NCBI RefSeq assembly: GCF_031769215.1
Contig: NW_026782463.1
Span: 992,001-1,056,000, forward strand
Source of the DNA: Ylistrum balloti
Taxonomy: Eukaryota
Length of the DNA: 64,000 bases
Direction: 5' to 3'
A program made the translations under genes and the position numbers. Under the pieces are notes generated by a model that did no database searches, was not told the DNA's origin, and saw only the letters and a program-made list of their open reading frames with translations. Below, one piece after another: positions 1-64,000 of the stretch. Every line of letters starts with the position of its first letter. The first letter of the stretch is position 1.

Positions 1-2791
1 CCACGTTACTCCGAGATGTTCCCTTTTCTGGTAAGATTATTCTCTTTTCTTTTATACTCGTTTTTAAAGTCTTTTGAGTATGCATGTTTGTTGTCAGAAT
101 GACATTGTTGATGCTCTCGCCTTTTATCTTTGCCCCTTTCATTTACATTGGGGGTCGATGGGAGTGGAAGGGGATTATTTTTTACCATTTTTAGTGTTAC
201 CAATATTTGTCCATCTCATCTGGTTACATATTGTTCTGTCTAGATTTACACTATATCTTAAGAATCTAACAATAGATTTTATTCATATTTCCCGTGTAGT
301 TTCATAAGATCAAGTTCTAGTCCTGATCAGATTCTGGTGACCAGGGTGTTCATGTCTTATAGACATTCTCTTGTTTATTATCAATGTTAGTAACACTGAC
401 TGACATACAAAAGTAATTGACTTGATCCTCCTCATTTCTTTGTTTTACAGCTCTGTACTGGTTTGGTTATGAAAGCTTTCGATCAATGCTGCAGAGAATT
501 CATGGGAAAATAAGAATTGGTTTCTGGGATAATTTCTTTGCTGGTGCTGCTTCAGGAGCAGTAAGTATATTGTTAATATAATAATATCAGTGCCGAGTAA
601 CTGAATATGGTATCTGTGCTGCATCACAGTATATATAATATCAGTGCTGAGTAACTTTATATAACATTAGTGCCGAGTAACTGAATATGGTATCTGTGCT
701 ACATCACAGTATATATAATATCAGTGCTGAGTAACTTTATATAACATAAGTACCTAGTAACTGAATATGGTATCTGTGCTGAGTCACAGTATATATAATA
801 TCAGTGCTGAGTAACTTTATATAACATAAGTGCCAAGTAACTGAATATGGTATCTGTGCTGAGTCACAGTATATATAATATCTGTGCTGCATCACAGCTT
901 ATATAATATCTGTGCCGAGTAACTGAATATAATATCTGTGGTGAGTCACAGCTTACATAATATCTGTGCTGCATCAAAGCTTATATAATATCTGTGCTGC
1001 ATCACAGTTTATATAATATCTGTGTTGAGTCACAGTTTATATAATATCTGTGGAGAGTAACTGAATATGGAATCTGTGTTTTGTCACTGTTTATATAATA
1101 ATATCAGTGCTAAGCCAAAGTTAAATTATATCAATGTATTTGTTCATACAATTTGTGTATGGTTACTAAGCCAGTACATTTATCTGTGGTGTATCTGTGG
1201 TGAGTCACAGTTTATTTAAAGAAATATGGAAATCTTCTGATACTTTTATATATTGACAATTAACGCTATCATTTATCACAGATTGCAGCCATCATAACAC
1301 TGCCATTTGATGTCATCAAAACTCACCGACAGATAGAGCTGGGAAATGTGATGGGCTCCTCAGGTAAAATACATATTCAGTACCAGGAGTAGAGTTGATT
1401 ATAACTATCATTAGCAACATAACATTCTTTTATAATGAGAAATATATTGTTTGATTTCTGATGAATGACTGAGATATATCATATTCTCACATAAACACCA
1501 TTATCAGTGTAGTAGAACCAATTACAGGCAATGTTTTGCCATGTGTGATATGTCCTACTTAGGCAGTGATTGGTTGAAGGTTCCAAATGTTTCTGGTTTG
1601 ATGGTGTAACTTCATCGTATTTATACGCTTTGTGGAAGAGATAAAGAGTGAAAATAGGACCAAAATTAGATTTTGTATCCCTCTGAGGAAGTGTTGTTTT
1701 CATGCATTATGCAGAATTATGATAAGTTATGTGATGAATAGTACCTTAAATTTGTTCCATTTTATGGTAAAACAAAAAGATTTCATAAATCTCACATGGA
1801 ATAGGAATGAATGTTAAATCCTCTATATACCCACTTGTTAGAGTAATCTTAACAGGATTTAAATCACCCTATTGGGATAATAATTTATGATGGGTAATTC
1901 AATGAGATGAAGATTGTACAAGATTTAAAATAGGCTTTTTAATGATTTGTATAAAAAGAGATTTGCCTCTTACGAGGAATTTCTGGTGATTGCTCTAGCA
2001 TATGGTAATCTTGTGATTCCTTGATGTTTATCAATTACAGGTATTTTTTTTCTCTTCAACAGGTGAAAAGAAAACCAGCTCAACATTTCGTCTCATACAA
2101 AGTTTATATAGGCAGCAAGGAGTTGCTTCCCTTTTTACAGGTTTGTGTTTGAAGTGTTTTAGTCTCATGGGCTGAATGACTAAAAACTTAGTGATGTGGC
2201 AAAAGAATATTTCCGCTGTCAACTTAATTTAGAAGACATTTTATTTGTTATGAGGCAGTAGGTACCTGATGTGTACTGTTGTAAACTTTTCAGCTTTTCT
2301 CATACGTTTCTCCAGTTTAATTCTTTTCAGGGTCACATGCTCTCTTGACTACCTCAAAAAAATTGACATTAATATATTTAAAATGTTGAAATAAATTTTC
2401 ATTGATTTTGTGTAATCTGGACTGGTACAAATTAATGTCAATTAAATGTCACATTCCACTCATTTCATTACAGAAACCAGTGATATCTGCCAAAGTTACC
2501 TCCCTTTTTTTGAAGACTTTTGTCTAAAATCACTCTTGTTGTAATGTAGAAATGTTATGTAATATAGTAAGTGATTATTAGGGATGTTTTTAAGGAAAGC
2601 TGTGTATGTTGGACGTTGTATGACAAGCTTTAATACACAGTCTTTGTTAATATGTTACAGGTATTGTTCCAAGGGTGATCAAAGTTGCCCCTGCCTGTGC
2701 CATCATGATCAGTTCCTACGAATATTTCAAGTCAGTGTTCAGGGAACACAACCTCAAGGCACAGAAGGCGTTAATGATACCATCTTCCTAA
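1..2791 (+). CDS. SLC25A40: Mitochondrial carrier SLC25A39/SLC25A40 family (glutathione importer-like), 5'-partial, last five coding exons
   Basis: Exons <1-30, 451-560, 1282-1363, 2063-2140 and 2661-2791 have GT-AG ends and consistent phases. They translate to ..TLLRDVPFS|[22 protein letters not shown]|[21 protein letters not shown]..|[13 protein letters not shown]|[30 protein letters not shown]. The carrier signature PFDVIKTH and the [13 protein letters not shown] motif are typical of SLC25A39/40. The vertebrate paralogue cannot be assigned. Confidence 0.93.
575..1115. repeat. Minisatellite of ~26-bp monomers with an 80-bp higher-order unit
   Basis: GT(G/A)CC.AGTAACTGAATATGG recurs at 590, 670, 750 and 830, then the array continues as ~26-bp ATAATATCTGTGCTGCATCACAG-type monomers. 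Confidence 0.9.
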
Positions 2792-5700
2792 GGTGTTTTG
2801 TTTACTGATATATACAGCCTGGTGTAGCCTAGGATACCAGCAGGTCAACTATCGTCAAAGCAATCAGCTTTGATTGATAACAGGTTGATACAGAATTTGT
2901 CTGACCTAACCCACCAAATGATTGGTATGGAAGATGATTCAAAGTAATGTTTTCCTCTTATAATGTACCTAAATACTTGGAAGTCCGAGTTACTATTGTG
3001 GAGACGGATTCCTAACAAATCCAGATTCAGTAAGGACAAGTATAGAGAAGACAGCTGTGCTTGTTTAAATAACCTGTGAAAAGTGTCATTGACATCACAA
3101 CTGAAGTCTTGTGAAGTAGGTTTTGAGAGGTATGAATAACTGATATTTTAATGCAATACCTCCATAGGATTTGTATTTTGTGTTGCAAAAGAAATCTGTA
3201 TATATGTGTGTGTGTATATATATATGGATACTTTCAAGGTATGTGTGGATTACAAATCTATTCACTTGTTTGTTTGAAGTCAGAATCGTGTTTGAAATTA
3301 CTGAAATTGAATGGATCTTGCTTGCAAAGCACTTCAGATTGTATGAAAACGTTTGATTTTTCCTCTTTTAAACGTTTCTACCTGTGATATTTTATATTTT
3401 GCATGTTTATAGTATGTTGAAACTGTCACTGCAGAATCTGAACTTCATATCAAGTTGGAGTTAAGTTTGAATCATACAAATAGTCTGTTGACGTTTAACT
3501 TGGTGTTAAATATTTGAAAACAAATAAGATGAATCATCTCATTCATGATTTTACATGTAAAAATATCCCATATTTTTAACAAGATATATATTTTTTGATG
3601 AGATATGAATGTAAGGTGTACCATGTAAGTAAGTATGAAGTCAGTGTTTCAGTAGTTTGGATACAAGAGGTTACCCTTCAACAACAGACAATGTATCTAG
3701 ATGTATCACAATGCATTGATATTATTTGTGTAGTTTCTCCCAACAGTTTAGCTATCAACTGTTTTAAATTTTCTTTTTCAAAATTTCTGCCTGCCCTGCT
3801 TAAAAATTCTATCCTTTCAAAATTCTGATAATTGAAACTTCTTTCCTTGATTAATAATGAAATGTTGGTGCTGAATCTTTTCTGTTATTTTTAGATGAAT
3901 ATCTTAATTACTGTAATTGCACATGTATATATATAAAATGTAGAGAATAGAATTATTCATCAAAGTATGAAATAGTTCTGATGAATGGCTGATCAGATCT
4001 CAGTTGGTCGATGTAAAATACCCACCTACATTCAAAAGAATCAAATGTAGTGTTATTAGTACTATTTTACACTTGCATAAGGTAACCAACATTGTTTATA
4101 AGTCACCAAGGTCTTTTATGGTGATTCACAGATAAACAAAGCTGTGTGTGTTATCAGAGACGATCAAGTGCTCTGATTGACAAGATTTAATTAAACAAAC
4201 GCTATCTGGTGTAAGGCAGTAAAAGACCGGCAAAGTTTATGAAAAATTTGCTTATGTAGTCTAATGATATGTAGTGTAGTTTTTACGTTCTTCAATCTGA
4301 TGGGAAATATACACTGGAGCTATCCCGTTATATATATAAATCAGAAAATGTGTTGGGAATATTTGCGAGTAATTATTTTTCAAACGGAAGCATTAATTTG
4401 TGAGCGATACATGAATAACAGAGAACAGAGAACAAGTTATTGTGGAAGTCATGTGGGACAAAGCTTGGCTTTTACTACGGTGTCAATTGTGTGATTGTTT
4501 TATTCCTTAGGTCAGTGTACAGTTTATCTACTTTTCTATGTGTTCATGAAAACTTGTTATAAATATCTAGATATGGAATACATGGACTTTTACATGTGTA
4601 AATAATCTGATGAGCTTCAACAGTTTGAAGTTTATTAAGGGGCATTGTATCTAAAATTTTAACAATCTACTTGATGTTTGATGACGTAGATGAACCATTT
4701 TCTAGTCAGTGCACTTTCATGGCATTTTCACAACGGCATGCATTACCTCTTCATTTTCGCTAGTTTATTGCTTTCAGCCTCCAGATTGTATATTATTATT
4801 CAGTTATCATGGGGGTTTCCTTACTTAACTAAAATATTGGAGTCATTAATAAATCATGTGATTATTGATTTTCAAACGTTGAAGAGATTTGAGAGTATCA
4901 AGTCATTCCATGAATTTTTACCTTTAATAATTAGTTTCTTGATAATGTATTCAAGAGTATTTAATGAATAAATTAATGAAACATCATCCGAGGTCTGTTT
5001 TCTTTGTCATTTTCCTGAATACCTGGTACATGTTTAAGATTTACAAACCTGACAAAGTATTTTATAGTAAAGGTTTTTTGTGTAGATAATGACCCCAACT
5101 GTTTCTGAGGTCAGAAACACAGCAAACAAATTTCAAAGAGTTTTTATTACATGATTTTATCTTTGGAAACAGTGAAAAGCAGCGCTTGTTGTAAGCTTTA
5201 CTGTATATTTATGAGGCAGTTTGTATGCAGGTGGTGTAGCTTTCCAAAATTTGGCAGATTGTTTCACTGGATGTATATTTTAAAGTTCAGATGTCTTTAT
5301 TGTCTGACAGCTTTATATGTGACATTGATTATTAATGTTCTCGAACATCCACAGATATCTTGAATGAACTGGAGTTGTGATATCAATGTGGTATTATATA
5401 AAAAAGTTTTATGAGTGAATTTCGTCACATTGAAAGATCAAGAAGAAGCACAGTGTGGTTGTCTAATTTCAACAACTATATTGTCAGTTTAAACAAATAC
5501 AAACCAAAAGGAAAACAATTTCATTCAGCTTTACTTTCACTTTGTAACAAAGTCTCATCTCATTATAACATGACAGTACAAAATTGAATTGGACTTAAAT
5601 TGTATTTCTTTGTGATACGACGCAGAACTCTATACATATATCTCTTGTCACACCTGGATTTGTGGATGGTGCAGAATGACCTGAGTAACTGATTTATGTA

Positions 5701-5910
5701 GGTTTCATAATAGTTTTCACATAGACACTAAAAAAATGTCTTAACTTTCTCTTGATAAAGACTAAATGTGATGACGTAATGTCACATCAATCAATACAAC
5801 ATTATGCTTTTCCTCAAAAATTTAGAATAAAGAAAATTCCATTTTATTTCCAAGATGTTACTGTATACAAAAAAACCCCATTATTTTTACATACGTTTAT
5901 GTATGGCTTT

Positions 5911-6140
5911 CATCAAATTCCCCTCCCAACATGAACAAAAATGTTGATTTCGTAAAACATCAAATTCCCCTCCCGAAATGAACAAAAATGTTGATTTTTT
6001 AAAACATCAAATTCCCCTCAGAAATGAACAAAAATGTTGATTTTGTAAAACATCAAATTCCCCTCCCGAAATGAACAAAAATGTTGATTTTTTAAAACAT
6101 CTAATTCCCCTCAGAAATGAACAAAACTGTTGATTTTGTA
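5911..6140. repeat. 47-bp tandem repeat, about 5 copies
   Basis: CATC(A/T)AATTCCCC unit starts at 5911, 5958, 6005, 6051 and 6098. Confidence 0.92.
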
Positions 6141-8129
6141 AGAAAACATCTAGAAAACAAAAAGTGATGTGAACACATCTTTCCACATCTAATGATCTTT
6201 GACTCTACAAACTTCGAATGACCACTCATTAGCAATGGAAATCATTTTTCCCTCCAGAGTCACGGTTGTTGGAGTGATAGTAATTCACAGATAAAAGGAT
6301 GATTTTGTGGAATGTATCACAGACAAACATAAAGCACTTCACGGAGTGATGAGGTCATCCCAGTTGTTGATTTCTCGCATTTAACAACTTCAGAGATTCT
6401 ATGTCCAAACATACAAGTATTTCTTTCACACTCGCTTGACAGAAACTCAAGAAAGCAAAGTCATTAGATCATTTTCTTGGACACAGGAAATAATGACTTT
6501 TTGAAAATATGAAAATCTGAAATGATTCAACTTAAGACTGTGAAAGAATTTGACCTGGAACATAAGATTTTTGAAATTTCTTCCATGAATTAAGAGTGAT
6601 TACCAAGCACAATATTAGCTACAAGATGAAGAAAAAGAAACGGGGCATTACAGCAGATCTAAACATTGACAACATTAGATATACCAGAACTGATAAATGC
6701 TGTTGATTCTGTCAGAAATACACAAAATTTCAACATAAACTTCCTATCCATGTAACATGAAGGCTACGCCCACAACAGAATGAATATTAAAAAAACATTA
6801 CAAACTACTCCTTTTGCACTTCAAGGGAGTTAACTCTTCATTTATGTTCATACAAGAAAAAAATCTTTAATTTATAAATATATATACAAGTGACAATTAA
6901 ATGTTCCTAGTCTAGCATACACATTCACACATCCATGTAACACATTCACAGCCACTAGGCCATTATTCGTACATAAAACTCAACTCTATACATTAAAAAT
7001 ATCATTTACTTTACATGACAATGCTACACATGAAATAGTCTCTAAATTCAGAATATGCTAGTCTCTACACTTCCTATAATGCTACAAAAAATCCCATCTG
7101 CATTTAGCAGATTCCTTGTGCATTTTCTAATGATAAAGGATATTCAAACCAATGTTGACAAAAGCTTTTCAAGGAAAAGAATGTTCCCCCTCTAAGCTTT
7201 TCAAGGAAAAGAATATTCCCCCCTCTAAAACTCTCGAACAGACCATAATTTCCTCTGTTAACGTCATTTGAAAAGGACTCATCAAACACAAATCAAAACC
7301 TCTGACACAAAAAAGGCAACCAATAATAAGTTCAGAAAGTTTGAAATATGATACCTAGAAATTGAAATATTGTGTGAACTTGTTGAATGACTTGGTATTT
7401 CTCAAGATAAATTGTAATCAATACTTTCGACATGATGATTAAGCACAAACAAAATATGAAATACTATATCTGTGGACTTTGCCTTATTGTTTTGGAGTCT
7501 GAAACATAACCATAAAGTTGGCCCTATTAGAACATTCGCACAACATTATAAAAAAATGTTTAATTAATTGTCTCTAAACGGTTGTTATACCTAGGTCAGC
7601 TAAAATTCAGAACAGTTCAAAACTAAGTGAACAATAACATAACATGTTTATAACAAAAGTTTTTGCTCATAATGAAATAATACGGTCACAACTTAAGAAT
7701 CTTTTGATAATTCAAGTAAAGTCTGAAAGAATCATTAAATGGGTTATGACAAAAGTACTCCACCAGTAATTTTCTGTTGAGTCGGCCAACAGTCGAGTGC
7801 TCTGGTGGTTTGTAAAGGAAGTACATTGATCAGCATGACAACAGACAATGAATAACCCTGAGGAACAGGAGAATCATTTCTTAATGTAATTTTTGAGTTG
7901 GATTAGAATCAACTGCTTTAAGGAGCTACAGTAAGATTTTTGTCATAACCCATTCTCCAAAATTCTTCCCGAAAATAAAATAATTTCGCCTCAATATCAC
8001 AATACACTGGTTATTGTGTAGATTCAATCCTGAATGTGTGAACTAAACCAATTCAAAAGTCATATGCTGTCTATCATTGGTTTAAAGAGTGTCTTTGGAC
8101 GGATGATAACATGAACACACAAAATAAAA

Positions 8130-11100
8130 TCAAGATTTGGCTATACTGCGCAGTAACTTCTCTATTTTCTGATCGTTTCTGATGATGTTGGACTTGACAG
8201 CAGCAATAAGATCCATTTGGTCAGCTATGGCCTGATCCACTTCTCCAAGCTGGGCCTTCATAGGTTCGATGGCTTTGTCTGTGATACTGCAAGTAAAGGA
8301 TACATGTAGTGTAACACGATCCAAATATTTCTTATATCAGTTGTAAGTCGCATGTGAAAGTTATTTTCAATCACTGAAAATATCATGTACAGTCAAACCT
8401 GTGTATACAGGCCACTCAAGGGGGCAGTGGCCTTTATACAACACAGATGGCCTTTATATAGATGTTCAATTACAATACTATGAATTGCATCATCAAAACA
8501 GCGACCTTTACAGACAGGTTTAACTGGACATACAGATTGTGTCACAAGTGGAATATTCATGGGGAAACCAGTGTAGTAATGTTGTACATTTTACCAGAAC
8601 AATGTAAAAATGAGAGTTTTTCTTCAACAAGGAGGACTTCAGCTGAATTCACATCCCACAAATGAAAGGATATCTACAGATATAAACAACACTTGTGGAC
8701 AGCAGGATATAGGGTCACATTCTGATTCCCGTTAAATACCTATAACTTATGAACCACAAGAACACAATTTGGTTAAAATGATTCCGTGCCTTACCATTGG
8801 TATAACAATGGCCTACTCTAACTAGTGTACTAATTACTTCCTTTTGTCAGCAGCTCCACCAGAGAAGATATCAACATAGCACATTATCTAAACTCACACA
8901 TAATATTCATCACGGACTTACCCCTTTTCCCGTTTTAATGCCAAAACATGATCCTTGTTTTCTGTTTTCCACCGCTCCAACTCTTTCTGCATAGAGTCTA
9001 AATCTTCCTGTACATAATCCATGATTTTTCCAAGAGGATTAGCACTACGTGTTAAAGTCTGAATGCTGCCACGTAATTTATCGATCTCCTTCTGGACCGT
9101 GTCTCGCTGTTTCCGTCTCTGTGCATCAGACATTGTTGGCCGTTCCTGCGGAAAGATTTTTTTATTTCAGTAACAATTGATCACAAAAATGACGAAAATG
9201 GTATTTGAAAAACTGAAATTCCTTAAAAGGGTCTGGCTCTGCATTATACACAATATAAATTTGATGTAATATTTTGGTGAAAGGTACTAGATGATGCACT
9301 CTGTTAGTACACCTGCTTCATAAGCTACCAAAGTGTAAATGATAGAAGTCAGAAAAACATCATCAATGAACATTTGATTGGTTTTGATATGAAACAATCT
9401 ATAAACAGTACATATTTATCCAGATGTGAAACATATCTTAAAATACCAATGCAGTATACTAGTACAATATCTGTTTTATAACTGACACAGTTGATATACC
9501 CTGCTGCTCTGATAAAAAGAGAGTAATAAACACCACTATAGTTTTGCTTGCCACATACCACTTCTGTTTTTCTAGTTGCTTGTTGCTGCTGCTGACTGCC
9601 ACTCTCCAATTCCTTTTTGGTCTCCAGAATCTTCTTAACCAGGCCTCCATGATCATCTTCATCACTGTCCTCTGGCCGAGAAATGGTCTACAAATTTTCA
9701 AAATGAAATCTGGTTTGAAAGTAAGTTAAGATACAATAGCTGAGACTTATGACTTATATACATGTCTGGGTTAAATCATAGTGATTATTTACCTACCTCA
9801 CTGAAGTGTTGCATTAGTCAGTATGATTAGCAGCTGCTCTCATATCAATCCTGAAGCGTTTTTTTTTTAACCTTTTTCTTTTCAAAAGTATAAATGCTTG
9901 CCACTTATGAGGATTTCAATGTTTTTAAAGATAGACTGATGACCTACCTGATCTGGTTCAGGAGGGGGTGGAGCAGATTCTTCCACTAAAAAGTTTTCAT
10001 CATCATCGGAATCTCCATCGTCTACTATCACATTGGCTGGTTTCCCACTCCCGAGTCTGAAGAAAGGAAATGTATTGAATTATGTGTGGTAGCAATATAA
10101 CAAACTGTGGTGAAGGACACAGCTCACTTAATGATAATACAGTTAAGATACATCCAATTTAATATGGTGAAAGTCTTCTGTATCTGAAAAACTGCTATAA
10201 GTCACCATTTTTAAATACTGCACACATCCTTACATTAATTGCTTATTCCTTAAAATTATCCATAGTCCAGGTGACAACAAAACATTCTCGACATCATTTA
10301 TCAACAATACCAAATAAGGCTATTTTATTGCTATGTAATGTTCATATTCAATACTGTAAGTGTTTAACAATTTTTTTTTGACTGATTTCCTGTTTGATCT
10401 ACGTCTGATGTATTTATATCAACAAGCCCCAGTGATCTACGTCTGATGTATTTATATCAACAAGCCCCATTGATCAATGTTTGATGTATTTATATCAACA
10501 AGCCCCAGTGATCAATGCCTGATGTATTTATATCAACAAGCCCCAGTGATCTATGTCTGATGTATTTATATCAACAAGCCCCAGTGATCTACGTCTGATG
10601 TATTTATATCAACAAGCCCCACTGATGAATGTCTGATGTATTTATATCAACAAGCCCCATTGATCTATGTCTGATGTATTTATATCAACAAGCCCCATTG
10701 ATCAATGTTTGATGTATTTATATCAACAAGCCCCAGTGATCTATGTCTGATGTATTTATATCAACAAGCGCCATTGATCAATGTTTGATGTATTTATATC
10801 AACAAGCCCCAGTGATCTATGTCTGATGTATTTATATCAACAAGCCCCACTGATGAATGTCTGATGTATTTATATCAACAAGCCCCATTGATCAATGTTT
10901 GATGTATTTATATCAACAAGCGCCATTGATCAATGTTTGATGTATTTATATCAACAAGCCCCATTGATCAATGTTTGATGTATTTATATCAACAAGCCCA
11001 ATTGATCAATGTCTGATGTATTTATATCAACAAGCGCCATTGATCTATGTCTGATGTATTTATATCAACAAGCGCCATTGATCAATGTTTGATGTATTTA

Positions 11101-14100
11101 TATCAACAAGCCCCAGTGATCAATGTCTGATGTATTTATATCAACAAGCGCCATGTTCGGCTGATTATCTATCACTTCCTGTTCGACCTATGATCAGTAA
11201 ACCCGTATATTTACCTCATGGCCGGCTCATTTTCTATGGTTTCCTGTTTCCTCCTTGGTGGTGCTGGGCGCGCACTGCTTGGTCTATTCATTTTTCTCCT
11301 GAGATTAAAGCAGTTTTATGTAATAAAATTCATAATTATAATTTTAAAATGAGTAATGAAATAAAACATTACATATGGACATAACAAAAAGTGTATAAAC
11401 TTCATAAAAAGAAGATTTTTGTAACGTTCAACAAAAAGTCAATGGGCAACAACTTTTGGTAAAAAAGATACGTGCCCCAAGCTTCAAAAGTATTGATTAG
11501 GATAGTCAGACACATTTCAAGCCACATCTGATTGGAATTTCCTAATAAAGACAGTCTAGTCATATTACAGGTACAAGTATTATGACTGTTTGTGTGGTAC
11601 TTACGTGGCAGAGACCTGGGGAGGGAGGTCATCCTCACCCACAGGATCAGACGGAGGTGGAGCCCTCTGTGGCGGGGCCTGTTGATGTTGTTCATCCTCT
11701 GTAAATGGATTACAAACATACACATAGGGAAGGTAAAAAAAAATCCCTAAATATTCCTTATATGGTAAGCTAATTGTACAATAAAGCACTGTCATTTAAA
11801 TTATTCGGAGGAATTTCTTACTTTAATAAGAGGTCTAACAGGTCTGTATCACTCACCTGTTACTTAATGGTACCTACTACAATTTGATATTAATCACCTT
11901 AGGAGTCAGGAAGGGTTACAATGATAAAACAATGTAATCAACTTTTAATTTCATATTAAATATTATTACCCTACAACTTCTAGATCCCTCTTAGAAGATC
12001 TTTGATAATTTGAGTCCAGTGGTGTTCAAAGTGATGGCTGGCCCAGAATCACTGATCTATAATATCGTCTTACCCCAGAAAGACACTGGTCAAACATCAA
12101 TATCCTACTGTTGTTCAGTTTTACAATTTTTGAACTTTTGAGTCCTTACTTTTTAAGTAACGTTTTCAGGCCCACTAAGCTACCAAGCATAATCCTAACA
12201 TTTTATATCTAAATGACACTATCAAGTTCATGTGATATGGTCATTATCAAATAAGCTCATACCTGTAAGCACTTTTCAACAGGTTTAATAATACATTGTT
12301 TATAGCTATATTTCAAAGTTATTTTACAGAAAGGTTTTTAATTGGAACTCTGTTGTCTTATCAAAGTGAGGACAATATCATGTATTATAGTCTTACCTAC
12401 ATTATCCTAAAGTATGAATCACACAGAGAACAGATGAAATGTTTTTAACAAAATGGTATGCTTATCTGAAGCCATGACAGAACAATAAATGTGAATCCCT
12501 GTGGTGTTTAACACATGATGTGATATCAACATGCTGTGAGAAAAAAAATTAGATGAAAATTGATGTCAAACAAACTTATAAAGCAATATAAAGATCAGTG
12601 TATATTTCATATCAAAAAAGTCATAGAGAGATGAATGTTTCATCGTATATATAATGCCAAACAAGGTCTTGTTAATGGTATTTATATCTCTGAATAATTC
12701 TGATACATTAGAAGTCACAAAAGGTTACAATGTATATATCTTAACATAAGGCAAACAAAAAAGGAACAGATATCGATGTGTCTATGTTTATACTACTGTT
12801 GATATAAATAATGATTGTTTGGATCATTTAATATCTTAAAACTTTCTAAACATATAGTTCCTAAAAAATGCTCCATGGTTTCATCATTTCAGTTGAGGAA
12901 AAAGAATACAAAAAGTCTATGTTCCAACACCGTTCCACAGATCCCAATGAAAACAATCCATATACCATCAGATTCTACAAGAAAGGATGTCCTTCAATAT
13001 GTTCTCATGTATTAAGTCCTTCTAAACCTTGGTGCTACTAAATAGTGTTCTTCAAAATCTACCATAGTCACTATTATTCAGAGTCTTTCTATACTTACTG
13101 CAATTCAAATGTCCTTTAAAACTGATCACACTAACTGCTGCAATTTCCATCAAAACTGTTCACACTTCTTTCTGCAGTTTCCTTCAAACCTGCCCACACT
13201 AATTACTGCAGTTTTCTTCAAACTTCATCACACTTACCACTGCAATTTCCTTCAAACCTGATCACACTTACTGCTGCAATTTCCTTCAAACCTGATCACA
13301 CTTACAGCTGCAATTTCCTTCATACCTGATCACAATTACAGCTGCAATTTCCTTCAAACCTGATCACACTTACAGCTGCAATTTGCTTCAAACCTGATCA
13401 CACTTACTATTGTAATTTCCTTAAAACCTGAAAACGCTTACTACTGCAATTTCCTTCGAAACTGATCACACACTACTAAAACACCCTTAAAAGCTGATAA
13501 CATCTGCTGTTACAATGTCCTTTAAAACTGAAGACACCTAAAGCTGCAATTTCTTTCAAATCTGATCATACTTAATACTGCAATGTCCTCAAAACTGGGT
13601 GAACATTTCAAACAATAGCTAAAAAGTTTTGAAAAAACAAAATGATTTACAAGAATATTTGATCATTTTTTCGGAGACCATCAACACCTTAATTGTTATA
13701 GTGATAATTTGAACGCCATGCTTGTTTAGTGTGGTTGTCAGATATTTAGTTAGAAATAAGAAACACAATTCATCATTATAAACAATAACAACGATTCTTT
13801 TCAAAATCAGAAAAATGCACCATACAACGTAAAAAAATCATGCAATGCTAATTTTTTCCAAGTCCTTCAGAAATCTCAAAATCAGTTGTTTTCCTACCCA
13901 GTCTTCCAGTGTCACAAATATTAATAATTAACTAATGAATTAGAATCTCATTAGGGAAACTTTAATTAACATTAATACGAATTAATTGATAGCCAGTTTC
14001 ATCCTAACGCTGCTCATTATGAACTGATAATTTTGTTATACAGAAGCAAAGATTGGAAAATCTTTTATATCTGAAACTATCTATTTAGCAGAGACTTTAC

Positions 14101-17100
14101 ACAAAGAAAAGAAGAAAGAATAAAAGTCGACAAAAAAAGACTCAGCGCAACTGGATTTATTAATCTTAAAAACTAAAAGTTGCACATTGTCAAGCTGAGG
14201 GTCTAGTAATGGCAGTCTCTCACCCTGGATTGGTAGTGTACAACACCTAGTTAGATAATTACATATTCACATGACATTGTTGTGGTTTGTCCAAAACAGC
14301 TTTTAAGTTTAGTCCATTTTTAGGTACTGTACTAAATATCCACAAACAACAACAACAAAAATAGTGTGCTACTGTATTCAGGGAAACTCAACACTATTTA
14401 AAATTCACTTTTTTGCCCTTTAACCAAGGGGGAAAATATGAAAAGTGCAAATGTTGATAGATGTTATAGATGAAAAGTTACATATATCAATATATCAATG
14501 TATTTTTCACTGCATTTAACACTGGATGAAAATGAAAATTTTAATTCAAAGTTAATAACAATCCAAAGTTTCCCCATATACAGATAAAAAAGCATTTTCA
14601 TTTTTCATGTACATTTTTTTTTTTTTTTTAAATTGAATCCGTGGATATTTTCTACTAGGTGACATGAGTGGTATACACTGGAGGGTGAGAGAATGGATAG
14701 CTATGAGATATATGGGAGGTCTAGGTAGGAGAAATTCCGTATACACCATCATGCCCATGCTATAAACTACACAACTACAAGTACTGCAGTCTCTCATGCT
14801 GATCTGGCTGTTCAAAACAAGGCTAACACATGATGTTCTTCATGATCTTTGTAAAATAATTACACTTATGGAATGCAACTTTATTTATTTCATAAAAATT
14901 TGTGCAATTTGATTCAAATATAGTGAATTTCTTGATTATGAACACAGAAATGGTGTACCTTTATGTAGAATTCAAACTAAAAACATCATTTGGCATGCTA
15001 ATGTTGATAAAGAAACACCACTTATTGTCAAAAGTTGTCGGAGTTAGTTCATTATGCAATGTTATCACTTCCAACACTAATTACGTTGGTAAGTTCTCAA
15101 AATTAACATAATGAGATTTACATATTCGTTTTTTTTAATTTGGTGTATCTTTACAACACAGGTTTTCAGTGTGAATTCAAAAGTGATGTAAATTCACTGC
15201 ACCAGGTTGTGAACTGTGAATGCAATTGATGCAGACATTCTGTACGCCTTGAACAACTCAGATCTTGTCACCCAAAACTGGAGAGGATTGTAACTTTTTA
15301 CATGTCAATCCAGCTGTATTTCTTTTCCTTATCATATTATCACAGTGAAAAAAGGCTTTTTATTCATAATTTCCAACTAGATCAAATATGTTTGAAGAAA
15401 TTCTCATCAGTAAAATATAACCAAAGCCAGGATTACATATCCATAGTACCTTTAACACCAGAAAATTTTTCAAACTTCAAACAACTTTGTGAAAATTCAA
15501 TATTAATTTACATATTTTGGTCATAAATATACTACACAGTGAATACCTAATGTATACTTCAAAACCGGAGTTGGTGTACTAGGAACAAATTCGTGTTCAT
15601 TACTCTGGATTGACATGGAAAAAGGGACCAACGCATTCCAGTAAAGGGTATTTCATAAGAATTCAACATTACGCCCTTCTGTTTGGTGAAAACCATACCT
15701 TCATCACTTGAATCACGATGCCGCCCTGCAAGGTTACCAATAGAATAACAAAATATACATGCAGCAAAGGAATCGTATATAAGCCACACTGAGAAAGGAT
15801 CCATTGGGTAAACAAGGGCAGTAACTCTAACAAAATTCTTTGACCTAGCAATTGATATAGTTCGGCAGTGTACCTAAATACCTGTACTGTTAAATATTAG
15901 GCTTTAACCTGTTATGGCTAACCCAAGTTCTCTAAAATTCTTCAAAACTTGTCCGTAGGCGAAGTTTATGTTATTTCCGAGGTGGAATGACACTGCTATG
16001 TTTAATTAACACTGCCTGTCTGCAATAACAATGTTCAAGCTGAGTTATTAGGGGAAGTCTATCCTTTAGCTTAAAAAAAATAACCCCTAAAATCATAGGA
16101 AAAAGAGAGAGGGATGAATATAAATAATTAGCTTTATAACAGATTGCTGAATCTTAAACCTTTTGCTTAATTCATTTACAGAGGAAAGTTTTTCAAAATG
16201 CACACACACACAAAAAGGAAGTAACCTGAATTTAGAGAAAAAAAACACTGACAGAGTTTTCAGGAAACAGATGTGGCACTGAATGCGGAATTAGTACTCT
16301 AGATCTAGTCATTTATTCGTGAAATTACATAAAAAGCGTGTCGATTTTGTCAATGATTACTTTCTAGGTTGCGAAATACATGTAAATGCTGCAACTTCAA
16401 GTAAGAAATTGATATGAATTTCAACACAATGTCCACATTCATGGAAGCTATGATGGAATGTCCTTCTTGCATCTAAGAAATTATTTGCGTTGTTAATAAC
16501 AATCAGTATTCATATGGTGTCCTGAAGCATTGTCTAAGATTTAAAACTCAGCTTCCTTTGTCTGATCATATTCGCACACAGCCTTAATAAAGCTGAAATC
16601 AACACTAAAAGCAGACATCCAATAGGCTGGTAATACTAATGTATTCAAAGCTACACAACCTGCTAGGAAGCCAAATGACAAACTTTAAATGTATCCCGAG
16701 TGGTTCTCAAGATTAAGGACTGTTGATGTCATGCTCTTGCACCAATTTTACTATAAATTCCAATGTTACTACCCAGACCACATGCTACAATAACAATCCC
16801 TCTTTTTTTTTCAGATATATCATGCTTGTGAAAATCTACGGTCATCATCATGATTTACAGGAAAACGTTCCTCCACATATCCTAACAAAAATCCTGGTTT
16901 CTTTCAATATTCTCTCCAGAAAGATTTGACTTTTTAAATAAATACATTGTATGTTAAGAGATAAGGGGTGATTTCAGTCAAAACTAAAGGGTGATCCTGT
17001 GAGGTATACTGAAGGAGTGGTGCAGTCCAAGTGAACTGTGTGGGGGCACTTGGGCGTCAACAGATCGTAGAAGCTAATGGGTGCACAGAAGATTTTTGCT

Positions 17101-20100
17101 GGTAAGATTTTCTTGAGAAACATTTATTAAAACTCAGTTCAGACCTTGATTAGTCTTGCAACTTATCAAGACTTGACCCAGAATCACCCAGGAGTTTAAT
17201 TACCAAATAATAATTTTCTCAAGACATCTGCGCCAGATTTGTAGTTTGATAGTTGTAATGATGATTGGTTAAGAATAGTACATACATGATTACATATGTC
17301 ATAATGCACTCACATCTATGTGAAACCATTCACCAATTAAATATATATTCTATTATAAGGCTTGATGATTAGAAATGATTTTAAAATGATTCACAGATAT
17401 ATTTAATCTTGATGACAATTATGATCAAATGAGATTTCATTATCTTGTGAAAACATATTTGTTTGTTTATTTCTAAATCAGCACATCTCTCCATACTCAC
17501 CCTCTCTGCGCCTCCTGGAACCCTTTGCTGATGAAGGACGAACTGGTCTCTGTACTTCAGACTGAAAATTTAAAAATCATGAATGAAATGAAAACCAAAC
17601 CGTGTGAATGTTTTAACAGCTGATCATCTCCTGCTACAGGTTATCCTTAAACCCAGATATCAACTCAACATAAAACTTACAACAGGGTTGAACAAATGTG
17701 TTAAAAGCTTAAAACTTCAAAAACACTTCATTGTTTCATGTTAAAAAACCTTGTTTAAGAAAAAAATAAGTCATAATCAAAATCCTTCATGAATGTTTAC
17801 TATGATATATATGAAAAACTTACAACAGAAAAAAAAATATGATTTTATGATAAAAATGGAATCTTTGACCATTTTCCCAGATGTTGAAGACTATTATTTA
17901 ACAGCTGAAGTGAAGGGGATTTTCACACATTAGATATCAAGCCATTTTTGCACAATGTTCACTTAACCGTGTCTGGGTCACTGGCTCAAGTATTGAGAAT
18001 GGTTTGATGTATAAACCTAATATTGCATCATTTACATACTGGCTGATCACAGTCTATTTTCAAACTTGTAAAAACATGATGTAAGTTACTGGTAAATTAT
18101 GGATACTTTGATAAATATTTAATCTTGCTTGAGTTGAGTTTCTTGGGATAAAGTAAAATATGCTATACTAACATGGTATCAGCCCAGATTGTACCATAAC
18201 ATAAAAGACCACTGTTGCAGATTGAGGTCACTAGGCACTTGACGTAAGTTTCTCGTCATGTAGTTGTCTAACGTTGTTGGAGTACCCAAGAATATTTCTA
18301 AACTCTATATTTGACATCTATGTATACCATAGCAAAACATCAACATTCATTAGGAAGAATACTTTTCCACTTTCGTTGTAATCTGCCAAGGTCAAATTCA
18401 TTACTTAACTCTACATTTCAAGTACCATAATTTCCCTATCAATAATTAATTGGATTTTAAGTTATAACTGGTGTCTGATCGATGTCCATTATACACAGTA
18501 TCTAATAGGACTGAGAAAAATCCTTTAAATCAGACATAAATCCATTAACAATTACTAGAATTCAGGCTGTATGTGATGTATATACCAGGTACAATGGATC
18601 AGGTGTTTCAACTTATGATGCACATTGTTTACTAGCCTATACACTACTAGACTAAAACACATGGATGAGATATCATTTCAAAGACATTTTTATAAAAGAT
18701 TATGGGCTGATAAAAATGCAACTAACCTCTCCATTCACCATGCCCTCATTTTCCTTGCCCTCATCATCATCTCTGTGCTGTAAGTAAAGAGTAGATTCTA
18801 TGAGTTACACAATAATACGAAAAAGTTATTCTGAGTCATATAATACTAACACCTAAAGTACGTCATGTTCAAAATTTTAAAATCTCAATTAGTACCTCTC
18901 AATCCATAAAATACTAAAACCTCAACTACCTGTCACTTGGCCCTATTTCAAACAAGTTTTTCTCATCTTTCACTAATACAAATTCAATCTATGATGAAGC
19001 AATGCTACAGATGATTAAATAAATGATACAATCAAAATGTAACATCCTACACTGTATAGGGTAGTAAAACCACACCTTTCATCCTGTAGCACTTCATACA
19101 AGTGGTTCTTATAAAATCAGTATAAGTTTGGAATTTAATCTATGGAAGTACAAATTCATTTTGATGTTATCTGTATGTGACATTTTCATATTTAATCCAT
19201 TAGATTAAATTTTTTCAACAACCATACTTTGAAAATTTTAGAGAAATTTTGAATTTCAATAATTCTAGGAAGTTTAAAAATGCTTGATAACCTTCTTATG
19301 CAATACGGGTATGGTTATATTAAACAATCAATTAACAAACACGAAAGTCCAGCATTAAATGTAACACCAAAAAATAACTTAATATATTACAGAGATTACA
19401 GACATGTGTATTACAGAAATCTTTGTAACACCTGACATGTGTATTACAGATCTATGGTAACCCTTTTCTGCTACTTCAAGACTTCTAAAATACAGTTATA
19501 TGAAAAGTTTCTTTTTTACAAATATGTTTTTCATAAACAGACATATGTATCTTGAAAAAGAAAGCTACTAGAAACAAGTATATACCTAACTTCAACCATT
19601 GTAAAATTTCTGGCAATACTAACAAAGACATATAGTGTTCGCAATGGCATTTTGAAACTGGGGGTAAAGTGAACCCGTGTTAATGCAGTTATATTGGAGA
19701 GTGATTGAAATCCTGGGGAAGAAGTCTTGAATTTCACCAATTTTTACTCTCATTCGGAAGTAACAGGTAACACTGACATAAATTAATAACTGTAAAAACA
19801 AAAAATCATAACACTTTGTTAAACAGAACATAAACTGGAAATTTATTACTTGACAGAAGAAAAGAACATTTCCAACAGTACAAACAACTCCACAGTACAG
19901 TTACTGCCTCCTAATGTTACTGTTGATCAAATGGTAGTTGTAATAACACCACAATCTGGAAGTCAAAACCAATTTTAATTCCAAGAGAGGTAATGAAATT
20001 TATCTTAAATATAAGTTAAAGAGAAGAATAAAGGAAGGTAATAATATCAATCCCAACCTTTACCCTGATCAATGATGGATTATTAGGGATGCAATCATGA

Positions 20101-23100
20101 GATCATACCCAACCTGACAGAATAGTAAAGGGAGGTAATTTGGTCAAGTCTACATATTAAGGGGAGGTAATCAATCCAAGTTCTCTGAAAGAATATCAAA
20201 GGGTGGTAATGAGGTCCAGATCAACAATTACCTTTATAGAATATCAACTTATCTATACATTAACAGGAGAAAAAGAAACATGTAACTCAAATTTGAGGAA
20301 ACATCCAACATCAACTTCAGTAAAAAGTAACCGTGAACTGTAACTCCAAAAGAACTGAACAGTAGACCTGAATGTGTTTTTTCTTGATGTCCTGTATTCT
20401 GTAGGGGTCAATCTGGTACACCTGTTCTTCATGACTAAGCTTGCTGTTGGATGAATCTTCCTGACCTGGTGCTGACCTAGCCGGAGTCACATTATCTCTG
20501 TGACGCTTTGATCTAGAGGGACTGTTCTTTCCAGATACAGGTTGTTTGGCTCCTCTGTTTTTCTGCAATCTTTTACTAAATTTTGATCGTGATTCTAGGA
20601 CAACAAAGTCTTTAGATGATGACTTTTTACCTGGAGAAGATTTAGATGATTTGCCAGATTCTTGTTTAGGGCTTACTTTACTACTACTGCCGTGTATAAC
20701 TTTCATGGCCTCTTCCTTTTGTCTCTCCCTGATAGCCATACGACTTTTTGTACCAGACTTTCTTTTCTTCCCACCTGTGTCTACAAATCTTTCTTGTGCT
20801 TTTCCAGCATTTAGCTTCCCAACTTCTGGGTACACGATGTCCTCTAGACTATGATCTATTTCTGGTTGCTCTCTGCCCTTCTTCCTCTTTACTCCCTCTC
20901 GGTAATTTGTATTCTTCATCCTACGTACCCCTTCTCGGTAATCTGCGTCCTGATTTCTTTGTACCTCCTCTCGGTAATCTGCATCCTGAATCCTTTGTAT
21001 CTCCTCTCCATAATCTGTGTCCTGAATCCCCTGCACTGTCTCATGGAGATCTACGCCCTGATTTCTCTTCTCTGGATAACCAGCGTCATGAGGCTTCTTC
21101 ACTGTCTCTCTATGCTCCATATCTTGGGACTTGTGCACCACCTCATTACTGTAGGAAACATCTGGGCGCCGATTGACTCGTGGTCGAGCTGCTCCAGGAC
21201 GATTTGTCCTGGGTGTTTTGGCTACTTCTTTTTCCTCGATTTTTGAGATAGCATTTACAGTCAAATTTTCAATGGTTTTTGCATTCTTATTCTTCAAATC
21301 GGAGGACTTAGGGTGATTCGGAAAATCACTATCGGATAGATTTGCAAGAAGATCCATATCTGAGTCTGTATTGCCGTCTGACTGGTCATCGGCACACAGA
21401 AACTCAGCCAGAGTGTCAGGGTCGGGGATGTCAATGACCTACACAGCATATAATAATGGAATGATGACGTGATTGGTCATGTTTAGCCATTCTAAGGCAA
21501 TATAGGAATTCAGAGGGGATATTATATGTAAAATTAAAAGAAAATGGGAACATTAAGGGGTCAATACTATATTGGAAGGACCTAAGCCCCCTTGACCCCC
21601 TAAAGAATTATCCCTGATCCTTCAGTAGATAAAATAACTGTTGTAGCAAACTAGAACAAGAAACACCAACTAAAATTCTTCATATTCCTTTGTAATTATG
21701 GACACAAAGAAAAATGATTATTATATCAGATAAATGTTCTATCACTATCATTTTCTATCATAAACTAATGCCCATATAAACATTGACAGGAACAGCTAAA
21801 TCAGTTAGTATAATAATCCCTGTTCTATCATATTAACAATTCCGATCGTTTCTAGATTTTAGCAGATCTACAACTACAGAAGTATGTCATGTGGACCAAG
21901 AGCTGTATTGAAATGTTCATGAATAATACAGAGACAGAAATATCCATAAGCTGTTGATAAATAATACCTATAAATTTCTCACAGTAGTCCTTTTCTATAT
22001 CGATTTTTTTCATATAAAACTACATAGACTAAAGTTGTAAAATTCTATCCAATGAGTTGACCTGTAAATCTCACCTTTTTCCTCCTCTCTCGATCCTTAT
22101 GTCTGTCTTCCCTATCTTTGTGTCTATCCTCCCTGTCTTTATGCCGATCATCTCTCTCTCTGTCCTTGTGTCGGTCCTCTCTATCTCTATGCCGTTCATC
22201 TCTATCTCGAGACCTGTCTTTTCTGTCATCTTTATCCCTTCCCCTTTCTTCCTTTTCACGACCTCTATCTCGATCCCTGCTCTTTTCTCTATCACGTTTC
22301 TCCTAGTCATCAATTTGAATATCTATGTAATTGCCATTCAGTGATTTGTTTCTGTAGTTACTACATTTAAGATTTTAATAGGACTTTACACTCAGAAGTA
22401 TTTTACCTTTACATCTATGACCTTCTCTTAGGCACTATTGTTCACAACAAAACTATAAAGAAAATCAGTTAAGGTCTATATCTTATGAAAGATAAATGAA
22501 AACATACAGAGTAAGACAACAAACAGTTCTCCAACACAACTTGGTGAATTCTTTACTTCCAGCATTAAGTGGATCTTTTTAATACAATGTAATTTATTTT
22601 ATGAAGACCTGTCAAAATAAGATATTATTTTGACTGTTTTTCTAGCCTTATACATGATTTACCACTATGTTTTACTGAACTTCAATACACATTATTGTAC
22701 CTCTGGTTCCTTTCTACGTTTTTCTTCTTTGTCCTTTGACCTCTCCTTCGCTGGTTCCTCTTTTGATCCTTTACTTAAAAACCTGCTAACTTGAGCATCA
22801 TAGTCACCCTGGAAACATCACAAACATTGTGATTATCATTTCAATCATATGACCAGCAATAAAAAAATTTCACAATAAAATCAAATATGTCTACATTGCA
22901 GCCATCTTGTTTGAATATAATGAAATGACTTCACAATATCCAAGGACATGTGAGTGAAAATAAGACTGGAACACTGACAGAGGGATGAACAGAATAATAG
23001 ACTGAAATACTGACAGAGGGATGAACAGAACGATAGACTGGATTACTGACAGAGGGATAAACAGAATGATAGAGTGCATTACTGACAGAGGGATGAACAG

Positions 23101-26100
23101 AATGATAGAGTGCATTACTGACAGAGGGATGAACAGAATGATAGACTGGATTACTGACAGAGGGATGAACAGAACGTTAGACTGGATTACTGACAGAGGG
23201 ATGAACAGAACGTTAGACTGGATTACCGACAGAGGGATGAACAGAATGATAGACTGGAGTACTGACAGAGGGATGAACAGAATGATAGACTGGATTACTG
23301 ACAGAGGGATGAACAGAATGGTAGAGTGGATTACTGACAGAGGGATGAACAGAACGCTAGACTGGATTACTGACAGAGGGATGAACAGAATGATAGTGGA
23401 TTACTGACAGAGGGATGAACAGAATGATAGACTGGATTACTGACAGAGGGATGAACAGAACAATACACTGGATTACTGACAGAGGGATGAACAGAATGAT
23501 AGACTGGATTACTGACAGAGGGATGAACAGAATGGTAGAGTGGATTACTGACAGAGGGATGAACAGAACGCTAGACTGGATTACTGACAGAGGGATGAAC
23601 AGAATGATAGACTGGATTACTGACAGAGGGATAAACAGAATGATAGAGTGCATTACTGACAGAGGGATGAACAGAATGATAGAGTGCATTACTGACAGAG
23701 GGATGAACAGAATGATAGACTGGATTACTGACAGAGGGATGAACAGAACGTTAGACTGGATTACCGACAGAGGGATGAACAGAATGATAGACTGGAGTAC
23801 TGACAGAGGGATGAACAGAATGATAGACTGGATTACTGACAGAGGGATGAACAGAATGGTAGAGTGGATTACTGACAGAGGGATGAACAGAACGCTAGAC
23901 TGGATTACTGACAGAGGGATGAACAGAATGATAGACTGGATTACTGACAGAGGGATGAACAGAATGGTAGAGTGGATTACTGACAGAGGGATGAACAGAA
24001 CGCTAGACTGGATTACTGACAGAGGGATGAACAGAATAATAGACTGGATTACAAACCTCTTGCATGACACACCAGTTGGTACTGAAAGTATCCTACGTTA
24101 TGGTATATTAATTTTGAGTTCCCACACTTGATCATATGGGAAATTAGTATAAATAAAAGACAATAAAGGGAGTTTTTGTCTAGCTTGAGATATAGATTAA
24201 GGTGTAAAACTTACCTTCATATTGACAGCTGCTGCCAAGCTCTGTAGAAGCTCATTTGTCTTTTCTGGTTCATGTCCAGCCACAATTTTACTTGGTTTAG
24301 CAGAGACAGATTTGCCAGTTACAGAAGCTTAAAAATTCATATAGAAAATTCTAAAAATAACATCAGCTATATTTTTGATGCAAAAATAGGTATATTCACC
24401 AGTAGAAGTATATAGTTTTTATCCCCTTCTAAACGTTATAAGACTTTTTTTAAACATGAGTATGCTGTGTTAGACTACCTGATATACTTGGATCTGCGAA
24501 ATTAAATTCAGCTGTATTAGTTGATAGAGCTTGTTAGTTCTGCAGAAAATCATTTCATTCTTAAAATTGTCGAATCAGTGATTAACATCTTCATGTACAG
24601 GATACTTTAAAATGCCAAGATTTTCTCTTCTGGAACTAACTGTAGTCAAATTTTGCTCGCTGTTACTATTTTACTGTAATGACGACAAAAGAAATATAAC
24701 AGACAATCTACCCCATTCAATCAGATATTTTACTTACATGTGAAATCAATTACTTTCTGCAGAAATGCCATCTTGCTATCTTTATCCTGCAAAGAGAATT
24801 AAACAGTTTAGAAATTTCACATCTTTCAATATTACTGGTTTCTATTTTTCTTTACAATTCCTTCATATCTTATTCTCAATATACCTTAATTATTTGACAA
24901 ATGGAGACATTACCCTTAAATCAAATAGTTTCATATCAATGACATTTATCACAATTACGAACTCTTTTGAACTGAAGATAATTTTAGAGGGGCAACTCTG
25001 TAAACATATCAAGCATAGAAGCAAATATCAAACTAGTGTTTGTTGCCAATCAACTAGAGTAATATTGTTTTCTCCTGTGTCAAATTTTAGCGGGAAAAGT
25101 TTCTGTAAATAAACAGTTAAACCAATGGTCTCTAATTAATGAAATGCTAAGGAAAGCAAAGAGGTGACAAATATTCAATCAAGTTTAGTCAGGAATATGT
25201 TGTTCCGTGTGTTTCCTGTGTGACTCACTCAAATTTTGAGAGCCTACTTTATTTCTTTGTAACTGGGTTCATTAAAATTTTGGAAATTGTGCTCTGGACT
25301 CACAAAAAAAAAAAGAAAAAACACAAATCTTACTAAGATTACTGAACGTTGAACAACATGTCATGCAATGGCCACTGGTCAATACCAAAACTTTATACCA
25401 ATATATATGATATTAATTGTATACTAAACATTCTGCCAACTAAAAAATCTTACCTTAACATTTTCTGAATTCATTTCAGTCTCGGTGAACAAACCCTTCA
25501 TGAATCCTGTTGTTTTTATTAACTGAAATAAATAAAACATTTGTATTTGTATTGCATACTCCACAAAAGTATGTGATGAAAAATTGAAGTTTTGTTCTGA
25601 TATCAATTATCCTTCACATCAAGCTTGTGTTAAATGTATGGTACAATATATCAGGTTTCAATTCATGATACATATACTCTGATGAAGCTTCATACATTTG
25701 TCTGTCAAGTAAAACAATTGATATAGAATTGGTTGTCACAGATCAAGACATATCTACCAGGTATACTTCACTAACACATTTAATATGACAGAGCTTTAAC
25801 AGTTGAGAGAAAAACGTTTTTGCATTTTAAGAATATATATAATAGCTCTTTGTTTTCTATGCAATGGATATATTGCAACTATTAAGTGATTTTTGGGACC
25901 ACGATATTGTGAGTCCTGGACTTATGATTTTCCTGTAGGACTTTAAAATTTTGAGGTTCCTCCATATCTCTTAGTATTAAGTGACAACTCACTGAATTTT
26001 TGGAAAATCATTTTCTTGCCTAGTCTGAAAAAATCCTACAGAAATTACCATAGCCTATACATTAAAACTGTAAATGAACCACATAAAACATCTTGGTTCA

Positions 26101-26880
26101 TGTACCAGAGAACAACAGGAGTAGAGAGTACAGATCTCAAGTATTTGAACCAGTCGGTGGGTAGACTGTCTGCATTGCTCTTGAGAGTTTCCTTGGAAAT
26201 TCGAGAACTTGGGTTGTGGTTGCCTTGAGGAATGAAAACCTGACGGAGTACTGTAGAAGGTTGCGAGTGCAGGTCATAGTACTTGTCTTGGCTAGGGTTA
26301 ATTTCCCTTTAGACAAATGGTAAAGTCTGGTTAGAGAGCAAAATTTCACTAATACAGCAGAGGCATTACTGTATACGTTCCATTACTCATTTCTTTTACA
26401 AAATAATGCTCCAATTCCCTGGTGCAAGTTTTCTGTTTTTACTTTGAACATATACTTTCTATACCACGTATACTGTCCGATTAAACTTCAATAAATTATA
26501 ATGTATGTGGACCATTCTCAATAAATCATACCGTATGTGTATCATACTTCTGATATTAGCTGTCTTGTGGACACCTGTTGATTTTCAATTGGATGCAACA
26601 AATAATCTCAATCTATCGAAATGTCAAATCCACTGTACTGCTAATAGCTACTGCTAAAGTGATTCGTTCTAAAACATGTCCACTGCTGCACAGGCTTACG
26701 TACCACTAGCAAGGATGCAAGGTTTTATAAGAGTTTTCAGCGAGTTTCATCACTTACCGATGTCATAACATCATGAAGAAATCTAAATGGTGGTTTGGAT
26801 AACAATTTTTCTGTCAGTGGTGGTTTCTTGATGATTTTGCCCAGTGTGTCCTGAGTTTTCTTCATAACTTTCGCATCCAT
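8130..26880 (-). CDS. TRAF3IP1: TRAF3-interacting protein 1 / intraflagellar transport protein 54 (MIP-T3), complete
   Basis: Phase-consistent exons: 26880-26758 ([41 protein letters not shown]), 25522-25454, 24786-24738, 24327-24215 ([19 protein letters not shown]), 22808-22701, 22302-22075 (R/D/E/K-rich), 18777-18727, 17561-17501, 11698-11605, 11298-11215 ([10 protein letters not shown]), 10056-9948, 9687-9559 ([14 protein letters not shown]), 9145-8922 and 8286-8130 (C-terminal coiled coil, stop TGA). Motifs match the IFT54 CH domain and coiled coil. Confidence 0.95.
8390..8526. mobile_element. Tc1/mariner (pogo/Tigger-like) MITE in the last TRAF3IP1 intron
   Basis: Left TA|CAGTCAAACCTGTGTATACAGGCCAC; reverse complement of the right end CAGTTAAACCTGTCTGTAAAGGTCGC. 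The right flank is GA rather than TA, so the TSD is imperfect. Confidence 0.65.
10396..11153. repeat. 38-bp minisatellite, about 20 copies
   Basis: Unit GATCTACGTCTGATGTATTTATATCAACAAGCCCCAGT with variants, in a TRAF3IP1 intron. Confidence 0.95.
13125..13600. repeat. 34-bp degenerate minisatellite
   Basis: Unit ATCACACTTACTGCTGCAATTTCCTTCAAACCTG; best conserved at 13240-13420 and decaying outward. Confidence 0.85.
20317..21438 (-). CDS. Large in-frame optional exon or alternative terminal exon of TRAF3IP1 (about 357-373 aa, low complexity, 12-aa repeats)
   Basis: Acceptor tgctgtgtag|GTC at 21438, phase 0 like the flanking exons. 27 open codons lead into the 346-aa ORF 21357-20317. There is a weak donor CAG|gtctac at 20368, or a stop at 20317 with a minus-strand AATAAA at 19842-19847. 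Confidence 0.6.
   Translation of the reverse strand, partial: VIDIPDPDTLAEFLCADDQSDGNTDSDMDLLANLSDSDFPNHPKSSDLKNKNAKTIENLTVNAISKIEEKEVAKTPRTNRPGAARPRVNRRPDVSYSNEVVHKSQDMEHRETVKKPHDAGYPEKRNQGVDLHETVQGIQDTDYGEEIQRIQDADYREEVQRNQDADYREGVRRMKNTNYREGVKRKKGREQPEIDHSLEDIVYPEVGKLNAGKAQERFVDTGGKKRKSGTKSRMAIRERQKEEAMKVIHGSSSKVSPKQESGKSSKSSPGKKSSSKDFVVLESRSKFSKRLQKNRGAKQPVSGKNSPSRSKRHRDNVTPARSAPGQEDSSNSKLSHEEQVYQIDPYRIQDIKKKHIQVYCSVLLELQFTVTFY
22964..24051. repeat. 36-bp minisatellite, about 30 copies
   Basis: Unit GACTGGATTACTGACAGAGGGATGAACAGAATGATA. It explains the [12 protein letters not shown] and [12 protein letters not shown] ORFs. Confidence 0.97.
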
Positions 26881-27047
26881 GTTGAAATCTTATGTTTCTA
26901 CTTATGTACTTGAATAAAGTTCAACCATACGTCTGCTCTACAACAACGAAGTAGCGTTCAAATAGTATCACTACCCCTAACTCATGTCAACGGCACATTT
27001 GTGTTTCAGTTGCTTGCAGACGGAATTCAATACCACAATTCCATTTT

Positions 27048-27120
27048 CCGGAAGTGTGGAATATTTCTCTTTCCGCTTGTAGTGTTTACAGTTGCTAGGG
27101 AGCAGGTGCGCGGCGGCAAC
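27048..27120 (-). promoter_or_regulatory. TRAF3IP1 promoter: RFX X-box and ETS site
   Basis: GTTGCTAGGGAGC at 27091-27103 (reverse complement contains CCTAGCAAC), a GGCAAC half-site at 27115-27120 and CCGGAAGTG at 27048-27056, all 170-240 bp upstream of the ATG. X-boxes are typical of ciliary gene promoters. Confidence 0.6.
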
Positions 27121-27464
27121 TTATTAAATACTAGTGCAGATTTGAATACAATTTATTAACTCAATAATTTACATTTATATCAGCTACATTTGTCTCACAC
27201 TATCAAAAAGATTATATTTCAGTTTGTTGGTTAACTTGTTTTATTTTTACATGTAAACATTTTCTTAACATTTATTAAGCGGAAGTTTAAATAGTGAACA
27301 CTATAATCATGCAAAACGTTTACAGTTCACTTCTCTGAAGTTTTCCGAGTTGTCCTCACAGTACCATTTGATTCTAAAGACAAGATATGTTAAATTTTAC
27401 CCATTCTTGTACTATAATTCCACAGGGAAATAAGTGGCATTTTTCAGAAATTAAGAATAATATG

Positions 27465-27850
27465 ATTATGATAAACGTTTTTAAGATAGTAAACAACATA
27501 TATGTTAGTAGGGTAACAAGGAACGTTTTTGAAATGGACAATATAAGCAGAACTAGAGGTCATAACAAGAAATATTCAAAAAACGATGTCGTCTTGATAT
27601 TAGAAAGCACTTTTTCAGTTACCGAGTTGTGGATTTGTGGAATAGTTTACCACAAACAGTAATCAATGTGGACTCTGTAATAAAATTTGAAATAAGGTTA
27701 GATGAAGATTGGGAAAATATCCGTTTCTATACATGATTGTACATTAATTAACTGATATAAGCCATTACACAGGAATTACTTATTATGCAATATATAATAT
27801 TTGATATGGACATAGAGGCTTTAAGCCTGCGTCCATAATTTAATAAATGT
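27465..27850 (+). mobile_element. 5'-truncated CR1/L2-clade LINE, ORF2 C-terminus and 3' UTR
   Basis: With one frameshift it reads MINVFKIVNNIY..SRTRGHNKK/FKKRCRLDIRKHFFSYRVVDLWNSLPQTVINVDSVIKFEIRLDEDW, the characteristic CR1 C-terminal motif. Confidence 0.8.
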
Positions 27851-29424
27851 ATTCCAGTGCAACATAGAATCCTATTCAAGGGGGAGGGGGAGGGGGGTAT
27901 CTGTATTGCAAATGCTGGTGGATAGTACAAGGGATATAACTCACACGGGAAAAATATACCTATTTAGTCCCCGATACTAACATATAAGGTCTATTATCAT
28001 AAATTCAAAACAAGTATTTTTGTGGCAATATCTTACAGAGGAGAAATGTTTTTTTAAATCTCAAATACTGCTTATTCTTGTAAAAGTTTGAGTTACAAAT
28101 ACGCTGAAAACATACATACACAGATCACTTTCGTCATTGAGTTAATTGATATATATGAGTGAAATATCGACCTTTAACTTCGTATGGAAACCGAATTTGA
28201 ATTCGATTTACTACGATTCTTTGTTTAAGTCTAATGTTATGCCCTTTATACGGATTAACGAAAGGGCTTATCTGAAACACTGCTTACAGTAAATAAGTTT
28301 GTACGATGATGATAAAACCTCTCCCCTAATTTTACTTACAACCATCTGTTACCAATTTTACAAGTAAAGGGATGGTAATAACATAAAGTAGACAGAGTTA
28401 GGTGTGACAAAGATACCAAAATTACAATGCTGAGATTAAGATGTCAAATGGTATTGAAGACGATTTAAACAGCACAGTAATGACTTACGATGACCGAAAC
28501 GAAAGAGAGACAACAATAAGAACAAAAGAGACAGCAAAATATATGATAAGACGAATCTTTATGAATAAAATAACGGATTGTGTGAGCCGGATTAGTACGA
28601 GATCTGTTGAACAGCAATGACATGGTGTATGTTGTCGACACTGCAGTCGAAATGACTGCACATGAAATACACAGGAAAATAACATCTTTCATTGTGAATT
28701 GAGTGTTGATACATTTGAGCCGAAAAATGATTTAAACTGCATAATACAGCTGCTTCGCATCTCTAGGACTCGTCAGCCACCTAGGAGGTGACTGGGCAAG
28801 AAGTTATGTGCTAGAAAGTAACTGACTGTAGAAAAAAAAATCTGTTATGGTCGCAAACTCCAGCAAACACCGCTCTTTTGGGAAAAAACACAAAAACAAA
28901 AACAAACAAGGAAAACACACACGTTGTGGGTGCGTTGACAGATCACGTGATTTAGTACTGTTATCTTGTCAGGGGATGTCGTAAATAAACATCATTGTCC
29001 ATGCTATATCGGTTAGGTCAGCAGGTCGGTCGGTCAGCAACTTTACATAGGAATGAAAACGGAAATAGTAGTAATCTTTTCTAAATAAATAAATGAACCA
29101 GCAGTTCTCCAGTTCACTCACTAATTCCTCGTCCAATAGGAAGCCCTAGGCACGGTTATCATACTATCAGTATGTGTGTACAGTGTATACGAACTGTTCT
29201 ATATACTGATGTTCAGGTTAGTGATAAAGGAAAGGGTATATTTGAAACATGGACTAAATAGCTACCACGCTCTAACGAACCATATACAGTAAATGTACTA
29301 TATCGAGACACGTGACTTCCTAAACAGGTGATCAACTCAACTCAGAATGTAAGCAAATTTATCTTCCTATGATTTACATTTCACTTTGATTGTGTGTCAC
29401 ATAAGAATGTCTTAGCTCGTGATT

Positions 29425-29490
29425 TATAAAAGCTGTAAGTGTGCAGAAACATAAACATTGATGTCCAGATGAATCGGGCGGTGATCTGGT
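29425..29490 (+). promoter_or_regulatory. Candidate TATA box and short non-coding first exon of the MFS gene
   Basis: TATAAAA at 29425-29431, donor CTG|GTGAGT at 29489, and acceptor ccatttcag at 29949, 8 nt before the ATG at 29958. Confidence 0.4.
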
Positions 29491-29957
29491 GAGTAACATA
29501 CGTTTATAGGTCGCTGAAACTAAATATTGTGCTTGTAAAATTCATATACAAATGATACTCTCAATGTATGTAGCTTATGTAACGACTGGACACTCCAGCT
29601 GTCATTTCATCATAAGTTTCAACATGACACTACCATCGTCATTTCTAGGATACGATCCTCTATCGATCTCAACTTGTATCAGTCAGTATGATGGAGTAAT
29701 GATTGTCTAAGTATTTATTTATGTCAACAACTGTACACGGCTATACCTAGATAGGATCAATGCTTAGTCCTGGAAATGACAGCTGGTGCATTTTGTGACT
29801 TTTTATGGTATAGTAACACATTAGTAAGTACATTTGTATGTTAAACAAATATAGCGATATCAAACAGTCCTGCTTGTACGTAATATTTACAAATTTATCT
29901 GTCAGATGACTTTCTTTCCTCCGTCCAACAGCTATGTAACCCATTTCAGTTTGTAAG

Positions 29958-32900
29958 ATGGGGCTATTTCCGGACGAGACGTCTTCCCCGCGCCATTTCC
30001 ACACGATGAAGTGGGTAGGGTTGGCAGTGGGATGTCTCGCCAAATTTGTGACGGGGTCATTGTTTGTCTTCAACGTATATGAAAACGCTATCAAGACCAC
30101 ATTTAATTACACCGAAACTGAAGGTAAGTGTTGTGGATGTAACTACCTCATTATCAGATTAACGAAAAATATTGATAGTCGGGTATAGAGGATGACAAAC
30201 AAAATCGCAAGACATAGACCAGCTAAGGTAGGGGGATGGTGGCTTATAAACACTCACTAGAGAAGCATGAGGTAGGGGTATGGTGAGCAGAGGCGTAGCA
30301 ACAATGTATGCTTGTATGCTTAAACATACACTCGAATTCCATTGAGATATATTTGCCCTTCTTTTTTAACCTTACTGCGCCCCTAGACCCCCTTAACCGG
30401 GGCTTCGCCCTTGGATCCTTTCTTGAAAGCATACAGTCCTAGAAATGTTTTGCTACGCCACTGGTGAGTTATACACTCTAACTAGAGAAGGGTGAGGTAG
30501 GGGTATGGTGAGTTATACACTCTAACTAGAGAAGGGTGAGGTAGGGGTATGGTGAGTTATACACTCTAACTAGAGAAGGGTGAGGTAGGGATATGGTGAG
30601 TTATAAACTCTACCTAGAGAAGGGTGAGGTAGGGGTATGCTGGCTTATACACTCTAACTAGAGAAGGGTGAGGTAGGAGTATGGTGACTTATACACTCTA
30701 ACTAGAAAAGGGTGAGGTAGGGGTATGGTGAGTTATACACTCTAACTAGAAAAGGGTGAGGTAGGGGTATGGTGACTTATACACTCTAACTAGAAAAGGG
30801 TGAGGTAGGGGTATGGTGACTTATACACTCTAACTAGAGAAGGGTGAGGTAGGAGTATGGTGAGTTATACACTCTAACTAGAGAAGGGTGAGGTAGGGGT
30901 ATGGTGACTTATACACTCTAACTAGAGAAGGGTGAGGTAGGGGTATGGTGAGTTATACACTCTAACTAGAGAAGGGTGAGGTAGGGGTATGGTGAGTTAT
31001 ACACTCTAACTAGAGAAGGGTGAGGTAGGGATATGGTGAGTTATAAACTCTACCTAGAGAAGGGTGAGGTAGGGGTATGCTGGCTTATACACTCTAACTA
31101 GAGAAGGGTGAGGTAGGAGTATGGTGACTTATACACTCTAACTAGAAAAGGGTGAGGTAGGGGTATGGTGAGTTATACACTCTAACTAGAGAAGGGTGAG
31201 GTAGGGGTATGGTGACTTATACACTCTAACTAGAAAAGGGTGAGGTAGGGGTATGGTGACTTATACACTCTAACTAGAGAAGGGTGAGGTAGGGGTATGG
31301 TGAGTTATACACTCTAACTAGAGAAGGGTGAGGTAGGGGTATGGTGAGTTATACACTCTAACTAGAGAAGGGTGAGGTAGGGGTATGGTGAGTTATACAC
31401 TCTAACTAGAGAAGGGTGAGGTAGGGATATGGTGAGTTATAAACTCTACCTAGAGAAGGGTTAGGTAGGGGTATGCTGGCTTATACACTCTAACTAGAGA
31501 AGGGTGAGGTAGGAGTATGGTGACTTATACACTCTAACTAGAAAAGGGTGAGGTAGGGGTATGGTGAGTTATACACTCTAACTAGAGAAGGGTGAGGTAG
31601 GGGTATGGTGACTTATACACTCTAACTAGAAAAGGGTGAGGTAGGGGTATGGTGACTTATACACTCTAACTAGAGAAGGGTGAGGTAGGAGTATGGTGAG
31701 TTATACACTCTAACTAGAGAAGGGTGAGGTAGGGGTATGGTGACTTATACACTCTAACTAGAGAAGGGTGAGGTAGGGGTATGGTGAGTTATACACTCTA
31801 ACTAGAGAAGGGTGAGGTAGGGGTATGGTGACTTATACACTCTAGCTAGAGAAGGGTGAGGTAGGGGTATGGTGAGTTATACACTCTAACTAGAGAAGGG
31901 TGAGGTAGGGATATGGTGAGTTATAAACTCTACCTAGAGAAGGGTGAGGTAGGGGTATGCTGGCTTATACACTCTAACTAGAGAAGGGTGAGGTAGGGGT
32001 ATGGTGAGTTATACACTCTAACTAGAGAAGGGTGAGGTAGGGGTATGGTGAGTTATAAACTCTAACTAGAGAAGGGTGAGGTAGGGGTATGGTGAGTTAT
32101 ACACTCTAACTAGAGAAGGGTGAGGTAGGGGTATGCTGGCTTATACACTCTAACTAGAGAAGGGTGAGGTAGGGGTATGCTGGCTTATACACTCTAGTTA
32201 GAGAAGGGTGAGATAGGGGTAGGCTGGCTAATACACTCTAGCTAGAGAAGGGTGAGGTAGGGGTATGGTGGCTTATACACTCTAACTAGAGAAGGGTGAG
32301 GTAGGGGTATGGTGGCTTATACACTTTAACTATCGGCATCACAACCTACTACCAGGCATGACAATATGCCATATTTCCAGAATGAGATCACTGTAGTTGT
32401 CATTATCTTATACTAAAATCATGAAATTGGAGAAAAGTCTTGAACATGGAATCATTTTTGCCATAAAAATGAAAGGGGAAGCAAGAATATCACCATCAAG
32501 AAATGGAAAATTGGAAATCTGAAATCATCACGCTATCATACATCTAGTTGGATAGGCGTCTGTATTGAGTTGCTGTAAGAAAAAGAGTGTGTCGTGTTTT
32601 TGACTTCCAATTCAGGTGATTATATACGTTATACAAATGAAAAAAAAATCTTGACATTTATTGCCAAGATTTCATCAATATATCTAAAAGTGAAGCTGAA
32701 GGGCTTTACAAGGTCTTTGTGATATGCTTTGTAAGATCTCTTGTAAATTTGGCATCGCATGAAAACAAATGAAGAGAGAGACGTCGTTCCCATGTTTATG
32801 CCAGTTAACAATTTGAACATCTTCCCACCTTACTTTGTAAAGACATTGTCAACCAGACTTTCAAAAATTTCTTTTCGCCTTAAGACTTACTTTACACGAA

Positions 32901-34804
32901 GTATGCTTCAGTATTTGTAAAGAAAGTTTTCTTAAGATAACACAAAAGAAACAAGTGAATAGAACTTTTTAGTTCAAATTTAGAGTTAGATAAAATGGAG
33001 TCAAACATTATACAGCTGTTTCGTCCTTCTAAACCCGTTTGTAATGCTAAGGGCCTAAATTTTGAAACCTAGGATGCGACTGATGGAATCTAAAGTAATC
33101 AACTAACGGATGGAGACTTTCCTGAAGTTTAGGAGAGAAATAAAACGGGTCAAAAGCTTTATGGGAGTCTGTTAAATCCACAATCCATTAATTCAACTTC
33201 TAGTGCTGAACTGCCTTTTCTTGATATAAATGCTTCGAAATAACGGGATTAGAAAGCTTATTGACAGCAATCGAACACGCATGACAATGTCTTAAGTATT
33301 GATAAAGTCAAATATCAGTTCATTTGAATATGTAACTTTTCTTGTGTGTTTTTTCTTCTAGTTCAACTTCAGTCATCGCTGCTTAACATAGGACTTGGCT
33401 TTGGTTTCATTCCCGGCAAATTCTATGACCATTTTGGACCCCAATGGGCGTCGCTAGGGGGCGTAATTGTATCGGTGCTTGCCTACACTCTACTATGGAG
33501 TACCACCAAATACGTGTCTTTCTACCAGAACAAGAGCTGGTTGATGGCAATCTATTTCTTCTTGTCAGGTATGTCGACTGGAGTCTATGTCTAACAGCAA
33601 TGCAATTATCACATATTAAGTTAAAGGTAATCATTGATTAAATCAATCTACAAGCTGAAGTAGATAAAAAAAACAGATTTGTATCTAGGCGTTTAAACTA
33701 CAGTCTTATTTATAATAACATATACCTTAAGTAATGAAACATTGGGAAATAACACTTGTTTTAATATTGTTGATCGGTAACTTTTCAGGTCTTGGATCTG
33801 TTTTCACCTACATGGTAGCTCTCAACACAAATGTCATAAATTTTGACGAAAAACACAGAGGCAAAATAGTGGGATTACTCAATGCGTTTTTCGCTGGAAG
33901 TCCGTCCGTATTCGCGGCTATTTATTACCATGTGATAGGAGATCCAGCAAGCACCGAAAGTTTTACAACTATGATGTTGATGTTTGCCATCTCGTTTGGT
34001 ATTACAGATATCATATGTATGATATTTCTGAGAATTTACACAAAACCGAATGAACTTATGGAACAACGTGAACTGCAAACTAATATTTCTATGGAAGAAA
34101 GTTCAAGCACTTGCTGCGATGAGGTAACAAAAACCAGAAAAATTGAAGGCACTCCGCTCCGCGATCTTTTACGAAATGTCGATTTTTATATCTTCACTTT
34201 GATGTTTACTTTCGCTTCCACCGTTGGACTAGTGTATGTTATAGCTTTAACACAAACGACTGACGCCATGAACTTTTCCTCACACGACCCCGACGTGGTG
34301 CTCATCGTTCCCATAACGAATGCCTTAATCAGTGTGTGCATTGGGACATTTTCTGACTACTTCAGAGATAGGTTACCGCGGTTGACCATTTTGATAGCGG
34401 GATGTATATCGTTCGTCGTGTGTCAGGTACTTGTAGTGTCGTTGGCAGATGGCTACACGTGGATCGTGATTGCGACCATATTCTGCGGTATAGGAGTTGG
34501 ATTAGTCTGGTCCATCTCTCCGACCATTATGAGCGAGTTCTTCGATGTTGCCGACCTTGGGCGAAACTGGGGTATTGCTCTGTTCCTTGGGTCATTAATG
34601 GGTCTAGGAGCACAAGAAAGTTTTGGCGCTTTTTATGACGCCGCTAAGAAAAACCCTAGTGATATATACTGTAACGGTATAGAGTGTGTTCGTCGAGGGC
34701 ACGCAGTAGCATTAGCATCTGGTATCGTAGCTGTCATTCTTGGCACTGTTCTTTTGTGGAAGCGACGGAATTCCAATCAACATAGATTTGAGAGTTTTGA
34801 TTAA
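29958..34804 (+). CDS. Major facilitator superfamily transporter, nodulin-like / MCH1 / NFD4 type (about 462 aa)
   Basis: Exons 29958-30123, 33362-33568 and 33789-34804 with GT-AG ends and phases 1,1. The N-terminus WVGLAVGCLAKFVTGSLFVFNVYENAIKTTFNYTETEVQLQSSLLNIGLGFGFIPGKFYDHFGP fits the Nodulin-like domain. HRGKIVGLLNAFFAGSPSVF and GTFSDYFRDRLPR motifs and about 12 hydrophobic segments are present. Confidence 0.88.
30230..32335. repeat. 44-bp G-rich minisatellite, about 43 copies, with higher-order structure
   Basis: Unit GGTGAGTTATACACTCTAACTAGAGAAGGGTGAGGTAGGGGTAT in MFS intron 1. Confidence 0.97.
30288..30463. mobile_element. 176-bp MITE with CAG(A/T)GGCGTAGCAA TIRs and a 5-bp TSD (hAT5-like)
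   Basis: Left end CAGAGGCGTAGCAAC, right end TTGCTACGCCACTG. GTGAG is duplicated at 30283-30287 and 30464-30468. Confidence 0.85.
32640..32850 (-). mobile_element. Penelope-like element RT fragment
   Basis: GINMGT..KPFSFTFRYIDEIL resembles the PLE RT motifs GIPMGT..FRYIDD. Confidence 0.65.
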
Positions 34805-36299
34805 TTGAGTGCAAAAGAGTTCAAAAGATATAATATTAGCGTGCTTTTTAAGATTGTGAGATAGGGACTGCGCTGTAAACTCTGGCATTGTCTCTATTGT
34901 CTAAGTATACATGTAATATATATGTAGAAACTGTGATAAATCATATGAATATCATGAAATACAGTTTCAATCGCTTTTCTCAAATATATCACACTCAATT
35001 TGTATCTACAATGACACATGCAATTTTAGAGGCAATGACGGTAATAAAATCCGGCATTTTATGAGATATACATGAAAGTAACGGGCACTGTTGTAATTAT
35101 TGTTGCATGCATAACCACTTATAATGGCAGGGATGTTTGATTTATAAATACAAATACACCAAATTTATTTTTATTATACGATATTATTTAAGATGAAAGA
35201 TACGAATATTGAATCACGCGTGACGTGTGAGTATCCTCAATTATTTTGCCTTTGATTTTGAAATTATTAAAAAAAAATCCCGCTCAATTTGTATGGAAAA
35301 GCTTAGAAGCTTACGATATTTATACTGAGAATAATGTATTTCTTTTCTTAATTAGTAAAAATATATATTAATTAATGTAGAGACTGGCCTTTCTTCCGTG
35401 AATATTGATTTTGTGATTTATCCTGTTTGTGAAAGTATCACTGATGAGATTGATTCTAACTATATAGTAATCAAAAACAGCATAAGCTGTTTTTGATTAC
35501 TATATTTCAAATTTGTTAGTACTTTTTGTTTTTAATCCCGATTGTATTTCCTCGACAGTATTAACTGATTTAAGATATATTAACATAAAACAATCTAATT
35601 TCAAAATACACGACTCCAGTATTATCATGTAATATATTCATAAGTTTTGGTGCTAATGTACTTCTGACAATTCACATGAATATGTGAATTGACTTATATA
35701 TAGTTACTATGACACTAAACACGCTCTATTTGCTTTCTGTGCAAAATGTATGCATAATTAACATACATACATATATTTGTTTAATCATATATAAAAATGA
35801 GCACACGCACTTCTCATATTAGAGACGTAATGGAAATAGGCCATTTGACTTTTGTCGTTTGAAAATCATTTAGTTCATTCAATTATCAAAGATTTTATTA
35901 TATCCGAAGTTGTCAAACTTAAGTTAGAGCCCATCAAATTAAAAACATGTCTTTATGAATTATGACAGAACAAAATTGTTAAACACGTGATGTGCCAAGT
36001 TTATCAACGTCGTCTGTTAGATGTCGATCCGACAGTCAACGAATAAAATCGGTTATAAATAAAGTGTATTTGTGATCTTTGTTACTTTCCATGGTTATTC
36101 TCATCTAAAAATAGCATAAATCCACGACACGAAAATGCAAAGACAGGTCGCTTATTATTTAAGAGACGCATCAATTTTAAATTAGAAATCAATTATCAAT
36201 ATTTCAAATAAAAACATAACGATAACACTTTTATATGACGAAAACAAGTTCAATTTGTGAATATGAACTTTTTATTTTTTAACAACAATTATGAAATAA

Positions 36300-36496
36300 G
36301 TATACAAACTTATATTAATCACTCTTGTTGGCTCGGATGGAAGCGTGCGAGGGGTCTTTCTGTTGGAGGAAACCGGAGTACCCGGGGGGAAATCCCACGT
36401 GATCGGGCAGGTGATCCCATACCTGTTCACGTCCATTCTGGGAATCGAACCCCGAATGGCTAGGTGAAAGGCGAGTGCGTTACCATGGTGTCGCCC
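36300..36496 (-). mobile_element. tRNA-derived SINE with a V/Meta-type central domain
   Basis: The minus strand has a tRNA-like head with B box GGTTCGATTCCC, followed by GTGGGATTTCCCCCGGGTACTCCGGTTTCCTCC, the core typical of V-type SINEs. Confidence 0.75.
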
Positions 36497-37054
36497 GACA
36501 ATTTGTGATAATCCTATTTCATAAAAATATTGTCTGTGATGACGCAAGGGACTTAATTTTTTGGCTCTTCTTGGATTTGAACTTGCTGACGTCAAAATTT
36601 GGTTAAACGAGGAATTTAAACGTGATTTTTATTTCAGATTACGATAATAAATTATATAAGATTGCCAATAATAAGTGACCAGTCACTGGATGGTAGTAAA
36701 CAATCGGTATTTGGATGACCGGTAATCATGACATTCTAACGACCGAGATTCTGTCTATCTGTTCCCAAGTTTGTATTTAAATGTATGTCGACTGTTTACT
36801 TCCATCCAGTAACATTTATACACGTTTACTTTGTAGTAATTACGTAGAATTACCTTTTGACCGACTTTTAAAATATTTATTACATCAACCAAAAGTATAT
36901 TTGGTCCGAAATTGTTGACTGGCTGATTGCCGCATCTTAAAACAAGAGTTGTCGTTCTTACACTACAGCGGTAAATATTGTTGTATAAATAGACTATTTA
37001 TCATTTTTTTGATTGATGAACAGTAATGGAATAATAATAATGAAAAATAATACA

Positions 37055-37057
<3 letters not shown>

Positions 37058-37107
<50 letters not shown>

Positions 37108-37108
37108 A
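37058..37108. repeat. (TAAA)n microsatellite
   Basis: About 12 TAAA units visible directly. Confidence 0.95.
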
Positions 37109-38093
37109 AGATGACCATAGTAGAGCATCATTGAATAACGACATGCATGTACACTCTTTAAGTAATGACATCCGATCTTGGTCAAATTAGACAAAACCTG
37201 GTGAACTTTTATTTAAATGTTCCAAGGTTAACATTAGAATTTATTTTCTATTCCTATTTATTAATCTATAAAAACATGAGTAACAATTCGCGATGACTTT
37301 TAACTATTTGAGTATGACGGGTAAATTCTGTAGATTTATTTCTTATTGTGCACTACAGTTTGTCATGGAATGGACGAAGTGTATGAATAGCTTGTCGACT
37401 CCATGAATATCGCAATCAGAAGGATTACAATTTTATATCAATATACTTGATTACCATCTCGTGCGTCTTACACATTGAGTTAAGGTGATGGCAATTACAA
37501 TTTAATCCACTGACATTTCTTTGCTAAAATATAAGATAACGTTACGAAGATAAGAATGCTATCCAAATCAGGCTCCTCTGCCATTCTGCCTGTCAGTCCG
37601 TCTTCAATTGGTGCAACGTTTTGAGGCTTTCTCATCCGTCTGTTAAAGTAATCGATAATAGTGAGCATGCGCTAAAGTAACATTGGTTTGACTGAATCTT
37701 TGACGATGAAAAAAATAGTTAGCAAGTGTTGTCACGTGACCATATTACAGCGACACGTCTCGTGGTAAACCTAAATGTGGCCTTGAATAACTTGACTAAT
37801 GTTGCCGATAGACAGGGGACGCTTATTGTTCTGGAACCCGTGGTCGTAATCCTTTCGCTGTTGTTCAAATTTGTTCATGTCAACGGTTCTTTTGGCCATA
37901 ATTTTCCACATTGAATCTTCTTTAATATATTGATGTGACCTGTGTATCCGAATAGACCTCCAGATTTAATAGTCACTCTATTGTATGTGTGGAGCTATAT
38001 TTACATATAGTGTACCTTTTTAACAATTAGGACGTAATCCGAATTGTTGGAGAAATAAAGACAAGAAAAACGGACAACGAGAAGAAAGATCTG

Positions 38094-38356
38094 CAGGGAC
38101 CGTATTCATGAAACCATTCTCATACTCCAGCACAGATTTTGTGCTCAAGCAAACTTTTTATAATTCACCTAAATCATACAAAATAATACAAATGTCAAAT
38201 TTAAACCTTGAATATAGCTTTGACTTGTAAAATTGTTTTTAAATCTTTGGTGGCAAAATCAGTCGTATTTATTATTTCTTAACTTGAACAAGACATAAGG
38301 CTTGAGCACAAAATTCATGCTTGAGCATTAGAACGGTTTCATGAATACGGGCCCTG
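38094..38356. mobile_element. MITE, about 263 bp, with long imperfect TIRs (possibly PIF/Harbinger-type)
   Basis: Left CAGGGACCGTATTCATGAAACCATTCT versus right reverse complement CAGGGCCCGTATTCATGAAACCGTTCT (25/27). Similarity extends to TTTTGTGCTCAAGC. No clear TSD. Confidence 0.8.
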
Positions 38357-39529
38357 ATCGGCCTCTTTAATCTATAAACGGTGTTGTTCAGTACTATATC
38401 AGTTTAACAATTCCTTATAAAATTTAACAGTCTATATATATATATAATTACAGAAATGAAGCTCTTAAAACTATTTGCATGCTTTTTTGTTCAAAGATCA
38501 CAAGAGTATATTATGATAAATACATTTGATATTATGATTGACTTTATACTCTTTGTACTTTGACTTTGTACTCTTTATCCTGGAATTCTGATGTCAATGA
38601 ACTGGGTAAAATTAGTTTATATTGGTTTATTTAGCTATATTTATCAATAAATACATCAATGTTCATGAAATATTATTTGTTTGAAGAATCACGGAAACTG
38701 AGACCCATGAAAAATATGTGTTTTTATCGTTGTCTCTGTCTTCCAAATATAGATCATTTTCTTTGTTAAGTTTTTAAGGCCCTATATCAAGGAATGTGAA
38801 GCAAGTTAAAACACGAACCATATATCAACACCGATATACATGATCAGGAATGTGTACACTTATCCATCGTCATCCATCATGTAGCCATATACGACATCAT
38901 GTTTATTGTTTTCAAGTGATTTTACAATGGTCTTTCCGTATTGTAAGTTTTCTGATTCTTACATCACAATTGATGTCTTTTCCCGCGGTTATCTGCAAAA
39001 TGACGAAATAAAATGAAAATTGTATCACTTAGTTTACTGTTTATCGATGCAGAGGTAGAAACAATGTTCTCAAGGGCCAATGTAAGAGTGAACTTCACAA
39101 AAGTAGACAAGAAGTGCGTCAGATGAACTTTATTTAAAACATCCGGCGATACCACAGGTAGTGGCATCAAGAAAATGGCCAAGAGCCACAATTCTTCAGA
39201 GATACGCCATTGGAAAGGTAGCTGTCGACATTCCAGGTATGTCTCCATCATACAAACCCAGGCAAATAGACTTAAAAACGATTTGGCGCATGTTTTCTAT
39301 ATTCACTTATGTATCTTGGTAATGCGTCTGTTTACAACACATGCTTTATGATGGATATAAACAAAAATAATTAACTAGAGCTATTCCTTAAATATTACGA
39401 TGGTGAACAACCGAACCCAATATAAGTTCCATTTTTAAAATCCACAATAAACTCTTCTTGTCTTTTGGAGTTATCGCGCTTTAGCTATTAAGAATAAATA
39501 ATGAAAAAAATGTGTTCACATTATAGGAG

Positions 39530-40960
39530 ACTCATTTCGATACTGATATATACAGATGAAAATGTGTTAAATACGTGCTAATCTCACCAATTATAATATC
39601 ACGTGACTTTAGATCATGATTTATCAATTTTACAATACATGTGAATGTATGACAATAAACAGATGATATATGTACCTCAACGACATTTAAAGACAAGTCG
39701 TGATAATGGGACCAGGTCCTTAAATGTCGAATAAACTGCAACATGTTAACATCATAGGCTGGGGATGCAGGGATATTGCTATCAAGAATTCGAAAATTCA
39801 AAATATCGAAATAGGCGGCTGGTGTAGAAGAGTCATTCGGGTCCTGGATTTTTAAAGACAAGACGTCATCAAAACATCTGAAGGTGGAATAAAACGACAT
39901 GGCAAGGTCTTTGTGACCTGTTTTGATAAGCTCTTCGATAATATCAGTCTCGAATGAAAACAACAGCGAGACAGCTAACAAAGGGGCATATTTAGTTCCC
40001 ATTGGAGGCCAATATTCTGGTGAAATATCTTACCACCAAACTCGACAAAGATGTTATCAACCAAAAATGACCATTTTTATGTTTCCGGCCTCCGTAGATG
40101 TCTTCTTTGATGTGGACATTACATACGATTCANNNNNNNNNNNNNNNNNNNNNNNNNNNNNNNNNNNNNNNNNNNNNNNNNNNNNNNNNNNNNNNNNNNN
40201 NNNNNNNNNNNNNNNNNNNNNNNNNNNNNNNNNNNNNNNNNNNNNNNNNNNNNNNNNNNNNNNNGAAAACAAGAACCAATGCGTTCTTTCAATTTGTTAT
40301 GAAGTATGGTGGTATAATACACAGTGGAAATTTCAAATGCTCTTGAAGAAGAAATGTTTTTTTAGAAGAGGGTGTTGAAGATTTTTAAAATCTCTTTAGA
40401 CTTCTTTAGAATGCATTACTATTAATTTCTCTTCTTGAATAAACCATATCACTTAAGAATTTTACCCAAATTCGGTACTGATAAGTTTGTAATTTTGATT
40501 GGGCACTCAGACAACCCAGTAATAAAACAATGTTTATAGTGATTTTTGTAAAGTTTTGGAATCCAATATAAACGGGGGAGGTCCGTGTCCTTATTATTGA
40601 TAAGCATTGTAAATAATTAGAAAATCGAAACATGATTAGCAAGTATTTCTTCTTTGGAATCTTTGCATAATATAAAGGTTGGGTTTCCATCGTTATCAAG
40701 CAAACCCAGGCCTCTCTGTATACAGGAAATGTAATCATGTTTGTAGACATGGAGACTTGGATCAGGTTAATTGACGCCTTATCTGCAGGAACGCTGATCT
40801 GTGTTTTGTGTTCTTTTAAGATTTCAAGTTTCATTTTTTTAAGAATAGCGAACCAAATAAAATTAAACGCATTATGTTCCTGCTTCATCCATTGTCTGAC
40901 ATGGTTTTCAGCTATCTTGAAATTCATATTCCAAATAACGAATGGGTTTTCATGATGCTT
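39530..40960 (-). mobile_element. Decayed Penelope-like retroelement (RT region), interrupted by an assembly gap
   Basis: Frameshifted motifs in the expected order: VPADKAS, LPRLYWIPKL, YYTTILHNKLKERI, DNIFVEFGGKIF, MGTKYAPLLA, FRCFDDVL, NIPASPAY..QFIRH. Confidence 0.85.
40133..40263. other. Assembly gap (131 N)
   Basis: Run of N. Confidence 1.
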
Positions 40961-43900
40961 AAGAATACATATATATCTTTATATATCAAAGCGCTATTTT
41001 TTTAAAATATTTTATCAACATTCTTCAACAATCATTATTGGTTTTAGATTATTTTGTCTTTATTTCTTCCGATTCGCATGTGGTAGCGTGTCTTCCCATG
41101 GTCATGCCAATGACCTCCTTTTATATTTGATACCTCTTGTGACACGTGATATGGCTTGGGTCAGTTGTAATCCTGCGCATATTCTTTGGGTCGGACGAGA
41201 AACATGATGATGTATGCTTCATGTCATGCAGCAATTTTTGGGCAATTGAAACATCATATCACACACAGAAAGCGCTTCATTTCTATCCCCCTCCTTACTT
41301 ATGGTTCTGTTCTTGTTTTTCTATCTGGAATATTTACGTTTCCGTAGTCAATTGTTTTTTTCTTATTTTCCTGAAGATCGCAGTTTCACGATTATGGATT
41401 TTGTTTTTTTTTTCAATACGTACGCTCCCAAAGCACATGGTTTTACATCTGGGGGGTTTTGGTGTCTTTGTTAACTGGTTTACTGTACCTGTCTTTCGCT
41501 TTTGTGAACAATAAAGAAATAGTAAAATTGCCGACAAGTGGCCATCTTGATTTTTGACAGTCATGAATTGTTATTGCTATTTCTTGAGAAGAACGGATCA
41601 TTTTCATACTCCATATATAGAGATGCCTTGGTTCGTAGTTGTACATAGTATATTTTGGGACTTTCACTCATAAAAAATAGTTCATTTTCTAGTTGATGAT
41701 TCCAAGATTCGTTAATATGACAGTTGAGTTCTAAATTAAAAATCTGGTTCACATTTTACAACGTAACATTGCTTAATTGGATCAACCAAGACTTGCATGG
41801 AAAATCTCATCGCTGAAACAGAATGCGCTAACTCTTTCAGAACATCTGGTCTTATTATACTTGAAAGGTTATCGTTCGTATTTGAGATTGTTTCATCTAT
41901 TTGTTTAATTGAATCTTCGTGTTGTTTGTCATGTTTGTAGGCTTCGCAGTTGTAAAACGTTTAAGTAACTTTGCAAACTTTTTTGCAACAATTTCAATGA
42001 TTTCATATTAAAGAATGATTTCTTGCTTCAAAAACGCTTACCATTTTTTTCATAATTTTCCAGACATAAACCATCTAAAGGAATATCACGAATTTTCATG
42101 GAATCATGTATTTAAACATCTAGATAATTTTCCAACAATCTCCGTTTCTAATGAGGAAAATCTGAAAAAAAAAATTAGAATACATTTTAAAACCTGTAAA
42201 AATATGTCTGGGATGTAACAGTAGACAAATTACATGTACTATTCTTGTTTGACTATTAAACAAAGAAATATGTAGAACTTCTATTACGGAATACTACCAT
42301 TAATGAGCAATGAGTTAATTAACTTTCAGTTGAAAGCAAGGTATTGCTGGTAATAAATTGGGATCGAATGTTATTATCCATCCTGTATGTTTCTTACCGT
42401 TTAGTCGGCATTTCTTAACAATGTATTATACATGTGTAGGGCTAATGATCAATGAAAAAAAGATCCAACAATTTTTATAATATTGATTTATTAAAAAGAT
42501 ATTTTAGAAGTATCCACGATGTTTCTAAGTAAAAGATTGCAAATAGAAAACTATTAGGAAGGACATATGCTATTACATCCAGCACTTTTGCTTATGGTGG
42601 CTTGTGTTTCGGATCAGATCCAGCATGTGGGTGGTTTAACACAGAAATCGGTACAGCTACAATAAAACTTCATGTTGAAGTATAATGTGTTTTCTTTAAT
42701 CTTCAAAACGGCATATAAAGAATTTTCAATTTGGAAATAATTTCGTATTTACTAGATGTACATATATGATATGATATTTCATTTCTGTTGGCAGATATAT
42801 TGTGAATAAATCCTAGCTGCTTACCAAAACCACACCAAACAACGTGCTATCATTAAAGTTATCGATACGAACGCACAATTCTCTAATCTCCCGTCAATCC
42901 CTATGAAATGATACACAGGGAAAAATTGAACAAATTATTCTAGAATCCTATCTGATCGCGATTTAGCTAGACATCGAACAATTAAATTTCATAGGATTGT
43001 AATGACGAACAACATTAGGTGCAGGAGCCTTGTATACCATCCATCGAAAAAGTACAATTCAAGAGAACAAGGTATCTTATCATGGAACGTTTTAACGACA
43101 GAAACATGGTGGAAGTAGAATTGCAAGCCGTATACACTAGTGAGAGTATATCGACAACATCAGATGGTCAACCGGTTTTGAATGGAAGGACTAAGCAGTG
43201 TTTAGGTTATACAATATCGATTAAACTCGCGATTGTCTAATGATATCCTGCTATAATTGGAATTCGTTATTTATAGCAACATATCATCGGTTCTTCACGA
43301 AAGCTTAATTGCATTTTAGCCATTTGTTGCTAAAGACTTACGATATTGAAACTGGGAATTACGAACACAGCATATTGATTTCTCATTTCTACATAGTATC
43401 AGAAAATAACATGGGCGTGAATATAGACCTTAGAATATATATCTTACGGTCAATTTTACCTTTTGTAAAACTCATAATTCTTAGACAAATTCTTTAAACT
43501 TAAATTTATTGTCTTTAATAACACATTCTAGTAATATCAGAGGAAGGGCTTCCATACTTGTATTTCTCTTCTATGGTGCATGCGAGACATGGAAGGCGAG
43601 CCGATGCATGATGTAATTCATTACTTTAGAAAAAAGCATACACTGTGCATACTAAATAATGACAAATGTTGAGCATATCTTACAAGACGAAATCGTGTAA
43701 CTTAAATATTGACAAAATGCCTTTATTTTCCTATAAATTGTAACATTTTGTCACTTGTCCGTGCTAGCAGACTTGTTTACGACATTTTAACAACTATTAT
43801 CAACAATCAGCCTGAAGAAAAAACTTTCGGTACAGCAATTTGAATTGTGCCATTTCTGTATTAAGTATTAAGATTTATTTATGATCGTTTATCATAAGAT

Positions 43901-46900
43901 GTTTTTTTCAGAAAACCAATCATAAGAAACTTAACTTAGATTATGTGACTCATTCGGACGATGTTTAGATGTAAGTCACGCACCGCCCACCAAACCGATA
44001 ACGCAGTTGTATTCTCCAGGCTTTGAGTAAGTTCAACTACGTATATCTTCAGGTCATTGAAAATGACAATAATTGGTTATGACATTTAATCCCGATTTGA
44101 TGTTCTAATTAAAATAATCACAATTCTACATCGAACGATTTCCCGCTGACCACTTAAAGACCATGCCTTAAGGTAACTGTATGGCGCCATCTACCGACGC
44201 TGTCTGGTACCACCCAATCTCTTACCTGGCTGGATAGGCTAAACTTACCTGTCCCGTAACCGTGTTATAATAATAATAAAACATCTTTTATATATATTAC
44301 AGGCAAAAGTTTAAGATCGGCGCCTTTTGAATTAACGGGATGTATCAAAGAGGTTTTATCGGGTTTCATCAGCTCAGTCGGAGAGTGATAAGGGCGTGTT
44401 ATCGGACTTATAACTCGAGGTCACTGGCCCGCTGTGAGAACTAAGGGCCTAAACAATATTAAACTTAACCATATCATTAAAACAATTTCATGTGCTGTAT
44501 TGATAAAATCGGACCTGTATGTTACATTTGTTGATATATGTTGGAAAGCAAGCCAGATGAATTAACATCGCCTATTGCCTGCAGGGCTACGTCTAGGAAC
44601 CTCCCCCCAACTTACACTGACAAGGCCCACCTCGCTATCTTCCTTGTTATTGATCAACCCTATCTGTATACACTTTATCATCTAATTAATTCCTATGTAT
44701 TTAATGAAATTGTTTATCCAGGTTCTATCAAACACCTGGTCTGTACAGCGGATTAGACGTGGGCGAGAGGCAGATCCGTCTCACCACTTCTCCGTCACAC
44801 ACGTGGCAAATTAGTAATATATTTCTAACATGAAATAGCAAAATATAAACGTTAATAAGATTAAACGAAGAATTATTTCGATGTGAAGAATAAGACAAAT
44901 GTTCATATGAGATTACATAAAAGACATCACAAATGATAAATTCGTGATAAAACCTTAACATGAATGAAAAGGACTGTGTTTTATCTAAATAAAGAATATT
45001 TATCCTTTGAGGATGAATTCCTCTGAGAAGTAAAAACATACCACAATATACTGCTTTTCTGTTGATGTTGTTTTGATAGGTTTGATTTTAGAACGTGATT
45101 TAAAAAGCAAAAAATCCATATTTCTTTACTTCTTTTTTGGTACAGGCTTCAGAATGTGTGTAACAGAAACAAAATCATTTTCACATATCATTCTTATTTT
45201 TCCTGAATAACAAACAATCCCTGTCATGCAACCCTCTTCAAAATAAATTTTCTTTACAAGGTAATGGAAAGATACTAAGACGGTAAGAAAAAATCAGATA
45301 AAAAAAAAAAATATGGAAAAGCTAAATTCTCAGTTGATATAAGAAGCTTCAGACTGCATAGCAACCAAGCAATGAAAACGTTAAAAATACCTAAATTCCT
45401 TTTTATCACCGTCTTCTATTATTAAAATATTTTTAAGGATTTTATGTTTGGATAAAGAAAGTTTTGACATGAACAATGAACAGTGATGAAGGTTACCTGC
45501 TTCCAGGTGACTTTAAGCTCTTCTTCTGATTTTGAGTTTGGCAATAATTTAGACCAAAATAATTACCAATATTGGAACATAATCAAATTGCCAAACTCAA
45601 ATATAATAAAACTAGGACAAAAAAACGTACAAGAGAAAGATTAGCATGGGGATTTATAACGAAGTACAAAGATAATAACACCAGGTGTTTCGGAAGTGTA
45701 AACGCCGTTTGCTTCATCGGCGATACCACGAAAATTATGCTTTCTCTTTTGAATACGAAAGAGTATTATAAAAGAAATCAGGAAAAGGATGGTAAACAGG
45801 AAATGTACAATACAGTGTGTAACCTCAAATTATTGGTTCGGCAATTGGTTTGAAACCAGCGATGCATCAGTTGAGATACAGAAGCCTAGACAAGAAACTG
45901 ACCTTATCATGCAGCGTCCGGAAATGGGATCCACGTTTTTAAAACCAGTTTCCGGTCACAGAAACCAAACATTACATCATGAAGTATAGTATCAAACGAA
46001 GGAAATAACATTCAAACAATCACGATGTTGAGATAGAATGTTCACTCTAATGACTTGTTAAGTGTTAAATCAATAAGTCTGTGTGATATAGAATAGTTTA
46101 GCAGGAGTGCTTAAACACATTTGATGACAAATATTACATATGAGAAATATAATTCACATAAGGAGGAAATAAAGCATTTATGACTGATACACATGGTTTA
46201 AATCAATATGACGTTCAGTTTTTTTCCAGTGATTATAATGTATTTATCAGCCCTAACCCAAACAACCTTTAGAGTAGTCAGGTTTTCGTCTTTACTTATT
46301 GTTTAATTAGTAGTACTTTGCAGTAGGGAGTGTATATATATATTAAGATATATTAAAACAAATCTGTCATATTAAGCTCTATATCATATTTGCAGCCATG
46401 TGAAAATTATTGAGATTTGTTTTTGTTTTTATCACGTATGGTTTATTATCAACAATGAATGATCACAGTATGCAATTTCGTTCATCTTTAACGTGTTATT
46501 GTTCTCTTTGTGTTTTGTGTAATTTCCAATGTTAATATTTCTGTAATCAATGCATTATTACAATTCGATAGTTCCAGTTATATTAGTTACCAACAAACAC
46601 GTTCATTTGATTAGAACAAAATAATGTACTGTTTTTAATCAACAGATTCCTAGAGATGTCATCCTAAACGTTGCAATATATATGCAATTTATACAAATTG
46701 ATCAGTCTGTCAGATAAGGTCGGTGGCTGTGTGCTCACACTGACGACATATGCGATACAGCGAAGATGCTAAAGCCGATACTTGGGCACTAAATTGACCA
46801 TGACGCGCAGCGACCGGATATGAGCTCACGTGAAACACCTTCGGTGACATCACTGTCTCCAAGCCGCAGCAGACAATCAATAGCTCCATAGATAGGAACA

Positions 46901-47879
46901 ATGTTAACAATCTACTGCAGTCAATGAAACAGTGAAAATTTGCTGAGTTGTCAGAAAGAGGTGCAGTTAATTACGCGTGGACGATCGACGATGAATCATT
47001 AAAACTGTCCCGAAATAGTTGACACGCGTGGGGAAGAAGTATTGATGGAACATCGGATAGTACTTTTCATCAGCGAGTTATAATATCATACTTTATCACG
47101 ACAGGCAATTATATAGTTACTGCAGAGAAGGAGAGTTTTATTAGAACGGTTGTAAAACCCTTAGTTTTCATATTGTTTATTTTGCACCAATGATGCTATT
47201 ACTGATAAATAAATTCAATTATTTTTTTTATAAAAGTACTTTCGTCCTTCCTAATGTTATTATCGTCCTCATCCTGTAATTTGTGTATGGTTCGCTAGTG
47301 CACATCACAATCCAGCTATTGATATTTTCCCCGTTCAACTCTTATTTTGCTTAGTGCCTTCCTAGTATCACTGACGAGTCCTAAATGGTCGAATCACTGT
47401 ATGATGCTGTTGAATGAATTATTTTGATCTTATTCTAATTTTGTTGTGTGTCTTTTCTACTCCATAGCTACAGACATTCGTATCATGTGAAAAATCAAGC
47501 GAAACAATTACCAACCAATTACCTACAAACGAATACAGAGACACCTTACTTAAATATCTGGATCAGCATGATGAGGCCTGGCAAGTCATAAGTAACATTA
47601 AGGTCGTGTGTATACTCTGGACCAATGCCAGTATTTATTAGAACAAAAACAAGGAAAACATCGACATACTAACAGAGTCTTTCTTAAAAACAAATTCGAT
47701 GAAATCATGGCAAGATAAGAATAAGAACAAAAGAAATATGAATAAAAAGATGAATAAGACAAAGTGTTCGGGAAGGGTTAGAGGTACCCGTCACGTAAAT
47801 CTTGATCAATCCAAGTAAGTAATTTACGTTCCAAAATGAAAGCAAGGTAAACAACAGTGGACCCACCAGGCATCAAACA

Positions 47880-48390
47880 CGTTCAGGTTCCTTTCACACA
47901 GATATGAGATCACTATGACGATTGTAAATTTTCCACTCAAATTTCATTAACCTGTATCTATCGAAAACATGTTGAGAGTTTGTCTCTCAGTTGTGATTTT
48001 GGGAACAGTGCCATGAATATCGATCGACGACATCATAAAACAACATAGACTTGGGGATGCAGGTAGATTGCTATCCAGAAATGAAAAATTTAAGATAGGG
48101 GAAATTGAAATTATCATGGGTATCATATAGCGTTGTTGGAAGCTGTTAATGTTGGCTTCGTCGTAGGGAAAGATGAAGGTGAGTGGCTGATGTCCTTGAT
48201 TTCCAAATCTTGTGGGTGTGGCCATTAGACGAGATCATTAAATTTCTTGTTTTGAAATTGAAAGACTTCGCAAGGTAGGTTTTAATAAGCTTTTCGATGA
48301 ATTCAGCCTCGAATAAAAAAATAAAAACATGCCAGCCTAAAAGAGGGTCACAGTTAGTTCCCACAGACGTTCTTTCAGTTTATCATGGGG
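47880..48390 (-). mobile_element. Penelope-like element RT fragment with internal deletions
   Basis: MGTNCDPLL..FEAEFIEKLIK..LAKSFNF and NFSFLDSNLPASP. Confidence 0.75.
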
Positions 48391-49149
48391 CATGATAGCG
48401 TACAGCGATGAAAAATCTAAAGTGCTAATAGAAGAAATGTTTAGAGTAAACGGTTTCACAATAGGACTGTAAACCAGTTTTAGTAGTGGTGAGAATGGTA
48501 GTAAGCAGTTTCAAGAAGGAGGTCCGTTTTATTATCATTAATTAGCATTCTAAGTGATTGTAGTACTGAAGCACCACTAGATAATATTTCTTTTTAAGAA
48601 AGATTCCTTAATATATTTGTGGATTTTTTCTTCAGTCGAGCACAATAACAAACCTGACATGTAAAACTTGACGCGTGGACTTTTAACAGCATCTTAGATT
48701 TCAAGCTGCTGATTTTTTTAAGAATGATGGACCGAATCGATTTAACTCGGTCATTCTTTGCATGTTGAAATACATTTTCCGATTTACAGACTGTGTTTTG
48801 TCATATTTAGGACCCATCAGGTAAAGCTCCCACGTAATACCACTTCAGATAATGCTTCAATTACCAGTTCCTATGTGCACAATAAGACAACGGATGAAAG
48901 TAGTGGTAGAACAAGAACAAGCTGACGAAGGAGTAGTTCTTAGATATCTACATTCAGTTGTTGCAGCATTTATTTATAGTCAAAAAATGGATGTAATGGT
49001 CTTGGAGTGACTAGGAAATTATAGGGGTATGGTACAATGTTAGCTTGAACAGACAGATTTTGATAGCACTCCCTCCCTTTCTTGTAAACTCAACATTTAT
49101 AAATTGACGAGTTGGTATCTGTACGGGCATCTTCACAATATAACTAAGA

Positions 49150-49520
49150 GGTGCAGCTTTCTGTTAAGCGGTGTGATGAGCATTACGATTCCAATACATT
49201 TGTATCGCAGATGTCTCATCTTTTCTAGATGAAAACAGCGTGTTAGCCAAACTGGTGGTGTTTTCCTGTCGCAGTAATGTCATTATAATTTTTAATTGTT
49301 TACCTAATTTACATGATGGTTTATAAAGACGAAACAAATGCCGCTCACTATTCAGGACCATCTAAACTCTGTCGTAAACAACTTCCCTTTTCGTGATTGT
49401 AACATCCCTGCAAACTGTCGCAATGCTCTCATTAGGAACTATTTATCTCCTTGTACAATACATGTCGGATGGGTTTGATGCTCGCTAGTATGCCTGGTAG
49501 TACCCTTGTTATGCATTATT
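49150..49520 (+). mobile_element. Highly decayed Penelope-like fragment
   Basis: VVNNFPFRDCNIPA resembles the PLE motif IVNFPFLxSNIP; the flanks are only weakly similar. Confidence 0.4.
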
Positions 49521-50585
49521 CTCACTAACGAAGATCGGTCATGTCGCTGATCAAGCATATTTTGCAATAGTTTTATTGAATCTGAGTTATGGATTTATCT
49601 GGGTTTTTTTTAATCCTTTCAGAACCACTAGTCTTAGTATCCCTGAACTTTTTATTCAATGAGTTTTGAGTGTAAATAATTTTATTGTTCATATTTTCCC
49701 ATAGTTTTAGCAAACTGGAGTGTGATTTTAGATTTTGTCGAGTTTTTTTAACTTCCGGGTTAATGCTATACCACCGAGCCTTATGATGGTTAAACATTAT
49801 CTCTCGCAAATTGCAGGATATGATATGTATCATCGCCTGTAAATTGTATTGTATTGGATGATGAAATAGAGTAGAATAAATATAGTTTTTTTTGTTTGTT
49901 TTGTTTTTGTTTTTGTTTGTAAAATCAGGTAAAAACTAATTAATGAAGCAAGATCTAGTACAACTTCCCAGCCAAATTTCGATGTTTCTTTTGAAAAAAC
50001 CTGATTTTCCTCGGTCGCCTTCTGGGTTCAAAATTTACGCCGATAGCACCATTGTCAACTAGAAGGATGAATCAGTTGAATGGTGCCTTTAAATTCATTA
50101 TTTGGCTCTACTATGTCAATTCTTAATGTGCATTGAAAAGTGTTATTCGCTTGTGTGTCTTTAACACAACCTTCGACAATTTGCCTGATGATGGGTATTG
50201 GTTCCTTAAGGTCTGCCGTTGTCGAATATTAACAAATTCTCAGAACATGCACCAATTAAACCAACTTCATGTATATATTTATTATTAGTGCTTAAAATAA
50301 ACTTCATGTATGCAAGTTTGATGAATATCTGATTAATGATTGCTGTGATTTATGTGATATTATGATAAAATAAATGTGCATGTAAATGTGTGTATATATG
50401 ATGATTGAATATCTTATTTATAATTGATGTTATTTATGTGATATAATGATAATGTGCATGTAAACGTGTGTGTAAATGTGTATGTATGTGGTATATGTGT
50501 ACATAATTCTTATAATTGGAATAAATAAAATAGCATCAAACAACAAAATAATTATATTTTCATTCATTATTTTTCTTCTGATGAA

Positions 50586-50694
50586 GGTGGCGACTTGTCT
50601 TGATGTAGGGGGCGACTTGTCTTGATGTAGGGGGCGACCTGTCTTGAGATAATAGGGGGGCGACTTGTCTTGGGGGCGACTTGACTTGATACCG
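50586..50694. repeat. GGCGACTTGTCTTG motif array (5 copies), probable end of a non-autonomous DNA element
   Basis: Five copies at irregular spacing; a local duplication also lies at about 50340-50480. Confidence 0.75.
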
Positions 50695-53391
50695 GACATA
50701 TATATAAAATATTGATATAATTATTTGATTTGAGCATTTTTTTCTGTTTCGTAACATCTATTTCGAATATTTTTTAAAATATGTTTTATCTTTCACTTTT
50801 ATTAACGAGGAGTGCTAAAAATAGAAACATTGTATGATGCTTTATTCGTAGTAATGACAGGTGATTTTGACATGTGTATCCCGTGTTCAATACTTTTAAG
50901 CGAGGTATATTTCATCAGAGAGTTTATCAGGATTAATATTATAGTTCTTTTCAAAGGAGAGATATAAATTCGAGTCATTCTGTAATGTCAAGGCTTTCAG
51001 TAAGACACATTAGAGTTGCTGCATATAACATGCTCTTCAAAACATTACATTTTGTGTGGACTCATAAAAAGTTTGGGGTCAAATTGCGAGTAATAAAATG
51101 AAAATGTAATCGTTGAATTTCTTACATACTTAATTTTGAAGCTAATGTTGCAGTGTTTGTGTTTCCTGTACAATAATCAAAGTCACAAAGTAAAAAGTCA
51201 GTCGTTCACACACTGAAATATTAACACCAAGCATTGGTAAGGAAAACGTTTTGGTATAGGAACTCTGATCGATGTTTACTTCAGTTTGAGTAATTTCTCA
51301 AACTAATAAAGAATAAATAAACCAAGCACATTATTTACGTAAAACATTATTTATTAACATTATTTCTGTTTCGAAAACATTTTAAAGCTAAATAACAAAT
51401 ATTAAGCAGTACTTACAATATCTGTGAAGCTAGTATGCGTATCTGTCACAAAAAGATATTCAATGTGAGTTATGAGAAGGCAATATTATATCATTTTAAC
51501 GTCAAACAAACAGCAATATGCATCTGCTCACTGTGACTAAACACATCACATCTGTTCACGGAGAAGTGATACCAAATAAGGTATCAGCAGAGAGGTTATA
51601 ACGTGATGAACTATGTGATAACATTTTTCTAAAGTTGATATCTAAAGGTTGACGTTCATATGATATGAAAATGGTTTAACGTAAGGAGAACATGGAAAAA
51701 TACGCGTCATTTAAGATCAACAGAAAAGACAGATTTTTTTTCGATATGGTGTGCTATTATTAAAAAGATATGAGGACTTCGTCTGATTTTCTAGGAAATG
51801 TTTTAATATACCTACGCTCAAAAATGGAAAGGGAATTATTTGGTTTTCATACTAACGTAGTAACGTCCAAAATCGGACCACCTGGGATCATTCTTAGCAA
51901 AAAGTATTGCAGGAACAACACGGGAAGAAAAAAACTTTTAAGAATTGGAATGGCATGGAATGCATTTGAATAAACGAGTAATGGCTTTAATGATATAGAT
52001 CGACTAAAGTAGCAAATTAGGTAAGGTCAATTGTGGTCAAAAGCAAGAAATTCGTTCAATATATTCTTTGTCGACATCCTCGGGCTTTTTCTATGAAATA
52101 AATCGATTTTTCGAGAGGAAATTGGTATTAAGTGAGCTAATGTACAGATGTCCAAATATGGCTGAGCCAAGGAAAGTAAAAGGCAGGACCGTGACTAAGG
52201 AAGAAATTTACAGGATCAAAAAGGTTTAATCAAACAGGCGAGTTCAACATATTGGCGTGATTCGATAAAAATTAATACGACCACGAACAATCAATAAAAC
52301 AAAAGAATCTGTATAAAATATACAGACGTTTTTTTGTATTTTATGAGGATGCTCACAAATAAAGCAACGTTTATTGCGCAACCATTACGATGTATATACG
52401 AAAACATTGCCCCTCGGTAATATAGACGATTACTTTACAAATGATTGGGCTGCTATCTCCATGTCAATGAAATACAAGGTTTCAAGTTACAGACAGCATT
52501 TCATTATACAAAATGCAAGTTGACAATCTCTAAAATCACAATAATTTCATATGTACAGACATACAGCAAAAATTTAAAGCCTTGTTCTGATAAAAGGTCA
52601 TAATATACTAGAAAAATAATTTAAGCCGCACACGTTGTGTGCCGTTCATGAATGACAAACACGTATTAAATAAACAATTATCTACTGGCAATAGAATAAA
52701 TTAAAGGACAATTATATTGACAACGTTATTCGACGAAATAAAGAAAAAAGAAATTACAACACGCGTATATGTAACACGCACAGTCTCAAGTGCTTGACGT
52801 AGCATTCATTCATTCAAGTTTTGACTTGTTTCAGTCATAACGTATGGATCTTCACATTTATTTTAACACATACCACAGAAATCGGATCTTAAAACCATTT
52901 TCCAAAGGGAGTAGGGAAAGAAAGGAAAGACAATCTTTACCTTATCTTTTAAATCCATTCTCATTACGTTAAGAACACATAATTACACATACATTACTCA
53001 TAATACGTGTCTTTATATACATAGCCACTTTCTCACGTAGTCAGAATGAGGAAAGCGAGATACATGCATGACGATTAAACCAATGTCTTGTGTCACTAAA
53101 CAATAGCTACTGCTTTTTAGAAGAGAAACATTCCTCGTAATTAATGCACCAAGTCCCCAAGATAATTGAAAGTTTTGCCAGTACTTGATGTCAGTTCTTA
53201 CCACAAGGGAAATGCCGTTTGGTTTAATCCGAGCGAACACAGCACACACACTTTGTACTCAAAGTAATGCTGGGATGACACTGTCGATGTCATGCGCACT
53301 ATCCATTTCCGGTTTGTGACGTACATATTACGCCATAAACTGTTATATACAAATTTTCGGGTCCTTAGTGACAATCTGGCAGTTACCCGAA

Positions 53392-56300
53392 CTACACAAG
53401 GTACATTGTATCTTTGTCTAAAACGTATTTTCCAATTGTGTAAAGCAACTCAGCGTACCAATTCACACCTTCATGTTGTGTTCCGTTAGAATGCGATTGA
53501 GTCCATGGCAATGATATGTACTGTGAAATCGAATGTAACATTCGCGTTGGCGCAAACACCGCATGCGCAATTTGTTCGTTATTGATAACACCGTAGCACG
53601 ATGCCACAACGCCATCCACGACAATGCTGCCCTCTGCCGTCAAGGGCGCGTAGACACCGTCTTGAAAACCTATTTTTATGTCAATAATTTTTGATGGTTT
53701 TATTACTTTTGTCATTTCGGCAATTAAAACATATTGCCCTATTTTAACGGTGTCAGCGTATCTTGCCTGGAAAGAATGTAAGCTTGTTTGGTTTGACGGT
53801 GAGGTGTAAATGAGATGTTTATCAGTGAGAGTTATCGTTCTTCCGTCGCTCGTTAACAATGTGTGGTATAAACCCGTTCTCTGTTCGTCCCTGTCCAGGA
53901 ATGTGATGACCTCACTGTATTGAAGAGTTCCAGACTTCGTCATGGTCAAAACTTGGTCTCCAACTTTGATGTCGGAAATTAAAACTCGTCCTTTCTCCGG
54001 TGTTTGTACAGTTCCAGATCCGGTGAAACAGCCTCCAATCTTGATCGCAGCGGATGACTCTGTGAAAAAAAATCGTTTATGAGTAGAACACATTTCACAA
54101 ATGATGATGATAATGATAATGATGATGAAGAACATGGTCATCATGATGGAGGAGGAGGAGGAGAGGGGAGAGGAGGAGGAAGGAGGAGAAAGTATGAAGA
54201 GAGGGGGAAGAAGGAGGAGAGGAGGAGGAGGAAGGAGGAGGAGGAGGAGGGCAGACTTTAAAGCATGCTTAAAACTATTTGAACATTTCAAGTCATCTAT
54301 GGGTGCAATGAAAAAATAAGAAATGTATATTTAGCATTCTTATTACAGTATAAACAACGATATTTCGACAATTAAGGAAATTTGGAGAGGGCATCGTTTT
54401 AGTCTGTCAATTGCTTTGTTTAATGAGTCTCGGTATTGCTGGGTATTATGTGATAACTCAGATCATCTTGTCAACTTAATTGATGGAAATCGTATTCAAT
54501 CAAGGAGCTAGCTGTCAGATCTGGCTTCTTATCAAGTACATGTTCAACATGGCATGATTAGCCGTCCTCGCTGATTATGTATGTAAGGATTTCCTACACA
54601 CCGTCGACACGTCTGCGAGTGTCCCTGTACCACCCGAGTGTTTGCCCAACACTTTCCTATGCCCATACCAGTATTTAAGGGTGTATGGCCCTTTTACAAA
54701 CATTCAATCAACAGCTATCATTCTCGGCCCAGTTTGAATAAGTCAAAGCAAAGTTGTGATAGCGGCACATGAAGGGTATCTTTACCGCAGTTATATGGGG
54801 TATGTCTGGTGAAGTGTTATCACTATAACAACTGCTACACATGTCAAACATTGTTACTTACCACCCCCGGTAAACCTAATATGTAAGGGCCTGTGGTTTA
54901 ATTTTAGATCATACCGAAAACAGATATTTGTCTATATCAAGGTACTTGTTTCCTGTATTAGAGAATAATAAGTAAAACGCATTGTTCTTGTCTGATATCA
55001 TCGATCGAAACCTTCAAACGTGAGCTTGCGAATTTCTTATTCATAGTTACTATTATTCTCATATATCAATGTATGTTGAAATACCAAAGGCTTCAGGCGA
55101 GGATGTCTACAAGTGTGTAATCACCCTAGAAATCTGTGAAAATATGCCAACATTCCTCATCGTGGTCTTTCAACTTTTAGAAATATTTCCTTCATCCACT
55201 GTTCACATCAGACAGAGGGATTCAGAATGCTTTGTGGAATGTTAATTTCCGTGTTTTAGTGTAGAGAACTGCATCATTACAACATCCCTATTTCCCTGTT
55301 GGTGCATTCTGGTAGGGTCGCCATATCAAAACATCACTGGCTAACATCCAAGCCATGCATTGTGTAGTACGTGAAGGTCAAATCAGTACCATGTCTGGAT
55401 AAAGACATAAATGTCTTAGAATATCGATGTCTTCACTGGTATCAAAATTCTAACGATTACAAATAGTTCGTTATACCGTCTCCCGATGTCAGTAGGTAAC
55501 TCTAGATAAAATACATAGTTAGGGTAACGTAGTCCATACTAGGGTAAGTTAGGGTATAACGGGTACAGGGGCGTGTTCCGAGACTGACAGGGAGAAATTT
55601 CACATCTACGTGTTTATACTCTTCACTCCGGTGGCTGCAATTTTATACTTATGTACTTGAATAACTTATATGTGTGTACACACCAAATTATTTATCAGAG
55701 GCCACGAAGTGTCTTTCTTTTCAAATCATCTGTATAACTATAGTTAGAAGGAGAAGGATATTAAAGACAATACGCTGTTTCAAAATTAAATGCAGAATTG
55801 GTGTTTCTGTATAATTGCCATAGTTAGTAACCACTTGCCACTGAATTTCTAGTCCCAACCAATACTGGGTTAGCAATGCGTTTTCGTTCTCGACAGTGAT
55901 CTCATCCTGAAAGACTCTCGTTAAATAATCTCTGGCGTATTCACGTAACATGGTCAGTATTACTCACTTCTATAAACATTTAGATAAAATGTCGTCATGA
56001 GAATCCAACTGACCTCTAATATGAACTTAACACGTAAAACGTGAAGCATGTGAAGCCCGCCTAATCCTGGGTACACATTGGAGTTGTAATCCGGCACTCC
56101 ATAGGTGTTTTACAAGTACGAGACACCCGAACGACCGTCCTTACATGTAGTTGGCCACAGGCACACCTGATAGTGTGCGGAAGTTCTGCACCAGCAAATT
56201 ATAAACAGCAATGACACCAAATAGAAACGATGGAAGCTTTCGTCAATAACAGTTCTCTCAAATGTTGCACATCCTAATTCCAGCTCGCTTTTAAGAACTA

Positions 56301-58159
56301 ATTACTTTTCGCTATCCTCTTAAGTACGATAAATAGCTTTTTTATGTTAAATGTGACTTGGTGTTTTGGATAAATAACGGGACAAAGTCTTGCCTATCTA
56401 TTTCTGGTTTGGTTTAAAGGAAAGTATGAGGAGCCCCCAGTCGTCTCCATATCTGGGGTACACACCTGGCCAAGATCTCGTTGTCTATGGCGTTTGAAGA
56501 TGTGTAAAACGAAGAGCATCTCTTAAACTTCAAGGGGATGGAAATACGTGCTTTACAAGTGCTATGATAATGACGATAGCGTTTTAATAGAGGCGGTTAT
56601 AAAAGCGCACGTTAGTCGCACAGACAGTGACTGGGTCGTCATTGTATTGGAAGCAAAGCGGACAGTAGTGCTAACAGGTAGCGCCGTGGAATGCCTTTTT
56701 AACAGGCCAGTAAACTATTGAAAACGTTTGTTATATAATGGACAGATATATCACCGGTAAATTCGTTAGTAGGACTGCTGGACGTTGAGTTCGCTCAATG
56801 TCTACCCAGCACAAGGGCTAAAGATTCTGCTGTTTTTCATTACTATATACAATATTGTAGGCAGATTTTTTTTTCAAAGCATGATACGTACTTCTGCAGA
56901 TTTTTATCATTTTCTACGTCATATCATTTTGTGATTTATGAATATATACCGTCAAGAGATACATATCAAGAGGGTTGAATTTTTGCCTAATTTAACTCAA
57001 TGTTGTGAGTTTCTTTAAGCGCTGTACATCGTGATGTCCCAATCATGACACGTTTTCAATGAAAGACTTTCGTAAAAGCCTAATCACATCGGCAGTGATG
57101 CTAAACAAAATGACAGTGACAGTTTTTGTGTGGCTCGTTTTCAGTTGGCTTAAAGCTGAAAAAAAAAAAAAAAAACGATCCCGATGGTATCATCGGACCT
57201 CACAAACAGGGTTGATTAACCGATACATTTTCGAACCCAAGCTACGTGTACAAGCGATTTTTCTTGGAACTTGTAATCATCTTTTTCCCGGATGTGAAGT
57301 CTGAGACATTTTGTTACAGATATATACAACCTTTCTACAGAATGTGAAACTTTATCACTCGGTCTATTGGCATGGAACACAATATATTAGTTTGAATGGA
57401 GGAACAGGTTTAATAGTTAGTTATTGAAGCCTTGCAAGGCTCGTTTGTGACCTCAAACTTACATCGTATATTAACGTAAAATGATCCTCTAGGGAACAAG
57501 CACTTTCATTGTTAGTGGTATGTCACGTGATGATAGGTAAATGACGTGATATAAGCAATATATATCCTGTTTGGAATTATATGAGACAAGACAACAATGA
57601 GGTTCTAAAATTAGTCACGTTTAATAGCATTATGTTAATGATATTTGAAGTAATCCCTAGTCGAGAACGACATTTTTCACTGATATGTGGTGTCGGACAA
57701 GCATTTATTGCTAACTTCGAATTGATAAACAAAATCGTTTTCTTAGAGGAGGAACCGGAAGTGAAAATCAGAACGATATTGACGAAATCCGTGATGGATG
57801 AAGCTTCAGTGGGTGTGTGGGAACGATTCTTTCCATTCGTTCTATCAAATTTATATTCATGGATTTTATTTTAAAATTACAAAGACTGTGTACTTACCAG
57901 ATTTTACGGAACAATGGATATGGCCACGTGATTCGTAATACACCCAATCAAATCCAGCCTCAACCGCCAGTCGGGCCAGCAGTCCATATTTGGTACGGTC
58001 CCTGTCGCTGGTGGTGATATCTACAGCCCGACCCTCGTAGTGAAGAGAGTTCTTAGCGTGGTGGTCATCTTCATCCCAGGCTTCTGTCACGCGCAGTTTC
58101 ACGTTCGGCCAAGTGTTCATTACGGACACCGCCAGCGTGTTCAGTTTATCTTTGCACCT
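53392..58159 (-). CDS. hh: Hedgehog ligand precursor, exons 2 and 3 (5'-partial; exon 1 presumably beyond position 64000)
   Basis: Exon 2, 58159-57898 (262 nt): [87 protein letters not shown], with Zn/Ca ligands intact. Exon 3, 54059-53392: G|CF autocleavage site, FLDRD, LTDKH (TxxH), [20 protein letters not shown] and the sterol-recognition region [10 protein letters not shown]. No exon-1 motifs (PNV, FKDEE, ADRLMT) were found in 58160-64000. Confidence 0.97.
54101..54251. repeat. Compound (GAT)n/(GAG)n microsatellite upstream of the hedgehog exon 3 acceptor
   Basis: Read directly; on the transcript strand it is (CTC)n followed by (ATC)n. Confidence 0.95.
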
Positions 58160-60979
58160 CTGAAAAATATTACAAGTAAACATTAAACTCGTTTCACATT
58201 GAATTGTATTATAAGATAATACGCGGAAAAAGTTCATGTTTTGTGATTTTAAGTCATAGGTTAATCCATGTTAATTGATTATAAAATGGATGTAATATGG
58301 AATGTCTAGAATTCTTCAAGACTCCAGGTAACGGAAACAAACACCTGCCAATGTTAGAAGATATGTGGTAATGTTTCATAACAATTAGGTAAATATACCA
58401 ATGGCACCGTCTTTAGAAATAATCATTTTCATAAAACGTTCAGATACATTAAATTAATCAATTAATATTAGGAACTAGAAAATGCTTGCTTGTAATTTTT
58501 CATTGTCTTTCTGTACACTATTACATTAATATGTCTGGAACAGACGTATACAAAATGTTTTTTTTAGAATAGTGGGCGTAGCATGCTCCTCTAAATAAAG
58601 ATTTAAGTATTGGTGATATTCCACACCTAATACAGATTTTGGCGCAATTAGACGCAGTCGTTCCTAAATCGTATCTGATGGAATACGTTGGAAATTTTGC
58701 CCTAAATGCACTCGCGTTGTTTTATCGTAACTAATACTTTAACGGTCGTCATAGTGATATCATGGGGATTTTTTTCTATTTCTTTATGCAATATGAAGCT
58801 GGACGTGTTCGTTGGCGTAAGGTTACCTGTTGGTTCCATTGATTTATGACCTTGTTCTCATTTGAGAACTTGACATTATTTACTTGGACTGAACAATATT
58901 TACATGACTAGTGTTGTCGATAAAGAAGAAGAGGTTTCAACACCTGGTCTAACTCTCCTCATACTTTTTCAGTAGTTTCCGGGTAAATCTTTCTCTTGTT
59001 CATTATTTGCCCTAGTTTTATTGAATTTGAGTTTGGTTTATGCTTATGTTCACATGTTGATATTTTCTTGTTGTTTTTTATCGTTATATTTCAACTCTCC
59101 TTTTACACAGTAAGCACAGCAAGACGTCAAACGATGGAAAATCTGGTGTAAAGTTGACTGTAGTTTTCAAACACATTGCATTATAAGTAATACATGTTAA
59201 ACGATATAATGCAGTGTTATTATCAGAAAACCCACGATTTACAATCTTATTACATAATTTGAGACAGCCAATCTTTTCTCAGTGTTAAGTCCAGCTCATA
59301 AATTATATTGCATCGTCCATACAGGGTGTTTAACCCACGTTTTACGTTTATCATCTAAGGGCAATATATACCTCAGAGAACAGAGCTCATAAATGGTATC
59401 ATTTTATATAAAGGCTGGATCATTTAACATTACAGATAACATAAAGTGATAACAAACGCTGAGTAACAAATACAAATTATTGGGCTTTTAGATTTCTATA
59501 ACTCGTTGTTTTTTTTATGTGAAAAATCCCCACGCGTACAATCCTGTACATAGGTGTCTGGAGAGGGTTGACTTTTATATGTCTACTAGTCTACTACTGT
59601 CGCCTTAGAAACTGACATTCATTGGGAGATATTTGACAGATCCGTTACCTAAAACAAATCGGTGCTGATCCCCCACAAAGGCCAAACAAACACAGAACAT
59701 AGAAATTGTTGCCCTGCCTCCGACCACGATGTAGGTAGCCGTGTTTATTTGACATTTACGATGACGAAATCGCCGATGATGGGTTTACGGTTGACTGATA
59801 GTGCGGACCCTAATCAGGTCGTGGACAGTTGTGACATTAATGAATTACTGATGAATGGTCGTACGGCGCAATTATCATTGTCGTGGAAGTACATAGGTTC
59901 CTAACTACATGTGACCGAACGGCCGTGTGTCTTGTTCGGATCAATCACTCTGTAAATCATGTTTATCTATAAACAAATCCGGAAATCAACAACAAACCTA
60001 AACAGGCTAAATGTTTAGGTGTCAGTCGATTGTACAAATGAAATTAAACTTGTGATTTATTTATTTATTTATTTTGCTTTCGTTGTGCCAGAAAATCAAA
60101 CCTGACTATGCTTATACATTTGTACTATAATACATAACCGTTATCAATTCAGAAAACAACACAAGTCTGCAATTCTTATGATTTCAACAACAACTCCTGG
60201 GAAAATTTCCATTAAATGTTTTATGAAGGCGCGATATCAGAATTTACTCGGAATTAGAGAATAATAACCTTAAACCCATTTTAACACCCCCGACATATTT
60301 GGTCAGTGATACCAAGCATGTGGCAAAATTTAATAAATTTTCTTTATTAGATATGAAGATACAGATACTATGAACAATGTAAACCAAGGCTCTATGTCCT
60401 GGGGCTGTTTACACCTACCCATACCGACTGAGTTGGAATAAAAACTAAATTATTATCGACAGAGCTTAGGTGTGATAGATGCCTTCCGACATCAAAGCTC
60501 TCAACGCTTATTCTCCTGACTTTTGGACTATCGTTGTGATAAATGCCGGTACGACGGGTTTATTGGGATAAACAGCAGTTGCTAGATCGCTGGGCTCTGA
60601 CCTACCCCGATTCGATCACGCATCGGGCCGAGCACGAGCGTTTCTCAGATGTCTTTCACTATTTGGCTGTGAAAAGTTCCCTTAAACACGATCAAAAACG
60701 CTTTAACAAAATTGCTTGTTGTAAATGTGACATTCCCCACCCCGGAATGTCCGTGACCTTTACATGAGATAATGGCGCAACGTAGCCACTTGAGAAAGCT
60801 CAGTCCAAAGTGTTCGTTCCCGAATCACCAGGTAACACTAGTGTTTAAAAAAACTTTATAACCTCTATTTACGACGGGTAATGTTGTACGCTGCATGTTT
60901 TGTGTAGGTTCAGCGAGGAGACGTTATCACAATAAAACAATCACACGGTGCACCACAATCTGTCATTGCAATACTCTTG

Positions 60980-61440
60980 CCACCAAACCGAAACTTCATT
61001 CCCTTGTGATTCTATAATACCGAAACTTTACTCCCGTGTAATTCCACTTTACTGAAGCTTAACATCCGTGTAATTATACAATGCTGAAGCTTTACTCCCT
61101 TGTAATTCTACTTTACTGAAGCTTAACATCCGTGTAATTCTACAATATGGAAGTTTTACTCCCGTGTAATCATACATTGTTGAAGCTTTACTCAAGTGTA
61201 ATTCTACAATATTTAAGCTTTACTCTCGTGGAATTCTACAAAACTGAAGCTTTACTTTCGTGGAATTCTACAATATTGAAGCTTTACTCTCGTGAAATTC
61301 TACAATATTGAAGCTTTATTCTCGTGTAATTCTACAATAGTGAAGCTTTACTCCCGTGGAATTCTACAATACTGAAGCTTTACTTCCGTGGAGTTCTACA
61401 ATACTGAAGCTTTGCTCCCGAGTAATTCTATAATACCGTT
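60980..61440. repeat. 32-bp minisatellite, about 14 copies, in hedgehog intron 1
   Basis: Unit GAAGCTTTACTCCCGTGTAATTCTACAATACT; spacing checked at 61342, 61374 and 61406. Confidence 0.9.
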
Positions 61441-64000
61441 ACTCGGATACGCCAAAGAATGGAATGAAATAATACTATGATAAAAAAGCAGGCTTAATCT
61501 TTGATAGATACATATGCGTCATTGAATATCTGTAACCATATGTATGTTACTGTACCCCATCGTTTCAAACAGACGGTCAATATAATAGAATCGACGCTAC
61601 TAAAATATAAGTTTTCTTGGATTAAAATTTTGTTTTAAATGGTAGTCTAGTTAGATTTGTTACAAAATTGATGATATTGTATTACGGAATCCCTTTAGAA
61701 ACAACTGCATTGTTTAAGTAAACTTCCACAAACTTGTAAACTGATTTGGCAAACCACTAATGGGGGTCAATGTTAACAGAAACCCGTGTGCCGGTCGTAC
61801 CTGAACTTATGAAGTCAAGTTGACATGCGCAATACACAGAAACTCCCTCGATATACCTAAACGAGGTCGTACATGATACATCTCACCAGCCCGCCACTCT
61901 CATTTCCGCCAACATTGTGAAAACATCGAAAAAAATGTGCCCGATAAGTAGTTAGGTACACATAATGGACTTCACTTGAAACAAAATGAATTTTGTGTTT
62001 ACAAAAAATATTTCATAAGATAAAATCGGCGACATGTTAGCTTTTATATGAAATGACTATGCAGGCCGTGTATGACGGAAGACCGCAACATGCCGCTAGT
62101 GCAATATGATTTCAGTTTTGATTTCTCGTTTCTTCTACTTTACCATGGCTCGTGTTCTTATTTTAATGGAATTTTTGATCCATTCGCACCCATGACCGCT
62201 AAACACTGAGTGCGGTGTTCATATGAACCACTGCATGTGTTACAAGGTTAATATTCCTTACTGAATTCCGTGGAAAGTTCTTTACCAAAGTGTTCATTTA
62301 TTGATGTACTGAATTTATCATAATATTTTGTAATTTAAACATCTACTTTTTATGGTAATATTTGCCTGTAACTTTTCGTTTCTTCGACATTTATCCTATA
62401 TAAGTTCTGGATGTGTGATTTACTAGGATTATCAATTCAATATCGAACACCAGTATCATAGATAATCGATAATTATATAAACTGCCATTATCAACTCTAA
62501 GTCTTGAACTTAACAACCATTTAAAATAAACTGTTTTCTACTTCATCCGAAATAAAACAGGTCCTTTCACTGCTGAAGGAAAATAATTTGCGATCGTACA
62601 ACCACGATTTACCGTCCGCAAAATCTCTCACTTGCAATGATGATCATTGTTATTGTATGACGTCAATGACCCCGATCGACCCCGATACGTCATGTAAATA
62701 GCGCGGCCCTAATAAGTCCCCGATTTTAAATATTACTTTCGTCGCGAATCCTTAGCAATGAAACCTAGATTATGATTTATGACAATCCACCTGAATTTTA
62801 AACTTTTCAACAATCACGATATCCCATCACAAACATTAAGACGCATATTAAGTCAAAGCAACATTTATCACTTCATCGAAATTCATCTTGAACTGTTTAT
62901 CTTTTTAAATATAAACCAATAGTTATCAGTTTTATATCTAATGATAATAAAATACATGTGATTGTAAAAAAACCACTCATTATTAACTACAGATGATTTA
63001 ACTACAAGTTTTGTACATCGTCAAGTATTATCCTTGTTACAGACCAGGCACCTTATATCTCAAACCACTGTTACAAATGACGCAGCTTTCAGTTATATTG
63101 TAAAAATCTGTTTTGCGCTTCCGTCTGCCATTTCTAGTAATGCATCGGATTACTTTCACATCCTGACTGAATAAATGTCGTAACGATGCCGTATGTTTAA
63201 GTCAATCTACAATAATATATAATCATCTGTTTCTTTCATGTCTGTACATCATAGTCGAAACATAAATAACACGAGGCCGCAATTGGAGCAACAATACATA
63301 CATATAACTACGAAACGGGGCGTGGTTTTGCTGCAGGGACGATATTCTGCAGATTATATGCACACCAATTCATTAAGGAGGCAGTATCACGTGCAGCCTG
63401 GCATCACACGGTCCGGAATTATATGGAGTCGTACAATTGGTGGTTTAAAACGGCAGTTGTGGTTCCGGTGTGCGCAACCTCTGCATGTCTGGCGCTGCGT
63501 ACAACAAGTACACAGCATTTAGGAGTTATCAGACAACCAATGACGATACGAGGGTAGAAGCTATGGGGAACACCCATTAGTAACTAGGTGTCATGCTGAC
63601 GACGCCATAATGCAACAGAAGGCAAATCAGAAGTACCGTGTTGATATTAAAATTTAAAACCTGAAATAATACTATTGAATAAGCTATGGAAATCCGTGAC
63701 AGAATGTTTGATATTGGCGCTCGTGTTACACGGCTTTGTTACGGTAACTATTTGTTATGAAATTTACAGAAAAGGTTGTAGTTCGATATTTCATTCGTTT
63801 TATATCGATTTCAGTTGCATTTAACACCTCATTTAGCGCTGAAGTGCATTGTGTGTGCGTTTTTATCACTGGATGATACAGACATCTCCGTACATCTCCA
63901 GCTAATTAATCACCCAATCCTAAATCAATACATGACAGTTTTATCATTTGTCTACTTTATATCGTTTCTTTTGGAAATATTACCCTTATTCATTGACAAC

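What the first reader, a model, noticed from the sequence alone, without database searches (positions are those of the whole stretch)
20317..21438. Giant in-frame, skippable exon inside IFT54 that could create a non-canonical isoform
About 1.1 kb is open in the same strand and phase between two phase-0 exons that also join cleanly without it (..RERRKK|HRDDDE..). It encodes an acidic start, tandem repeats and a long Ser/Lys/Arg-rich basic tract that I do not recognise from vertebrate or algal IFT54. If spliced at 20368 it inserts 357 aa into the disordered linker. If terminal (stop 20317, AATAAA 19842-19847) it keeps the tubulin-binding CH domain but loses the C-terminal coiled coil that binds IFT20. 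That would give a microtubule-binding protein uncoupled from IFT-B, plausibly sperm- or gill-cilia-specific; this last part is inference.
Basis: partly seen in the sequence, partly recalled or inferred. Interest (0 to 1): 0.75.

Follow-up and report, generated by a model that had tools for sequence, protein, structure and literature searches.

The report
Giant optional exon in scallop IFT54
The 1.07-kb open frame is a real, conserved, in-frame exon of the cilium-transport gene IFT54 that scallops can include or skip; sister-species annotations already show both forms, so it is a sound but largely known feature.

Summary
Window 21438-20368 (minus strand) is a 1071-base, phase-0/phase-0 exon with AG and GT borders. 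It lies inside an IFT54/TRAF3IP1 gene that runs from about 26880 to 8133.

It is coding, not chance:
- It is single-copy in the genome.
- Two other bivalve genomic contigs have it with the same borders, while their introns do not align.
- dN/dS is 0.14, against 0.03 for the rest of the gene.

RefSeq models of Pecten maximus, Mizuhopecten yessoensis and Argopecten irradians carry the exon internally (820-833 aa). They also have isoforms without it (534-542 aa). A spliced RNA-seq contig from A. irradians holds an uninterrupted 824-aa frame that includes it.

The window matches Ylistrum balloti isoform X2 (532 aa), which has exactly the skip junction RERRKK|HRDDDE.

Long and short isoforms with an insert at the same site occur across molluscs. 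Many inserts share two motifs, RPxAARPR and KRKxGTKSR.

The encoded segment is predicted disordered. It adds a third RPxxA(R/K) motif to the IFT54 linker.

The cassette reading is supported. The terminal-exon reading has no support: the read-through tail is not conserved and the AATAAA count is at chance. Tissue specificity was not tested, and no RNA data for this species could be laid.

The parts
22075..22302 (-). Upstream constitutive exon of IFT54. It is Arg/Asp/Glu/Lys-rich, ends ..DRERRKK in phase 0, and has the donor AAG|gtgaga.
   Evidence: tblastn of P0002 and P0013; blastn of the mRNA contig L011; sequence
21439..21440 (-). AG of the 3' splice site of the giant exon, preceded by a pyrimidine-rich tract.
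   Evidence: Sequence. The same border is seen in L009 and L010. The L011 mRNA alignment breaks here.
20368..21438 (-). Giant cassette exon: 1071 bases, 357 codons, phase 0 at both ends.
   Evidence: Open frame. Orthologous exon in RefSeq scallop isoforms. dN/dS 0.14. Single copy in the genome.
21325..21432 (-). Module 1 (residues 3-38): acidic [36 protein letters not shown], with two predicted short helices.
   Evidence: Near-invariant in 5 scallop-type sequences and recognisable in L010 and Mytilus; helices at residues 7-15 and 24-38
21130..21219 (-). Module 2 (residues 74-103): [26 protein letters not shown]. This is a third RPxxA(R/K) motif besides the two canonical IFT54 linker motifs.
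   Evidence: Invariant columns in alignment A1. Found in the inserts of 8 of 17 mollusc lineages, and no shuffle reached that count. Weak similarity to the canonical motif. Canonical motifs mapped.
20895..21029 (-). In-frame tandem repeat: 36-base period, 3.8 copies, 12-aa units [12 protein letters not shown]. The segment is expanded in this species and absent in L009. It is predicted as one long helix.
   Evidence: Tandem Repeats Finder; alignment gaps; helix at residues 141-185
20689..20772 (-). Module 3 (residues 223-250): basic [26 protein letters not shown], with a predicted helix.
   Evidence: Invariant columns. GTKSR-type motif in 7 of 17 lineages, and no shuffle reached that count. Helix at residues 233-248.
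20368..20424 (-). Module 4 (residues 339-357): [19 protein letters not shown], the conserved end of the exon.
   Evidence: Alignment A1
20366..20367 (-). GT of the 5' splice site. The context CAG|gtc has a non-consensus C at +3, and this is conserved in three species.
   Evidence: Window CAG|gtctac; L009 CAG|gtctaa; L010 CAG|gtcata
20317..20365 (-). Read-through tail up to the TGA stop. It is not conserved and is most likely intron.
   Evidence: 17 codons here against 1 codon in L009; no nucleotide alignment beyond the donor
18727..18777 (-). Downstream constitutive exon, [17 protein letters not shown], phase 0.
   Evidence: tblastn at 100% identity; L011 alignment
11214..11297 (-). Exon carrying the canonical IFT54 linker motif [28 protein letters not shown].
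17502..17561 (-). Exon carrying the other canonical motif, [20 protein letters not shown].

Best explanation
Window 21438-20368 (minus strand) is a real protein-coding cassette exon of the intraflagellar-transport gene IFT54 (TRAF3IP1) of a scallop. The window matches Ylistrum balloti. Including the exon gives a protein of about 889 aa, and skipping it gives the 532-aa form. [quoted passage not shown]

The exon lengthens the unstructured linker between those two domains by 357 residues. It adds four conserved short modules:
- an acidic helical start;
- an [14 protein letters not shown] motif, which is a third copy of the RPxxA(R/K) motif found twice in every metazoan IFT54 linker;
- a basic [11 protein letters not shown] helix;
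- a conserved C-terminal end.

Inferred, not shown: inclusion tunes how the linker engages IFT motors or other partners, or how far the CH domain can reach, in particular cell types. The conserved weak donor (CAG|GTC) and the exon's great length are consistent with regulated inclusion.
For: Gene identity and collinear 16-exon model.

Exon borders are conserved in two independent genomic contigs whose introns do not align: L009 and L010.

Purifying selection:
- Against L009, pN is 0.22 and pS 0.78; differences by codon position are 59/55/141, and shifted frames give ratios above 1.
- Against the A. irradians mRNA, omega is 0.14 for the exon and 0.03 for the rest of the CDS.

Single copy in the 648-Mb genome.

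RefSeq isoforms with the exon: P. maximus 829/820 aa, M. yessoensis 829/820 aa, A. irradians 833/824 aa. Without it: 534, 542 and 540 aa, and Y. balloti 532 aa.

The spliced RNA-seq contig L011 has an uninterrupted 824-aa frame, and its alignment to the window breaks at 22073/21440 and 20376/18780. It ends in an Illumina adapter.

Same-site long and short isoform pairs occur in Mytilus, Saccostrea, Dreissena, Gigantopelta, Littorina and Liolophura. Shared motifs are found in 7-8 of 17 lineages, a count no shuffle reached in 2000.

Disorder with four helices: mean pLDDT 49.9, pTM 0.18.

The two canonical RPSSA(K/R) motifs are present from cnidarians to vertebrates.

Literature on the linker: it is unstructured, it contacts dynein-2 in Chlamydomonas, and it is needed for retrograde trafficking in human cells (PMC10110421, PMC10320715).
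Against: No RNA evidence from this species. The only run that holds the exon looks like genomic DNA contigs, and nothing was laid on the exon.

No Y. balloti protein containing the exon was returned by any search. Inclusion in this species is therefore inferred from orthologues.

The short isoforms in scallops are known to me only as RefSeq models. I could not see the reads behind them.

The similarity of module 2 to the canonical motif is weak: 11 of 29 identities, E = 0.011 in a single pairwise comparison.

The motif patterns were defined after looking at the data.

Any role in motor binding is inference only.
Confidence: 0.8

Rival explanations
1. The exon is constitutive in scallops. On this view the short isoform models are minor or artefactual predictions, so there is no meaningful isoform switch.
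For: The first-numbered RefSeq isoforms (X1, X2) of three scallops include the exon. The only scallop transcript contig I found includes it.
Against: Four scallop species have exon-free RefSeq isoforms, including the one that matches this window. In other molluscs the short form is the one commonly assembled from RNA: several Logan clusters of 516-554 aa, one with 56 members. The weak donor is conserved. The exon's omega is about four times higher than that of the constitutive exons, which is common for alternative exons.
Confidence: 0.1
2. The exon also serves as an alternative last exon. The transcript would read through the donor to the TGA at 20317 and be polyadenylated near 19842. The product would be a CH-domain protein that cannot join IFT-B.
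For: The frame stays open for 17 codons past the donor, and one AATAAA lies about 470 bases downstream.
Against: The tail is not conserved: L009 stops one codon after the donor. Nucleotide similarity ends at the donor. One AATAAA is seen where 1.5 are expected by composition. No protein ending there was found in an exhaustive search. The donor GT is conserved in three species.
Confidence: 0.05
3. The frame belongs to a separate gene nested in an IFT54 intron, starting at the ATG at 21357, and is not part of IFT54 mRNA.
For: Gene callers working on genomic contigs start the frame at this ATG (P0001; the ORF listing entry 20317-21357).
Against: The 27 codons upstream of that ATG, back to the acceptor AG, are the best conserved part of the exon. 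The mRNA contig L011 joins the exon in frame to IFT54 exons on both sides.
Confidence: 0.02
4. The frame is open by chance, or is a transposon-derived or decaying pseudo-exon.
For: No Pfam family matches. The sequence is low-complexity and contains tandem repeats.
Against: It is single copy. It is conserved with omega 0.14 across lineages whose synonymous sites are saturated. Its borders and phase are conserved in three genomes. It is present in a spliced mRNA.
Confidence: 0.01

Closest known systems
RefSeq 'TRAF3-interacting protein 1-like' isoforms X1/X2 of Pecten maximus (XP_033728155.1, XP_033728163.1), Mizuhopecten yessoensis (XP_021367229.1, XP_021367230.1) and Argopecten irradians (XP_069119601.1, XP_069119602.1)
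   Same: The exon is orthologous. It lies between the same flanking exons (..RRKK | exon | [11 protein letters not shown]..), is phase 0 at both ends, and has the same four conserved modules. It is 69-73% identical in protein sequence.
   Different: The copy in the window is 62-73 residues longer, mainly through extra 12-aa tandem repeats between modules 2 and 3. No exon-containing protein of this species was returned by the searches.
Exon-free isoforms of the same genes: P. maximus X3 (534 aa), A. irradians X4 (540 aa), M. yessoensis X3 (542 aa), Ylistrum balloti X2 (532 aa)
   Same: P0013 is 100% identical to the window's exon cores.
   Different: They lack the 284-357 aa insert.
Long and short IFT54 isoform pairs in other molluscs (Mytilus 771 vs 559 aa, Saccostrea 863 vs 549, Dreissena 980 vs 545, Gigantopelta 711 vs 527, Littorina 956 vs 530, Liolophura 723 vs 558)
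   Same: The insert sits at the same point of the linker. The RPxAARPR and KRKxGTKSR motifs are shared with bivalves, Lottia and Gigantopelta, in the same order.
   Different: The sequences are otherwise unalignable. Caenogastropod, heterobranch and chiton inserts show neither motif, so their homology rests on position alone. Whether each insert is a single exon is known only for the window, L009 and L010.
Canonical IFT54 linker motifs RPSSAKG(Q/S)RRR and [11 protein letters not shown](V/R)K(R/K)Q
   Same: Module 2 shares the RPxxA(R/K) core followed by basic residues. The second canonical motif lies 228-237 residues from the C-terminus in the animals checked. That position fits the human residues 393-407 of the 625-aa isoform, which PMC10110421 equates with the Chlamydomonas segment whose deletion weakened binding to the dynein light intermediate chain.
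   Different: The similarity is short and statistically weak. No binding data exist for module 2. The equivalence to the Chlamydomonas segment is inferred from position, and the original paper (Zhu et al. 2021) was not readable here.

Membership tests
IFT54 / TRAF3IP1 gene | N-terminal MIP-T3 calponin-homology domain (PF10243) | tested here: met
   Three exon matches at window 26743-26865, 25442-25528 and 24227-24334; the best has E = 2.6e-11 and is over the cut-off.
IFT54 / TRAF3IP1 gene | C-terminal MIP-T3_C coiled coil (PF17749) | tested here: met
   Exon matches at 9568-9663, 8924-9136 and 8142-8288; the best has E = 4.2e-21.
IFT54 / TRAF3IP1 gene | Collinear with annotated orthologues over the whole length | tested here: met
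   tblastn of P0002 and P0013 gives 16 ordered exon blocks on the minus strand.
Cassette (skippable) coding exon | AG...GT borders, length a multiple of three, and flanking exons that join in frame | tested here: met
   1071 bases, phase 0 at both ends. The same holds in L009 (762 bases) and L010 (966 bases).
Cassette (skippable) coding exon | Mature transcripts that include it | tested here: met
   Met in a relative only: L011 is a spliced 4038-base RNA-seq contig of A. irradians with an 824-aa frame. It could not be tested for the window's own species.
Cassette (skippable) coding exon | Mature transcripts that skip it | tested here: inconclusive
   RefSeq models without the exon exist for four scallops, including the one identical to the window. 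I could not inspect the reads behind them. In other molluscs, short forms come from transcript-sized Logan contigs.
Cassette (skippable) coding exon | Purifying selection in the reading frame | tested here: met
   omega 0.14; third-position differences 125 against 52 and 43; shifted-frame controls give ratios above 1.
Alternative terminal exon | Conserved extension past the donor, with a poly(A) signal above chance or transcripts that end there | tested here: not met
   The tail is not conserved. AATAAA is seen once against 1.5 expected. Transcript 3' ends cannot be tested with these tools.
Transposon or repeat-derived ORF | Multiple genomic copies or transposon protein domains | tested here: not met
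   One DNA match and one protein match in the whole genome; no Pfam family.

The most novel reading that the evidence does not exclude
The giant exon is an ancient, mollusc-wide regulated cassette. It would equip IFT54 with a third motor-binding-type RPxxAR motif and extra acidic and basic modules. The long isoform would then change how dynein-2 or kinesin-2 is loaded, or how far the CH domain can reach, in particular cilia such as the dense motile cilia of gills, larval ciliary bands or sperm flagella. That would be an isoform-level specialisation of a core IFT-B subunit.
Probability: 0.15. Interest if true: 0.6.

Novelty: new member of a known kind. Interest (0 to 1): 0.35.

Why it matters
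IFT54 is a core subunit of the machine that builds cilia. Its disordered linker is the part reported to contact the IFT motors.

A 280-450-residue optional insert at one fixed point of that linker has been kept for a very long time in molluscs, despite fast sequence change, and it carries a few invariant short motifs. That marks out candidate interaction motifs that could be tested directly. It would also be an example of isoform-level tuning of a core transport complex.

For annotation, the exon should be added to this species' gene model: the only matching protein I recovered is the exon-free form.

The feature is not new to databases, because sister-species RefSeq records already show both isoforms. 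I found no paper that describes it.

Tried and rejected
- Read laying. The single run that holds the exon (X1, kind unknown) has 2.29 million contigs totalling 556 Mb, close to the genome size, so I take it for genomic DNA. Only short repeat pieces were laid and nothing fell on the exon.
- Pfam on the exon. Only sub-threshold noise appeared (LED_rpt E = 0.12, Vault E = 2.9).
- Exhaustive protein search. The hit P0004 is a spurious match of an unrelated repeat to the tandem-repeat segment.
- Scallop-exon HMM against other mollusc IFT54 proteins. It recovered only L010 and Mytilus. Wider homology therefore rests on position and on short motifs, and those motif patterns were chosen after seeing the data.
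- In-frame alternative donor at 20422 (CAG|GTGTAC). Orthologous proteins run on through QVYQVDPYR.., so the annotated donor corresponds to 20368.
- Finding the longest annotated product for Y. balloti or A. irradians with the look-up of encoding contigs. Neither was on record.
- Zhu et al. 2021 (EMBO J 40:e105781) was not held. Its findings are cited only through PMC10110421 and PMC10320715.
- Searching papers for the run and sample accessions found nothing.
- No complex prediction was run, because no spliced partner sequence from this genome can be referenced.
Full report
**1. Observation**

On the minus strand the frame is open from 21438 to the TGA at 20319-20317 (373 codons). This is the longest open frame in the window.
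- An AG lies at 21440-21439, preceded by a pyrimidine-rich tract.
- A GT lies at 20367-20366, after CAG. Together these delimit a 1071-base exon of 357 codons, phase 0 at both ends.
- The upstream exon ends at 22075 (..DRERRKK|gtgaga).
- The downstream exon is 18777-18727 ([17 protein letters not shown]). The two join in frame without the big exon.
- The segment starts acidic (net charge -10 over residues 1-51). It contains a 36-base tandem repeat of 3.8 copies at 20895-21029. It ends basic (net +8 and +11 in residues 205-306).

**2. The gene**

Pfam MIP-T3 (PF10243) matches exons at window 26743-26865, 25442-25528 and 24227-24334. MIP-T3_C (PF17749) matches at 9568-9663, 8924-9136 and 8142-8288.

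tblastn with scallop IFT54 proteins gives 16 ordered exon blocks from 26880 to 8133 on the minus strand.

P0013 is the RefSeq record 'TRAF3-interacting protein 1-like isoform X2 [Ylistrum balloti]' (532 aa). It is 100% identical to the window over the exon cores. The window is therefore that species or something indistinguishable from it.

**3. The exon is coding and belongs to IFT54**

(a) It is single-copy in the 648-Mb genome, by both DNA and protein search. It has no Pfam or transposon domain.

(b) L009 is a genomic Logan contig from another bivalve. It has the same arrangement: an RD-rich exon ending RRKK|gt, an intron, then tgtag|GTT..., a 762-base open frame, and CAG|gtctaa. Nucleotide similarity between L009 and the window is confined to the two exons, and the introns do not align.

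(c) Against L009, pN is 0.22 and pS 0.78 (saturated). Differences by codon position are 59/55/141, and the two shifted frames give ratios above 1. Against the A. irradians mRNA, omega is 0.14 for this exon and 0.03 for 412 codons of the other exons. The exon is under purifying selection, but four to five times less tightly than the rest of the gene.

(d) L010 is a metagenome scaffold carrying host DNA of a more distant bivalve. It has IFT54 CH-domain exons, the RD-rich exon and a 966-base homologue of the exon, with borders cag|GTG... and ...CAG|gtcata.

(e) The exhaustive protein search found the exon inside P0002 (Pecten maximus TRAF3IP1-like X2, 820 aa) at residues 221-515, between ..DRDRRKK and [11 protein letters not shown]... 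A word search with that region added Mizuhopecten yessoensis and Argopecten irradians. In each species both X1 and X2 contain the exon. X1 and X2 differ only by a 9-aa micro-exon elsewhere.

(f) The A. irradians X2 protein is also encoded without interruption on L011, a 4038-base Logan contig that ends in an Illumina adapter. This is an assembled spliced mRNA. Its alignment to the window breaks at 22073/21440 and at 20376/18780.

**4. The exon is skippable**

A search with the conserved C-terminal part of IFT54 listed exon-free RefSeq isoforms for the same scallops:
- P. maximus X3, 534 aa (829 minus 295);
- A. irradians X4, 540 aa;
- M. yessoensis X3, 542 aa;
- Y. balloti X2, 532 aa.

All have the direct join RRKK|HRDDDE.

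The 5' splice site is CAG|GTC in the window, L009 and L010. C at +3 is non-consensus (my own knowledge of metazoan donor consensus). A conserved weak donor on a 1-kb exon fits regulated inclusion.

I could not see the reads behind the short scallop models, so 'alternative' rests on annotation for scallops. In other molluscs, short forms come from many transcript-sized Logan contigs.

**5. Distribution**

Long and short isoform pairs with extra sequence at exactly this point of the linker occur widely:

| Genus | Long (aa) | Short (aa) |
|---|---|---|
| Mytilus | 771 | 559 |
| Saccostrea | 863 | 549 |
| Dreissena | 980 | 545 |
| Gigantopelta | 711 | 527 |
| Littorina | 956 | 530 |
| Liolophura (chiton) | 723 | 558 |

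Long forms alone were seen in Solemya, Sinanodonta, Mercenaria, Ruditapes, Lottia, Nucella and others.

The inserts are mostly unalignable, but they share ordered motifs:
- RPxAARPR-type: scallops, L010, Mytilus, Saccostrea, Dreissena, venerids, Sinanodonta and Lottia.
- KRKxGTKSR-type: scallops, L010, Mytilus, Saccostrea, Solemya, Lottia and Gigantopelta.

These are 8 and 7 of 17 lineages. The shuffle means are 0.08-0.25, and none of 2000 shuffles reached the observed count. The patterns were defined after seeing the data.

Non-mollusc IFT54 proteins in the list are 506-729 aa. None matched the exon in the exhaustive search. The cassette therefore looks old within molluscs and absent elsewhere. 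For caenogastropods, heterobranchs and the chiton, homology rests on position alone.

**6. What it encodes**

AlphaFold2 on a 6-sequence alignment gives mean pLDDT 49.9 and pTM 0.18, so no fold is predicted. Helices are predicted at residues 7-15, 24-38, 141-185 (the tandem repeats) and 233-248.

The conserved modules are:
- residues 3-38, acidic;
- residues 74-103, [26 protein letters not shown];
- residues 223-250, [26 protein letters not shown];
- residues 339-357, the conserved end.

The stretch between modules 2 and 3 is variable. It is absent in L009 and is expanded here by in-frame 12-aa repeats.

All metazoan IFT54 proteins checked carry two linker motifs, RPSSAKG(Q/S)RRR and [11 protein letters not shown](V/R)K(R/K)Q. 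Module 2 is a third motif of this type, though the pairwise similarity is weak (E = 0.011).

**7. Mechanism (inference)**

Published work describes the IFT54 linker as unstructured. It reports that a linker segment of Chlamydomonas IFT54 (residues 261-275, equated with human 393-407 of the 625-aa isoform) contributes to binding the dynein-2 light intermediate chain. It also reports that the linker is needed for efficient retrograde trafficking in human cells (PMC10110421, PMC10320715).

The second canonical motif lies 228-237 residues from the C-terminus in the animals checked. That fits human residue 393 of 625. The equivalence is my inference, and the original paper was not readable here.

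On this basis, inclusion most plausibly adds a further partner-binding motif and about 350 residues of tether between the CH domain and the IFT-B2-anchored coiled coil. None of this has been tested.

**8. Terminal-exon reading**

Reading through the donor adds 17 non-conserved codons here and 1 codon in L009. Similarity stops at the donor. One AATAAA is seen where 1.5 are expected. No protein ending there was found. I rate this reading at about 5%, and only as an additional minor isoform.

**9. Expression in this species**

This is open. The only run that holds the exon appears to be genomic, and the single read-laying run placed nothing on the exon. No exon-containing Y. balloti protein was returned by any search. 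The exon may be missing from that species' annotation.

**10. Verdict**

The finding is a real, conserved cassette exon of IFT54. The feature is already visible in RefSeq isoforms of sister species. I found no paper that describes it. Interest is moderate to low.

Noticed in passing
window 22963-24052: A 36-base minisatellite of 30 copies at 92% identity lies in the IFT54 intron upstream of the RD-rich exons. It is open in several frames on both strands and produces artefactual ORFs of 128-246 aa.
   Followed up: partly
window 15699-15726 (minus strand): A 27-base micro-exon encoding GRHRDSSDE has ag/gt borders. It corresponds to the 9-aa difference between isoforms X1 and X2 in the other scallops, and it is absent from the Y. 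balloti X2 protein.
   Followed up: partly
window 53392-54291 and 57866-58237 (minus strand): These are two exons of a hedgehog gene: the Hint module (PF01079, E = 5.7e-65) and the HH_signal domain (PF01085, E = 6.9e-48). The Hint-exon ORF begins with a poly-Leu/Pro/Ser/Ile low-complexity stretch that is probably intron.
   Followed up: partly
window 33734-34804 (plus strand): A 356-aa single-exon open frame matches MFS_1 (E = 7.1e-20) and NFD4_C. It is a major-facilitator membrane transporter fragment or gene lying between IFT54 and hedgehog.
   Followed up: partly
window, about 40130-40270: A run of N shows up as X in the ORF 39923-40378. It is an assembly gap or a masked stretch and was left untouched.
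   Followed up: no
L010 2160-2340: The homologous exon in the metagenome-borne bivalve scaffold carries its own in-frame tandem repeat (ENEKGSTYKTKEK, 4 copies). It sits between modules 1 and 2, a different place from the repeat in the window. Repeat expansion in the variable parts of this exon therefore seems to recur.
   Followed up: no
inserts of heteroconch and palaeoheterodont bivalves and Solemya (P0037, P0051, P0053, P0035, P0018): A further conserved motif, (D)RRKRSSF / KRRKSSF / HRTSSF, lies at the C-terminal end of the insert. It is absent from scallops and looks like a basophilic kinase site; that reading is my own and was not tested.
   Followed up: no
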